A DNA stretch of 64,000 nt from Gammaproteobacteria bacterium (GCA_015491865.1 WFVD01000008.1:138002-202001), one strand, 5' to 3'; counted from the first letter of the stretch, positions 1-64,000 are shown. The notes: generated by a model from the letters alone, not told the origin. A program made the numbers and translations.

Positions 1-1596
1 CTCAGCCCAATTGACTGTCACCTTGGACTTGAGATAGCACTCTTTAGTGGCGAAGAGAAAGAGACAATTGAGAGCGCATTTGAATTTGTGAGAGAAGATT
101 GCCTGGTTCATATATTACCGCCCAGGGCGAAGATAAAGCGCTACATAGAGATGATTAATGCACTCCCTGAAGATGATAAAAAAATAGGCGAATTGTTGGT
201 CTCCTGCGGCGCTCTCACAAAATCAGAACTCGAAGGGGTGATTGATGAGCAGACCGAACATCGTTTTAGTCCCGCAGCCGGTAATTCACAGGTGCTGGGT
301 GAGATCGTTACCGAAAAAGGGATGGTTCAGAAAGAGGTGGTTGAAGCTGCAGCAGAAAAACAGCAGCGGGTTCGTTCTCTCAACAGCTCAGCGAAAACCA
401 TCCGGGTTGATTCTGAGAAACTGGATACGTTAGTCAATCTCGTGGGTGAAATGGTGATTGCGGGTGCCGGCACCGACCTTATCGCAAGACGCCTCGGTGA
501 TGATTCGCTAGTTGAATCGATGTCCGTGATGTCGCGCCTGGTTGAGGAGATCCGCGACAGCGCATTACATTTACGTATGGTTCAGATTGGGGAGACATTC
601 AACCGCTTTAACCGTGTTGTGCGTGATGTTAGCAAGGAGCTGGGTAAAGATATCAGGCTGGAAATTGCCGGTGCAGAAACTGAACTGGACAAGACAGTTG
701 TAGAGAAGATTGGTGACCCATTGATGCACCTGGTGCGTAACGCAATGGATCATGGTATCGAACCTGCTGATATACGTGTTGCGGCCGGCAAGCCTGCACA
801 GGGGCTGTTAAAGCTTAACGCCTATCACGACTCCGGCAGTATTGTCATTGAAGTGGAGGATGATGGTGCCGGCCTTAAGCGAGATGCCATTCTGGCAAAG
901 GCGATTGAAAAAGGCATTGTAGCTAATGGTCAGGTTTTAACGGACCAGGAAATTTATCGTTTGATTTTTGAACCAGGTTTTTCAACGGCAGAGCAGGTTA
1001 CAAATCTCTCTGGTCGTGGTGTTGGAATGGATGTGGTTAAAAAAAATATCGAGGCGTTAAGAGGGCTGGTGGATATCGAAAGCGAGGTAGGCATTGGTTC
1101 AAAGATCGTCATTCGCATGCCACTAACACTTGCGATCATCGACGGCTTTCTTGTCGGTGTTGGCCATTCATCCTATGTAATCCCGCTCGACATGGTACTT
1201 GAGTGCGTCGAATTGAGTGATGCAGAGCGGATAGAGGCACGTAAGCAGAGCTATATTAATCTTCGTGATGAAGTGTTGCCTCTAATGAGGCTGCGTGACA
1301 GTTTTAATATTAAAGGTGAAAACAGTGGGCGTGAAAATATCGTAGTGGTTCAGTGTGGTGGCTTAAAAGCGGGGTTGATTGTGGATGAACTACGAGGTGA
1401 ATTTCAGACAGTGATCAAACCGTTAGGCCGAATATTCCAGGGGTTAAAAGGCATTAGTGGTTCAACAATTCTGGGCAGTGGTGAAGTTGCGGTGATTCTT
1501 GATGTGCCGGGACTCATTAAACAGGTGGCTGAAGCGGGTGGGCGTATCACTTCAGTAAGTAATGGAAATCAAAATAAATCTCATGTTGTGCATTAA
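1..1596 (+). CDS. cheA: Chemotaxis histidine kinase CheA, 5'-truncated by the window edge (dimerisation, HATPase_c and CheW-like domains present)
   Basis: Frame 1 is open from nt 1 (LSPIDCHLGLEIALFSGEEK... precedes the first ATG at 88). Kinase motifs HLVRNAMDHGIE and GRGVGMD are present, as is a C-terminal CheW-like domain. Confidence 0.85.
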   Translation, partial: LSPIDCHLGLEIALFSGEEKETIESAFEFVREDCLVHILPPRAKIKRYIEMINALPEDDKKIGELLVSCGALTKSELEGVIDEQTEHRFSPAAGNSQVLGEIVTEKGMVQKEVVEAAAEKQQRVRSLNSSAKTIRVDSEKLDTLVNLVGEMVIAGAGTDLIARRLGDDSLVESMSVMSRLVEEIRDSALHLRMVQIGETFNRFNRVVRDVSKELGKDIRLEIAGAETELDKTVVEKIGDPLMHLVRNAMDHGIEPADIRVAAGKPAQGLLKLNAYHDSGSIVIEVEDDGAGLKRDAILAKAIEKGIVANGQVLTDQEIYRLIFEPGFSTAEQVTNLSGRGVGMDVVKKNIEALRGLVDIESEVGIGSKIVIRMPLTLAIIDGFLVGVGHSSYVIPLDMVLECVELSDAERIEARKQSYINLRDEVLPLMRLRDSFNIKGENSGRENIVVVQCGGLKAGLIVDELRGEFQTVIKPLGRIFQGLKGISGSTILGSGEVAVILDVPGLIKQVAEAGGRITSVSNGNQNKSHVVH

Positions 1597-1676
1597 GTTG
1601 TGATTTTTAAGGGGCCTTAAATAGGCTGTTTGAAGCATATTTTTAGTGATTCTAAAGAACAGGAATCAAGGAGCGA

Positions 1677-3365
1677 GTGATGATTAAGTTAAACAACATT
1701 AAAATTGCAAAAAGAATGGCCATGGCCGTGGGTATTCCCGTTCTTCTTCTTGCTTCTGTATTAGGCTTTTCCATTTACAAATTAAAAGGAGTTGAAACAG
1801 AGATTGTTAATATTGCGGAAACAGATATGCCATTGATGGAGTTGATTACCTCGATTACCGAACAGCAACTTGAGATATCAGTGCTATTTGAACGCAGCCT
1901 TAGATTTGGTGATGCGATAGCCACCGATGAAAAATCGCGTGATGAATTTAATGCTCTTGTGGAAGAAGTTAGCCAGAGCGAAGCTAGCGTGACTAAGGAT
2001 ATTGTGGCTGCTGAGGAAATGGCTGAAGCGGCGATTAGCAGTGCGCATGATGCCGCCGCAAAAGCAGAGTTTGAGAAGATTCTAAAAGCGCTTAAAGGTA
2101 TAGAGAAAGAGGCCGAGCTGGTTTCTGCTCATGTAGCAGAAGTGTTTGCGCTATTTGAGGCGGGTGATCTGGCTAAGGCGCATGAACGTAGTGAGGCCGT
2201 AGCGCATGAAGCAGAAACGTTATTTACACATATAGAGGGGGCGCTATCTGAAGTGGCGGCTTTTACAGATGCTGCTGCGAGGCAGGCAGAGAGTGATGTG
2301 AAGATGACCGAGACGATGGTGATGGGTATAGGCGCTGCTGCACTGGTGATAGGGCTGCTATTGGGTGTTGTCGTAGTGCGTTCAATTACGCGCCCAATGA
2401 ACGAGATCCTTGCCGCAGCAGATGATCTGCATAAAGGGGATGGCGATTTAACTTACCGCTTGCCTGATTTTGGTAGCGATGAGATTGGTGAAACGGCCAA
2501 CTCAATCAACGGTTTTATTGCCAAAATGCAAAACGTATTGCTAGATGTACGTGCCTCAGTCGAAACGGTTGCGACGGCCTCCGAAGAGGTGAGCGCCTCT
2601 GCGCAGAGTTTGAGCCAGGGTTCATCAGAGCAGGCGGCCAGTGTCGAAGAGACCAGCGCCGCGCTTGAACAGATGAGTGCTTCGATCAATCAGAATACCG
2701 AAAATGCAAAAGTGACCGATGGCATCGCCACCCGAGCCGCACAGGAGGCACTCGAAGGGGGTGAGGCCGTGACTGAAACGGTTGATGCAATGAACCAGAT
2801 TGCTGACAAGATCGGATTGATAGAAGACATCGCCTATAAAACAAACCTGCTTGCGCTGAATGCAGCGATCGAGGCCGCACGAGCAGGTGAACATGGCAAA
2901 GGTTTTGCCGTAGTGGCGGATGAGGTGCGCAAGTTAGCGGAGCGTAGCCAGGTTTCAGCACAGGAGATCAGTGAACAGGCGGGTAACAGCGTGAAGGTTG
3001 CAGAGCGTGCTGGTGGCCTGCTGGAGGCAATGGTCCCTAATATTCGTAAGACTGCTGATCTGGTGGAGGAGATTTCGGCCTCATCCGAAGAGCAGGCAAC
3101 GGCTGTCTCACAAGTGAATGGTGCGATGGGGCAGCTCGATCAGGTTTCACAGCAGTCCGCGGCCTCTTCAGAACAGCTTGCCGCAACCTCTGAAGAGCTG
3201 AGTGCAAATGCGGAGCAGCTGCAGAAGATCATCGGCTTCTTTAAATTAGACAATCATGCTCAGGCCCAGAACAGAGAATCACTACCTTTAGATGTTGAAG
3301 ATGAGGAGCCGGAAAGCCATGTTGGCGCTAACCAGGATTTTGTTCCATTTGGCAAGGCAGTATAA
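1677..3365 (+). CDS. Methyl-accepting chemotaxis protein (N-terminal TM, periplasmic region, second TM, HAMP, MCP signalling domain)
   Basis: Highly conserved MCP signalling motif [34 protein letters not shown]. There are two hydrophobic segments flanking a roughly 180-aa region. An RBS-like GGAG sits upstream. Confidence 0.85.
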
Positions 3366-3383
3366 CGGCGGGAGGGCAGGGCA

Positions 3384-3953
3384 ATGGCAAGCAATACGGT
3401 GGCAGCGCAGCAGCAGCCTGTAACAGCGCTTAACAAGTACCTCTGTTTTATGCTGGGTGATAAACGATTTGCAGCGAATATCTTGCGTATCAAAGAGATT
3501 ATGGAGCACATGGAAGTGACCACAATCCCGATGATGCCAGAATTCCTGTGCGGTGTTACCAATTTGCGAGGCAGTGTGGTTCCGGTCATTGACCTTGGTA
3601 AGCGGCTCGGTATGGGTGCCGTCTCAATCGGTCGGCGCACCTGCATTGTGATAATGGAGGTCGCCGTTCATGGGACTTCAATTGATGTTGGCATCATGGT
3701 AGATGCCGTCAACCAGGTAGCGGATATCACACCGGATGAAATTGAATCCGCCCCAAGTTTTGGCGGTAATATTTCGACTGAATTCATCGAAGGAATGGGG
3801 AAGGTGGATGGTGCGTTTGTGGTGCTACTCAACATTGATCGCCTGCTTTCGCTAGATGATCTTTCGCTGTTGAGTGATGCGGGCAGGATGGCAATGCAGA
3901 TGGATGCTCAGGCGGCACTACAGTGCGAACAGCCACAGGAGGTACGGTCATGA
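3384..3953 (+). CDS. cheW: CheW coupling protein (copy 1)
   Basis: 189-aa CheW-like domain. It lies 18 nt after the MCP stop. Confidence 0.85.
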   Translation: MASNTVAAQQQPVTALNKYLCFMLGDKRFAANILRIKEIMEHMEVTTIPMMPEFLCGVTNLRGSVVPVIDLGKRLGMGAVSIGRRTCIVIMEVAVHGTSIDVGIMVDAVNQVADITPDEIESAPSFGGNISTEFIEGMGKVDGAFVVLLNIDRLLSLDDLSLLSDAGRMAMQMDAQAALQCEQPQEVRS

Positions 3954-4513
3954 GCGAGTTTCTGGAAGAAAAAGAGCAGCCACACAATGCCGTGATCGCA
4001 GCTAACGAGAGCATGGCGGTTGATTGCCATCAAGAACTGAATAAATACCTGACCTTTCGTGTTGGTGAGTCTAACTTTGGGATTGATCTGCTGCGTATCA
4101 AGGAGATTATTGAGTATGCCAGTGTGTGTGATATTCCGATGGTGCCAGAACATATTCGAGGTGTAATTAACCTGCGCGGTAATGTGGTGCCGGTCATTGA
4201 TCTGGCCAATCGCATAGGCGTGACGGGTGATGCGACGGCGAGTAACCGTAGCTGCATCATCATTATCGATGTGAAAGCTCAGGATGAGTCGCTAGATATC
4301 GGTATTGTTGTCGATGCGGTGAATAAAGTCTACGAAATTGGCGAAGAAGATGTGGCACATGCACCGGCCTTTGGGGCCAATATTCGTACCGAGTTTATTA
4401 AAGGTATGGGGCGGATTGACCGACAGTTTGTAGTGTTATTAGAGCTTGCAAAGGTCCTCAATGCTGATGACCTGTCGATAAGCGATATCGCTAGCAATGC
4501 AGGGCATGTATAG
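3950..4513 (+). CDS. cheW: CheW coupling protein (copy 2)
   Basis: CheW-like domain. The ATG at 3950 overlaps the copy-1 stop (ATGA) and GGAGG lies 7 nt upstream, so this start is preferred over the GTG at 3923. Confidence 0.8.
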   Translation: MSEFLEEKEQPHNAVIAANESMAVDCHQELNKYLTFRVGESNFGIDLLRIKEIIEYASVCDIPMVPEHIRGVINLRGNVVPVIDLANRIGVTGDATASNRSCIIIIDVKAQDESLDIGIVVDAVNKVYEIGEEDVAHAPAFGANIRTEFIKGMGRIDRQFVVLLELAKVLNADDLSISDIASNAGHV

Positions 4514-4552
4514 CGTGGCCAACAATAAATAATATGATACTGGGGAAGTACG

Positions 4553-5392
4553 ATGTCGGCAGTAGCCAATAAGTCAGTGATGCTGGAGTCCATTAGAGAT
4601 GAAGAGTTTGCCGTATTTCAGGCGATGATTTACGAGCAGGTGGGCATCTCGATGAGTGAAAAGAAAAAATCACTGGTCGAAGGGCGGCTGGCAAAACGTC
4701 TGCGGCACCACGGTCTCAGCGATTACGCCTCTTATATAAAATTGATTAAGAGTGGTAATAGCGCAGAGCGCCAGATGGTAATCGATATGTTAACCACCAA
4801 TGAAACCAGCTTCTTTCGCGAGCAGCGTCATTTTGATTTTTTAACGAGCGAGGTGATACCAGCAAGTGGCCACGGCAGCCCTTACCGTATCTGGAGTGCA
4901 GCCTCATCATCGGGTGAAGAGGCCTACTCCATGGCGATGTTATTCGCAGATAAATATCGCTCAGACCGCTGGGAAATTATTGGTACCGATATTAGCCAGC
5001 AGATTCTGGCCAAAGCACGCAAGGCGCTCTACCCGATGCGTGCAGCAGAAAAAATCCCGCCTGATTATCTCAACCGATTCTGCCTGAAAGGGGTGCGCGA
5101 GCAGGAGGGGATGTTTCAGATCGATAAAAAGCTGGCCAGTAAAGTCACCTTTAACTCGCTTAACCTGAATGGTCAATGGCCTTCAAATATGGGGATGTTT
5201 GATCTGATTTTACTGCGTAATGTGATGATCTATTTTGACCAGAAAACCAAGCAGACCCTGGTGGAAAAGATTCTGCAACAGTTACGCCCCGGTGGCTATT
5301 TTATGATTGGCCATTCAGAAACCCTAAACGGGGTGAGTACAGCGGTAAAAATGGTCAAGCCATCAATATACTTAAAACCAGCAGTCCCATAG
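4553..5392 (+). CDS. cheR: Chemotaxis protein methyltransferase CheR
   Basis: N-terminal CheR all-alpha domain plus a SAM-dependent methyltransferase fold (FFREQRHFDFL, IWSAASSSGEEAYSMAM). Confidence 0.85.
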   Translation: MSAVANKSVMLESIRDEEFAVFQAMIYEQVGISMSEKKKSLVEGRLAKRLRHHGLSDYASYIKLIKSGNSAERQMVIDMLTTNETSFFREQRHFDFLTSEVIPASGHGSPYRIWSAASSSGEEAYSMAMLFADKYRSDRWEIIGTDISQQILAKARKALYPMRAAEKIPPDYLNRFCLKGVREQEGMFQIDKKLASKVTFNSLNLNGQWPSNMGMFDLILLRNVMIYFDQKTKQTLVEKILQQLRPGGYFMIGHSETLNGVSTAVKMVKPSIYLKPAVP

Positions 5393-5409
5393 AGCTAAGC
5401 GCGATGTTA

Positions 5410-5778
5410 TTACTCGCCTGCAAGGTTGAGAAACGGCATGGTTGAAATATAGAGCAACCCAGCAATGATGACCATATAGATTAAAAAACGCAGTGGGTTT
5501 TCCTTGAGACTGTCGAAAATGGTGCGATTCTCTCCCGCCGCCTTCTGTTGCTCATACGCGGCCTTCGCTTTTATCTGGCGCTCTTTCTGGTAGGCGGCGA
5601 TCAATGCCCTCGCGCGGGGCTCAAGTGCTTCATCACGTAGCCATAGCGCGGGCACCGACATCCCCCAGTTACCCGCTGGGGTCTCATAAAAGTCGATCTT
5701 ATCCTGCTGTAGCAGTTCGCGAACCGCTTCGGCCTCATCGTCCGGAACATTGCGTAGATTAAAGATGCGTACAGCCAT
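5410..5778 (-). CDS. Hypothetical small membrane-anchored protein (C-terminal TM helix)
   Basis: ORF convergent with cheR. The internal Met at 5778 (MAVRIFNL...) is chosen over 5946. There is a hydrophobic C-terminal helix. No family recognised. Confidence 0.4.
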   Translation of the reverse strand: MAVRIFNLRNVPDDEAEAVRELLQQDKIDFYETPAGNWGMSVPALWLRDEALEPRARALIAAYQKERQIKAKAAYEQQKAAGENRTIFDSLKENPLRFLIYMVIIAGLLYISTMPFLNLAGE

Positions 5779-5996
5779 AATGTCATTTGTCGGTGGTGTT
5801 AGATTATTCTGAGTCGAGCGATATAAAAATATGGTGGCTATTTTAGGGGAATCGCAGGCGGCTGCATAATCTTTATCATGCGGGGGCGCTCTCATGGTTT
5901 CGGTAGTGGTGGTGGGCACTGTTTTACGGTAGTTTAAGCGCTGCATCCTCGGGGGAGGATAGTGTATGCAGGGCTATTTTCCAGCGTGAGGGCGTT

Positions 5997-6746
5997 ATGG
6001 GGCGGTTGTTGCCAGAGATGAGGGGACGGGGACGTGACGCGACCATTATTGGTAGCGTGTTCTTTTTTGTTGCGCTGGCGCTCTATCTCGATGCCAGTGT
6101 CAGCCTGGCGATGCAAGTGACCATGGGTTACTGTGCCTGGTTCTTTCTGGGGTTGATGCTGCTGGGCGAAAGCACGGCAGTTCGTATGCAGGTGGTGGTC
6201 GCGATCATCTTTGCCACCATCGGTGAGTATTTCGCCTCGGTTTATCTGGGGGCCTATATCTACCGTTTTGAAAATGTTCCCGCCTATGTCCCGCCCGGCC
6301 ACGGCATGGTCTACCTAACCGCAGTCGTGATCGCACGGCAGACGCTGTTGACCACTTATCGCCAACAGATCACCTGGCTGGTGCTGGCCATCGGTGGGGT
6401 GTGGTCACTGTGGGGGCTTCTCTTGGCGGCACGCGGTGATGCCGCAGGTGCGCTGTTGTTTACGCTCTTTGTCTACTGTCTCTATAAAGGGCGCTCACCA
6501 CTCGTCTATCTCGGTGCTTTTTTTATCACCACCTGGCTGGAGGTGGTGGGTACCTGGAGCGGCACCTGGTACTGGGCGCGGCACGATCCGGTGCTAGGGC
6601 TCTCTCAGGGCAACCCACCGAGTGGTGTCGCCGTGTGGTATGTGATGGTCGATGCATTCGCGCTGGCGCTGGCACCGCGGCTAGTGGTGGCGATGAGGCG
6701 TACACGTCGTCGCCTCTTTAAACGGAACCGCCTGCCGTCCGAGTAG
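5997..6746 (+). CDS. Hypothetical polytopic membrane protein
   Basis: 249-aa ORF with about 6 hydrophobic segments and coding-like composition. No family recognised. Confidence 0.5.
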   Translation: MGRLLPEMRGRGRDATIIGSVFFFVALALYLDASVSLAMQVTMGYCAWFFLGLMLLGESTAVRMQVVVAIIFATIGEYFASVYLGAYIYRFENVPAYVPPGHGMVYLTAVVIARQTLLTTYRQQITWLVLAIGGVWSLWGLLLAARGDAAGALLFTLFVYCLYKGRSPLVYLGAFFITTWLEVVGTWSGTWYWARHDPVLGLSQGNPPSGVAVWYVMVDAFALALAPRLVVAMRRTRRRLFKRNRLPSE

Positions 6747-6821
6747 TTTTAACAGCCTGCCAAGTGGCGGCGAGTCACGTATAATGCCCCCCTTTATTGT
6801 TGCTGAGGAAGCGTACCTGAT

Positions 6822-9140
6822 ATGCCGTCGAGTAGTATTGTTACGATTGAATCCCGAATTGCCACTGAGTTAAATGTCCGAGAAGCACAGGTGACAGCCG
6901 CGATTACGCTGCTGGATGGCGGCGATACCGTACCGTTTATTTCACGTTACCGTAAAGAGGTGACCGGTGGGCTTGATGATACGCAGCTACGCCAGCTCGA
7001 AGAGCGCCTCAACTATCTGCGTGAACTCGATGAGCGCCGCGCAACAGTGCTAAAGGCGATCGACGAACAGGGAAAATTAGCGCCAGCGCTGAAACAGTCG
7101 ATTCTGGAAGCGGAGACCAAAACACGCCTTGAAGATCTCTATCGTCCCTATATGGTTAAGCGCCGAACGAAGGCGCAGATCGCGCGTGAAGCGGGGCTGG
7201 AGCCGCTGGCCGAGCAGCTCTTGTCTGATCCGACCACTGAGCCAGAAGTGTGCGCGGCCAGTTATGTTGATACCGATAACGGCGTAGCCGATGTTGCCGC
7301 TGCACTTGATGGCGCGCGCCAGATATTAATGGAACGCTTTGCCGAAGATGCCGAGCTAGTGGGTGAGCTGCGTGAACATTACTGGGAAAACGGCCTGCTG
7401 CATGCGACGGTGGTGGCGGATAAGGCGCACGAAGGGGCAAAATTCGCTGACTATTTTGATAAGCGCGAGGCGATTAAAGCGATTCCGTCGCACCGTGCGC
7501 TGGCGATGTTTCGTGGCCGTAGTGAAGGGGTTTTGCAACTGGCACTGGTGATCGCAGAAGATGAAGAGGCAGCAGCGAAACGTGAGCCAACCAGTGGCGA
7601 GCGTAAAATTGCACGGCGCTTTGGGATTAAAGATGAGGGGCGTCCGGCTGACCGCTGGTTACAGGAGACCGTGCGCTGGACATGGCGTGTGAAGCTGTCG
7701 ATGCATGTCGATCTTGAGCTGAAGAAGCGCCTGCGCGAGGCGAGCGAGCTGGATGCGATCAACATCTTTGCCAGTAACCTCAAGGATCTGCTGCTGGCCG
7801 CCCCGGCGGGGCCGCGCGCCACCATTGGCCTCGATCCCGGCCTGCGTACCGGCGTCAAGGTCGCGGTGGTCGATAACACCGGCAAGCTACTGGATCATGC
7901 GACGATCTATCCTCATGCACCAAAGAATCAGTGGGAGCAGTCGATCCATACCCTGGCGCTGCTGGCGAAGAGACACAGGGCCGATCTTGTCAGCATCGGA
8001 AACGGTACCGCATCACGCGAAACCGACAAGCTGGTGGGTGATCTGATCAAACAGCATAGTGACCTAAACCTCACCAGAATGATGGTGTCAGAGGCGGGGG
8101 CATCGGTCTATTCGGCATCGGAACTGGCCGCACGTGAGTTCCCGGATCTTGATGTGTCGATTCGCGGCGCAGTGTCGATCGCGCGGCGTCTACAGGACCC
8201 GCTGGCAGAGCTGGTCAAGATTGAGCCGAAGGCGATCGGTGTCGGCCAGTACCAGCATGACGTGAGCCAGGTGCGCCTGGCGCGCAGCCTGGAGGCGGTG
8301 ATCGAAGATTGTGTCAATGCCGTTGGCGTCGATGTGAACACCGCATCGGCCGCACTGCTGGCAAATATCGCCGGGCTTAATGCGACGCTGGCACAAAATA
8401 TCGTCAACTACCGTGACCAGCATGGCCGTTTCAAAGATCGTAAAACGTTATTGAAAGTGGCGCGACTTGGCCCGAAGGCCTACCAGCAGGCGGCCGGTTT
8501 TCTCCGGGTGATGGGAGGTAAAAACCCACTGGACGGCTCGGCGGTACATCCCGAGGCCTATCCGGTTGTGGAGCGCATCGCGGCCTTTACCAAAGGTGAT
8601 ATCCACTCCATTATTGGTGACAGCACGCTGTTAAAGAAGCTTGACCCCCGGGCATTCACCGATGAAAAGTTTGGTGAACCGACCGTGCGGGATATCCTTG
8701 CCGAGCTGGACAAGCCGGGGCGTGATCCGCGGCCTGAATTTGTCACCGCCAGTTTTAAAGAGGGTGTTGAGAAGCTGAGTGACCTGAAAGAGGGGATGAT
8801 GCTGGAAGGGGTGGTGACCAACGTCACCGCCTTTGGTGCCTTTGTTGATGTCGGTGTCCATCAGGATGGGTTGGTGCATATCTCTGCACTGGCAGACAAG
8901 TTTGTCAGTGACCCACGGGCCGTGGTGAAGGCGGGTGATGTGGTGAAGGTGCGTGTGCTCGATGTAGACCTGCCACGCAAGCGTATTGCATTAACCATGA
9001 AACGGCAGGGTGATGATAATCGCGCGGCTAAACCCGCGCGCTCGCCGCAACCATCGAACAGAAGAGCACCGTCGCAAAAACAGCAGCCGAAGCAGCAGAC
9101 CGCGATGGCAGCTGCATTTGCAGGATTAAAGAGAAAATAG
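6822..9140 (+). CDS. tex: Transcription accessory protein Tex (YqgF/HhH/S1 domains)
   Basis: The N-terminus ([18 protein letters not shown]) and the C-terminal S1 domain ([31 protein letters not shown]) are typical of Tex. Confidence 0.9.
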
Positions 9141-9141
9141 C

Positions 9142-9504
9142 ATGTCACTGGCCGCGTTTATAAGCAAACTAAGAAGTACGCCAGGTGATGTCTCATTTGG
9201 CGAGACAATGGCGCTGATTGAGCGCTATTTCGACTACACTCCCAGCCGCTTCACTAACGGTGTGGGTGACAGCCGGCTGGTTAATGAGGCGGGTAGCAAT
9301 GAAGGCTCCTGCAAGATCTTTGCGTTAGGAAAACAACTGGCGCTGGATGAATCGGAGACGCTTAACTGCTTTGGTGACTACTACCGCATCGATGTGAAAC
9401 AGCATCCTGATGGGAGTGATCATGCCAATATCAGAAACTTTATCACTTACGGCTGGCGCGGCATCGAGTTTGACCATGTTGCACTGCAACCAAAGGAGTC
9501 GTGA
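9142..9504 (+). CDS. HopJ type III effector family protein (small conserved cytoplasmic protein)
   Basis: 120 aa with the pattern FTNGxGxxRxVNEAGSNEGSCKIFA...DYYRID typical of the HopJ family. It starts 2 nt after tex and overlaps the next gene (ATGA). Confidence 0.55.
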   Translation: MSLAAFISKLRSTPGDVSFGETMALIERYFDYTPSRFTNGVGDSRLVNEAGSNEGSCKIFALGKQLALDESETLNCFGDYYRIDVKQHPDGSDHANIRNFITYGWRGIEFDHVALQPKES

Positions 9505-10310
9505 TGCCATTACCCGATTTAGATAGCGTTGTTGCGATAGTGATCGATGTCGCCAGAGCAGAGCTGAACCCTCGCTTTACACATAGCGCACGTGAGTACA
9601 AAGCTGATGGCAGTATCGTGACCGAAGCCGACCGCGCTGTGCAGCAGGCGATTGAAGGTGCGCTGAAAACGTTGTGGCCTGAGTTTCTGTTTGTCGGAGA
9701 AGAGATGGGTGAGGCGGAGCAGACCGCTCTGCTTAACAACCGTGGTCAGGGAGTGTGGTGCCTTGATCCGGTGGACGGTACCAGTAATTTTGCAGCAGGC
9801 ATCCCGTTTTGTGCGATCTCATTGTCACTGTTACAGGACGGTGATGTGTTGCTCGGGGTTGTTTATGATCCGATGCGGGATGAGTGTTTTACGGCGATCA
9901 AGGGCCAGGGTGCCTGGCTTAATGGCGAGCCGCTTGGCAAGCGGATCCCCGAGCCGCCGCTTGCCAGAGGGATCGGCCTGATCGACCTGAAAAGATTGCC
10001 GCGAGAACTGGCGATGCGCATCATCGATGAGAAGCCATTTAGCTCGCAGCGCAATATAGGGGCTGTCGCACTGGAGTGGTGCTGGGTTGCCGCGGGTCGT
10101 TGCCATGTCTATCTGCACGGCAGACAACGGATCTGGGACTACGGCGCAGCGAGCCTGGTGTTACATGAGGCCGGTGGTTATTCAATGACACTGGATGGTG
10201 AGCCGGTGCTGTCGGTTAGCCTTGAGCCACGTTCCGCACTGGCTGCCCTTAATAAGGCGCTATTTGATGAGTGGGTAAGCTGGCTGGGGATTGCCGGAGG
10301 CGAGCGCTAA
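9501..10310 (+). CDS. Inositol monophosphatase family protein (SuhB/CysQ-like)
   Basis: Metal-binding motifs FVGEEMG and WCLDPVDGTSNF. Confidence 0.8.
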   Translation: MMPLPDLDSVVAIVIDVARAELNPRFTHSAREYKADGSIVTEADRAVQQAIEGALKTLWPEFLFVGEEMGEAEQTALLNNRGQGVWCLDPVDGTSNFAAGIPFCAISLSLLQDGDVLLGVVYDPMRDECFTAIKGQGAWLNGEPLGKRIPEPPLARGIGLIDLKRLPRELAMRIIDEKPFSSQRNIGAVALEWCWVAAGRCHVYLHGRQRIWDYGAASLVLHEAGGYSMTLDGEPVLSVSLEPRSALAALNKALFDEWVSWLGIAGGER

Positions 10311-10362
10311 CGGAAGAGATCGCTAATTAATGCGCTGATTACCTTTTTCAAAGCGAGGCCGG

Positions 10363-10623
10363 TTAGCGACGACCGCGCCTGTTTTTAGGTGCCTCAAAGT
10401 TTACACGCAGCGCTTTACCGCTAAAGTCCTTGCCGTCGAGGCCAGAGATAGCAGCGCGTGCTTCGTGGCCTTCCATTTCAATAAAACCAAACCCTTTGCA
10501 CTTGCTGGTGAAGACATCCGTTGCCAGCTTAATGGAACGCACCTTACCGAATTGGGAAAAGAGTTCGGTCACTTCAATTTCATTTGCGGAAGCGGGCAGG
10601 TTGCCAACAAAGAGTTTTTTCAT
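10363..10623 (-). CDS. RRM-type RNA-binding protein (RNP1/RNP2 motifs, RG-rich tail)
   Basis: RNP2 KLFVGNL and RNP1 KGFGFIEM. The C-terminus is NRRGRR. Confidence 0.75.
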   Translation of the reverse strand: MKKLFVGNLPASANEIEVTELFSQFGKVRSIKLATDVFTSKCKGFGFIEMEGHEARAAISGLDGKDFSGKALRVNFEAPKNRRGRR

Positions 10624-10743
10624 GGTGATGTCCTTATAGAATCGAGCATTCTATCTTTAAAAGCGATGGCCTGAATGACAGGTCAGGTGGAAAAATAGCC
10701 TGCACCGCCCTGTGTAACAGGACGGTGCAGTAACTGCGGTCTC

Positions 10744-10947
10744 TTACTGAGGTTGAACCTGCGCAGCCTGCAGACCTTTTGGCCCGGTTTCAACCTGGTA
10801 GCTGACGGTTTGACCTTCGGCCAGGGTTTTAAAGCCATCGCCAACGATTGCACGGAAATGTACAAACAGATCGTCACCGCCATCTTCCGGGGTGATAAAA
10901 CCAAAACCTTTTGATTCATTAAACCACTTTACGGTACCGGTATTCAT
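10744..10947 (-). CDS. Cold-shock protein (CspA family)
   Basis: [32 protein letters not shown] long 5' leader of about 200 nt lies upstream. Confidence 0.9.
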
Positions 10948-11269
10948 TATGTTGAAATCCTCAAAACTTAAATTAATTGCTAATATCGATCACGTGCATG
11001 ATGACGCAATGAGGATTCAGAGAGGAGCCGTATGGTGTTCTAAGAAAGCCAGCTTGAGCCAGTGCAAGCAAAAGCACTATACCCTAATCCCGTATGAAAA
11101 AACTAATTATTTGTTTTGGCAGAATAAGTTGGGGTAATAGATCTGAAAAAGTGATGGATAGCGTTGGCAGATGGCCTTTGTTATTCGCGGCGCTGTTTTA
11201 TCCAGAGCGTTATGTGGCGCATCAGCTCTTCTGTCCTTAATGCTGAGAGGTCAATTGAACAGCGTAGCG

Positions 11270-11956
11270 TCACCTTGACGGAGCACTCGCGGCACGCACC
11301 CCTTGCCAGAAAATGGCCAGCTGCTGGCGATAGCTGCTGGGGATCGCATCCGGGTTATTCATCCGCAGCAGCAACGGTATGCCATAAAAGAGTGCAACAA
11401 GCCCGAGCATGGTTGTCGGCACATGGGTGTTGGCGGGTAGCTCGCCCCGATTGATCGCCTGCTGCAGTGCCGGTGCCAGCACTGCATCGAGGCCGCTCAC
11501 CTCCAGCGCCTCAATTTCGCTGGCATTTTCGTCATTGATCTCTTTTTCAAAGGCGCGGTGTCGCTCGGCGCGGCCGATGGTCTGCAGGCGCGGTTTTTCG
11601 CGCAGGCGGGCAAGGCGTGCCAGCACTTCCCCCATCAGCCCCGGGTGCTGCTGGAACTGCTGAGCGGCGGCGGCAAACAGTGTGTCGATGGCTGCGGTGC
11701 CGCTCTGGCCGCTCTGGCGAACCTTCCAGCTGATCTCAAGCGTCCAGAGCTGCATGTAGTAGTCGAGCAGATCACTCTTTTTTGCGAAGTAGTTAAAGAA
11801 GGTCGCCTCCGAGATTTCAACATCGTCACAAAGCGCATTGACAGTAATCTCCTCCATCGGTGTCGCTTCAAGGCGCTGAATGGCGGCGTTAACCAGCGCA
11901 AGCTTGGTGCGCGCATATTTTCGTTCACGCAGTGGAATTCTGGGGGTAGCGGCCAT
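11270..11956 (-). CDS. TetR/AcrR family transcriptional regulator
   Basis: N-terminal HTH (TVNALCDDVEISEATFFNYFAKKSDLL). It is divergent from metH. Confidence 0.75.
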   Translation of the reverse strand: MAATPRIPLRERKYARTKLALVNAAIQRLEATPMEEITVNALCDDVEISEATFFNYFAKKSDLLDYYMQLWTLEISWKVRQSGQSGTAAIDTLFAAAAQQFQQHPGLMGEVLARLARLREKPRLQTIGRAERHRAFEKEINDENASEIEALEVSGLDAVLAPALQQAINRGELPANTHVPTTMLGLVALFYGIPLLLRMNNPDAIPSSYRQQLAIFWQGVRAASAPSR

Positions 11957-12318
11957 CTTTATTGCTCCTTAAAACTTATTACTCTCATTATTTTTACCCT
12001 AGTCTATTAATCTAATCAACCCTAATATATCATTTTTTTATATTATTTTCATTGGGTTGTAGCTTCTGATTTGGCGTGAAAAAGGGGCGAAGGAGCCGTA
12101 TCAGTTTTTTCATCTGTTGTGAATATTGTTCTATAAAATTTTAGAGTACGCAATGTTTTATTGGTAATAATCTTATGGAACAGTAGGTTAAAGGCAAAAT
12201 TAATCTACAATACGATTTAAGCGTGGTAGACTGCACGCCTCTATTTTCAGGCTATTCTATAGATTGCCGACAGATAACATCATCATCCGCACCGCTTCAA
12301 CCAAATTTAGGTAACCAG

Positions 12319-15300
12319 ATGGACAGACTTCTACCGCTTCTCAAGGAACGTATCCTGATTCTCGATGGTGCGATGGGCACGATGATTCAGCGCTACAAGC
12401 TGGAAGAGTCCGATTATCGCGGTGAGCGCTTTGCCGATTACCCCTCAGACCTCAAGGGCAATAACGACCTGCTGGTGTTGACACAGCCGGAGATCATCCG
12501 CGACATCCACATCGAATACCTGAATGCGGGCGCGGACATTATCGAGACCAACACTTTTGGTGCCACTACTATTTCGATGGCCGATTACGATATGGAGTCG
12601 CTCGCCTATGAGATGAACGTTGCCGGTGCGCGGCTCGCACGTGAGGCGTGTGATGCGGTGGCCACCGCCGACAAACCGCGCTTTGTTGCGGGCGTGCTTG
12701 GTCCCACAAATCGCACCTGCTCGATTTCGCCCGAGGTGAATGACCCGGCGGCACGCAACGTTACCTTTGATGAGCTGGTGGTTGCCTATAGCGAAGCGAC
12801 CCGTGGCTTGATCGAGGGGGGCTCCGATACGATTCTGATCGAGACCATTTTCGACACCCTCAATGCCAAAGCGGCAATCTTTGCGGTGCAGCAGGTCTTT
12901 GATGAGATTGGGCGCGAGCTGCCGATCATGATCTCCGGTACGATCACCGACGCCTCTGGTCGAACCCTTTCAGGGCAGGTGACCGAAGCCTTTTACAACT
13001 CACTGGCCCATGCGAAGCCGATCTCGATCGGACTGAACTGCGCACTCGGTGCCGAAGAGCTGCGCCAGTATGTGGAAGAGCTGTCACGCGTGGCTAGCTG
13101 TTATGTGAGCGCACACCCCAATGCAGGGTTACCCAATCCGCTGGCAGAAACGGGCTATGATGACACGCCTGAAAACATGGCTGGCTTTATCAAAGAGTGG
13201 GCCGAGAGCGGTTTTCTGAATATTATTGGTGGATGCTGTGGTACCTCGCCCGATTTCATCGCGGCCATTGCGGAAGCTGTCAGGGATGTTGCACCGCGCA
13301 AGCTGCCGACGATCCCGGTTGAGTGCCGTCTCTCTGGACTGGAGCCATTTAACATCGCCGCCGAGTCGCTCTTTGTGAATGTGGGAGAGCGCGCCAATGT
13401 GACTGGCTCCGCCAAATTTAAACGGCTTATCCTTGAAGGGCAGTTTGATGAGGCGCTCAGCGTCTGTCGTGAACAGGTTGAGAACGGCGCCCAGATCATC
13501 GATGTGAACATGGATGAGGCGATGCTCGACGGTAAAGAGGCGATGGTCCACTACCTGAATCTGGTCGCCTCTGAACCGGATATCTCGAAAGTGCCGGTGA
13601 TGGTGGACTCCTCAAAGTGGGAGATTATTGAGGCGGGGCTAAAGTGTATTCAGGGTAAAGGGATCGTCAACTCGATCTCTCTGAAAGAAGGGAAGGGGCA
13701 GTTCATTCATCATGCCGAGTTGATTAAACGCTACGGCGCGGCGGCAGTGGTGATGGCCTTTGATGAAGAGGGTCAGGCCGACACCTTTGAACGCAAGATT
13801 GAGATCTGCAAAAACTCATACGATGTGCTGGTCAATGAGGTCGATTTTCCGCCACAGGATATCATCTTCGACCCCAATATCTTCGCCGTTGCGACCGGTA
13901 TTGAGGCGCACAACAACTATGCGGTCGATTTTATCGAGGCGACGCGCTGGATCAAACAGAACCTGCCTCATGCGATGGTGAGTGGCGGTGTCTCTAATGT
14001 CTCATTCTCTTTTCGTGGTAACAATCCGGTGCGAGAGGCGATTCATGCAGTCTTTCTCTACCACTGTTGTCAGGCGGGGATGGATATGGGGATCGTCAAT
14101 GCGGCTCAGCTTGCAGTTTACGATGACCTGCCACAAGCGCTACGTGAGCGTGTTGAAGATGTGGTGCTGAATCGGCGTGAAGACAGTACCGACCGTCTGC
14201 TGGAGATCGCGGATAGCTACCGTGGCGATGGCAAGGTCGAGAAGAAAGAGGATGAAGCGTGGCGCAGCTGGTCAGTTGACAGGCGGCTGGAACATGCGCT
14301 CGTTAAGGGAATCGATCGCTTTGTTACAGAAGATACTGAAGAGGCGCGGTTGACCTTTGAGCGCCCCATTCAGGTGATTGAAGGGCCGTTGATGGCCGGC
14401 ATGAATGTGGTGGGTGATCTGTTTGGCGCAGGTAAGATGTTTCTGCCACAGGTGGTGAAGTCCGCGCGAGTGATGAAAAAGGCGGTCGCGCATCTGATCC
14501 CGTTTATTGAGGCGGCCAAGGCAGAAGGGGCTGCTCAGAGTAATGGCAAGATTCTGATGGCTACCGTGAAAGGTGATGTACATGACATCGGTAAAAATAT
14601 CGTCGGGGTTGTGTTGCAGTGTAATAATTTTGAAGTGATCGATATCGGAGTGATGGTGCCGACGGCCACGATTCTGGAGGAGGCGAAGAAACATCATGTC
14701 GATGTGATCGGACTCTCAGGTCTGATCACCCCATCGCTGGAAGAGATGAGCCATATCGCCAAAGAGATGAAACGGCTGGAGATGAATATCCCCCTCATGC
14801 TGGGCGGTGCGACCACATCAAAGGCCCATACCGCAGTGAAGATCGATCCCCACTATGACCACCCAGTGGTGTGGGTGAAAGACGCCTCGCGTGCAGTGGG
14901 TGTCGCGCAGAGCCTGATCTCTGATGAGTTGCGGCCAAAGTTTGTTACTGACCTGAAGTCTGAATATGAGGCGGTACGGTTGCGCCATGCTGCGCGGCAA
15001 ACCGATGCGAAGTGGTTAACGCTGGCGCAGGCTCGCGCCAACAAAACAGAGATCGACTGGGAGAATTACCAGCCGACGACCCCCTCCTTTATCGGCACCA
15101 AGGTATTTGACGACTATCCACTACAGGAGCTGGTGGAGTATATCGACTGGACACCGTTCTTCCATTCGTGGGAGTTAAAGGGGAGTTACCCCAAAATTTT
15201 TGATGATGCTGAAAAAGGAGAAGAGGCGAAGAAGCTCTACGCCGATGCACAGGCGATGTTACAACAGCTTATTCAAGAGAAGTGGTTGCGGGCCAGTGCC

Positions 15301-15996
15301 GTAATAGGTCTCTATCCAGCCAGCAGTGTGGGAGATGACATTGAGGTCTATGCCGATGAGTCGCGTAGTGAGCGATTAACCACTTTTCACAATCTGCGCC
15401 AGCAGCAACAGAAGGCGGATGGCAAACCCAACCGCTGCCTGACCGACTTTATTGCACCAAAAGATAGCGGCGTTAACGATTACATCGGCTGCTTTGCGGT
15501 GACAACCGGCATCGGCATCGATGCACGTATCGCCGAATATGAAAAAAATCATGATGATTATCGTTCGATTATGTTAAAGGCGCTGGCTGATCGTCTTGCT
15601 GAGGCTTTTGCAGAGCGCATGCATCTGCGTGTGCGCCGAGAGTTCTGGGGCTATGCGAGTGACGAATCGCTTGATCAGAGCCAGTTGATCAAGGAGGCGT
15701 ACAAAGGGATCCGTCCAGCAGCCGGTTACCCGGCCTGTCCCGACCATACCGAGAAAGATCTGATCTGGGATCTGATGCAGGTGCAGGAAAATACCGGTAT
15801 CTGGCTGACAGAGTCGAAGGCGATGGTGCCCACGGCGGCTGTCAGTGGGATCTACTATGGCCACCCGGAGGCGATCTACTTTGGTGTCGGCAAGATCAAC
15901 CGAGAGCAGGTTGAAGAGTATGCGGCACGCAAAGGGATGTCGGTACAGGAAGCCGAGCAGTGGCTGGCACCCAATCTCGGTTATGACGCGGAATAA
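12319..15996 (+). CDS. metH: Cobalamin-dependent methionine synthase MetH
   Basis: The start is taken at [24 protein letters not shown] (ATG 12319; the ORF track start at 12223 is upstream extension). Hcy-binding, pterin-binding, B12-binding (DxHxxG: GDVHDIGKN) and AdoMet activation domains are all present. Confidence 0.9.
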
Positions 15997-16232
15997 ACGG
16001 TTAATACCGCTCAGATTTGCTCTTTTCGAATGAATTGATCGCCGGCACCGCTCTATTCTCCTCGCCATAGCGAGTGTCTCGGCGATGCTGGATGATGGGT
16101 TAGATTTCCTCAACAATAATAATGTGTAGCCGATAAGCAGCTTATGAGCACGGCAGGTTTTGACCTGCGTGCCAGGTTCAGAACAAAGGGCGTTAAACAA
16201 AAACAGTTTATCAATAATCTGAGGGCCCCCTA

Positions 16233-17756
16233 ATGGGTATTTATTCGCGAATTATTTCGCTGGGTCTTTTCTGTACCACCGCACTTGCTTCGGTTGCTGC
16301 GATCGTATTTTACTCTCCTGAGTCGCGGGCACCTGTCGTGGCAGCAGGGGTTGCAGCGGTGATGATCTTCATAGCGGCGCTGGTAGTGGCAAAACAGGTC
16401 AGGGCATCACTCGAAGGGCTGAGCCTGGCTATTGATCAGGTCACGGCATCCAGGGATCTCAGCCAACGTGTAGCCGTAGTGAAACAGCCAGAGTTAGTTG
16501 AGGTGGCCGGTTCGATTAATCATCTGTTAGATGGATTTTCTGATGTGCTTGCACGCGTTAATCAAAATACTGAAATGTTATTTGAAGAGGTGGCTCAGAT
16601 TGCATCGGCCTCGGCAGAGGTGATGGCCTCCTCGGATGTGCAGAACAGGAGCGTTACCGGTGTGGTCGATTCAATGGTTGGACTGAGCAGTAGCGTGGTA
16701 CAGGTAGCACGTAGCGCAGACGAAGTTCGCCAGATGGCCAGCACCGTCAAGGATCTTAGCAAGGAAGGTGAAGGGCATGTGGTGCTGGTCTCCAGTGGCA
16801 TTGCGCATGTTAATGAGTCATTCCAGTCAACGCAGGATCTCATCAAATCGCTGGCGCGCCGATCAGATGAGATTGTGACGATTATTGAGATGATCAGCGA
16901 CATTGCAGAGCAGACCAATCTATTAGCATTAAATGCAGCAATTGAGGCCGCGCGCGCCGGGGAACAGGGTCGAGGTTTTGCTGTGGTGGCTGACGAAGTG
17001 CGTAATCTTGCATCACGAACACATGATGCAACCGTTGAAGTGACGAGAATGGTTGATGGTATCCGTGCCGAGACAGGAATCGTTGTGAAGCAGATCGAGA
17101 GCGGTAGCGAAGAGGTGGGTGCCTGTGTTGAAAAGGCGAACCAGACTTCCGCCGCACTATCCAGCATGAGCTCTCATGCGATAGATGTAACGCTGCGCAC
17201 CGATGAAATTGCTTCCGCGACAGAAGAGCAGAGCTGCACCACGCAGCAGATCGAAGAGATGGTGCGTACGGTGACTGAGATGTCAGAAAAGAGTAACCAG
17301 AGCATTCATAAATCGAATGGCGCAATCAGACATTTACTGCAGCAGGCGATGGAGTTAACGGTTGCTGCACGTGAATATAGTTCAGTGGAAAGGAACGAGT
17401 TGAACAGCCTGATGCAGGCTATTACAGAGGTTAGAATGAATGCTGTTCTTGCGACTAACGCCTCATGTGCGAGTGAGACGGTTGAGCCAATTAATAAAAT
17501 CAAACAGCTAGATCAGGATATCGTCTCTTTATGGGGACGATACAGTGCTGGTCCAGCCGGTAGTGCCGAGCCGAAACAGGCTCAGGCGTTCTGGGAGGCG
17601 TGGCAGCTGTTTAAAGCGGCGCGCGCAATCACACTTGAGCGCTCGGCCAATGGAGATTTTATTGGTGCTAGAGAAAATGCAGCCAGGAATGCCGGGCCAA
17701 AATTTCAGCAGGCAAAAGCTGCATTAGCCTCATTAATTGAGGGGCAGATGGGGTAA
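16233..17756 (+). CDS. Methyl-accepting chemotaxis protein lacking a periplasmic sensor domain, with a roughly 130-aa C-terminal extension
   Basis: Two N-terminal TM helices with a minimal loop. MCP motif [34 protein letters not shown]. The gene is monocistronic. Confidence 0.8.
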
Positions 17757-17842
17757 TGCAGAGTTCTATGATGTAGCAGTGTGTGCTCTCTAATTCTTCA
17801 GGCCGATTAAGAGCGCACCTCTAATTTAGAAGACAGGGATGT

Positions 17843-18976
17843 ATGGCTTTTAAGTGGATAAAACAGGTGCTAACCGATGATACGCTGCCAGGCCATGGGG
17901 AGCGCTGGCTAGCATGTTTGGCCGCCCTGCTGAGTCTCTTGATGGTTGCGGCCGTAAGTGCCTTTTTTCTCAGTGGTAAAGATGTGCCGATTGTGGTCGC
18001 TTCGATGGGGGCCTCTGCGGTTCTGCTGTTTGCAGTGCCGCATAGTCGATTTTCCCAGCCCTGGTCCTTTGTTGGTGGACACCTGATTTCTGCCTTTGTG
18101 GGTGTCACCTGTGCTCAGTGGATACCCGATCAGGCGCTGGCGGTCGCGACCGCCGGCGCATTAGCGCTGCTCTGTATGCTCTATCTGCGCTGTTTGCATC
18201 CACCTGGTGGCGCAGCTGCAGTGACTGCTGTGATCGGGGGCAGTGAGATAGAGTCGCTCGGCTATTTATTTGTTGTGATGCCGGTCGCATTGAATGTCGT
18301 GCTGATGCTGTTAATGGCGCTACTGGTCAATAACCTGATACCCGGTCGGCGTTATCCAGCCACCCCTAAGCAGACGAGGCGATCACCGCTAGATGTACCG
18401 TCGGGAACCGACACGCTAAAATTTTCCGATAGCGACCTGGAGCAGGCATTGCGTGATATGAACACATACATCGATGTCTCCAAAGAGGACCTTAACGCAA
18501 TTTATGGACTCGCGCGGATGCATCATCAGAAAAAACAGCTGGGTGATGTGCTGTGTAAAGATGTGATGGTGCGTGAGGTGGTTGCAGTCGAGTACGGGAG
18601 TCACCTTGACGAAGTATGGGAGTTGATGCAGCGTTATAAAATCAGCGGCATTCCTGTGATTAACCGTGCGCATCGAATTGAAGGTATCGTTACGCTCTCC
18701 GATCTCCTGCGTGAAGCGGATGTAAGCTCTCATCAAACAATGGGTGAGAAATTGCGTTCATTTATTAAACAGACACAGGGGCACCACTCAGATAAGGCAG
18801 AGGTTGCAGGGCAGGTCATGACAAAGCAGGTGTTAACGGTAAAAGAAGAGCAGCATATCGCAGAGCTGATCCCGTTGTTTGTTGAGCGAGATATTCACCA
18901 TATCCCGGTCGTAAATGAACAGGATAGACTGGTGGGTATGATTACACGTACAACCGTGATGAATGTATTGCTATAA
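17843..18976 (+). CDS. HPP family membrane protein with tandem C-terminal CBS domains
   Basis: N-terminal polytopic HPP-like region. Two CBS-like modules (VMVREVVAVEY..., VMTKQVLTVKE...HHIPVVNEQDRLVGMITRTTVM). Confidence 0.7.
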   Translation: MAFKWIKQVLTDDTLPGHGERWLACLAALLSLLMVAAVSAFFLSGKDVPIVVASMGASAVLLFAVPHSRFSQPWSFVGGHLISAFVGVTCAQWIPDQALAVATAGALALLCMLYLRCLHPPGGAAAVTAVIGGSEIESLGYLFVVMPVALNVVLMLLMALLVNNLIPGRRYPATPKQTRRSPLDVPSGTDTLKFSDSDLEQALRDMNTYIDVSKEDLNAIYGLARMHHQKKQLGDVLCKDVMVREVVAVEYGSHLDEVWELMQRYKISGIPVINRAHRIEGIVTLSDLLREADVSSHQTMGEKLRSFIKQTQGHHSDKAEVAGQVMTKQVLTVKEEQHIAELIPLFVERDIHHIPVVNEQDRLVGMITRTTVMNVLL

Positions 18977-19147
18977 CACTACTATTTATCGTTAACGCTT
19001 TTTGGCAACGGCAGGTAGCACCTCTTTACAGATAAAATCGATGTAGTCATCGGCACGATCTTTAAATTCAGGTGGCACTGCATGTGCCGCCTCGTTAAGC
19101 TGGTCGGTTAACTTATATTAGCGGCTACCGTGAAAACTTTCCTTTTA

Positions 19148-19187
19148 ATAAAAAAGCCCACTCCTGCTTTAACAGGGGTAGGCCTTG
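19148..19187 (-). terminator. Probable intrinsic terminator downstream of hemF
   Basis: Minus-strand hairpin of about 10 bp with one mismatch, followed by a T6 run. Confidence 0.4.
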
Positions 19188-19211
19188 AGAGGTATTGCTT
19201 GTGAGCTGAGT

Positions 19212-20177
<966 letters not shown>

Positions 20178-20241
20178 CTATCTAAATTTTCCCGAGACTG
20201 TAACGGAGGATTATAAAGACTTTAATGGTTGCCCTGCCTGT

Positions 20242-20823
20242 TTATGAGGCGCGGATTATCTGGTTGCTCTCTGCGTCTCTGATCTCAGTTGGATTATCCT
20301 GCATGCCGACGTTACCGGGCAGGATATAGTCGAGCTGGCTGGTGAAGATGCGCCTCACCTGCCTCACGTTACGCGCTGCCTGTTGTTGATGCCGGTTGGC
20401 GCTGGTAGAGACCAGCGGCCCTGCGAGTGTCTCGCAGAGTGCGCTGGCCTGCGGATGTGCGGTGACGCGGATGGCGATCTTTTTATGGCTGCCGGTGATC
20501 CAGTGCGGCACCTCGGGGCGTGCGGGTAGCAGCCAGGTGGTTGGCCCCGGCCATCGCTTATCAATGCGTTTGCGGGTCTTTGTATCGAGCGGTGTGATAT
20601 ACGGTTCGACCTGTTCAAACGATGAGGCGATTAGAATAAGCCCTTTTTCAGGCTTGCGCTGTTTAAGCTGCAGCAGCCGCTGGACCGCGTCGCTATTGCG
20701 CGGATCACAGCCGAGGCCGTAGACCGCCTCTGTGGCGTAAGCGATTACCCCGCCGCGGCGAACCACCTCGGCGGCATGCAGGATGTGCCAGCGATTGAGC
20801 GTGCGTTGTTCGGGTGTCACCAT
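20242..20823 (-). CDS. tsaC: L-threonylcarbamoyladenylate synthase TsaC/YrdC
   Basis: YrdC fold motif AYATEAVYGLGCDPRN. The start at 20823 is chosen because it abuts the purD stop; the longer ORF to 20943 would overlap purD. Confidence 0.8.
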   Translation of the reverse strand: MVTPEQRTLNRWHILHAAEVVRRGGVIAYATEAVYGLGCDPRNSDAVQRLLQLKQRKPEKGLILIASSFEQVEPYITPLDTKTRKRIDKRWPGPTTWLLPARPEVPHWITGSHKKIAIRVTAHPQASALCETLAGPLVSTSANRHQQQAARNVRQVRRIFTSQLDYILPGNVGMQDNPTEIRDAESNQIIRAS

Positions 20824-20827
20824 CTTG

Positions 20828-22120
20828 CTAAGTCGTCTGGCGCTGCTCACGCGCGACGGCGCGGTAGCCGATGTCGTTGCGATAAAATGCGCCATCCCAG
20901 CTGATTTTTTTAACGTGGGCGTAGGCGTTTTTCTGCGCATCACTCACCGTTGCGCCGAGTGATGAGACGCAGAGCACGCGGCCACCTGCGGTTACAACAT
21001 GACCGCCTTCGATGCGCGTACCGGCATGAAACACTTTGCTGTTCTCAGTGTCGTTATCAAGGCCGCTGATTATATCACCCTTCGGATAGCTGCCGGGGTA
21101 GCCTGTGGCTGCCATCACCACGCCAAGAGCGACCCGCTCGTCCCACTCTGCAGTGACACTCTTGAGTCTTTTATCCAGAGCCGCATCGCACAGCTCTGTG
21201 ATATCGGATTTGAGGCGCATCATGATTGGCTGGGTTTCAGGGTCGCCAAAACGGCAGTTGTATTCGATCACCTTTGGTGTGCCGTCGGCGCTGATCATCA
21301 GCCCGGCATAGAGGAAACCGGTGTATGGGTTGCCTTCACTCGCCATGCCGTTAACCGTTGGTTCGATCACCTCTTTCATGATGCGGGCGTGAATCTCATC
21401 GCTCACCACCGGTGCAGGCGAGTACGCCCCCATGCCGCCAGTGTTGGGGCCGGTGTCCCCTTCGCCAACACGTTTGTGATCCTGGCTGGTTGCCATCGGC
21501 AGGATGTTTTTGCCATCAACCATGCAGATAAAGCTCGCCTCCTCACCCGTTAAAAACTCTTCGATCACCACGCGGTGGCCCGCTTCACCAAAGGTGTTAC
21601 CGGCAAGCATCTCTTTGATCGCTGTTTCGGCTTCGGCGAGTGTCATCGCTACAATCACCCCTTTGCCAGCCGCAAGGCCATCGGCCTTAACAACGATAGG
21701 CGCGCCCTGCTGGCGAACGTAGGCGAGAGCGGCTTCGGTCTCAGTAAAGTTCTGGTAGCGGCCGGTCGGAATATGGTGGCGTGCCAGAAAGTCTTTGGTG
21801 AACGCCTTGGAGCCTTCCAGTTGGGCGGCCTCCTCGGTAGGACCAAAGCAGCGCAGGCCCGCCGCTTCAAAGCGGTTAACCACACCGGCAACCAGTGGCG
21901 CCTCAGGGCCGACGATGGTGAGGCCTACCCTCTTTTCTTTGGCAAAGGCGAGCAGTGCCGGAATCTCTTCAGCGCCAATGGCGACGTTTTCCAGTTTCTC
22001 TTCGCGTGCGGTGCCCGCGTTGCCGGGTGCAACATAAACGGTTTCGACTCGCGTTGATTGCGCCGCTTTCCAGGCCAGCGCGTGTTCGCGACCACCGCCG
22101 CCGATAATCAGTACCTTCAT
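20828..22120 (-). CDS. purD: Phosphoribosylamine--glycine ligase PurD
   Basis: Full-length PurD with an ATP-grasp fold (MKVLIIGGGGREHALAWK...). Confidence 0.9.
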   Translation of the reverse strand: MKVLIIGGGGREHALAWKAAQSTRVETVYVAPGNAGTAREEKLENVAIGAEEIPALLAFAKEKRVGLTIVGPEAPLVAGVVNRFEAAGLRCFGPTEEAAQLEGSKAFTKDFLARHHIPTGRYQNFTETEAALAYVRQQGAPIVVKADGLAAGKGVIVAMTLAEAETAIKEMLAGNTFGEAGHRVVIEEFLTGEEASFICMVDGKNILPMATSQDHKRVGEGDTGPNTGGMGAYSPAPVVSDEIHARIMKEVIEPTVNGMASEGNPYTGFLYAGLMISADGTPKVIEYNCRFGDPETQPIMMRLKSDITELCDAALDKRLKSVTAEWDERVALGVVMAATGYPGSYPKGDIISGLDNDTENSKVFHAGTRIEGGHVVTAGGRVLCVSSLGATVSDAQKNAYAHVKKISWDGAFYRNDIGYRAVAREQRQTT

Positions 22121-22407
22121 GAATTAATATATCTTTATAATGTTGATGGGGTGACGTTAACTAGTTAAGTGCCGCTTTCCAGAATGCAGGCCACGCACAC
22201 TTTTTTGCAAGTGGGTAAGAATAGCGCATTCTGGGGGGGTGGGTCATCCTCATACCGGGTGATGGAAGTCATTTGTCAAAGACACGCAAGCCGTTGTTTT
22301 GCAATGTTATACAAAATGTCTAATCAATTGAAATAAATAGAGAAATATGCTACTATGGGGCTGTTTCTGGTTGGTCTGAAGCGCTCTTTCTGGCCACCAG
22401 CCATAAA

Positions 22408-25400
22408 ATGCCATTCAGGAACGCTATTTCACCATATGAGCAGGGTTTAAGTATGTTGGTCACGCAACAGTCACAGCGCTCACATCAGCAGCGAAATGCC
22501 ATCATCCGCTGGTTGTCTGTCGCTGTACTCGCTTTTGCTATTTCTGCTGAACCCTTCGCTGCCCCTGATATTGAAGCCGCTTTCCCCGCTGCAACCAATC
22601 TGGTCACAAACGGCCCTGTGCTGGCAAGTGCCTCGTTTGGCTCGAATAGCGGGGAGACGACAGGGCTTGGTGTCGGGCTGGATGCGGCGACCGCACTGAT
22701 TAACCCGCGCTTCCCAAAAGTGGCCGGCGGAGCCTCTAGCCAGATATACGCGGTTATTGAAGATGGCTTTGGTGGTTGGGTGATCGGGGGTGATTTCGAT
22801 ACGGTGGGCGGTGTGGCGCTAAGAAACCTCGCACATATCCAGGCCGACCTCAGTGTCAACAGTGCCTGGCGGCCCAATCCTGATGGTGTTGTCAGGGCGC
22901 TGCTGTTCCATACCGGCAGCAAGGGGCTGCGGCTGCTGGTCGGGGGGGATTTTACCCAGATCCATGGCGAGGCTCGTAGCTATTTTGCTGAGCTCCATAC
23001 CGGTTCGATATCCAAACCAGTGACCTCGCTGGATCTTTTTATAGATGCGCCGGTACATGCGATTGCCAAAGCAGATGAGACGCTGGTTTATATCGCCGGT
23101 GAGTTTACTGTTGTGCGCGGAACAGGTCCGCGAGATGATGATGGCGATGGGCATCTTGATGTCGATATTAATGGTTGGGTCAAGGTCGATATGGATGGCG
23201 ATGGCGTTTTTGAAACGTCGATGAATATTGTTGGTGATGGTGTCAATGATATTGATGTCGATGGCGATGGTGATATTGATATTGATGTGACGCTTGATGG
23301 TGTAGTGGATGCAGATATCAATGTCGATTATAGCCAGCCAGATCCAGCGCCATCATTAGATGTGCCGTTTGACCAGACCTATCCGCAGGTTTCTCGTCAA
23401 AGGATCGCCGCACTTGATCTGGATGCAGAAAGTAACGGCATGGTGGTGGATGAATGGAACCCGAATGCTGATGGTGTTGTGCGTACGATAGCGCTTGCAC
23501 CTGAGCGTAGTAAGCTCTATGTCGGCGGAGACTTTTTGAATATCTCCGTTGGTAGTGGTGCCAATATCAGTCGTCAACGCATCGCAGCATTGAATACAGC
23601 CAATAATATCAACATTATTACGACCTGGAATCCTGGTGGAGCATCAACAAATTCAATTTATGCAATGTACCTCGAAGAGTTCGGGATTGATAACGAAAGC
23701 GGTGAAGAGAACGGCCTGCTCTATGTGGGTGGTGATTTTACGGAGATAGGGGGCAAGTCACGTCAGAACTTTGCAGTACTTGATATCGCGCTGGCGGTGA
23801 ACAATGCGAATGCGTGGGATTTGCAGTTTGATGATGTTGTGCTTGCCATTGCGCGGGCAGACGAGACCTTCTTCATTGGCGGCGCGTTTAATTCGGTGAC
23901 GATAGAGGGTGTGGTGGAGAGTGACTTTAAACGCCTTGCTGCATTCAGGCGTGGCCCCGGAACATTGATTACTGCCTGGAACCCGGATGTTAATGGTGAT
24001 GTGAGTGCGCTAGCGGCCAGTGAGACTACAGGCATCGTCTATGCTGGAGGGAAGTTCAATTCTGTGGGTGACACATCGCGGCTTTACATTGGCGGCGATT
24101 TTACCTATATCGGGCCGAGTACCGGTAGCGGCGTGGTGGTGGATACCTCAGCCGGGATTGTGCAAAGCGGGTGGCCTGAGGTGAATGGTGATGTTTATGC
24201 AGCGATATCCGATGGTAGTGATGGTTGGTACATCGGCGGTAGTTTTAGTGAGATTACGGATAGTGTGTCGACCTATACCCGCAATAATGTGGCTCATATT
24301 AGTAGTGCGGGCACGGTGACCAGCTGGGATCCCAGTACGAACGGTGCTGTTCATGCGATGGCAGTGAACGGTACTTCGGTTTATATAGGAGGCGATTTCA
24401 CAACGATCGGTGGGCAGGCGAGAAACAATATTGCACTCACCGATAGCAGCGGCACGACGACCAGCTGGGATCCCGGTGCGAACGGTGTTGTTCGTACATT
24501 GGCAGTGAGTGGTACTTCTGTATACGCAGGAGGTGACTTCACGACAATCGGTGGGCAGGCGAGAAACTATGTTGCACTCATCGATAACAGCGGCACGACG
24601 ACCAGCTGGGATCCCGGTGCGAACGGTGTTGTTCGTACATTGGCGGTGAGTGGTACTTCTGTATACGCCGGGGGCGACTTCACGACAATCGGTGGGCAGG
24701 CGAGAAACCATGTTGCACTCATCGATAACAGCGGCGCGACGACCAGCTGGGATCCCGGTGCGAACGGTGTTGTTCGTACATTGGCAGTGAGTGGTACTTC
24801 TGTATACGCCGGGGGCGACTTCACGACAATCGGTGGGCAGGCGAGAAACCATGTTGCACTCATCGATAACAGCGGCGCAGCAGCGAGCTGGGACCCCAAT
24901 GCCGATGCGCCCGTTTCAGAACTCCTGTTCGATAGTGGCACCGTCTATGTCGGCGGTGATTTTAGCTTTATCGGTAGCCTATTACGTAATCGCGCGGCAG
25001 CATTTACAGTGGGTAGTAGTGTGGCAACGGCCTGGGCCCCTTCGGTTGGCAATAGCGTGCATGCGCTGTCGCCCGGTGCGGCGGGTATCTTTATTGGCGG
25101 TGCCTTCTCTTCCGTGGGTGGGGTTACACGAGAGCGAATCGCAGCCATCGATTTAAGTAGTGGTGGGCTTGATGCCAGTTTTAATGTTGGCACCAATGCA
25201 AGGATAACGACCATGCAGCTAAGCGGTGATGGCACGACACTCTATGTGGGCGGGGAGTTTACTTCCGTGGGTGGGCAGCCGCGTAACCATATCGCAGCAT
25301 TAAACACAGAGACCGGTGCAGCATACCCCTGGAACCCTGACATTAATGGTACTACATCAACAACCGCAGCATATGACATTGAACTGTCCGCAGCGGGCGA

Positions 25401-27183
25401 TCTGCTTTATGTAGGCGGTGCGTTTGAGACGATCGGCGGTGTAACAAGAAATAACCTTGGTGCCATATCGGTAGAGGATGGTGATGTGGCAGCGTGGGAC
25501 CCTTCTGCTGATGGTGCTGTTTATACCATCCAGCTAAGTGGTGATACATTGCTGGTTGGCGGTGATTTCCTTAATATGAACACCAATGGGCAGAACATCT
25601 CCCGTATGCGTCTTGCTGCATTAAATACAGAGGAGGATGTTGATAACGCCACTCCATGGGCACCGGCAGCTGATGCAACGGTACGCGATATGGCCCTTGC
25701 GGGGAGTACGCTCTATATTGGTGGCGACTTCACGCAGATCAATGATAGTGGTTTTACGCGTTCGCGAAACTATCTTGCCGCCCTCGATACCGCGGCCAAC
25801 GCGTTTAATCTCCTCGGCTGGAACCCCGATGCGAATGGCCGTGTGCATGCCATCGCGTTAACAGATGATGCCGTCTTCGTTGGCGGCGACTTTACCAGTA
25901 TCGGTGGCGCGACACCGCGTGAACGCCTTGCCGCCCTCGACTTTCTGGACGGTAACCCGCTGGCGTGGTGGGATCTTCGGGCCAGTTCCGCAGTGCCAGC
26001 CGGCGCTTCCGCTACAGTACGTCACCTGGGGATAAGCGAGGTGGGTGATCGCATGATTATCTCGGGTGACTTTCGTGAGATCACGACAACAGCACCGACA
26101 ACAACCTACTTAAGACAGGGGTTAACAGCGGTTGATATCGCTTTTCCCCATATGGTTACGAACCCACCTGCCGGCGCGTATCAGGTCGCACAATCTGTCA
26201 CGATGAGCTGTATTGATGTCCCAAAGAGTTGTACGCAATCGATTTACTATACAGTCAATAGCACTGCCGATCCTGTGGTCTCAGGTTCGCCGCCATCGCA
26301 GTCGATCCTTATCTCGGATAATACGACGCTGAAGATGTTGACGGAAGACGATGCGGGTAATCAATCTGGCATACAGTCATCACTCTATATTATTGATTCT
26401 TTACCGCCAGAGACAACGGCAACACCTGCTGGACGAGGGACAGATGGAAAGATTCTGAATAATAGTGATGATCGAGAAATAACACTGGACTGTGTTGATA
26501 GCGGTGGGGCAGGCTGTGCAGAGACCTACTACACCCTTGATGGCTCCAATCCGACGGATAGCTCGATAGTCTATACCGGCCCGATTGAGCTTAATGAAAA
26601 TACCACATTGAAATATATCTCATTTGATCAGGCACGCAATGATGAGACAGCGGGCTCTGGTATCAAGGAAGATCAATACTGGGTCGATTTAACACCGCCT
26701 ACGGTAGCTCCCGACCCGCCGACAGGAGTGTTCTATTCTGCGGATCTTAGCGTCACATTGTTATGTAGTGATGACCCCGACGTGACGCCGGCATCGATAG
26801 GCGATATCCCCGATGCGAGTGACCCGCCTGACCCTAATGACCCGCCCATTACCGGTACACCCGCTAGTGAGGATAACAGTAACCGTACGGCAACGGGGTG
26901 TTCCGGTGTCTATTACACCCTGGATGATACGACACCGACAATCAACTCTACCCTCTATACAGGGCCTATTACATTTTCAGAAAGCACCATTATAAAATTT
27001 ATTGCGATAGACCATGCCGGTAATGAAGGGGTGGTTGAGCGCGCGAGCTATGTTCGAAATTACAGTGATAATGCGGGAAGCGCAGGGCCGATAGGGCTCA
27101 TATTACTACTGCCATGGCTCTATTGGCGCACTCGAAGGGTTTGCCGTGCCGGTTTGCTACACCATAGCAGAGGGAGCGTCTGA
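22408..27183 (+). CDS. Giant secreted/surface repeat protein 1 (signal peptide, delta-60-type beta-propeller repeats, acidic DxDGDG calcium-binding-like array, three chitobiase/Hex C-terminal-like modules, C-terminal TM sorting signal)
   Basis: 1591-aa ORF. The likely true start is the ATG at 22453 (MLVTQQ...RWLSVAVLAFAISAEPFAAP signal peptide). The motif YxGGDFTxIGGxxRNxxAxxD recurs about 20 times every roughly 47 aa. YYTxDGSxPTxSSxxYTGPI modules occur near the C-terminus. The protein ends GPIGLILLLPWLYWRTRR. Confidence 0.75.
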   Translation: MPFRNAISPYEQGLSMLVTQQSQRSHQQRNAIIRWLSVAVLAFAISAEPFAAPDIEAAFPAATNLVTNGPVLASASFGSNSGETTGLGVGLDAATALINPRFPKVAGGASSQIYAVIEDGFGGWVIGGDFDTVGGVALRNLAHIQADLSVNSAWRPNPDGVVRALLFHTGSKGLRLLVGGDFTQIHGEARSYFAELHTGSISKPVTSLDLFIDAPVHAIAKADETLVYIAGEFTVVRGTGPRDDDGDGHLDVDINGWVKVDMDGDGVFETSMNIVGDGVNDIDVDGDGDIDIDVTLDGVVDADINVDYSQPDPAPSLDVPFDQTYPQVSRQRIAALDLDAESNGMVVDEWNPNADGVVRTIALAPERSKLYVGGDFLNISVGSGANISRQRIAALNTANNINIITTWNPGGASTNSIYAMYLEEFGIDNESGEENGLLYVGGDFTEIGGKSRQNFAVLDIALAVNNANAWDLQFDDVVLAIARADETFFIGGAFNSVTIEGVVESDFKRLAAFRRGPGTLITAWNPDVNGDVSALAASETTGIVYAGGKFNSVGDTSRLYIGGDFTYIGPSTGSGVVVDTSAGIVQSGWPEVNGDVYAAISDGSDGWYIGGSFSEITDSVSTYTRNNVAHISSAGTVTSWDPSTNGAVHAMAVNGTSVYIGGDFTTIGGQARNNIALTDSSGTTTSWDPGANGVVRTLAVSGTSVYAGGDFTTIGGQARNYVALIDNSGTTTSWDPGANGVVRTLAVSGTSVYAGGDFTTIGGQARNHVALIDNSGATTSWDPGANGVVRTLAVSGTSVYAGGDFTTIGGQARNHVALIDNSGAAASWDPNADAPVSELLFDSGTVYVGGDFSFIGSLLRNRAAAFTVGSSVATAWAPSVGNSVHALSPGAAGIFIGGAFSSVGGVTRERIAAIDLSSGGLDASFNVGTNARITTMQLSGDGTTLYVGGEFTSVGGQPRNHIAALNTETGAAYPWNPDINGTTSTTAAYDIELSAAGDLLYVGGAFETIGGVTRNNLGAISVEDGDVAAWDPSADGAVYTIQLSGDTLLVGGDFLNMNTNGQNISRMRLAALNTEEDVDNATPWAPAADATVRDMALAGSTLYIGGDFTQINDSGFTRSRNYLAALDTAANAFNLLGWNPDANGRVHAIALTDDAVFVGGDFTSIGGATPRERLAALDFLDGNPLAWWDLRASSAVPAGASATVRHLGISEVGDRMIISGDFREITTTAPTTTYLRQGLTAVDIAFPHMVTNPPAGAYQVAQSVTMSCIDVPKSCTQSIYYTVNSTADPVVSGSPPSQSILISDNTTLKMLTEDDAGNQSGIQSSLYIIDSLPPETTATPAGRGTDGKILNNSDDREITLDCVDSGGAGCAETYYTLDGSNPTDSSIVYTGPIELNENTTLKYISFDQARNDETAGSGIKEDQYWVDLTPPTVAPDPPTGVFYSADLSVTLLCSDDPDVTPASIGDIPDASDPPDPNDPPITGTPASEDNSNRTATGCSGVYYTLDDTTPTINSTLYTGPITFSESTIIKFIAIDHAGNEGVVERASYVRNYSDNAGSAGPIGLILLLPWLYWRTRRVCRAGLLHHSRGSV
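24319..25023 (+). repeat. 141-bp (47-codon) tandem repeat array inside giant gene 1: five units, the central three almost identical at nucleotide level
   Basis: ACCAGCTGGGATCCCGGTGCGAACGG recurs at 24460, 24601 and 24742 with only 1-3 substitutions per unit. Flanking units at 24319 and 24883 are more diverged. The antisense ORF 24148-24852 shows the same periodicity. Confidence 0.85.
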
Positions 27184-30100
27184 TGAGGATGGCTGGTATC
27201 GATGGAAATGGCTGCTGGATTAAACATCTTTGGCGGTGTGTCATCGCGCTGCCAGCTCTTTTGTTGATGTCGGTGGAGGCTGGCGCGGTTGCCACGCCTC
27301 GGGCCGATGTGTGGCAACCCAACGGGCCGGTGTACGCTGTCGAGATGTCAAAAGAGGATGGCGCCAATAGTGTCTATGTCGGCGGCGATTTTACCTATGT
27401 CGGCCCCGGCCCTGGCTCCAGTTCCGGCAACGCAGCGGCCGTTAGCATGGCCACCCCATATTATCCTGCTGTCACCCCTGGCTTTAACGGCCCTGTCTAT
27501 GCGGTGGTACCGGGGCCGAATGACGGCTGGTATGTTGGCGGAGCTTTTGACACCGTGGTGGATAAAGAGGGTAATTTGATACCACGCAATAATCTTGCGC
27601 AGATCGATGCCGAAGGTAATGTTCTGAACTGGGATCCTAACATTGGTTCATCGCTTGCGAGTGATCGTGTCAATGTGCTGTTTTATGATGCCCTGAATGA
27701 TCGGCTCTATGTCGGTGGCAACTTTACATCGGTCAATACCGATACGGTGAATGATGAGCCGAGAAATAATCTGGCTGCATTTGATACGACAGTGGATACC
27801 AATAATGCTATCCCATGGAATCCGAATGCTAATGCGGAAGTCCTGTCGATGGCATATGATGCAGGTAACAATCTGCTTTATGTCGGCGGCGCCTTTACTA
27901 CCATCGATGCGCAGACAAGAAATTATATTGCTGCGCTAAATGTTAACCATACCACTACACCCGCTCCTGGTGATTACGATGCAGGATGGGATGCCAATGT
28001 TAACAATGTCGTGAGGGCGCTAAGTCTAGATCTGCCCAATGGGCGTCTATATGCCGGTGGTGACTTTACCCAGGTGAACGGGGGGGCAGCACAGCGCAAC
28101 TATCTGGCTCTGTTTGATACCACCAGTGCGAGTGACCTCGGCTGGAACCCCGATGCCGATGCAAGCGTACGTGCGCTATGGTATTTCGAAAATCGACTCT
28201 ATATCGGTGGTGATTTCACGACTATCAAATCAAATCCAAGGGGCGCTTTTGTCGTGGTTGATGTGTCAGATATCGCATCACCTGTCTCCACCAGTGATCT
28301 TCTTCTGGGTGGATTAATACCACCGTTTACCGGTGCAACCAGCGTGCGTGTGAATCAGATAATTGCCGGTAGCAGTGTAATTTATGTTGCCTGGCAGGGA
28401 GTGCTTGATGGTGATTTGCTGGGGCGGATGCAGGTGCTTGATGCGAGTGATGGTGCTGTTCAGTGGTACACCGATGCCGATGGCCCAATCAATGCGTTCT
28501 GGCCGTCAGGGACAAAGCTGTTAATCGGTGGTGAATTTGCTTCAGGTGGTGGTCGCATTCGGAGCAATCTTGCAGAAATTAACATTAGCACCGGTACGGG
28601 AAACAGTGTCGGTGCAGCGACGGACTGGCGTGTGTATGTGGATGGCCCGGTGCATAGCCTTGAGTCAAAGAGCGATGGCCTTGCACTTTATATTGGCGGC
28701 AGCTTTACCAGGGTGGGTGACACATTAACGCCACGCGACAACATCGCACTGCTCAGCACCATCGGAACAGAGGTGGGGGCGAGCGCCTGGGCGCCATCGA
28801 TAACGGGCACAGTAGTGAAAACAATGGCGCTTTCACCCGATGAGACCATGCTCTACGTTGGGGGTGATTTCACGGCCATCGAAAACCAGCCGCGTGCCAA
28901 TATCGCAGCACTTGATACCTCGGTGGTGGGTGAGAATGGGGATAATGTATTAACCACCTGGAACCCGGGTTCCAGTCCTGGTGCAGATGGTGTGGTCCAT
29001 ACGCTAGTGGTCAGCAGCGATGGTAATCTGGTCTTTGCTGGTGGCGACTTTACCATTATCGGCGGGGTAAGCCGCTCGCGGGTCGCCGCGATCAGGGTCT
29101 CTAACGGCATCCCGCTTTCCGATGATTTATGGGCGATCACAGCACCCGCTGCGGTGAATGGTGTGGTGCGCTCGCTGGTGTTGAGCGGGGATGATAAGCA
29201 GCTGTTTCTTGGTGGCGACTTTACGGCAATAGATGATGGCACTATTCAGATGAGAAACCGTGTTGCTGCACTTGAGGTGGTCAGTGGCCAGTGGCGTGTA
29301 GCGGGCGCGGTTGATCCCAATGTTGATCTCAATGTGATTGCACCTGTCGCGACGAGCAGTATCTATTCTCTTGCCCTTTCGAGTGACGATCGCATGCTAT
29401 GGCTGGGTGGGGATTTTACCGAGGTCACCAATAATACCGATAGATCAAGAGATAATGTGGCACGCTATAATTTAAGTGAAGCGGCGGAAAATGATCTGAC
29501 AAGCTGGAATCCCGTGATTACCGGCAGTGGCCCCGCGGGATTCCTGCCCGGCGGGCCGCTGGTTCATGCTGTTGAGCGAAGCGCCGATGATAGTCAGGCG
29601 ATTATTGGCGGTAATTTTACGGCAGTTGGTGCCACACCTGCACCCCATCAATACCTGGCTGTGTTTGATACCACGCGCCCAACAGTCATTAACCATGTGG
29701 CGGGTGGTTTTTATAATACGAACCCATTGAGAGTGCCGATCTCCTGCTCGTACGCTCCGACAGCCGAATCATGCAGTATTTTTTATACAATTAACGGGCC
29801 TGAGCCGACCCAGGCACTTGTTCCATACGACTATATTCAGCCGCCCCCCGCACCGCCGGAACCGCCGCCGCCACCACCGATACCCGACGACCTCACTGCT
29901 GCCACATCAGTGCTTCAGTTTTTTGCGCGAGACGCGCACGGCTCGGTGAGTGAAACCATCTCGGTCACCTATGGGATCGATGCCACCTATCCAACGACGG
30001 TCGCGCAACCAAGTGAAATATTGCCGGATCTGTTATTTGATGTGGGTGTGCCAGAGGTGGCCGACACCGAGGTGAGAATCGCACTGGTGTGTGATGACCA

Positions 30101-31310
30101 GGGGGGGGCAAACTGTAACCAGACTTTTTACACCACGGATAATTCTGATCCCCATAATGGAGATGATGGCACGCCTGGTTTGACAGCTAACCTGTATAGC
30201 GAACCACTCACGCCAAAACAGCTTCTGCCACTGAAGTCATCAACGCTGGCGGATCTGACGGAGGCAGAAGAGGCAGTTTATTATGATATGACCCTGGCCG
30301 ACATTGTGACGACTGAGGAAAACGCCGCATACCGTGTTGATCTGAGCGCCTTTACCCTGGGGGATGTCCCGCGTGCGGCTGTGGCGCTAACGAGTATCAG
30401 CCTGGATCGTGTCAGAGAGCATGTCGATCTGGCTGAGATCAGACTGGACTCGCTGACATCAAACATACTCGATAATGTGGTCGATCCCAGCAATGTGCCC
30501 GACGATGCAGAGACACTGGCTGATCTGAATGAAGACGAGCTGGATCTGACCCAGGTGACATTGGGTTCCATTTCAGGCAGTGCCTATTCGCTGGATGAGA
30601 TTCCCGCTGCACTTGCGCCCCCACCGACCTATATTCTTGCTTCACAGGTGCCATTAATTCAGGTCTTTCTGGATGGAACAGAGGATGACATTGTTCTGCG
30701 TGCCGTCAGGCGTGAGCGTGTCTCGCTGGAGCAGATCCCGGCCGAGTTTATCCCGGGTTCGAGACTCTATGGGCTGGTAAACCTGCAGTTTTTTTCGACT
30801 GACCGGGCGGGTAATAGTGAGGTGCTCAACCCCGCTAACCCCGGCGCAAAAAGCCAGCTGTATTACGTTGATATCGGGCCGCCCAGAACGACAGCAGAGC
30901 CGAACACGGAGGGCAATGTATTTACTTCCGAGATTCATGTGGTGCTGACCTGCTATGACTTTGAAGATGTTGCGGCCGACGCGACAAAGCTGGGTGGTGT
31001 GACAGGTTCCGGCTGTAAAGAGAACGGGATCTACTACACGACGAATGAAAGCGAACCCAACCCTGATGACGCCGGTCCAGGCAAGTCGACCCAGATTTAT
31101 ACTGGACCGATTCCGATCTCAAAAGCGACGGTGTTGCGCTATCTGTCGGTCGATAATATGGGTAACGCAGAAAGTGCAAAGTTTGAGGTCTACGCCTTTA
31201 CCTTCAGCAGTGTTGGTAAAAGTGGCGTCGGCACAAGCGATTTAGCGATCTGGCTCTTCGCACTGCTGGGGTTGGGGCTACGCTGGCGAGTAACGCGGGC
31301 GGCAAGTTAA
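27183..31310 (+). CDS. Giant secreted/surface repeat protein 2 (signal peptide, delta-60-type repeats, Pro-rich linker, Hex C-terminal-like modules, C-terminal TM sorting signal)
   Basis: 1375-aa ORF whose ATG overlaps the stop of gene 1 (TGATG). The same YVGGDFT repeat family is present. A PPPAPPEPPPPPPIP linker lies near nt 29850. The C-terminus is DLAIWLFALLGLGLRWRVTRAAS. Confidence 0.75.
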   Translation: MRMAGIDGNGCWIKHLWRCVIALPALLLMSVEAGAVATPRADVWQPNGPVYAVEMSKEDGANSVYVGGDFTYVGPGPGSSSGNAAAVSMATPYYPAVTPGFNGPVYAVVPGPNDGWYVGGAFDTVVDKEGNLIPRNNLAQIDAEGNVLNWDPNIGSSLASDRVNVLFYDALNDRLYVGGNFTSVNTDTVNDEPRNNLAAFDTTVDTNNAIPWNPNANAEVLSMAYDAGNNLLYVGGAFTTIDAQTRNYIAALNVNHTTTPAPGDYDAGWDANVNNVVRALSLDLPNGRLYAGGDFTQVNGGAAQRNYLALFDTTSASDLGWNPDADASVRALWYFENRLYIGGDFTTIKSNPRGAFVVVDVSDIASPVSTSDLLLGGLIPPFTGATSVRVNQIIAGSSVIYVAWQGVLDGDLLGRMQVLDASDGAVQWYTDADGPINAFWPSGTKLLIGGEFASGGGRIRSNLAEINISTGTGNSVGAATDWRVYVDGPVHSLESKSDGLALYIGGSFTRVGDTLTPRDNIALLSTIGTEVGASAWAPSITGTVVKTMALSPDETMLYVGGDFTAIENQPRANIAALDTSVVGENGDNVLTTWNPGSSPGADGVVHTLVVSSDGNLVFAGGDFTIIGGVSRSRVAAIRVSNGIPLSDDLWAITAPAAVNGVVRSLVLSGDDKQLFLGGDFTAIDDGTIQMRNRVAALEVVSGQWRVAGAVDPNVDLNVIAPVATSSIYSLALSSDDRMLWLGGDFTEVTNNTDRSRDNVARYNLSEAAENDLTSWNPVITGSGPAGFLPGGPLVHAVERSADDSQAIIGGNFTAVGATPAPHQYLAVFDTTRPTVINHVAGGFYNTNPLRVPISCSYAPTAESCSIFYTINGPEPTQALVPYDYIQPPPAPPEPPPPPPIPDDLTAATSVLQFFARDAHGSVSETISVTYGIDATYPTTVAQPSEILPDLLFDVGVPEVADTEVRIALVCDDQGGANCNQTFYTTDNSDPHNGDDGTPGLTANLYSEPLTPKQLLPLKSSTLADLTEAEEAVYYDMTLADIVTTEENAAYRVDLSAFTLGDVPRAAVALTSISLDRVREHVDLAEIRLDSLTSNILDNVVDPSNVPDDAETLADLNEDELDLTQVTLGSISGSAYSLDEIPAALAPPPTYILASQVPLIQVFLDGTEDDIVLRAVRRERVSLEQIPAEFIPGSRLYGLVNLQFFSTDRAGNSEVLNPANPGAKSQLYYVDIGPPRTTAEPNTEGNVFTSEIHVVLTCYDFEDVAADATKLGGVTGSGCKENGIYYTTNESEPNPDDAGPGKSTQIYTGPIPISKATVLRYLSVDNMGNAESAKFEVYAFTFSSVGKSGVGTSDLAIWLFALLGLGLRWRVTRAAS

Positions 31311-31334
31311 ACTAGCGCCCGTTTCAGATGTTGT

Positions 31335-32909
31335 TTAATGTCTGAAGTGGCGCATACCGGTAAAGACCATCGCCATCCCGTGCTTATTGGCGGCATCGAT
31401 CACTTCCTGGTCTCGCATTGAACCGCCGGGTTGAATCACCGCTGTGATGCCCGCTTCAGCAGCGGCATCAATACCATCGCGGAATGGAAAGAAGGCATCA
31501 CTTGCCATCACAGAGCCTTTAACCTGCAGGCCGGCATCGGCTGCCTTGATGGCCGCGATGCGGGCACTATAAACACGGCTCATCTGACCCGCACCCACAC
31601 CGATCGTGGTGAGTTCCTTGCCATAGACAATGGAATTTGATTTAACAAATTTAGCCACCTTCCAGCTAAACAGCAGGTCTCTCATCATCTCATCTGACGG
31701 GGCGATCTCTGTCACAACCTTAAGATCGTCTGCGGTGACCATCGCGGTATCTGCGCTCTGTAACAGCATGCCGCCGTTTACGCGACGGTAGTCAAGAGAT
31801 GTGCTGCGCGCCTGTGGCCACTCACCACAGGCCAGCAGCCGCACATTCCCTTTTTCAGCTACGGTTGTCATCGCCCCTTTGGTCACTGATGGGGCGATGA
31901 TAACTTCAACAAACTGGCGGTCGATGATTGCACGCGCCGCTTCAGTATCAAGCGGACGATTAAAGGCGATAATCCCACCAAAAGCAGAGGTCGGATCGGT
32001 TTTATAGGCACGGTCATAGGCGTCAAACAGTGAGCCGGCAACCGCAACACCACAGGGATTGGCATGCTTCACGATCACACAGGCGGGTCGATCAAACTGT
32101 TTGACACATTCCAGTGCCGCATCAGTATCTGCGATGTTATTGAATGAGAGCGCCTTTCCTTGCAGCTGTGCTGCCGTGGCGACGCACGCTTCCTGCGCGC
32201 GCGCTTCAATATAGAACGCTGCCTTCTGATGGGGGTTCTCACCATAGCGTAGCTCCTGTGCCTTAATGAACTGCGCATTGAAGCTGTGCGGAAAGGCAGC
32301 TCGATTTTTATTGGAGAGGCCGCCATCGGTAATACTGCCGAGATAGTTAGCGATGGTACTGTCGTATGCAGCAGTGTGTTCGAAAGCCTTTACCGCCAGT
32401 GAAAAGCGCGTTGCATGACTGAGCGCAGTACCGTTTTCAGCCATCTCTTCGAGCACTTCAGCGTAGTCATTTGAGTCGACAACAATCGCTACGTCGCGAT
32501 GGTTCTTGGCGGCAGCGCGCACCATGGTCGGGCCGCCGATATCGATATTCTCAATCGCCATTGGCAGGTCGCAGTCGCCTCTGGCGACGGTCTGTTCAAA
32601 GGGGTAGAGGTTAACCACCACCAGATCGATCGCTGCGATGTTATGTTCAGCCATCGCATCGCCATCGACATCGCGCCGCCCAAGAATACCGCCGTGAATC
32701 TTTGGGTGCAGCGTTTTGAGTCGTCCATCCATCATCTCTGGAAAGCCTGTGTGGTCTGAGACCTCAATCACATCGACGCCGTTATCAGCGAGGAGTTTGG
32801 CGGTGCCGCCGGTTGAGAGAATCTCCACCTTCATCGACTGTAGCCCCTGGGCAAATGCTAGAATATTGGTCTTGTCCGAGACACTGATAAGTGCGCGTTT
32901 AATCGTCAT
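31335..32909 (-). CDS. purH: Bifunctional AICAR transformylase/IMP cyclohydrolase PurH
   Basis: Full-length PurH (MGS-like domain plus AICARFT domain). Confidence 0.9.
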
Positions 32910-33000
32910 GATGGCTGAGTCTTTAAGTTGGGTTATACGGGGTGGCTGCAGTATCGAAAGTAGCGAATAAATTAACGGGTTCGATAGCGCAGTCGTCTGG

Positions 33001-33258
33001 TTAATTATTCAGATTATAAATTTCGAGTTTTTTACGCAGCGTGCTGCGATTGATGCCGAGAATTTCAGACGCTTTGCTCTGATTGCCGCGGGTGTAGTCC
33101 AGCACCGCTTTTAACAGCGGTTGTTCAACCTCATGCAGTACCATGCGGTAGAGGTCGGCGGGCTGGTGCCCATCGAGGTCATGAAAATAGCGTTCAAGTG
33201 CGGCATCAATACATGCGCTGATCGGTTGTTTCCGACGTTCCTGTTTATCTGTTCTCAT
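33001..33258 (-). CDS. fis: DNA-binding protein Fis
   Basis: 85 aa with the C-terminal [27 protein letters not shown]. The start overlaps the dusB stop (TAATG). Confidence 0.9.
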
Positions 33259-34274
33259 TATGCGGCAGCTTCTTTTATATTGGTTTTTATTGAAGTGTTG
33301 TGTGTCGCTTCTTCGAGTTGTTCAAAAAACTCGCGGGTCAGTGTCAGCTGCTGATCGATGCTGTCAACACGATTGACCGCCTGACGGAAAGCGCCACCGC
33401 CAGTCTGTCCTTTGCTGTACCAGGAGATATGTTTGCGTGCCATGCGTACGCCGATGTATTCACCATAAAAGTCATAGAGCCGTTCGAGGTGACCGAGCAT
33501 GATGGCGCTCACTTCACTCACTGTCGGTTCGGCAAGGTAGAGGCCAGTATCAAGATAGTGATTGATGGCGTTAAAGATCCACGGCCGTCCCTGCGCGGCG
33601 CGCCCAATCATCAAGGCATCGACACCGGTCTGTTCGAGTACATAGCGGGCCTTTTCGGGGCTGTTGATATCACCATTGGCGATAACCGGAATCTTAACCG
33701 CTTTTTTAATGTTGGCGATGGTTTCATATTCCGCCTCGCCGCGGTAGGCGCAGGCGCGGGTGCGGCCGTGTACTGCCAGCGCCTGGATGCCCGCCTGTTC
33801 TGCAATTCTGGCGATGGCGACGCCGTTGCGGTTTTCAGGGTCCCAGCCGGTGCGAATCTTGAGTGTCACCGGGATATCGACGGCGTTGACCACCGCATCA
33901 AGAATCTGTGCGACGCGCGTTTCATCCTGTAATAGCGCAGATCCAGCCATCACGTTGCAGACCTTTTTGGCAGGGCAACCCATGTTGATATCGACAATCT
34001 GCGCGCCGTTGTCGGCGTTGTGCCTTGCTGCCTGCGCCATCATGGCCGGGTCTGAGCCGGCGATCTGTACAGAGCGCGGCTCGGTCTCACCATCGTGATT
34101 GGCGCGGCGCAGCGTTTTTTTGCTGCCGTAGAGGAGCGAGTTAGAGGAGATCATCTCAGAGACCGCCATACCCGCACCGAACCGCTTGCAGAGCTGTCGA
34201 AAGGGGCGATCGGTGATCCCCGCCATCGGCGCGAGCATCAGATTACTGGATAGTTTGTATGGTCCGATTTGCAT
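33258..34274 (-). CDS. dusB: tRNA-dihydrouridine synthase B (DusB)
   Basis: Start taken at MQIGPYKL (34274). The N-terminus MAGITDRPFR and the overall sequence are typical DusB. This is the classical dusB-fis operon. Confidence 0.9.
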   Translation of the reverse strand: MQIGPYKLSSNLMLAPMAGITDRPFRQLCKRFGAGMAVSEMISSNSLLYGSKKTLRRANHDGETEPRSVQIAGSDPAMMAQAARHNADNGAQIVDINMGCPAKKVCNVMAGSALLQDETRVAQILDAVVNAVDIPVTLKIRTGWDPENRNGVAIARIAEQAGIQALAVHGRTRACAYRGEAEYETIANIKKAVKIPVIANGDINSPEKARYVLEQTGVDALMIGRAAQGRPWIFNAINHYLDTGLYLAEPTVSEVSAIMLGHLERLYDFYGEYIGVRMARKHISWYSKGQTGGGAFRQAVNRVDSIDQQLTLTREFFEQLEEATHNTSIKTNIKEAAA

Positions 34275-34400
34275 GTTTTTGCGCAATATTTTTAATTTCC
34301 AGCACTTCGGCAGAGACCGAATTGGCTGAAAATGCAGAGTGCCACATGATACCTGCTCCGGGGTTGGGGATAAAGTAGAAGTTGTTGCTTTTTTAGACGA

Positions 34401-35135
34401 TTATTTGAACTCGAATTCGAAATTGACGGCCTGTTTATCGGGGGCGATCAGCTCCAGGGTGACGCTCAACGGTCTGCCTGCAGGGAATCCATCATCAATT
34501 TCAACCGCTTGCGATAGATATTCACGCGGCTGAAAGGTGCGACTGGCGAGTAGCTTGTGATTAATATCGAAAAAACTCAATTTTAACAGCGGGTAGGGCT
34601 GGGTGAAGCTGGCCCCGTTTTTCAGGGTGAGGCTGATTAATAGCGCCTCTGGAATAGTGGGGTGATCGCGCAGATCACGGTTGATGATGCTGATCTTGTC
34701 GGGGGCGTGTTGTAGTGAGAGTTTGCACTGAGTAACTGCACAAAACTGCTCCAGCCACGGGCGCAATACGGGGTAGCTCTGCGCCAGTTTGTCGCTCATA
34801 AAATAGCTCGCCTGGGCGAACAGTAGCGCGCATAGCAGCAGGCCAATTACCCCCCAGGTTATAGCAGAGCTGTTTGCCGGGGCAGTGGTGGAGTTGCCTT
34901 TATGGGGTTCGTTGAGTTGATAGCTCTCCGCAACTCCGTCATGGCCGAGGCGGTCAATCGATGAGATTTCCACAATCTCTGCCGCATCACAGCTACTTAG
35001 TGGGTGTTTAGAGAGGGTATAGAGTGCGTTGAAAATCTGATTACACTTTCCGCACTGCACCTTGCCGCCAGCGGCAGTGAGATCCTGATCGCTGATACTA
35101 AAATTGGTGCTACAGTTTGGGCATTGGGTAAACAT
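34401..35135 (-). CDS. Zinc-ribbon domain protein (MJ0042-type finger plus DUF3426-like C-terminal domain), single TM
   Basis: N-terminal CPNCxxxF...CGKCxxxF zinc ribbon, a central TM helix and a C-terminal beta-rich domain. It lies between prmA and dusB. Confidence 0.6.
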   Translation of the reverse strand: MFTQCPNCSTNFSISDQDLTAAGGKVQCGKCNQIFNALYTLSKHPLSSCDAAEIVEISSIDRLGHDGVAESYQLNEPHKGNSTTAPANSSAITWGVIGLLLCALLFAQASYFMSDKLAQSYPVLRPWLEQFCAVTQCKLSLQHAPDKISIINRDLRDHPTIPEALLISLTLKNGASFTQPYPLLKLSFFDINHKLLASRTFQPREYLSQAVEIDDGFPAGRPLSVTLELIAPDKQAVNFEFEFK

Positions 35136-35172
35136 TATCTCTGTTGCATCCCTGTGGTGGCCAGTCTATACA

Positions 35173-36072
35173 TTAATCAGTTTCGCTTGCTTTGCGTTTA
35201 GCAACAAGGCGCACCCAACCCTCTTTTTCAGTGGTGGGCTGGAACTCAAACCACGGTTCATATGTGCTGATGACCGACGCTGCCTGCTCACTTAATATTC
35301 CTGATAGCACGATGATGCCGTGATGTTTTACCCGTGTCGAGAAATAGTCGGCCAGCGTTATGATTGGGTTTGCCAGGATGTTGGCGAGTAGACAGTCTAC
35401 CGTTGATAGCCGATCAGTTGCCTCATCAGGCAGGGCGGTAGTTATCTGGTGGGCGACGCTGTTCTGAGCCGCATTGCTTCTGGTGGCGATGAGCGCCTGT
35501 GGATCAATGTCAATTGCCTCAATCGATGTGGCGCCGCTCATCGCTGCGCCAATCGCAAGAATGCCGGAGCCGCAGCCAAAATCGATCACACGCTTCCCGC
35601 TCAGATCATTCTGGTCGATCCACTCTAAACAGAGCGCGGTGGTGGGGTGAGTGCCGGTACCAAAGGCGAGGCCGGGATCGAGCATAATATTGAGCGCGTC
35701 AGGTTCCGGAGGGGTGGTTTCGGTGGGGCAGATCCAGAGGCGTTTACCGAAACGCATCGGTTTGAATTCATCCATCCAGAGGCGTTCCCACTGCTGCTCT
35801 TTTAGTTCAGTGATACGATAGGGTGGCAGCGTGGTAAACAGAGGGGCTTGCTGAATGGTGGCCAGTACATCGTCGAAATTGGTTGCTGCATTGAAGAGTC
35901 CGACTACGCAGGTGTGAGCCCACAGGTTGCTGGCGTCGGGTGCTGGCTCGTAGATTGGCGTGTCCGCACTATCCTTAAAGGTCACCGAGGCGGCACCGGC
36001 CTCGCTGAGTAGCTCGGAAAGGGGATCCACCTCAGCGGGGGAGACCTCAAATGTAAGTTCTTGCCACGACAT
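35173..36072 (-). CDS. prmA: Ribosomal protein L11 methyltransferase PrmA
   Basis: Start at MSWQELTF (36072). SAM-binding motif VIDFGCGSGILAI. Confidence 0.85.
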   Translation of the reverse strand: MSWQELTFEVSPAEVDPLSELLSEAGAASVTFKDSADTPIYEPAPDASNLWAHTCVVGLFNAATNFDDVLATIQQAPLFTTLPPYRITELKEQQWERLWMDEFKPMRFGKRLWICPTETTPPEPDALNIMLDPGLAFGTGTHPTTALCLEWIDQNDLSGKRVIDFGCGSGILAIGAAMSGATSIEAIDIDPQALIATRSNAAQNSVAHQITTALPDEATDRLSTVDCLLANILANPIITLADYFSTRVKHHGIIVLSGILSEQAASVISTYEPWFEFQPTTEKEGWVRLVAKRKASETD

Positions 36073-36119
36073 AATTTGCTTCATAATCTTGATGGTGTGA
36101 GAGCTTTTATTGTACGCGC

Positions 36120-36437
36120 ATGAGCGCGATCAAGGCGAACCCGATTTATTTTGCGAGGTATAAAATGAGTGAGCTTTTAACCCTTTTGATGGCGGTCTGT
36201 TTCCTGCTTACCGGCTGGTTTCTCTTTAAACATCCAAAGACGGTTCAGCAGTGGGTGATACAGCTGCAGCAGAAAAATCGGCTGGTAGCAGAGATGAATC
36301 CACTGCGAAATTGGATCGAAAAGCAGAGCTTTTTAGTTGTTGCGCAATTATTAGGCGCCCTCTGTCTGGTTAATACGGCGCTGCTGCTGGCGACGCTTTT
36401 TCTCCAGGCCGGGCAAAATAGAGGCGCTGGTTTTTGA
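36120..36437 (+). CDS. Hypothetical small membrane protein
   Basis: 105-aa ORF with two hydrophobic helices. No family recognised. Confidence 0.3.
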   Translation: MSAIKANPIYFARYKMSELLTLLMAVCFLLTGWFLFKHPKTVQQWVIQLQQKNRLVAEMNPLRNWIEKQSFLVVAQLLGALCLVNTALLLATLFLQAGQNRGAGF

Positions 36438-36591
36438 TTTGAGTCCTGGAGTGAAAATGAAAACGCCTTTGATATTAGTCGGTTGGAGTAATATATATAG
36501 TTAAGGCAAAAACAGTAAACGCCGATAACCATAAGTAAGAGTTGTTATCTTCGGGGTGCTCATGGCCCTGGTAGCGCAGGAGGCGTTTACG

Positions 36592-36945
36592 ATGAAAAAG
36601 AGAATCAACACATTTGCTGGATTGGCGTTGATGTTCCTGGCAGGAAATGTTCAGGCCCTCGATAGTCATGTGGTTGGTCTGGCTGAGAGCCATTGTTACG
36701 GGCAGGCGATGGTTGGAATGGATTCCGTCATTAACTCTCGCCTGGGTGTACCTGCCGAACATGCACTGGGACTCAGTCTGAACTCATCGCTTCACGTTGC
36801 GATGGGGGATGAGTACTCCACTAGTATGCTCAACACCATCCTTGCCGCTTATCTCTGGAACGACACCCCGCATAGTTACGCCATCAAGGTCTTCTATGCC
36901 TGTGCGGCCAGAAGCAGCGCGTTGCTACAGAGCGCGAGCAATTAA
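36592..36945 (+). CDS. Hypothetical small secreted protein
   Basis: Signal peptide MKKRINTFAGLALMFLAGNVQA starting at ATG 36592. No family recognised. Confidence 0.4.
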   Translation: MKKRINTFAGLALMFLAGNVQALDSHVVGLAESHCYGQAMVGMDSVINSRLGVPAEHALGLSLNSSLHVAMGDEYSTSMLNTILAAYLWNDTPHSYAIKVFYACAARSSALLQSASN

Positions 36946-37001
36946 GCGACAGGTTGGCCATTTACTGAACAAACCCAGGCAGCGCAGGCTACCTGGGTTT
37001 G

Positions 37002-37907
37002 TTAGGTTCCACCAGAGGCTTTAGACCTTTGTATTATGTTTCTGTGCAAAACTTCGCCCCATTCGTGGCTCATTAAGCCAGCTAGAATCATCCCGGTTCC
37101 AAGCCACACTTCGACCCCGACGCGCTCATTATTTAGAGCGTGACCAAGCAGGAGTGCCAGTACAGGGGTGATCAGCGTCAGCAATGTTGCGCGGCTCGCC
37201 GTCATATTTTTCAGTAGGTAGAAAAACAGCATAAAACCAGCCACAGAGCCAAATACCCCCAGGTAAACAGTTGCACTAAAGGCACGTATTGACAAGGTCA
37301 CCGGAAACTGGCCATCAAACAGCAGCCACGTCAGTGCGTAGAGCGGTATTGAACAAAGCAGTGCGCCGGTGGTGATCGCAATCGGTGATAGATTCGCATT
37401 GACTCGTTTCAGCCAGACGGTGCTGATCGCCGTTAAACCGATGGAGAGCAGCACGCCGCTTATCCCCCAGGCGGCCTTTTCACCCAATGAAAAACTGGCG
37501 CTGAAAACGACGGCAAGCCCAGCGATTGCCAGCAATAAACCGACAACTTTTGCCACCGTAAACTGACGCTCTCCGAGCCAGATCACAGACAGAACACCGG
37601 TCGCAATCGGTGTCAGACCAAATAGCACTGAGACTACGCCTGAAGGGATAAACTGCGCTCCCCAGTAGACGCAGAGCATCGCACCATAAATACTGAGTGC
37701 TGCGGCAAGGTAGGCCTGACGCGCCTTTTTATGCCACGGGAGTTCGATGTTCATCACGCTGACAATTAGCAGACACAACAGCGTTCCCAGCACCATTCTG
37801 CTGAAGACGCCAAATAGGAAGCCCTGCCCTTCACTGCTCCACTGAATGGCGAGCGGCGTGGTAGACCAGATGATAATAACGGCCGCAAAGGCGGCGGGGA
37901 GTTGCAT
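37002..37907 (-). CDS. DMT superfamily (EamA-like) transporter
   Basis: Start at MQLPAAF (37907). Ten TM helices in two EamA repeats. Confidence 0.75.
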   Translation of the reverse strand: MQLPAAFAAVIIIWSTTPLAIQWSSEGQGFLFGVFSRMVLGTLLCLLIVSVMNIELPWHKKARQAYLAAALSIYGAMLCVYWGAQFIPSGVVSVLFGLTPIATGVLSVIWLGERQFTVAKVVGLLLAIAGLAVVFSASFSLGEKAAWGISGVLLSIGLTAISTVWLKRVNANLSPIAITTGALLCSIPLYALTWLLFDGQFPVTLSIRAFSATVYLGVFGSVAGFMLFFYLLKNMTASRATLLTLITPVLALLLGHALNNERVGVEVWLGTGMILAGLMSHEWGEVLHRNIIQRSKASGGT

Positions 37908-38195
37908 GATGGTTGCTCCATAATTGCATGGTGTAAAACCAGAAAAGGCCGCGGAATTTTCATTCGGCGGCCTTTTCGGAAAACAGTTTGATGAGGTGAA
38001 TCGTGCTACATCAACTCCCCTGTTTGCAGGCTCGCGCGATGACGCATCACTCGCCATTCAGGCAGGCGGCGGGAAATAATAGAGAGCGGCTTGTTCGGGG
38101 TTCTGTTCATGGTGCGCAGTCTGCCTGTGAAATTATTTGAAGTCAACCGCTGCGGTTACTGGATGGATAAAGGTAGCGGGCGTGAACCTGGGTTG

Positions 38196-38873
38196 TTAGC
38201 GGCTGGCAGGTGAAAGCTGCGCCGCATTTTGAATGAGCGTAGCATGGCCGTCACGAAAGGCCGCCGCAAGCGCCTCTGCGGTGCGATCGGGTGCTTTTCT
38301 ACCGTCGCGGTCGATAAAGAGGTAGACCCCGGTTGTCGGGTTAACCCAGGTAAAGCGCGCCTTGAGCACGGGTTTGTCAGGATAGTGAAACTCAACCCAG
38401 CTCCCCTTTGGCAGGGTGTTGGCGAGATGGCTGTGCGGGTCTTTACTGCTTTGGGCGGTTGTAGTTGGCATCACTTCCTCCGTTGGGCTGGATTGATGGG
38501 GTGTGGTGGTTAGCTGTTCAATACTGGCGATGGTGGCTCGCGCAAAAAGAGCGGCTCGCTGTCGGTCGGGTTGTTGCTGAATCTCACTCTTGATCGCAGC
38601 CAGAAACTGCTTCTTGAAATCTCCTCTGATCTGGCTGCGACTGTTATAGACCGCCTGTAGCGCGGTGAAATAGAGGCGACGCAGCTCGTGGTCATCCGCC
38701 TGGTCAGCCATCTGATAGAGCGTCTCGCTGAGGCCGTCAATGGTGGTTAACAGATGTTCCGAAAAGCGCTCAGCGGCATCCAGGCACTGCTGTTGAAATG
38801 CTCGGCCAGATGTTGCTTGCTGAGCCGTCTGAGCGTTGTCTAAAGCGGTGGCGCTGGATCTTTCTGTGGTCAT
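38196..38873 (-). CDS. Hypothetical protein
   Basis: ORF with coding-like composition. The start is uncertain (38873 or 38918). No confident family. Confidence 0.4.
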   Translation of the reverse strand: MTTERSSATALDNAQTAQQATSGRAFQQQCLDAAERFSEHLLTTIDGLSETLYQMADQADDHELRRLYFTALQAVYNSRSQIRGDFKKQFLAAIKSEIQQQPDRQRAALFARATIASIEQLTTTPHQSSPTEEVMPTTTAQSSKDPHSHLANTLPKGSWVEFHYPDKPVLKARFTWVNPTTGVYLFIDRDGRKAPDRTAEALAAAFRDGHATLIQNAAQLSPASR

Positions 38874-39044
38874 AATGTGAGTCCTGTAAAATGCAAAATT
38901 CCCTACTGATATAGCCATTTATAGCAGGATTTTTTCTCTTTTTTTGTGACTCCACACTCAATAATTCTGATTGATGAGCGATACCTTCAATATGTGCTGG
39001 TGAGGTGACAGGCAGTGACGCTACTATGAACCCTGGAGAAGAGT

Positions 39045-39941
39045 GTGAATGAATTGAATATGGTTGAAAATCAAGAAGATGAGATTCCGATAGAGATATC
39101 GGCACGCTGGCTTGGCGAAGTGTCAGGGCTGGTCTCCCCGCCGGATGTTTATGTGAAAGTGTTTGATCTGATGGAGTCCCCGACTGCGACAGCAGATGAT
39201 ATGGGGCTTGTTATCAGCCAGGATCCAAGTCTGACAGCGCGTCTGCTGAAGATTGTGAATAGCCCTTTTTATAACTTCAGTTCGCGGATCGATACGGTTT
39301 CACGCGCGATTGCGGTGATAGGGTTGCGTGAGCTTTATAGTCTGGTGGTAGCGGTATCGGCAGTGAAATCGTTTTCGGCCATCCCCAATGATGTGGTTAA
39401 TATGGACACCTTCTGGCGGCACAGTATCTACTGCGGGATTATCTCCCGTCTGCTGGCGAAGCGCTGTCATGTGCTCCACACCGAGCGTCTGTTTATTGCC
39501 GGTCTGTTGCATGATATTGGTAGCCTGGTGATCTACAATCGAGTACCCGATATTGCGAAGAAAATGCTGGAAAGTGCCAATGGGGATGAAGAGAGACTGT
39601 TCGCAGTTGAGCGGGAAGAGCTGGGGTTTACCCACGCCGATCTTGGTGGTGAGTTACTAAAACAGTGGTCGCTACCCGACAGCCTGCAGGAGGCGGTCGC
39701 CTTCCATCATCAGCCCGGGGCTGCCAAAGTAGCAGCAATGGAGGCGGCGATCGTACACATCGCCAACATACTGGCCAATCAATCTGAGCTGGGGGCGTTC
39801 TGTGAAGTGAAGGTACCAGAGACGGAGATCGATAGCGCTGCCTGGGCGGCGGCTGGCCTGAAAGAGGCGAGCTTTGATCGTGATGAAATAATCGGTGAAG
39901 CCGGTATTCAATTTGTTGAGACAGCCAGTCTCTTCTGGTAG
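39045..39941 (+). CDS. HDOD domain signalling protein
   Basis: HD-related output domain pattern (LLKIVNSPFYNF...GLLHDIGSLVI...FTHADLGGELLKQW). Confidence 0.75.
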   Translation: MNELNMVENQEDEIPIEISARWLGEVSGLVSPPDVYVKVFDLMESPTATADDMGLVISQDPSLTARLLKIVNSPFYNFSSRIDTVSRAIAVIGLRELYSLVVAVSAVKSFSAIPNDVVNMDTFWRHSIYCGIISRLLAKRCHVLHTERLFIAGLLHDIGSLVIYNRVPDIAKKMLESANGDEERLFAVEREELGFTHADLGGELLKQWSLPDSLQEAVAFHHQPGAAKVAAMEAAIVHIANILANQSELGAFCEVKVPETEIDSAAWAAAGLKEASFDRDEIIGEAGIQFVETASLFW

Positions 39942-40132
39942 TTCTCCCTTTTTCGGGAGCCTGTCGGGTCCTGGGTGAATATTCGATGCTCTGCATCAGG
40001 ATAGTCTTCCAATGCAACACTTTTCCCATGCTAGACTAAGCGGCGCACAGTGGTGCGCTTTCTGTTTTTATCGTTGAACTGGATGTAAGCAGTGGCACGC
40101 CATCTGTTTTAGATAGATAAAATTTATGAGTA

Positions 40133-41026
40133 GTGAGGATAGTTGTGAGAGTATCAAGAGCGGTTGGAATACCTTTGACAGCAGTAACGATGGTCGCGGT
40201 CACCTCGCCAGTGGTTGCCGCTGGTGTGATGGTCGAAAGCGTTAATAAACACCAGATGCACAGCAAGGTGAGCATAGAAGCGACGCGTGCGCGGATCGAT
40301 AGCGGCTCGGATGACAACTATCTATTGATGGACCTTGCAAGCGGTAAGACCTACACCGTCAACCACCTTGAAGGGGTGGTGATTGATCATGAATCTGCCG
40401 TTGCCACCAGCGAACATATCACCAGCGCGATTAAAGATCGCATGATGCCAAAGGTTGAGTTGCTAAAGCAGGGCGATGGCCCTGAGATCAACGGTTTTGC
40501 GACCGTGCATTACCGTGTGATGATTAATGACTCCATTCACTGTTCTGACGAATACCTCGCACCCGAGGCAGTTGAAGATGCGATGGTTAAAAATTTTGTG
40601 GCCGCCATGGCGCGTGGCTCCGACGGGGTTGATAACATCATCATGGCTTCACTGTTTGGGGATGAGCAGATGTGTGAAGCAGCGGCCGATATCGTTGATG
40701 ATGAGTATGCCGACAAAGGTTTGCCAATGCGTTCGGTTGATCCGCAAGGGATGGTGACTCATGAAATCACCTCAATTACCGCTCCAGTGAATTTTGCTGT
40801 TGAAGATATGACACTGCCAGCCAGTTATGAGCTGCTTAGTCGCGCGCAGATGCGTGAACGTCTCAGTGAGCGCGCCAAGGAGTTGCAGAAGCAGATCGAT
40901 GCGCTGCCCGAGATCGACATGGACGAGGTAATGCAGCAGGTGATGAAACAGCAGCGTGAGATGCAGCAGCAGATGAAGGACGCTGCCGCTGATCTAAAGC
41001 AGAAGTTAAAGACAGGCTTCGAGTAA
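40133..41026 (+). CDS. Hypothetical secreted protein with a C-terminal coiled coil
   Basis: GTG start and an N-terminal hydrophobic signal-like segment. The C-terminus is charged and Q/K-rich. Confidence 0.45.
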   Translation: MRIVVRVSRAVGIPLTAVTMVAVTSPVVAAGVMVESVNKHQMHSKVSIEATRARIDSGSDDNYLLMDLASGKTYTVNHLEGVVIDHESAVATSEHITSAIKDRMMPKVELLKQGDGPEINGFATVHYRVMINDSIHCSDEYLAPEAVEDAMVKNFVAAMARGSDGVDNIIMASLFGDEQMCEAAADIVDDEYADKGLPMRSVDPQGMVTHEITSITAPVNFAVEDMTLPASYELLSRAQMRERLSERAKELQKQIDALPEIDMDEVMQQVMKQQREMQQQMKDAAADLKQKLKTGFE

Positions 41027-41041
41027 TCTCACTCTGTGCTG

Positions 41042-42244
41042 TCACCCCTTTACTGGAGTGACCTGCTTCGCCGCACGGTTTGCACGATATCGCGCATCGC
41101 TGGCGCTATCACCATAGGCCAGTGCGACCCCCATGCGGCGTTGCGTAAACGCTTCCGGTTTGCCAAATAGCCGCAACTCACACTGTGGATCCTGTAGCGC
41201 CGCATCGACCCCTTCAAAAGCGATAGCGCCCTCATTCATTGCGCCATAGATCACCGCACTGGCGGCAGCGGTCACGCTCATCCCAACTGAGACAGGTAAG
41301 CCAAGAATCGCACGTGCATGCAGCTCAAACTCATTTTGATGCTGGCTGCTCATCGTCACCATGCCGGTGTCGTGCGGGCGCGGACTCACTTCGCTAAACC
41401 ACACCTGGTCGCCTTTAATAAAGAGCTCAACCCCAAAGAGACCGCGCCCACCAAGATTACCCGTCACCGCAGCGGCAATCTCCTGCGCACGCTGTAGTGC
41501 CGCAGGGCTCATCGCCTGAGGTTGCCAGCTTTCAACATAGTCCCCGTTGATCTGGCGATGACCAATTGGCGCGCAAAAATGTGTTTCGATCTCGCCACTA
41601 CGGCTGCGTGCGCGTAGTGTCAGCAGTGTGATCTCAAAATCGAACTCAATCATCTCCTCAACAATCACACGCCCGCCCTTAATGCGCCCGCCACTCATCG
41701 CATCGTCCCACGCTTTTTCTATCTCTTCCGGCTCATTGATGGTCGATTGCCCTTTGCCCGACGATGAGATCACCGGTTTTACAATACAGGGGTAGCCCAC
41801 GCCGCCATCGATTGCCATGCGCAGTTCATTAAGCGTCTCTGCAAAGGCGTAACGGGATGTGGGCAGATTGAGCGCTTCTGCTGCCAGTTTGCGAATGCCT
41901 TCACGGTTCATAGTGAGTTGCGTCGCGCGTGCAGTGGGGATCACTTCTGCGATGCCGTCCGCTTCGACCTGCGCCAGCGCATCGGTCGCAATCGCCTCGA
42001 TTTCCGGTACGATGATGTGTGGCTTTTCCTGTTCGATCAATCTCCGCAACGCCAGTGGATCTGCCATGTTGATGACATGGGCGTGGTGCGCGACCTGCTG
42101 CCCCGGTGCATTCTGGTAGCGATCCACCGCAATCGTTTCCACCCCCAGGCGCTGCAGCGCAATGATCACCTCTTTACCAAGTTCGCCGCTACCAAGTAGC
42201 ATGATGCGCGTTGCAGAGGGAGATAGTGGCGTGCCAATTTTCAT
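41042..42244 (-). CDS. purT: Formate-dependent phosphoribosylglycinamide formyltransferase PurT
   Basis: N-terminus [16 protein letters not shown] and an ATP-grasp fold. Confidence 0.9.
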
Positions 42245-42404
42245 GTTTACTCTTCCCAGTGTGGATGGTTCGCTAAGCTGTGAATGATGTCATTGTGAGC
42301 AGGGTGGTGCAATCCCCCGTTTTCCACTGTCAATGGAACTCTTCAGCCGTTACAATGCGCGCAACTTAATTTATTAGCATCAGCAAGATCGCGTGGAGGT
42401 CGAA

Positions 42405-42923
42405 ATGGTTATTTTTTCAACATCGCATGGTGACATCACCATTGAAATGTTCCCTGATGAAGCACCAGTTACGGTTGAGAATTTTCTGCAATATGTTGAC
42501 GATGGCTATTTCGATGGCACTATCTTCCATCGTGTGATTCCCGGTTTCATGTTACAGGGCGGTGGTTTTACTGCGGAGATGGAGCAGAAGGAGACTCGCG
42601 GAGAGATTAAAAACGAGGCCGATAACGGACTGAAAAACGAACGTGGCACCCTCTCGATGGCGCGTACCGCAGTCGTTGATAGCGCGACCTCTCAGTTTTT
42701 TCTTAACCTTGTTGATAACGACTTCCTTGATCACGGCAGTCGTGATTTTGGTTATGCAGTTTTTGCCAAAGTGGTGGATGGCATGGATGTCGCGGATGAG
42801 ATTGCAAAGGTAGAAACCGGAAATAAAAACGGACATCAGAATGTACCGCTTGAGCCGGTGGTGATTAACCGGGCGTATCGTGTGGATGTGGTCTCCGATG
42901 AATGCAGTGATGACGGCTGTTAA
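42405..42923 (+). CDS. ppiB: Peptidyl-prolyl cis-trans isomerase B (cyclophilin), with a short Cys-containing C-terminal extension
   Basis: Start at [11 protein letters not shown] (42405). Collinear with E. coli PpiB ([15 protein letters not shown]...). An extra ...[12 protein letters not shown] tail follows. Confidence 0.9.
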
Positions 42924-42966
42924 TTTGACAACGAGTTAGAGCAGTCGAGTGTTAGAAAGGCGCCTT

Positions 42967-42991
42967 AATGGCGCTTTTTTTATGGGTGATA
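42967..42991 (+). terminator. Rho-independent terminator of ppiB
   Basis: AAGGCGCC-TTAAT-GGCGCTTT stem followed by T7. Confidence 0.6.
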
Positions 42992-43085
42992 TTCGGGAGG
43001 CTGTCGCTGAGCTGATGCGCCTCTTAAGTTAACCCTGCTTTAGACGATAGATGATTATCGGATAACCCATAGTAGTGCTGCTCAT

Positions 43086-43610
43086 ATGAAACTCGAAGCG
43101 ATATCAACAGATAACATTCGTAACTCTGTGTTACTACCGTTTGTGGCTGAAACTATTAATACCTTAAAAACCATGGCGGACTTAAAGGGTACAAGCGACC
43201 TGCTAACCTATCATGAGCCGCTTGATTTGTTTAGCTTTAAAGGTTTTGCGGTCTCTATAGATGCTACCTTTACCAATGGCGTAACAAATAATGTCGTGAT
43301 GAACTTTGATGCACAGACAGCCACTATGATTGGAAACAAGGTGCGCTCAGTAATGTTTGGTACCAATGTAGAGGATCTCCTGTTGACGGATGAAAATAGA
43401 GAGGCGCTGGCTGAATTCCTGAATACAGTCGTTGGGTTGGCGACTCGTGAGATTAATGAGACCAGCCACAGGATATCCTTTTCTGCACCGCTCTATATAT
43501 ACAATAAAGAGGATAGTGAGTTTTTAGTGAAAGGGGTTAAAAATATTATGACCGTGCCGGTGGATCTGCAAGCTGCTGGCCGATTCTATTTAAGCTTTCT
43601 TGTACGATAA
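43086..43610 (+). CDS. CheX/CheC-like chemotaxis phosphatase family protein
   Basis: Contains the E-x2-N-x22-P signature (EFLN...22 residues...P) of the CheC/CheX/FliY family. It is followed by a CheY-like receiver gene. Confidence 0.6.
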   Translation: MKLEAISTDNIRNSVLLPFVAETINTLKTMADLKGTSDLLTYHEPLDLFSFKGFAVSIDATFTNGVTNNVVMNFDAQTATMIGNKVRSVMFGTNVEDLLLTDENREALAEFLNTVVGLATREINETSHRISFSAPLYIYNKEDSEFLVKGVKNIMTVPVDLQAAGRFYLSFLVR

Positions 43611-43628
43611 CGGATTGAAAGGAGTCGT

Positions 43629-44012
43629 ATGCTGGATAAAGAAAAAGCTATTTTAGTCGTCGATGATACGATGCTGATGCGTGAAGGGTTGCGCCGCGTG
43701 CTGGCCACCATGGGGTATGAAAATATAGTGCAGGCAGAGCATGGCAGGCAGGCACTTAAAATGATAGCAAGTGGCGAGCACGATATTGGCGTTGTGTTTC
43801 TAGATATCGTGATGCCGGTGATGGATGGTCAAGAGGCGTTGAAAACGATTCGTGAAACTGACAAGGAGCTACCAGTAGTGATGGTGACCTCCAGAGCGGA
43901 TAAGGAATCGATTGTTGCGTGCAGTAAACTTGGGATGAGTGGTTATATTTTAAAACCGATCAATGTGGCTGAAGGTGGTGCTGTACTTAAGGAGATTTTT
44001 GCCCGGCTTTAG
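43629..44012 (+). CDS. Single-domain response regulator (CheY-like receiver)
   Basis: The acidic pocket DD, the phospho-acceptor D in FLDIVMP, and T and K in VMVTS...KP are all present. Confidence 0.8.
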   Translation: MLDKEKAILVVDDTMLMREGLRRVLATMGYENIVQAEHGRQALKMIASGEHDIGVVFLDIVMPVMDGQEALKTIRETDKELPVVMVTSRADKESIVACSKLGMSGYILKPINVAEGGAVLKEIFARL

Positions 44013-44050
44013 CCGGCCTGTTAGGCCAGCCCCGGGCTGGAGTCTGTTAT

Positions 44051-45046
44051 CTAATCCCATACCAGCGGCGGCTCATCCATCAAGGCCGCCTGTTCGCGCA
44101 GAGCGAGTATATGTTCATCCCAGTAGCGCCCACCATTGAACCACGGGAACGCCTGTGGAAAGGCGGGGTCATTCCAGCGACGTGCAATCCATGCGGCGTA
44201 GTGCATCATCCTGAGTGTGCGCAGCGCCTCTAGCAGGCGCAGCTCTTTTGGGTCGAACTCGCGGAATTCAATATAGCCGTTTAAAAAGTCGGCGAGGCGA
44301 GCAGTCATATAGGGGCGGTCGCCAGAGAGAAACATCCAGATATCCTGTAGTGCAGGCCCCATACGTGCGTCATCAAAGTCAACGATATGTGGTCCGTTAT
44401 CACGCCATAAAACATTGCCGGGATGCATGTCACCATGCAGACGGATGATCTCGACATCACCGGCATTGGCGTAACAGATTCGCACACGTTTAATCAGCTC
44501 TTCGGCGAGCGAGCGGTAGGCATCGGTTAGTCCTTCGGGAACAAAGCCTTGCTCCAGAAGATACTGGTATGAATCGACGCCGAAGTTTTCGATGTTCAGG
44601 GTGGGGCGATATTTGAATGGATACGCCGCGCCCATGTTATGAATGCGCGCCATAAAGCGCCCCATCTGTTCCAGATGGTCGGGGTCATCCAGTTCCGGTG
44701 AGCGGCCGCCGCGGCGTAACGAGAGCGAAAATCGATAGCCGTTATGGCAGTGCAGGGTGGTGCCGTTGCTGTCTGCGATCGGCGCAACCACGGGTATCTC
44801 CAGATCGCTGAGCGCCTGGGTGAAGTGATGTTCTTCGATGATCGCTTCATCAGACCAGCGTGCCGGGCGGTAGAACTTGGCGATTAGCGGTTCATCATCT
44901 TCGATTCCGACCTGATAGACGCGGTTCTCATAACTGTTGAGCGCAAGAAACTGACCATTGCACAGATAGCCCAGACTCTCGACGGCATCAAGGATGGTGT
45001 CGGGGTCGAGCGCTGCGTACGATTCGTTTTCCTTGCTATCTGTCAT
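44051..45046 (-). CDS. srkA: Stress response Ser/Thr kinase SrkA (YihE)
   Basis: Collinear with YihE/SrkA (LNSYENRVYQV..., HGDMHPGNVLW, VDFDDARMGP). Confidence 0.85.
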   Translation of the reverse strand: MTDSKENESYAALDPDTILDAVESLGYLCNGQFLALNSYENRVYQVGIEDDEPLIAKFYRPARWSDEAIIEEHHFTQALSDLEIPVVAPIADSNGTTLHCHNGYRFSLSLRRGGRSPELDDPDHLEQMGRFMARIHNMGAAYPFKYRPTLNIENFGVDSYQYLLEQGFVPEGLTDAYRSLAEELIKRVRICYANAGDVEIIRLHGDMHPGNVLWRDNGPHIVDFDDARMGPALQDIWMFLSGDRPYMTARLADFLNGYIEFREFDPKELRLLEALRTLRMMHYAAWIARRWNDPAFPQAFPWFNGGRYWDEHILALREQAALMDEPPLVWD

Positions 45047-45058
45047 GAGAGAGCTGGT

Positions 45059-46942
45059 TTACGCCTCCAGTGCTTCCCAGCGTTGATAACAGCTGGTGAG
45101 CTCTGTCTCGATCTTGGCCAGCTGCTCGTTAGCTTTGGTAACGGCATCGCCCGCTTGCTGATAAAAGTCAGGGTCGCCCAGTTTTGCGATCCACTCCGAC
45201 TGCTCATGCTCTAACTGCTCAATCTTTTTTGGTAGCGCTTCAAGCTCGCGCTGATCTTTATAACTGAGTTTTTTTGCCTGTTCTTTCCTGGGTTTTGCAC
45301 TGCCTGCTGGTGGTTCTGTTTTTTTCGCTGTGGTGGCAGGTTTGGCATCTGCCTTCTGGCGCAGCCAGTCATCATAGCCACCGACATATTCATTGATCAC
45401 ACCATCGCCTTCAAATACCAGCGTGCTGGTGATGACATTGTTGATAAAGGCGCGGTCATGGCTGACGAGCAGCAGAGTCCCTTTGTAGTTAAGCAGTAAC
45501 TCCTCAAGTAGTTCGAGGGTCTCAACATCCAGGTCATTGGTCGGCTCATCCATCACCAGAAGGTTGGCCGGTTTCGTAAACAGCCGCGCCAGTAATAAGC
45601 GATTACGCTCACCACCGGAGAGCGCCTTTACCGGGGTGCGGGCGCGCTCAGGTGAAAAGAGAAAATCCTGCAGGTAGCTGATGATGTGGCGTTCAACACC
45701 GTTGATGGTGACCTTGTCGCTCCCCTGTGCGAGGTTGTCGATCACGCTCTTTGATTCATCGAGTACCGAGCGGTGCTGGTCAAAATAGGCAACTTCAATT
45801 TTAGTGCCGAGTTTAATGGTGCCCGACTTCGGTTGCTCTTCGCCCAGCAGCGCTTTTAACAGCGTGGTCTTACCTGCGCCATTGGGGCCGAGAATGCCGA
45901 TCTTGTCGCCGCGCAGAATCACCGTTGAAAAATCGCGGATGATGGTTCTGTCACCATAGCGTTGTGTGATGTGGTCTGCTTCAACCACCAGCTTGCCGGA
46001 GCGTTCGCCCCCCTGCAGCGCCATACGCACGCTGCCCATCTTTCTGCGTCGCTCGTTATGTTGGCGGCGCATCTCCTCAAGCGCACGTACACGCCCTTCG
46101 TTACGGGTGCGGCGTGCTTTGATCCCCTGTCGAATCCACACCTCTTCCTGCGCCAGCTTTTTATCGAACAGTGCATGCTCGGTCGCTTCGGCGTCGAGCG
46201 CCTCCTGTTTACGCTGCAGGTAGGTCTCATAGTTGCCGGGCCAGCTGGTGAGGCGGCCACGGTCCAGTTCGATGATGCGGGTGGCAAGCTTCCTGAGCAG
46301 TGCGCGATCATGTGTCACAAAGAGCAGTGTGCCGTCAAAGTCGAGCAGAAACTCTTCCAGCCAGCGGATCGCTTCGATGTCGAGGTGGTTGGTCGGCTCA
46401 TCCAGCATCAACAGGTCAGGCTTGTTGACCAGCGCTCGTGCCAGCAGGACGCGCCGCTTAAGTCCGCCGGAGAGCTCACTAAACTCCATTTCCGGGTCTA
46501 GCTGCATACGGGTCAGCGTGCTAGTCACTTTCTGGTCCACCTCCCAGCCGCCACTCTCTTCCAGTTTATGCTGTGCCTGTTCGAAGCGTTTCATTATTTT
46601 GTCACTGGTGTCATGAGCAAGCTCATGGCTGATGCGGTGGAACTCGGCAAGCAGCTTGCCGACTTCGCCAAGGCCATCGGCGACCACATCAAAGATGGTG
46701 CCAGTGAGATCACGTGGCACCTCCTGCGTCAGGCGGGTGATGTTGATACCCTGCCTGTAGACCACCTCACCTTCATCTGCCTTGATCTCAGCGGCGATCA
46801 GTTTCATCAGTGTAGACTTGCCAGTACCGTTGCGGCCGACGAGGCAGAGGCGTTCACCGCGCTCAATCTTGAGGTCGATATGTTCGAGTAGTGCCGGGCC
46901 GCCAAAGCCGAGGTTAACGGCGCGTAGGGTAATGAGTGCCAT
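45059..46942 (-). CDS. ABC-F family ATPase (Uup-like, two ABC domains plus a C-terminal coiled-coil domain)
   Basis: Two Walker A motifs (GRNGTGKST, GPNGAGKTT), two LSGG signatures and a C-terminal coiled coil. Confidence 0.85.
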   Translation of the reverse strand: MALITLRAVNLGFGGPALLEHIDLKIERGERLCLVGRNGTGKSTLMKLIAAEIKADEGEVVYRQGINITRLTQEVPRDLTGTIFDVVADGLGEVGKLLAEFHRISHELAHDTSDKIMKRFEQAQHKLEESGGWEVDQKVTSTLTRMQLDPEMEFSELSGGLKRRVLLARALVNKPDLLMLDEPTNHLDIEAIRWLEEFLLDFDGTLLFVTHDRALLRKLATRIIELDRGRLTSWPGNYETYLQRKQEALDAEATEHALFDKKLAQEEVWIRQGIKARRTRNEGRVRALEEMRRQHNERRRKMGSVRMALQGGERSGKLVVEADHITQRYGDRTIIRDFSTVILRGDKIGILGPNGAGKTTLLKALLGEEQPKSGTIKLGTKIEVAYFDQHRSVLDESKSVIDNLAQGSDKVTINGVERHIISYLQDFLFSPERARTPVKALSGGERNRLLLARLFTKPANLLVMDEPTNDLDVETLELLEELLLNYKGTLLLVSHDRAFINNVITSTLVFEGDGVINEYVGGYDDWLRQKADAKPATTAKKTEPPAGSAKPRKEQAKKLSYKDQRELEALPKKIEQLEHEQSEWIAKLGDPDFYQQAGDAVTKANEQLAKIETELTSCYQRWEALEA

Positions 46943-47084
46943 GGTTCAGGGTGATTCCATATTCGGTGTTGCGAAATTTGATGCCATTATTAATGACGAC
47001 GGGATTATCGCACATTGGGTGAGGTAAGCTGTGAGAAAGATCACCCCGGCCTGCAGAGCGAGGCCGAGGTGAGCGGTTGCGGGA

Positions 47085-48434
47085 TTAGCTGTTGGCTTCC
47101 GCCAGTTTTTTCTCCAGATAATGAATGTTAGTGCTGCCGCTCTGGAAGTGAGTGTCGTTCATAATATCGCGGTGCAGCGGGGTGTTGGTGGTGATCCCTT
47201 CGATCACCAGCTCGCCCAGTGCGGTACGCATGCGGTTGATCGCGGAAGTGCGTGAGTTGCCGTGGGTAATCAGTTTGCCGATCATTGAGTCGTAATAGGG
47301 CGGTACGGTGTAGCCGTTATAGAGATGGGTATCGACCCGCACACCGGGGCCGCCGGGCTGGTGGAACTGGGTGATTCTGCCGGGAGAGGGGGTGAACTTT
47401 TTTGGGTCTTCCGCATTGATGCGACATTCGATTGCGTGGCCTCGGAGTTTGATGTCGCTCTGCTGATAGGTCAGCTCTTCGCCGGAAGCGATGCGTAGCT
47501 GCTCTTTGACCAGGTCGACGCCGGTGACCATCTCCGTGACAGGGTGCTCTACCTGCAGGCGCGTATTCATCTCAATGAAATAGAACTTGCCATCTTCATA
47601 GAGGAACTCAAAGGTGCCGGCGCCGAGGTAGCCGATCTCACGGCAGGCGTTGGCGCACACTTCACCGATCTGGTTGCGCAGCTCTTCAGAGATGCCAGGA
47701 GCGGGTGCCTCTTCCACGACTTTTTGGTGGCGACGCTGCATGGAGCAGTCTCGCTCGCCGAGATGAATGGCGTTGCCATGAGAATCAGACAGCACCTGAA
47801 TCTCAATATGGCGCGGGTTCTCCAGAAATTTTTCCATGTAGAGGGTGTCGTTACCAAAGGCGCTACCCGCTTCGGCACGTGTTAGAGAGATGGCGTTATT
47901 GAGCGCAGCATCACTGTGTACCACGCGCATACCGCGGCCACCACCGCCACCGGCAGCCTTGATGATCACGGGGTAACCGATCTCGTTCGCAAGCTTGAGA
48001 TTTGTTTCGGCGTCATCGCCCAGTGGGCCGTCGGAGCCAGGTACACAGGGGACGCCGCTCTTTTTCATCGCCGTGATAGCGGAAATTTTATCGCCCATGG
48101 TGCGGATGGTGTCGGGGCGTGGGCCGATAAAGACAAAACCACTCTGCTCAACACGTTCTGCAAAATCTGCATTTTCCGATAAAAAGCCGTAGCCGGGGTG
48201 GATCGCAACGGCATCGGTAACTTCGGCCGCACTGATGATAGCCGGCACATTAAGGTAGCTTTCCATCGATGAGGGTGGCCCGATGCAGACAGACTCATCT
48301 GCCAGCCGGACATGTTTCAGGTCGCGGTCAGCCGACGAATGGGCGGCAACTGTTTTAATGCCCAGTTCACGGCAGGCACGCAGAATACGCAGTCCGATTT
48401 CGCCTCGATTGGCGATGACGATCTTTTCAAACAT
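47085..48434 (-). CDS. accC: Acetyl-CoA carboxylase biotin carboxylase subunit AccC
   Basis: [27 protein letters not shown]... Full-length and highly conserved. Confidence 0.95.
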
Positions 48435-48449
48435 GGCAGTTATTCCAAA

Positions 48450-48902
48450 TTATTCGACGGTGAAAAGGGTTTCGCCATATTCTACTGGCTGCCCGTTTTC
48501 AACCAGCACATCGACGATAACACCCGCTTTGTCAGCCTCTATCTGGTTCAGCATCTTCATCGCTTCGATGATGCAGAGGGTGTCGCCGATATTAACGCGC
48601 TGGCCCACCTCAACAAAAGGTTTTGCCCCGGGTGCCGCAGCGCGGTAGAAGGTGCCAACCATTGGCGCTGTAATTGGGTTTCCGTGGATAATGGCAGCTT
48701 CAGCTGTCTTGGTGGCAGGCTCAGCGACGACGACTGGGGGAGGCGCTGCCGCAGGAGGTGGCGCAACCATGGCGGGTTGTGAGGCAACCACCTGGCTGGT
48801 GCGGCTAATGCGGACCGATTCCTTGTCTTCATGAATCTCGATCTCGGCGAGATCAGACTCTTCCAGCAGTTCGATCAGTTTCTTTATTTTTCGTATATCC
48901 AT
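48450..48902 (-). CDS. accB: Biotin carboxyl carrier protein AccB
   Basis: C-terminal biotinyl domain with EAMKMLN. Pro/Ala-rich linker. Confidence 0.9.
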
Positions 48903-48939
48903 TTGGGCGCTCTATAAAATGTTTGTTTAATAATGATAT

Positions 48940-49383
48940 TTAGTCTGTTTCAAGCTGTTTGATAGCAGCCTGTAGTGCAAGTTCGTAGCCAATTGGTCCC
49001 AGCCCGCAGATCACGCCCTCGGCAATATCAGAGAAAAAGGAGTGATGCCTGAACGCTTCGCGCGCGTGGACGTTGGAGAGATGAATCTCAATAAACGGGA
49101 TGCGGGTGGCGCAAAGCGCATCCCGAATCGCAACACTGGTGTGGGTAAAGGCCGCAGGGTTGATGATGATAAAGGCGACATCCTCTTTTTTAGCAGCATG
49201 TAGCCGATCGACCAGCTCATGTTCTGCATTGCTCTGAAAGCTGGAGAGTTGGTGTCCGGCTCCCTGAGCGGCTTTTTCGAGGCGCTGGTTAATTGTGGCC
49301 AGCGTGTCGCTGCCGTAGTGGCCAGGTTCCCGTTCACCCAGCAGATTCAGGTTAGGGCCATTTAAAATGAGTAATTTAGCCAT
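48940..49383 (-). CDS. aroQ: Type II 3-dehydroquinate dehydratase AroQ
   Basis: [24 protein letters not shown].... Confidence 0.9.
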
Positions 49384-49565
49384 CAGCGTGGTTATTATCC
49401 GGTTAAATCCTGCTAAATCCCGTTAAGTTGCTTTCAACTGACGGTTATTAAACCTGTCAGCCGCCATGGCTTCTAATTTAGCACCATTTTATAGAATTTG
49501 TCTAGATTCGTGGAGATTACAACAAAATCGCAGAAGATCATGGGGGTTTAGCTGAGGGATGGTGT

Positions 49566-51014
49566 TTATGGCATGAGTGGGCGCAGCGTCAGTACTGCGG
49601 CTAGAATCAGTAGCGGAAAGACGAGGTTAAGGCGAAAACCGGCTTTAATCATCTCGCTCATTGAGACCCGTTCAGTACCAAAAACGATCGCATTGGGCGG
49701 CGTGGCTACCGGCATCATAAAGGCGCAGGAGGCCGCGAGCGTTGCGGTGAGCAGCAGCTGGGTGACATCGTGATCGCTGGCGATGGCAACCGCGGCCAGG
49801 ACCGGCAGCATCACCTGGGTGGTGGCGGTGTTGCTCGTCACCTCGGTGAGGAAGACGATCACCAGTGCAATACCGAGCAACATCAGTGGCAGCGGCACAG
49901 CGCTAAGAAACTGGAGTTGCTGCCCCACCCAGAATGAGAGGCCCGAGCTTTTCATCCCCATCGCGAGGGCAAAGCCGCCGCCGAGCAGCAGGATGATGTC
50001 CCACGGTAGACGGCCGATGGTCGATTTATCCATGATCGGTTTGCCGTTGCGGATCGGCACAAGAAACAGAATGAGTGCCGCGATGATCGCCACGGTGCCG
50101 TCATCGACCCCCTGGTAGGGTAGCAGCGAGGCCCAGCCGGGGATGTCGATCCCTTCACCCTGTATCCCCTTGCGTGTCATCCAGGCGACGGCGGTTATCC
50201 CTAGCACCCAGGCGACAAAGCGTTCATCACGGCGCATGGTGCCGAGGCTCTGCAGCTCGGCTGAGATCCCCTCAATCGCCGCGTTAGACCAGTTCAGGTT
50301 GCGCACGCGTCGCCCCAGATAGAGCACTACGACCGTGATACCTGCGATTACCACCGGAACGCCAACCATCATCCACTGAAGAAAGCTGGGCACATCATCA
50401 GGCGCTGCTGCCCGCATGTTTTCGAGGAAGACCAGGTTGGGCACCGTGCCGACTGGTGTCCCCATGCCGCCAATGTTGGCGCTATAGGCGATGGTTAGTA
50501 GCAGGGTGCTGGCCATCACCACCATCGTTTTACCATCGAATACCCTGTCGAGGCGGGTCAGTACGGCGATGGCGATGGTGGCCATCAGCATGGTGGTTGC
50601 GGTGTTGGAGATCCACATCGACAGAAAAGCGGTTGAGAGGGCAAAGCCCAGGAGTATCTGAAGCGGGCTGCCGTGCAGATGTGACAGAATGACGAGCGCA
50701 ATGCGTTGATGTAGCCCGGTGCGCTCCATTGCCTGCGCAATCAGAAAGCCGCCGATAAAGAGAAACATGATGCTGCCCATGTAGCGCGGCGCGGTCTCTT
50801 TGGCGGTGGCGATGCCCATGATGGGAAAGGCGATCAGTGGGATTAGCGCAGTAACGGCGAGCGGCACGCATTCACTGAGCCACCAGATCGCCATCCAGAT
50901 AACCACACCCAGCATCGATGCGGCGAGAGGGTGGCCGGGGATCTCGACAAAGACAGCGACCGACAGCCCCAGCAGTGGCCCAAGCAGGAGAGCGATCTGT
51001 TTAACGCGTATCAT
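49566..51014 (-). CDS. DASS/SLC13 family anion:sodium symporter
   Basis: 482-aa polytopic protein with the duplicated hairpin motifs typical of DASS (...SNTATT... occurs twice). Confidence 0.8.
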   Translation of the reverse strand: MIRVKQIALLLGPLLGLSVAVFVEIPGHPLAASMLGVVIWMAIWWLSECVPLAVTALIPLIAFPIMGIATAKETAPRYMGSIMFLFIGGFLIAQAMERTGLHQRIALVILSHLHGSPLQILLGFALSTAFLSMWISNTATTMLMATIAIAVLTRLDRVFDGKTMVVMASTLLLTIAYSANIGGMGTPVGTVPNLVFLENMRAAAPDDVPSFLQWMMVGVPVVIAGITVVVLYLGRRVRNLNWSNAAIEGISAELQSLGTMRRDERFVAWVLGITAVAWMTRKGIQGEGIDIPGWASLLPYQGVDDGTVAIIAALILFLVPIRNGKPIMDKSTIGRLPWDIILLLGGGFALAMGMKSSGLSFWVGQQLQFLSAVPLPLMLLGIALVIVFLTEVTSNTATTQVMLPVLAAVAIASDHDVTQLLLTATLAASCAFMMPVATPPNAIVFGTERVSMSEMIKAGFRLNLVFPLLILAAVLTLRPLMP

Positions 51015-51042
51015 ATTGCGCGGAGTCTGAAATTAAGCGGGA

Positions 51043-51483
51043 TTAATCGGTGCCCGCAATGCCTTCGGGAGCCTTCCAGCTATTAACCTTTTTAAATAAA
51101 AACTTAAGGTGTGGCCCATCGAATTTCTTATCGGTGTAGTACCAGAACTCGGAGGCACCGCTGCGGATCTTGAGCGGTTCACCAAGCAGATCACGCACAT
51201 CCTCATAATTCATGCCGACACGGAGGTGAATCCAGTTGGTTGGGTCGCTCCACTCACCGGGATTCGTCGGTGGCGGTAGTGAGCTTTTGGTTTTGATGAT
51301 GGTGGTGCGGGTCACCGTAGCCGGTTTTTTCTCAATGCTGTTGAGGCGCTGTTCCAGCTCATTGAGGCGCTGGGTGAGTTTATCGATCTGCATCTGCAGT
51401 GAACGGTCAGATGATGCCAGAGTGGGAGTGGTGAGCAACACGCTCGCCAGCAAGGCTGTGCCAAAATATGGGAATATTTTCAT
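51043..51483 (-). CDS. Secreted protein with an N-terminal coiled coil and a BamE/SmpA_OmlA-like C-terminal domain
   Basis: Signal peptide MKIFPYFGTALLASVLLTTPTLA from ATG 51483. C-terminal GMNYEDVRDLLGEPL...FWYY resembles the BamE fold motif. Confidence 0.5.
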   Translation of the reverse strand: MKIFPYFGTALLASVLLTTPTLASSDRSLQMQIDKLTQRLNELEQRLNSIEKKPATVTRTTIIKTKSSLPPPTNPGEWSDPTNWIHLRVGMNYEDVRDLLGEPLKIRSGASEFWYYTDKKFDGPHLKFLFKKVNSWKAPEGIAGTD

Positions 51484-51534
51484 CTGTCCAGCATAGTGAA
51501 ATCGTGTTGGGTGGTCAATCGGCATGCGGTGGTT

Positions 51535-51572
51535 TACAGTGTTCCGATACCCCACCATCGGAATGCTTGATA
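51535..51572 (+). CRISPR. Solitary CRISPR-repeat-like sequence; downstream arm of a 23-bp perfect inverted repeat (CCCCACCATCGGAATGCTTGATA) with imperfect extension
   Basis: Positions 51550-51572 are exactly reverse-complementary to 55168-55190. Similarity extends with indels to about 38 nt. It lies 3 nt from the stop of the cas1 stub. Only a single copy is present, so there is no array. Confidence 0.4.
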
Positions 51573-51575
51573 AAC

Positions 51576-51812
51576 TCACTTCGCTTGCAGCATCACTGAG
51601 CTAGGAGTAATCAGTACCGCTGCTCCGGCCTCAGCCAATATGCGTAATACGTTGACTGTCAGGCTGATGGTGTGGTGATGCAAACACAGTACGGCGATGT
51701 CAGCAGGTAGTACATGCGCGTCCTCATGATCCTGTCGTGCAATCCTGATGCGGCCCAAATCCACCGACAGGTGGGCGGGGTTTTCGATGAGAAGGATGCG
51801 GTTATCAGGCAT
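51576..51812 (-). pseudogene. cas1: cas1 5' fragment (first roughly 75 codons only)
   Basis: MPDNRILLIENPAHLSVDLGRIRIARQDHEDAHVLPADIAVLCLHHHTISLTVNVLRILAEAGAAVLI matches the conserved N-terminal beta-sandwich of Cas1. The start overlaps the cas9 stop (TAATG), as in type II-C operons. The ORF terminates after 78 codons, where Cas1 is normally about 300 aa. Confidence 0.6.
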
Positions 51813-54800
51813 TAGTCCACCAGTTTGAGGCGGGCAATACTTGTGCCGCCAACCACGCGCCGTCCCTGTTGTTTTTGCGACAGTTTGTGTTGTCTCATGG
51901 TTGCATCCATATCCGCGATTTCTCTCGCTTCCGTTATTGGAATGAGAAATATCTGCAGCCCCTGTTCTCTGAAGGATTTCACAATAAAGTGATCCCCGTC
52001 TTTTGTATCTTCCATCGTGTCACCCTTAAAAAATCGTCGGGTATTGGGTGGATTCGGTTGATCTTTCTTTTGCAGCGCCTCGGGTTGTGTAACCAGGCGG
52101 GGTTTCGGTTTCTCTCCAGGTGTTTCCGTTAATTCAAGATAAGCGTAACCATCGTATTGCAGGTATTTGTAGTGAGGCTTGTCAGGTGTGCTGTGGCGAC
52201 TATTGAATTCAATTTTCCAGGCGGTGTTTGCTGAGTCGCGCAACATTTTTACCTGCCGAATAACATTGCGATATCGGGGGTGCTGGATATTCGTTAATGC
52301 CTCTTTTGCAGTTTTTCCTGCTGCAATGCGTTTATCAAAAACACTTAGCACTAATCGGCGTGTGTCAGGACTGGCGATTTTCTCTAACTTTTTGCGCACA
52401 GCATCGGGTTTGCTTTTGTCGTCAGCCAGTGTTTCAAGATTCTGGCGCAGTGTAAGTTGCTGTTTGGGATCAGCATTGGGGTCTTTGTCATTTTCCACCC
52501 AGGTGACGCCATAAGCAGTGCCTTTGAACAATGACCCACCTATATGCCGCTCTGGTTTGTGGACGATGTGATGTTCACGTGTCATCTCAAGCGCCTGAGT
52601 ACGAATATCTTTTAATGGGGGATTGATGGAGAGTTTCAGTTTGATGTGTTGATCCGTTTGCGCACGTTCGCTTAAGGTCTTGTAATTGTGCGCCATCTTT
52701 TGATACAGGCCGCGGGAAGTGAGGGCGATGACTAATGCGTCAATGACGTGATGCCGATGGTCGATACGTTTTTCGATCATTTTGTCGGTGCGTTGAACGC
52801 CGCTGTGATTATTGTTGTGACCTTCCCAGTAGGGTTTGTATTTTTTAAATTCTTCTTCATTAATCAGGTTTTTTTCGGTATCAAAAACGGGCAGGCCAGA
52901 CTCGTAACGAATTTCCGGGATAACGGTATTTAGCCCCCATATTTTTCTCAGGTGCGCGGTCATTGCACCGCGGCTGACCGCAACATCGGAACAGACCGTA
53001 CGCATCCACTGTGCCGCCAGTTTGGAAATCCACGAGGTTTCGTGATACTGACGATTGGTGAAATCGTCGATGATGTCACTGTTGATTTTCTCTGCTTTCC
53101 AGTCTTGCAGGGTGAGAAAACGTGCTTTGGCAAAGCGTCGTTTCTTTTCCAGCGCTTTGGCTCGTTCGGTGATAATTTTCCATTTGTTAATGTCATCACC
53201 CCCGGCTTGCCAGGGGGTGCGGTTTCCCTTTTCATCATTACAGGAACGGTGTGATAGCATGAGGTGGTCTTGTTGGCGGCCAACGCGGGTGAGGGTACGC
53301 GGAATGATATGTTCCAGATTGGTTTCGTTGCCATCCACTGCTGCGCCGAGACTGATCCTTCGTTCACAGTAGGGGCAATTGGTATCCTGTTCCTGCCACA
53401 GCCGCCAGCGGAAGATATTAGTGGAGGTTGCGGGATGGCTGTTTTTCTCCAGGTCTTCCCTGGCCTTTTTGCGTTCGCGTTGATTTTTATCTATGCCTTT
53501 TTCAATTTCACCGCGGCGTTTTAATCCCAACCCCATGTCACGACTAAGCTCGATGACCACTTCCGCAGGTGGCTCGCCACCCATGGCATCAATAGCATTG
53601 TTGACGGCGTAGCGCATTTGGCGCAGGGCAACATCAACCACGATGTTGCCGGTAGGTCAATGGGAATCAAGATGTGTGGATAGTTCAGCTTTTTCTTCAG
53701 GTTTTGGATGACAGGCTAAGATGGCGTCGTATTCATCCATGCCTCCGCGCATTTTTTCCGTGAGTTTTTTAATGCCTTGATGGAATAGGCGCTACGTCCA
53801 CTATCGAATCCCATTTTACTGAGGCGGTCAAATTTGCCGCTGGTAACCATGGCGTTAATGAAGTTCACCATGTCAGGAGAAAATTTACGTAATTCCCCAG
53901 GTTTTCCATCTTTGCCTTTACCGCGATACTGGAGATGCCAGTCTTTACGATCCACTTCCTGTGGTGACCCCAGGTCAGCAAGAAAGTTGATGATGCTGAT
54001 TTGTGTGCCTTCGTTGAGTGCCAGCCATTGTTCGGCAAGCCCTAATTTTCCCACCGCTTTCAGAGTGCTGTTGCCTTTGAGTTCAGGTCGGCTGGGCCGG
54101 TCAAAATTAAGTCCGCGTTTGTCTGGATTTGGGCAGCCTGCTTTATTTAGTGCCGTGTTAATTTGCAAGAAAGTTGCTTTCTCTTTTGTCGAGAGCAACT
54201 TGCGGATAACGGTTTTTTGCTCTGGTGTAAGTTGTTGGGAACGACGCCCCATGCCCCAACGCAAATCGGCAATCTGTTTTTCAATGCGAAACGCTTGTGC
54301 GGCGGGTTGACTCATGGGGGCCCGCGGCAGATTGGGTTCCAATGGACATTGCCCCACCATCGCAGTAACGGATTTCAGTGGCCGCTGGTAAAAGATAACG
54401 TCGCGGAAAACCTCTTTGAGTGGATTGTCTTTGTATCGCTCATTCAGGCCTTCGTATAGCCCATTCAGAATTGAATGAGTCACTGACTGCACTTTCCAGA
54501 TTTGTTCAAACTCGGCTTCCACCATTTCCCGGCTGACGTACAGGCCATGGGGTTTTGCTTCTTTCAGCTTGAGGGTTTCGCCGTTGTTGAAACGGTGCAG
54601 CAGGTATTGCCCAAGCCACTCACCATTCGCATCCTGCATTAGTTGTTTGAGCTGAGTGATGCCGCCTTCAACCTGGCCTTCATCGCCTTCTTTACTTAAC
54701 CTGAAAGCCTCCCGCATAACCACGCCGTTTGGACATTCGAAAAAATACCCTGGCCAGATCATCCAGCGCAATGGGTTTTGTGGTTGCTTGGCTGCGGGCC

Positions 54801-55105
54801 TCATGAAGACGTCGGCCGTTATCAGGGGTGATAGTCTGAGGGTCAATGTCGAGTAGTTCACAGATGGCCGCAAGATCATGTAAACGGCTGGCGCGGCGGT
54901 CGATCAGTCGTCGGGTACGTCGGGCCATGCCCCGGCCAGATGCCTTGGTGCTACCAATACCACCTCCGGTAGCAGCTTCTACCGGCTCCTGAAAGATATG
55001 CGCGCTGTGATAGGCGATATTTTCGGGCGTGGATTCGTTGTCCAGTGTGATACAGGCAAGACCAACCGATGCGGTGCCAAAATCAATCCCCAGTCGATAA
55101 GGCAT
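51812..55105 (-). pseudogene. cas9: Type II-C cas9, full-length footprint (about 1098 codons) but disrupted by two frameshifts and one in-frame TGA
   Basis: Three collinear ORF fragments. Fragment 55105-54692 carries RuvC-I (YRLGIDFGTASVGLA), the Arg-rich bridge helix (ARRTRRLIDRRASRL) and the RGY motif. Fragment 54879-53716 is the REC lobe. Fragment 53641-51812 carries RuvC-II (VVIELSRD), HNH (CPYCERR...LEHIIP...SCNDEKGNRTP), RuvC-III (HRHHVIDALVIA) and the PI domain. See findings for the exact lesions. Confidence 0.8.
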
Positions 55106-55167
55106 TTTTTCTCTCCATGATTTATTGTGCTTGCCATTACACCACATGGTTGCTAGGGTTTTCCTGT

Positions 55168-55251
55168 ATCAAGCATTCCGATGGTGGGGACTATCGGTAA
55201 CAAGTGTTTATCACACCGATACAGAACGGCTGCTTCGGCAGTCGTTTTTTT
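55168..55251 (+). ncRNA. Candidate tracrRNA: anti-repeat (upstream arm of the inverted repeat), then a linker and a strong intrinsic terminator
   Basis: 55168-55190 is the reverse complement of 51550-51572 (extended pairing to about 55208). The terminator at 55226-55251 has an 8-bp stem ACGGCTGC/GCAGTCGT with a UUCG tetraloop followed by T7. It lies 63 nt upstream of cas9 and is divergent from it. Confidence 0.45.
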
Positions 55252-56234
55252 ATGATTGAATATTGTGTACACCGCTTGCCGAATCAAGTTCTTTCATTGA
55301 TTTTAGGGAGTCTGATTCTGCGTGCAAATGTGTTTTTCAGCGTTGTGCTGGGTGGAATCTTTAGCTAGAATCCGGTCTGTTTGTTAATAAGTGGATTCAA
55401 TGCTTTTTACAACATACAAGGCGGCAGATGCTCTCCTGGTGGCAATCAAGCCGACCTGATGACCTTCCCATTCCATGCGGATATATTTTCCTACGAAACA
55501 CCAGTTGAATTTTGTTGTCTGAGATACCGCTAGGCGGTGAGGGGCATCGATGAGATTATCGACCCTTCTTTGAATAAATACCGGTAAACAGTCGCTAAAA
55601 AATGATGGCGTGCCAGGATGGCAGAAGGCAATTTGATGCGGTTATTTTAGGGCTGCCTTATACTGCAATTCATTGGTAGCAGATCTGGTGGTGAAATATG
55701 GGCGAGCTATATTGATCTCACCGATTGCTCTGAACCGATTTTGAAATACGAGTATGAACGGCAGTTAAATACCCATCTAAGTTAGTCAATAATAACCATA
55801 TAAAAAGTAGTTGATTTATAGTGGGTGATCCTCTAGACTCTTTATCGCACGACAGACATTCCATGCATCTCCTCCTCTCTCGGGGTCGAGTGATTCGGCC
55901 CCGGGCGGTGCAAGGGATGGTGATTGACCGGCACTCCCGGCTGTGATGAGCATCAGGTTATTGGTTATGGATTATCGATGCCTGGGCTTTACCCCCCCTG
56001 CGCAGCCGGGATGTGTCAAATTTCTACGGTTAACTATAAAACACTAATCCCCGCCTGTATTTTTGTTGCCTTCCCTCTTTGTGAGCAATGCGCGATGGAC
56101 TGGAGCGCCAGGTTCTTCAGGGCGGCAACCTCGACGTGAGATGAATCAATGAGTTAAGTGATGATGTCGCTGCTTCACGCCTCGTCATGAGAATAAATCA
56201 GAGGTTGCTTAGTAACGTAGCTGACGCTCAGATG

Positions 56235-56268
56235 AAAAAAAACGCCACTCTGAAATCAGAGTGGCGTT
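56235..56268 (-). terminator. Rho-independent terminator of prk
   Basis: On the minus strand a 10-12-bp perfect stem (ACGCCACTCTGA / TCAGAGTGGCGT) is followed by U8. Confidence 0.65.
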
Positions 56269-56311
56269 TGAGCAGATCACATTAAAACACTCGCCTGAAA
56301 AGCGGTGGCTA

Positions 56312-57181
56312 TTATGCGCTGCGTTTATTTTCCATCAGTTCATGCACCACTGGATTGAGGATGACCTCCATTGCCAGTCCCATTTTGCCGCCAGGCAGTA
56401 CGATGGTGTTGGGGCGAGACATCCACGAATCTTTTAGCATCGAGAGGTAGTAGGGGAGGTCGTGTTTCTCTGGGTGTCTGAAGCGGATCACGATCAGGCT
56501 CTCATCAGGTGTTGGAATATCACGTGAAATAAAAGGGTTAGAGGTATCCACCACGGGCACGCGCTGGAAGTTAATATCGGTGCGCGAGAACTGAGGGGTG
56601 ATGGTTTTAACATAGTCAGGCATGCGACGCAGGATTGTATCGGTGACCGCTTCTGCCGAGTAGCCGCGCTGTGCGGTATCACGGTGAATCTTCTGAATCC
56701 ACTCCAGATTAACAATAGGCACCACGCCGACGAGCAGGTCAACCCACCTGGCGACATCCACCTCTTCGGTGACGACGCCGCCGTGCAGCCCTTCATAAAA
56801 AAGGATATCACTACCTTCAGGGACCGGTTCCCACGGGGTGAAGGTGCCTGGCTCCTGTTTGTAAGGGGCGGCTTCGACTTCATCATGCAGGTATTTACGC
56901 ATCTGACCGGTGCCGGTTTCGCCATAGCTCCTGAAGAGCTCTTCAAGCTTGTCGAGAATATTGGCTTCAGGGCCAAAATGGCTCAGGTCTTTACCCTCTT
57001 TCGCCGCTTCAGCAACTTTTGCCTTCATTTCCATGCGATCATAGCGATGGAACGCATCGCCTTCGATTACGGCGGCGTTGATCCCTTCGCGATGGAACAT
57101 ATGCTGGAAGGCGTTTTTTACGGTAGTGGTGCCAGCACCTGATGAGCCGGTCACGACAACGACTGGATGTTTAGCAGACAT
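56312..57181 (-). CDS. prk: Phosphoribulokinase
   Basis: P-loop VVVTGSSGAGTTT and a PRK family body (...EGDAFHRYDR...). Confidence 0.9.
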   Translation of the reverse strand: MSAKHPVVVVTGSSGAGTTTVKNAFQHMFHREGINAAVIEGDAFHRYDRMEMKAKVAEAAKEGKDLSHFGPEANILDKLEELFRSYGETGTGQMRKYLHDEVEAAPYKQEPGTFTPWEPVPEGSDILFYEGLHGGVVTEEVDVARWVDLLVGVVPIVNLEWIQKIHRDTAQRGYSAEAVTDTILRRMPDYVKTITPQFSRTDINFQRVPVVDTSNPFISRDIPTPDESLIVIRFRHPEKHDLPYYLSMLKDSWMSRPNTIVLPGGKMGLAMEVILNPVVHELMENKRSA

Positions 57182-57529
57182 GTAGGTTCTCCCTTAAAGG
57201 TTATAAAGACTTTATAAATCTGTGGCTTAAAGTCACGGGTGCATGTTTGTTTCTAGTTTTTTGCAGGGCACCCGCAAGCGAAATTCTTATCGTTGTACCC
57301 GCGTAGCGCTCCTTTAAAGAGCAGATGCTACTGGATGCGTTTTTGTTATCACCGTGCGCGGGTAGCCGTGTATTGAAGCAAACGTGAGTGGATGTGGCAA
57401 GTTTTGGGGAGAAACGGGGTGAGATTGACCCCTTGCGCAGTCTCTTCAGGGAGGCTTCAAGCGCTTGTTTTGATACAAAATGAATGAGATGATCTGGCCA
57501 GGTGGTGATGTTTTAAATTTGTCGAAGGG

Positions 57530-58078
57530 GTGTTCCTGAAAATGATGATAAGGATGGGTGTTGCGGCTCTGATGCTGTTGCAGGTTCTGGCGCTTGCTGG
57601 ATGCACTTCGATCGACTCGAGGCACTCATTGATTCAAAAAGGCTCTGGTAACTACGCCGCTGTCTATTTTATTCGCCCCGATACTGAGCGCTATATGGGG
57701 GCTACCGACAACCGCATCACGATAGAACTGAACCGGGAAGAGCTACTGAAGCTGGTCAAATCAGAGTACACACTGGTACATCTGAAGCCAGGAGAGGTGG
57801 ATTTAACCATTAAATCATTGACGATTGCCGGCCCATTTCGCCAGTTCAAGGATATGGAGCGGACCAAACGTTTCGACTTCAGGGCTGGTGCTACCTATTA
57901 TATTTCGATTGAGCCGGTGGATGGCGAATTTCGTGGCACCTATTTTCAGCCGCATCTGGTTGGGCTGGCAGCGGCAAAAGAGATGAGTCGTTTTCTGCGT
58001 GCAACAGGCCCCGCACGGCAGGCACCACTTCACCCATCGGGCGAGAACCCGCGCGTCCCTTTTCTGCCTTTTATCTAA
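57530..58078 (+). CDS. Hypothetical lipoprotein
   Basis: Lipobox LALAGC after a hydrophobic signal segment. No family recognised. Confidence 0.5.
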   Translation: MFLKMMIRMGVAALMLLQVLALAGCTSIDSRHSLIQKGSGNYAAVYFIRPDTERYMGATDNRITIELNREELLKLVKSEYTLVHLKPGEVDLTIKSLTIAGPFRQFKDMERTKRFDFRAGATYYISIEPVDGEFRGTYFQPHLVGLAAAKEMSRFLRATGPARQAPLHPSGENPRVPFLPFI

Positions 58079-58120
58079 TTCTGTCGTGAAGCAGGCGGTG
58101 ACGTTATCGGGTGCAGCTGG

Positions 58121-58804
58121 ATGCATCTAGTCATTCTTCTATTGCTCCTTCTCGCGCTGCTGTTTGGTCCGCAGCTCTGGGCGCGATCGGTGCTCTCTCG
58201 TCACAGCAAGCCGCAGGATCACTTCCCCGGTAATGGCGAAGCGTTTGCGCGACACCTGCTCAATAGGGCGGGGCTGGAAAAGGTAGCGGTTGAGCAGACG
58301 GCGCTCGGTGATCACTACGATCCGGCCGATCGCTGCGTGCGCCTTAGTGAGGCTAACTTCACTGGCAAGTCACTCACCGCCGTTGCGGTTGCGGCCCATG
58401 AAGTGGGCCATGCGATTCAGCACCGCGACGACGACCCCAGGCTGGCGCTGCGTGCCAGGCTGGTGAAGGTCGCTCAGGTGACGGAGAAGATGGGGTCAAT
58501 GGCGATGTTTGCAGTGCCGGTGCTGGTCGGTTTTACGCGTGCACCGTCGGTGGGGGTGTTGATGTTTGTGGTTGGTCTGATTAGCCTTGGTGTTTCTGCG
58601 CTGGTGCATCTGGTGACGCTGCCGGTGGAGTGGGATGCCAGCTTCGGCAAGGCGATGCCGATGATTAAGGCAGGGCAGTACCTGACACAGGCCGAAGAGC
58701 TGGTAGCGAAAAAGATCCTGCGTGCCTGCGCACTCACCTATCTGGCTGCGTCGTTATCGAGCCTGCTCAATATCTGGCGCTGGATACGTTTCATCCGTCG
58801 CTGA
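58121..58804 (+). CDS. Membrane zinc metallopeptidase (HExxH, Zn_peptidase_2/PF04298-like)
   Basis: AAHEVGHAIQH motif. There is an N-terminal TM helix, and C-terminal TM helices and an amphipathic tail. About 227 aa, as in the family. Confidence 0.7.
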   Translation: MHLVILLLLLLALLFGPQLWARSVLSRHSKPQDHFPGNGEAFARHLLNRAGLEKVAVEQTALGDHYDPADRCVRLSEANFTGKSLTAVAVAAHEVGHAIQHRDDDPRLALRARLVKVAQVTEKMGSMAMFAVPVLVGFTRAPSVGVLMFVVGLISLGVSALVHLVTLPVEWDASFGKAMPMIKAGQYLTQAEELVAKKILRACALTYLAASLSSLLNIWRWIRFIRR

Positions 58805-58973
58805 ACCAGTTGCTGAACAAGGCAGTGTTGATAACTCTTAGAAGACAAAAGGCCCTTTCTGATTTATATTTCCATTTATACGAATAATAATATCGGTTGA
58901 CGATGAGGCTGGGGGAGATGGGGGAGAATCTTGCTAAGGAGCGGCGCGTGAAAGCGCGACAGACGGTGCTGGT

Positions 58974-59987
58974 ATGAAACATCATCCCTATCGCACGTTA
59001 CTGCTGTGGGCCATCTGGGCAGCGACAGCGACGGGTGTCTACTTCGGTTTCTACCAGGAGGCTGGCATCTGGGATTTTCTTGCCCAGGATAAAACACGCA
59101 TTACCTGGATCATCCTGGCTTTTTTTGTTTTTGGTCTCGTTGCCAGCTTTGAACTGAGTGTGGTGCTCACCAAAGAGTCGCTGGCGGCTCGCCGTATTGA
59201 GAGTGAAGTCAAAGATAAAGGGCTGATCGGCCTGCAGAGCCGCTCCGAGAAGCGCGCCGTGAACCGTTTTTTTCTATCACTAAAGATGGCGATGGAAGGA
59301 AACAGCAAGCCCGATACCGAAGCGCTGTTGCATGTCGAACTCGCCGGATACCAGCGCATGGGGCGCTCAATTGAGGTGGCGGGCAATCTGCTGATCACCC
59401 TGGGTCTGATCGGAACCGTGATGGGCTTAACGCTGACACTGACTGGCCTGACCAGTTCGCTTGATGCGCTTGGTCACGACCAGGAACAGCTGTTACAGGG
59501 GTTGCGTAAGGCGATGGGTGGGATGGGCACCGCTTTTTACACCACATTGCTGGGTGCCATTCTTGGCGGTGTCCTGTTGCGAGTGTTTGCCCAGATCGCC
59601 GAGCAGGGGGTGGAGGCGTTATATGACCGCATCATGCGCATCTGCCTGATTTACTGCTCGGCCGACTTTAAGCCGTCACTGGAGCGCGACATCCGTTTTC
59701 TCGATGCTGAAATGGCTTCGCTGGGTGAGCGGGTCAAGTTTCTGCAATCGGCCTTTACTGCATCACGTGGTGCGATGGAAGAGTTTCGTCAGGAAGTTGG
59801 TAATTTGCGTAGCCTGTCGCAGGAAGAACGCACCGCGCTGCTAGAGACAATCGAGATGAACCGGCAGGCCTACATGTTGATGCGACAGGAGACGCGCTTG
59901 ATGAAAAATCTTAATCGCACCTTCTGGCAGCGGTGCAAAGATGTGCTGCGCTTTAAGCCGCGCCGCACTCGCCCCCCTGAAGAGTAA
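58974..59987 (+). CDS. MotA/TolQ/ExbB family proton-channel protein with a roughly 130-aa cytoplasmic coiled-coil tail
   Basis: Family core LITLGLIGTVMGLTLTL...GMGTAFYTTLLGAILGGVLLRVFAQI. There are two N-terminal TM helices, a cytoplasmic loop, then a TM3-TM4 hairpin. Confidence 0.7.
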   Translation: MKHHPYRTLLLWAIWAATATGVYFGFYQEAGIWDFLAQDKTRITWIILAFFVFGLVASFELSVVLTKESLAARRIESEVKDKGLIGLQSRSEKRAVNRFFLSLKMAMEGNSKPDTEALLHVELAGYQRMGRSIEVAGNLLITLGLIGTVMGLTLTLTGLTSSLDALGHDQEQLLQGLRKAMGGMGTAFYTTLLGAILGGVLLRVFAQIAEQGVEALYDRIMRICLIYCSADFKPSLERDIRFLDAEMASLGERVKFLQSAFTASRGAMEEFRQEVGNLRSLSQEERTALLETIEMNRQAYMLMRQETRLMKNLNRTFWQRCKDVLRFKPRRTRPPEE

Positions 59988-60005
59988 CTACGCACTTTTG
60001 CTACC

Positions 60006-60788
60006 GTGAAAGATAGACGTAAGTTTACCTATACCAACGTCCATGAGAGTTTCTCGGATGTTGCGTTGCTGATGCTCGCCACCTTTATTTTTCTGCTGGT
60101 CACCATTCTGATCACCTCAAAAGTGGCTGAGGAAGATCAGCTACCCCGGCTAAAAGAGCAGGTGGCAAAGCTTGAAAAGCAGCTTGAATTGTCGGGTGCC
60201 GATAAAGCGCGCCTGATAGGCGAGCTTGATGAGATGGCGATTATGGATTCCGAAAGCCAGATGGATAAAATCCTCGAGCCGGCCGGGTTGGCTGAAGGGG
60301 AAGGGCGAAAAGATTTTGAGATCTTTATCGAAGGGTTAAAGAAAATTCCCGGCAAAGAGATCCACCTCGTTATCGATGCCACTGGCTCGATGCACGGCGC
60401 CTCCCACTTTCTGATTCCAGTGCTGCGTGTGATTGTCACCCGCTCGGGAAAAAACCTGGATGCGGTTACCTGGTTTTCAGATGGCATTGCAAAAACCTAT
60501 ACCGGCTCAATGGGTGAAATGTTCGACATGCTGATGCAGGGGGCACCATTCGTCGGCAACAATGAGACCATTGGTGACGCCTTCCGTCGCGCGGCAAAGA
60601 ACACCCGCGCACCGGGGGCCTATCTGTTGATTGGTGATGAGCCTTCGGATGACCAGATCTTCTATTCTCGCATTAAAAGCCCTGTCTTTACTCTGCCGCT
60701 GGGGCGTTCAAACCCACCGACACTGGCGGAGTATAAGACCTTGTCTGAGAAAACGGGTGGATTGATGTTGCAGATGCGCTTTGAGTAG
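60006..60788 (+). CDS. ExbD/TolR/MotB-like single-pass membrane protein fused to a coiled coil and a vWA (MIDAS) domain
   Basis: GTG start 19 nt after the MotA-like gene. The N-terminal 20 residues are followed by a TM helix with an Asp at its cytoplasmic edge (SDVALLMLATFIFLL, compare the TolR/ExbD LLDVLLVLL). Then comes a coiled coil, and HLVIDATGSM, which is MIDAS-like DxSxS. Confidence 0.55.
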   Translation: MKDRRKFTYTNVHESFSDVALLMLATFIFLLVTILITSKVAEEDQLPRLKEQVAKLEKQLELSGADKARLIGELDEMAIMDSESQMDKILEPAGLAEGEGRKDFEIFIEGLKKIPGKEIHLVIDATGSMHGASHFLIPVLRVIVTRSGKNLDAVTWFSDGIAKTYTGSMGEMFDMLMQGAPFVGNNETIGDAFRRAAKNTRAPGAYLLIGDEPSDDQIFYSRIKSPVFTLPLGRSNPPTLAEYKTLSEKTGGLMLQMRFE

Positions 60789-60847
60789 CGCGCAACGAAA
60801 CAACTTTGAGCGCCTGCTCGATATTTATCGTAAACGGTGATCGTTAC

Positions 60848-61729
60848 TCACGCTGCCAGCTCACTCAATAACTGCCGTATCATCTGCTGCGCCTGCGATA
60901 GATAACCGTTGCCAAACAGGTTGAGGTGGTTGAGTATGTGGTAGAGGTTGTAGAGCGTCCTGCGAGTTTGATAGCCGCTGTCGAGCGGGAGCGCACTTTG
61001 ATAGGCGCGATAGAACTGTTCATTGAAACCACCAAAGAGTTCTGTCATGGCGATATCGGCTTCACGATCGCCATAGTAACAGGCGGGGTCAAAGATTAGC
61101 GGTGTACCGCTCTTATCGAAGCAGTAGTTGCCTGACCATAGATCCCCATGGAGCAGTGATGGCAGCGGAGTGTAGCCATCAAACAGCGCACCGAAACAGT
61201 CGAGCAGCCGCTCCCCCTCAGTTTGCAGTGGGCCGTCAAAGCCGTTCTGTCGCGCGAGTTTGAGCTGAAAGCCGAGGCGATGTTCGCGCCAGAAGTCGAT
61301 CCAGTTTTGAGCGGGTGGATTGGGCTGCGGGGTGGAGCCGATGGTGTTGTCCTGCTGCCAGCCAAAATAGTCACAGCGTTGGTTATGCATCGCGGCCAGC
61401 TGCTCACCCAGCTGCGCATGGCTACCGCTGTCGCCAGCAGCGCGATCGATATAACTCATCACCAGAAAGGCGCTCTCACCCGCCGTACCACAGCAGAGTG
61501 GCCGGGGTGTCGCGATCGTAGCGCTATCCAGTATTGCCTGTAGCCCGGCAAGCTCAGCAGTAAACATCGCCAGAGCGTCGCGATTATTGAGTTTAATGAA
61601 GTAACGTTGGCCACTCCCCTCTAATAAAAAGGCCTGATTGATCGAGCCGCCGCCAATCGAGCTGCGCTGCTGGATTTTGAAGGGGTGATGGCAGTTTTCA
61701 GCGATGTGATTTTCGATACGGTTCCACAT
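60848..61729 (-). CDS. Fructosamine kinase family protein (YniA-like)
   Basis: Kinase-fold motifs LHGDLWSGN and DPACYYGDRE. Confidence 0.75.
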   Translation of the reverse strand: MWNRIENHIAENCHHPFKIQQRSSIGGGSINQAFLLEGSGQRYFIKLNNRDALAMFTAELAGLQAILDSATIATPRPLCCGTAGESAFLVMSYIDRAAGDSGSHAQLGEQLAAMHNQRCDYFGWQQDNTIGSTPQPNPPAQNWIDFWREHRLGFQLKLARQNGFDGPLQTEGERLLDCFGALFDGYTPLPSLLHGDLWSGNYCFDKSGTPLIFDPACYYGDREADIAMTELFGGFNEQFYRAYQSALPLDSGYQTRRTLYNLYHILNHLNLFGNGYLSQAQQMIRQLLSELAA

Positions 61730-61909
61730 TAGATCAATATACGCGGAGTCACGCTCGAGTGGTATAGTGGTGTCGTTGTAGTGGCTTGTATCATTACTCT
61801 TTCAGGGGGTTTGGCAGGGGTGTTGACGGGTGTTTAGTTTCGCAGGTGGCCGCGTTATGATGCGGCTCTCGAAAAAAATTTTCAGGTGGCATGACAAGCG
61901 GAGAGTGAC

Positions 61910-62464
61910 GTGGACAGGATCCTTCTACGGTTTATTGAGATTTGTCGCCTAAAGGCAGGTCCTCAGGACTTACCGGCTTCAACGTTGCTGATGGCGATAG
62001 CGCTGCTGGCCTATGGTGCGATCGCGCTGATGCTCACGGTCGGTGAAAAAGGGCCAGGCACTGCCATTCAGGTGGCCCTTGTTGATACCCTGCTACTGGC
62101 GGGGCTAACTTATATTGTACTGTGGGTGCTCGATTTAACCATACGTTATGTACAGATGGTGACGGCAATGGCCGGTGCCTGTGCGTTGATGGAGTTGCTG
62201 CTGTGGCCACTGTTGATGCTACAGCAGTATGGTGTCGATGGTGGCGGTACTTTTTTTATTGTTATCGCAACGGTGCTGTTGTGGTTGTGGTTGATCTGGG
62301 AGGTAGCGATCATCGCCAACATCTTCAAACATGGGCTTGACACCTCTATCTGGATGGCGCTGCTGATCTCATTTTTCTATATCTTTCTCTCATACCGTGT
62401 GATGCGTACACTCTTTTTTAGCCCGGAGGTGGCGGAAGTCGCGGCGGCGGTACCTGTTACCTGA
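61910..62464 (+). CDS. Hypothetical polytopic membrane protein
   Basis: 184 aa with 4-5 hydrophobic helices. No family recognised. Confidence 0.45.
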   Translation: MDRILLRFIEICRLKAGPQDLPASTLLMAIALLAYGAIALMLTVGEKGPGTAIQVALVDTLLLAGLTYIVLWVLDLTIRYVQMVTAMAGACALMELLLWPLLMLQQYGVDGGGTFFIVIATVLLWLWLIWEVAIIANIFKHGLDTSIWMALLISFFYIFLSYRVMRTLFFSPEVAEVAAAVPVT

Positions 62465-62505
62465 CGGGAAGTTCCTTGGTGTTGATTTTGTAAATGGGAG
62501 TCAGG

Positions 62506-63876
62506 ATGCATATCCATATTCTAGGAATCTGTGGCACCTTTATGGGTGGCATTGCGCTACTGGCTCGTCAGCTTGGTTATGAAGTGAGCGGCTCGGATGC
62601 CAATGTCTATCCGCCGATGAGTACGCAGCTGGCGTCGGAGGGGATTGCGCTGTCAGACGGTTACGACCCCGCGCTGCTTGATCCTGCACCGGATCTGGTC
62701 GTCATCGGTAATGCAATGTCACGCGGCAACCCGATGGTTGAGTATCTGCTCGACCGCAATCTTCCCTATATTTCCGGTCCCGCCTTTCTGGCGCAATATA
62801 TCCTGCGTGATCGCTGGGTGCTGGGTGTCGCGGGTACTCATGGCAAAACAACCACTTCAAGTATGCTGGCATGGATGCTTGAATATGCCAAACTAAAGCC
62901 CGGCTTTCTGATTGGCGGCATCCCTGAGAATTTTGGCATCTCGGCGCGGCTGGGTGATGCACCATTTTTTGTCGTCGAAGCAGATGAATATGACGCTGCT
63001 TTTTTTGATAAACGTTCCAAGTTCATTCACTACTGCTCACGCACATTGATTCTGAACAACCTCGAATTTGATCATGCCGATATCTTTGATGATCTCGATG
63101 CGATCAAGCGGCAATTTCATCACCTGGTACGCACCGTGCCGCAGAACGGCTTGATCGTAGCGCCCGGTGATGATGACAATATTAGTGATGTGCTGGAGCA
63201 GGGCTGCTGGACACCCGTCGAGAGTTTTTCTGTGCCGTCAGGTTGGCAGGCACAAAATCTCTCTGAGGATGGTAGTAGCTTTGATGTCTATTTAAAGGGT
63301 GAAAAACAGGGGCGTGTTGAATGGGCGTTGATGGGACAGCACAATATCAATAACGCCCTCGCCGCGATTGCGGCAGCGCGCCATGCCGGGGTGATGGTTC
63401 ACCATGCGATCGATGCGCTGGCTGAATTTCAGAGTGTAAAGCGGCGTATGGAGAGGCGTGGTGAGGTGAACGGCGTACAGGTCTATGATGATTTTGCCCA
63501 CCATCCAACGGCGATTACTATGACGCTGGAGGGGCTTCGTCGGCAGGTCGGCAGTGAGCATATCGTTGCGATACTGGAGCCGAGATCTAATACGATGCAG
63601 ATGGGGGTGCATCAGGAGACGCTTGCAGCGGCCTTTGCCGAGGCTGATGAGGTGATGTTTTTTCAGCCCGCCAGTAGTGACTGTTCAATGCAGAAAATTG
63701 CTGCAGATATCGGGAGTCATGCCCAGGTGTTTGACGCTGTTGATGCCATCGTTGCGCAGGCAGTGAAGGGGGCAAACCCCGGAACCCACCTGCTGGTGAT
63801 GAGTAACGGCGCCTTCGATGGTATTCATCAGAAATTGATTGATGCACTTGAGCTAAAGAGCGGTGGGGTGAAATGA
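62506..63876 (+). CDS. mpl: UDP-N-acetylmuramate:L-alanyl-gamma-D-glutamyl-meso-diaminopimelate ligase Mpl
   Basis: Start [15 protein letters not shown] (62506). Collinear with E. coli Mpl throughout. Confidence 0.9.
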
Positions 63877-64000
63877 GCCGCGACTCAATCACTCTGGCGA
63901 TGACCGGCGCCTCTGGCGCACAATATGGCTTGCGCCTGCTGCAGTGCTTGCTGGAGTCGGGTGAGCAGGTCTACCTGATGGTGTCATCCCCTGCTCAGGT
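63873..64000 (+). CDS. ubiX: Flavin prenyltransferase UbiX (N-terminal part, truncated by the window edge)
   Basis: The ATG overlaps the mpl stop (ATGA). [21 protein letters not shown] matches the UbiX/Pad1 N-terminus. Confidence 0.75.

Follow-up and report, generated by a model that had tools for sequence, protein, structure and literature searches.

A MotA/ExbB-family gene and a linked gene for an Asp-helix vWA protein form a candidate ion-driven envelope motor in uncultured Gammaproteobacteria

Flagella, gliding, nutrient import, phage defence and the maintenance of the outer membrane draw their power from ion-driven 5:2 motors, which differ in what is attached to the B subunit or to the tail of the A subunit. 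Proteins in which a TolR/ExbD-like trans-pore helix with a conserved Asp is combined with a vWA domain have been predicted from sequence and AF3 models (PMC12204202, Mol Biol Evol 2025;42:msaf138, section 8, Fig. 4c-d). Their genes are tightly linked to tolQ-like genes without tolR/exbD, and heterologous pairs of such vWA genes are predominant, though not universal (PMC12204202). We analysed a 64,000-nucleotide stretch of DNA from a Gammaproteobacteria bacterium, referred to here as the window, in which a first-pass annotation had grouped four neighbouring genes into a module said not to be a described system. This claim of novelty does not hold for the core of the locus, as the two-gene design of genes 3 and 4 had already been predicted in the study cited above.

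Genes 3 and 4 share with the published, predicted motors the tight linkage of a MotA/TolQ-like gene to a gene for an Asp-helix vWA protein with no tolR/exbD gene (69/69 loci), and gene 4 likewise combines a TolR/ExbD-like helix carrying a conserved Asp with a C-terminal vWA domain. Both proteins are related to a metagenomic family in which one MotA-like gene is followed by two paralogous vWA genes (305 and 312 aa), hhalign giving a probability of 99.4% (E 2e-21) for gene 3 against its A subunit and of 97.9% (E 4.5e-13) for gene 4. From the shared layout we infer that this two-vWA family corresponds to the published Idiomarina-seeded family. P0148 and P0124, more distant relatives of gene 4 in which the Asp helix is retained, also lie 3' of a MotA_ExbB gene, whereas vWA relatives without this helix (P0140 and the LysM-like fusions P0146 and P0147) have no MotA_ExbB gene ahead of them, as far as the contigs show. 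The differences concern both subunits. Whereas the published motors mostly have heterologous pairs, the window family has one vWA gene, a single gene 4 copy being present throughout the 80 loci as well as in the window, implying a homodimeric axle. The vWA domain of the window protein is smaller and lacks a Pfam vWA match, while VWA_2 is matched by 15/18 members of the two-vWA family and VWA by 7/18 (best 6.3e-7), with MotB_plug matching weakly. Finally, the A subunits of the two-vWA family stop at the position aligned to gene 3 residue 229 and lack the extra coiled-coil tail of about 100 residues found in the window family.

All four open reading frames of the first-pass annotation were recovered at the same coordinates. 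Gene 3 (58,974-59,987, plus strand) encodes a channel subunit of the MotA/TolQ/ExbB family with 337 aa, the predicted pentameric A subunit, and gene 4 (60,006-60,788, plus strand) a protein of 260 aa with trans-pore helix, coiled coil and vWA domain, the predicted dimeric B subunit. The two genes are closely spaced, as had been reported, the gap between the stop codon of gene 3 and the start of gene 4 measuring 18 nt instead of the 19 nt given before. In related loci gene 3 is located immediately 5' of gene 4 without exception (69/69), no more than 70 nt lie between the two in 76/78 pairs, and the identities of both proteins to those of the window co-vary across loci (r = 0.97). For each of the two, about 630-710 clusters of homologues with 50-97% identity were retrieved (708 for gene 4), so that they are real genes and not chance open reading frames. 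A third conserved gene was not found, other families occurring in at most about 30% of 81 loci, and a ligand or output partner is thus not indicated by the neighbourhood. Homologues of TolR, ExbD or MotB were detected neither in the window nor among the conserved neighbours. By conservation and synteny, genes 3 and 4 appear to be a self-contained two-gene unit.

The setting of this unit is chromosomal. The two flanking genes scanned with Pfam encode phosphoribulokinase and fructosamine kinase, both housekeeping enzymes, mem184/mpl synteny is observed 3' of the pair in 20/41 loci, and the mean identity of gene 4 is 65% vs 68% for Mpl in the same loci. A search for gene 4 relatives on plasmids, phages and viral contigs returned none. 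The family is narrow, 1.84 billion proteins including 29 representatives of it at the 50% identity level, and its members all come from metagenome-assembled genomes, the carriers being uncultured Gammaproteobacteria of sediment, vent or groundwater samples. Among Gammaproteobacteria the window family is a chromosomal branch that is narrow and evolves slowly. Because its chromosomal position is stable and its evolution as slow as that of a core enzyme, a housekeeping function in the envelope is the most likely role of the gene pair in this clade.

By sequence and modelled fold gene 3 is assigned to the MotA/ExbB family. It matches PF01618 (MotA_ExbB) with 31.9 bits, above the Pfam gathering score of 22.9, and PF01618 is carried by 119/120 gene 3 homologue clusters listed. 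The best 46 Foldseek PDB matches of the single-chain AF2 model (pLDDT 76.2) are all ExbB, TolQ, MotA, PomA or ZorA, with target-normalised TM-scores of up to 0.60, in line with the MotA/TolQ/ExbB core proposed earlier. Conservation and alignments locate the two pore-lining helices to residues 136-210 (GNLLITLGLIGTVMGLTLTLTGLT ... GTAFYTTLLGAILGGVLLRVF; 59,379-59,603, plus strand), which show the highest mean column identity of the protein (91%). T148 (59,415-59,417, plus strand) and T190/T191 (T191 at 59,544-59,546, plus strand) are invariant in 28 sequences. GLIGT148V aligns to the GxxGT motif of MotA and ZorA, and T191 aligns to T178 of TolQ and T181 of ExbB; the conserved Thr sites on the two pore helices are T145/T178 in TolQ and T148/T181 in ExbB. 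Beyond the last transmembrane helix gene 3 extends for about 127 residues. The cytoplasmic coiled-coil tail, predicted for residues 236-337 (59,679-59,984, plus strand), is family-specific when compared with the two-vWA family, and residues 236-314 form one long helix in the AF2 model. The extra coiled-coil tail noted in the first-pass annotation was corroborated by a heptad test of this helix, which has 16 hydrophobic a/d positions vs 9.8 ± 1.1 in shuffled sequences, with 0/2000 shuffles reaching 16.

The gene 4 protein of the window has no match in Pfam, NCBIfam or PADLOC, so that of the profile searches proposed earlier the one with PF01618 was positive for gene 3, whereas those with PF02472 and vWA models were negative for gene 4. 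Its transmembrane helix, the putative trans-pore helix, comprises residues 14-38 (ESFSDVALLMLATFIFLLVTILITS, with HESFSDVALLML...; 60,045-60,119, plus strand) and has a mean column identity of 94%, the highest of the protein. Asp18 within this helix (60,057-60,059, plus strand) is kept in 135/136 members, confirming the conserved membrane Asp, and the basic N-terminus carries four K/R residues, which argues for an N-in orientation. Together with the position of the gene right after the A subunit these are the ExbD-type features that had been ascribed to gene 4. At the profile level the relationship stays sub-threshold: MotB_plug (PF13677) was found in 9/24 family members (best E 0.0028) and ExbD (PF02472) in 5/24 (best 0.014), neither giving a significant match to the window protein. 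Alignment with single E. coli TolR, ExbD and MotB sequences by hhalign was not significant either and placed the Asp one helical turn off.

The helix is followed by a predicted periplasmic stalk and two short conserved helices (residues 39-116; 60,120-60,353, plus strand). AF2 models helices at residues 12-79, 82-93 and 98-113; the coiled coil extends to about residue 79, contains an invariant Pro47 and is succeeded by the two short helices with the pattern KDFxxFxxGLxxxPG. The stalk is heptad-periodic (p about 0.0015), as expected for the coiled coil described before. Its sequence is variable (57% identity), yet the length of the protein is 256-263 aa in most members. With about 42 helical residues past the membrane the stalk probably cannot span the distance to the outer membrane on its own, which weakens a simple TonB-like reading.

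Residues 117-260 (60,354-60,785, plus strand) form the predicted vWA domain. The best 30 Foldseek PDB matches of the gene 4 model (mean pLDDT 76.8) are all vWA domains, the top match having an E of 4.6e-05 and a target-normalised TM-score of about 0.55, and include VWF A2, NorD, the Entamoeba Gal/GalNAc lectin, CMG2/ANTXR, TFIIH p44/Ssl1, the mussel byssal protein PTMP1, a T. brucei flagellar doublet chain, Sec23 and Ro60. A Pfam vWA model matched neither the window protein nor appeared among the 25 most frequent families over 24 members. The MIDAS comprises D124-x-T126-x-S128 (60,375-60,389, plus strand; DATGSM being residues 124-129), T188 and D211. Across 141 members D124, T126 and S128 are each present in 141/141, T188 in 139/141 and D211 in 140/141, and the form DxTxS...T...D, vs the canonical DxSxS...T...D, is judged from sequence. 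The vWA domain with a MIDAS-like DATGSM motif was thus correctly recognised at first reading. An OmpA-like or ExbD/TolR-type periplasmic domain was not found in gene 4, its C-terminal fold being vWA. With the nearly invariant Asp, the vWA fold and the strict linkage to gene 3, the pair looks like a stator-type A/B pair whose B subunit has a vWA/MIDAS domain in place of a peptidoglycan-binding or ExbD-type domain, as had been suggested. Of the three outcomes named beforehand as refuting that suggestion, namely orthologues lacking the Asp, no predicted vWA fold and a failure to co-occur, none was observed for genes 3 and 4.

As in TolQR and ExbBD, conserved Thr residues are located on both pore helices of the A subunit, for which ExbB and TolQ are the top structural matches, and the N-in helix of gene 4 contains D-V-x-L (cf. 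LDVLLVLL in TolR and IDVMLVLL in ExbD). In contrast to these systems gene 4 is devoid of a TolR/ExbD periplasmic domain, and a separate TolA/TonB transducer is missing, as the effector domain is part of the B subunit. Gene 3 carries, besides its C-terminal tail, a further hydrophobic helix at the N-terminus, and the window proteins show no significant sequence similarity to those of E. coli. With MotAB/PomAB the locus shares the A-then-B gene order and the close spacing. The GxxGTVMG motif of MotA is also present in gene 3, which may have four helices like MotA, and FSD...M.A.F of gene 4 resembles YAD...M.A.F of MotB, in keeping with the sub-threshold MotB_plug matches. Unlike MotAB/PomAB, the pair lacks an OmpA-type peptidoglycan-binding domain and a MotA-type torque-generating cytoplasmic loop, and there are no flagellar genes nearby. 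With ZorAB, finally, the pair shares a distant relationship to MotAB and an A subunit whose coiled-coil tail lies in the cytoplasm, but the context of the window locus is chromosomal and housekeeping and not that of a mobile element or defence island.

The first-pass annotation had joined genes 3 and 4 to two upstream genes, which are indeed present: gene 1 (57,530-58,078, plus strand) encodes a DUF2846-like lipoprotein with the lipobox LALAGC and Cys25, its DUF2846 match being borderline (34.4 bits vs a cut-off of 34.3), and gene 2 (58,121-58,804, plus strand) a membrane Zn-metallopeptidase with an HEVGH motif and a PF04298 (Zn_peptidase_2) match of 3.5e-64. All four run in the same direction at short distances, their order is kept in the nearest relatives L002-L007, and a different small lipoprotein gene just 3' of gene 4 in 17 loci of other subclades makes a lipoprotein partner conceivable, all of which would suit an envelope module where lipoprotein and peptidase act with the motor pair, e.g. 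as vWA ligand and processing enzyme, respectively. Such a module is nevertheless highly improbable, as synteny largely refutes it. The survey of co-occurrence that joined genes 3 and 4 in every locus rarely found genes 1 and 2 alongside: gene 2 is present in 6/60 and gene 1 in 7/60 related loci, all but one of these being closest relatives, nearly all with at least 90% gene 4 identity, and no family beyond genes 3 and 4 exceeds about 30% of the 81 loci. In addition, an AT-rich spacer of 169 nt (58,805-58,973, plus strand) separates genes 2 and 3. The two promoter-like sites within it (58,842-58,870 and 58,863-58,891) are suggestive only, their number being no higher than in shuffled sequence. 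Genes 1 and 2 are thus adjacent to the pair in the window, yet appear to lie outside the conserved module. A role in defence, which had also been suggested, is just as hard to sustain. In both NCBIfam and PADLOC gene 3 scores highest with ZorA models, the ZorA chain 8vvn_C is its best PDB sequence match and a C-terminal coiled-coil tail is a hallmark of ZorA, so that one might envisage a Zorya-like anti-phage system whose motor senses envelope perturbation on infection and signals via the cytoplasmic tail. The ZorA_2 score, however, is 25.3 bits vs a cut-off of 100, the PADLOC ZorA models give at most 27.7 bits, and the tail has about 100 residues vs several hundred in ZorA. Gene 4 has neither a ZorB match nor a peptidoglycan-binding domain, and a PADLOC scan of genes 1-4 yielded no ZorC-G-type match. 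Combined with the housekeeping neighbours, the fixed chromosomal position, Mpl-level conservation and the absence of mobile or viral relatives, these results make a Zorya-like function very unlikely, and the pair does not look like a defence system.

The pair might also not be a motor. Gene 4 would then be just a periplasmic vWA scaffold or adhesin anchored in the membrane, and gene 3, a degenerate channel-family protein, would be its chaperone or anchor without ion-driven movement. Ion flow and rotation are indeed predictions and the gene 4 helix matches ExbD and MotB below threshold only, but conservation in both proteins is strongest at the membrane Asp and in the Thr-bearing pore helices, which is hard to explain for a passive anchor, and vWA relatives that are not beside a MotA-like gene lack the Asp helix. 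We consider this explanation unlikely and favour, with a probability of roughly 0.7, that genes 3 and 4 assemble into an ion-driven motor of the MotAB/ExbBD/TolQR type with a housekeeping envelope role.

In such a motor, by analogy with the known 5:2 assemblies, a pentamer of gene 3 would enclose a dimer of gene 4, whose helices would lie inside the pore of the pentamer. Asp18 would be protonated and deprotonated opposite Thr148 and Thr190/191 of gene 3, and proton flow would make the gene 3 pentamer and the gene 4 dimer turn relative to each other. The coiled-coil stalk of fixed length would take gene 4 into the periplasm and end in two vWA heads, where the intact MIDAS of each head could bind an acidic residue of an envelope partner via a metal ion, the vWA domain presumably having a ligand there. 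Once the heads are latched, the motor might either pull the envelope partner, as TolA and TonB do, or be immobilised, in which case the pentamer would rotate together with its cytoplasmic coiled-coil tail, as happens in flagellar stators and ZorA.

vWA-bearing axles were predicted only recently, and the window family represents a minimal version, with one A gene and one B gene, that is strongly conserved. Since all carriers found are uncultured, functional work on the pair needs heterologous expression. As a minimal vWA motor it would be useful for structural and genetic work, with Asp18, Thr148, Thr191 and the five MIDAS residues all identifiable. The tail of gene 3 suggests that the output may be directed to both the cytoplasm and the envelope. 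Tentatively, and with considerable doubt on our part, the pair could be an uncharacterised housekeeping machine in which a homodimeric axle with MIDAS vWA heads gripping an envelope component is combined with a pentameric coiled-coil tail of Zorya-like kind, rotating or signalling on the cytoplasmic side, two features whose combination has not been observed so far. If so, it would provide a direct mechanical or signalling link from a periplasmic binding event to the cytoplasm, distinct from the Tol, Ton, flagellar, gliding and Zorya systems.

The first-pass annotation was correct and careful in its observation of the locus, all four ORFs being recovered at exactly the coordinates it had assigned. 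Gene 1 (57530-58078) encodes a lipoprotein with a lipobox containing Cys25 and a borderline DUF2846 match (34.4 bits, cut-off 34.3), and gene 2 (58121-58804) a Zn-metallopeptidase with an HEVGH motif that matches PF04298 (3.5e-64). Gene 3 (58974-59987) passes the Pfam MotA_ExbB model with 31.9 bits (gathering score 22.9), and gene 4 (60006-60788), which starts 18 nt past the end of gene 3, has no match in Pfam, NCBIfam or PADLOC. A scan for promoters and terminators gave an outcome no better than in shuffled sequence.

The four ORFs had been proposed to form a single module. We surveyed 80 genomic loci encoding gene 4 relatives, taking as denominators the loci with enough flank. Gene 3 is located immediately upstream of gene 4 at 69/69 loci, the gap not exceeding 70 nt in 76 of 78 pairs, and the identities of both proteins to those of the window co-vary across loci (r = 0.97). 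Gene 2 lies near gene 4 at 6/60 loci and gene 1 at 7/60, both being nearly confined to relatives with a gene 4 identity of at least 90%. Co-occurrence thus holds for genes 3 and 4 and not for genes 1 and 2; synteny runs against the four-gene module, which is not supported, and the conserved unit is the gene 3/gene 4 pair.

No ORF family beyond these two was present in more than about 30% of the loci. mem184 and/or mpl follow gene 4 at 20/41 loci, and the recurrent neighbour families are housekeeping genes that differ between subclades; we rejected neighbours as a guide to a partner, as prk, fructosamine kinase, mpl, hemE, transaldolase, cytochromes and ubiX vary by subclade. A 184-aa multi-pass membrane protein without Pfam match (61910-62464, + strand) is encoded directly upstream of mpl and is found downstream of the pair in 24 related loci. 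At 21 related loci gene 4 is followed on the same strand, after approximately 130 nt, by the gene of a 496-aa polytopic membrane protein, again without Pfam match (e.g. 8868-10358 of locus L029). At 17 others the opposite strand just downstream encodes a lipoprotein of about 146 aa that weakly matches DUF4019; the window contains neither. Two loci of the metagenome-assembled genome UBA5122, L032 and L065, carry copies of the pair in different contexts (gene 4 being 61% and 56% identical to that of the window), which are either paralogues or the product of a mixed bin.

The stator-pair reading of genes 3 and 4 holds, being carried by the MotA_ExbB match, an Asp-bearing helix and a vWA fold in gene 4, and the strict linkage of the two genes. 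Among the best 120 of 629 clusters of gene 3 homologues 119 carry PF01618, and all 46 top PDB matches of the AF2 model of gene 3 (pLDDT 76.2) are ExbB, TolQ, MotA, PomA or ZorA chains. Helices GNLLITLGLIGTVMGLTLTLTGLT and GTAFYTTLLGAILGG are nearly invariant. T148 falls in a GxxGT motif that gene 3 has in common with MotA and ZorA, and T191 is aligned to TolQ T178 and ExbB T181. The hydrophobicity profile contains three strong helices and an N-terminal fourth (residues 8-27) that is only weakly hydrophobic, so that the topology may comprise three or four transmembrane helices. A single long helix, strongly heptad-periodic, spans residues 236-314. Directly after the last transmembrane helix comes a conserved ICLVYCSAD segment in which Cys224 and Asp231 (59643-59666) are invariant; located where the tail begins, it could serve in regulation or metal binding.

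In gene 4 we confirmed both motifs quoted in the annotation, SDVALLML with Asp18 and DATGSM at residues 124-129. When 24 members are aligned, the helix (ESFSDvALLMLATFIFLLV) hardly varies, the stalk is variable and the C-terminal domain is conserved. In a set of 141 members, 136 include position 18, and 135 of these retain Asp18; the MIDAS residues D124, T126, S128, T188 and D211 are kept in 139-141. Its basic N-terminus indicates that the protein is oriented N-in, C-out. The AF2 model (pLDDT 76.8) consists of a single helix (residues 12-79), the stalk of which has heptad periodicity, followed by two short helices and an alpha/beta domain, and its 30 best matches among PDB structures are all vWA domains. 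Conservation peaks at 94% in the helix of gene 4 and at 91% in the pore helices of gene 3, in each case the highest of any segment of that protein.

Sequence searches placed narrow limits on the gene 4 family. Its homologues form 708 clusters, each either unnamed or annotated as hypothetical, and wherever a source is named it is a metagenome-assembled genome of Gammaproteobacteria. Some homologues bear the JGI label 'cell division protein FtsL', which we rejected, as it reflects transmembrane-plus-coiled-coil similarity only. A profile search of 1.84 billion representatives gave just 29 hits, mostly fragments of the same family, indicating that the family is narrow and sharply bounded. Repeating the search with a widened profile yielded 692 clusters, the best 120 of which belong to the same family, and nothing new. 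PDB sequence searches with gene 4, its family profile or its N-terminal 45 residues returned coiled-coil noise, the sole relevant match being a non-significant one to ZorB (8vvi_A, E 0.59). The Pfam models MotB_plug and ExbD, which the window protein does not match, score sub-threshold in 9/24 and 5/24 family members, respectively. When the family profiles were aligned by hhalign with single E. coli sequences of TolR, ExbD, MotB, TolQ, ExbB and MotA, all probabilities stayed below 4%; such single-sequence templates are too weak for this comparison.

Two distant gene 4 relatives, P0148 and P0124, retain the Asp helix and are each preceded by a MotA_ExbB gene. Seeding a metagenome scan with P0148 yielded 20 loci, in which a second vWA gene was sought by a 90-aa ORF and BLAST filter. 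Eight display a MotA-like gene (about 243-288 aa) followed by two tandem vWA paralogues (305 and 312 aa), or, on contigs that begin too far downstream to include the MotA-like gene, the tandem pair by itself; the paralogues start with ...FYE[ST]FSDLIFATMAIF and ...FYEFFSDIIFATMAIF. In six the contig breaks off behind one vWA gene, or is short and holds a vWA gene alone. In five (L097-L099, L102, L108) flank is available and this filter detected no second vWA gene, and one (L110) has a remote vWA match only. In Pfam searches of 18 proteins of this two-vWA family VWA_2 matched 15, VWA 7 (best 6.3e-7) and MotB_plug, weakly, 8. Profile-profile comparison demonstrated homology of both subunits, gene 4 aligning with the two-vWA proteins over 189 columns that include ESFSD and the MIDAS motif (probability 97.9%, E 4.5e-13) and residues 9-229 of gene 3 with their MotA-like partners (99.4%, E 2e-21). 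These partners end at the position aligned to residue 229, so that the tail of gene 3 is a feature of the window family alone.

vWA relatives without the Asp helix (P0140 and the LysM-like fusions P0146 and P0147) have no MotA-like neighbour as far as their contigs extend. The two fusions, on short contigs (L089, L090), share the vWA subtype and have a LysM-like segment (YTIKRGDTL..., HTVRRGDDL...) in place of the Asp helix. One metagenomic contig (L082:491-4635) carries two tandem motor-like pairs, a 250-aa MotA-like gene with P0124 (40% identical to gene 4) and a 469-aa MotA-like gene with a 260-aa protein that has an Asp-bearing helix (RDTMSTVV), a coiled coil and no detectable vWA similarity. 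These two unlike pairs suggest that channels of the gene 3 clade pair with several different B-subunit heads.

Elsewhere in the window a type II cas9 on the - strand (51812-55147) is split into three ORFs, encoding an N-terminal RuvC-I piece (54692-55147), the alpha-helical lobe (53716-54879) and HNH plus RuvC-III (51812-53641). There is no repeat array in 44000-57600, and Rfam has no hit in the window. The nearest relatives lack cas9 at their syntenic loci, so that the gene has the look of a lineage-specific orphan undergoing decay, or possibly owes its split to assembly frameshifts. Downstream of prk, two non-coding stretches (55627-55724 and 55755-56041) that match no Rfam family are 72-85% conserved in five related loci (L002-L005, L007), and where both are visible (L002-L004, L007) their spacing is about 2.3 kb wider than in the window.

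The annotation had considered the system undescribed and possibly defensive. The former does not stand, as the motor class was already predicted in 2025 (PMC12204202): vWA proteins, mostly in heterologous pairs, carry a TolR/ExbD-like trans-pore helix with a conserved Asp, which AF3 models place in a TolQ-like pentamer with a Thr ring, and have no known phenotype. A full-text literature search found no other paper on such vWA and TolQ-like systems. Our exhaustive gene 4 profile search did not reach this published family; the two-vWA family fits its description and, given the shared layout, is probably identical to it. A defence role is unlikely: ZorA scores of gene 3 are far below threshold, a ZorB-type domain is absent, the search for effector genes found none, and the locus is both stable and slow to evolve. 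Gene 4 is conserved to nearly the same degree as Mpl (mean identity 65% vs 68%), and the plasmids, phages and viral contigs searched contain no gene 4 relative.

By analogy with MotAB, ExbBD, TolQR and ZorAB, the gene 3/gene 4 pair would most likely be an ion-driven motor of the 5:2 type, probably coupled to protons, in which A subunits with a short coiled-coil tail would surround B subunits bearing a vWA/MIDAS head on a stalk of fixed length, and the head may bind a periplasmic ligand. The pair differs from the published class in its single vWA copy and tailed A subunit, and is a single-copy, tailed variant of this predicted motor class. Its stalk extends approximately 42 helical residues past the membrane, a reach of roughly 60 A, which suggests that the vWA heads do not work directly at the outer membrane but close to the peptidoglycan layer or on an inward-reaching partner.
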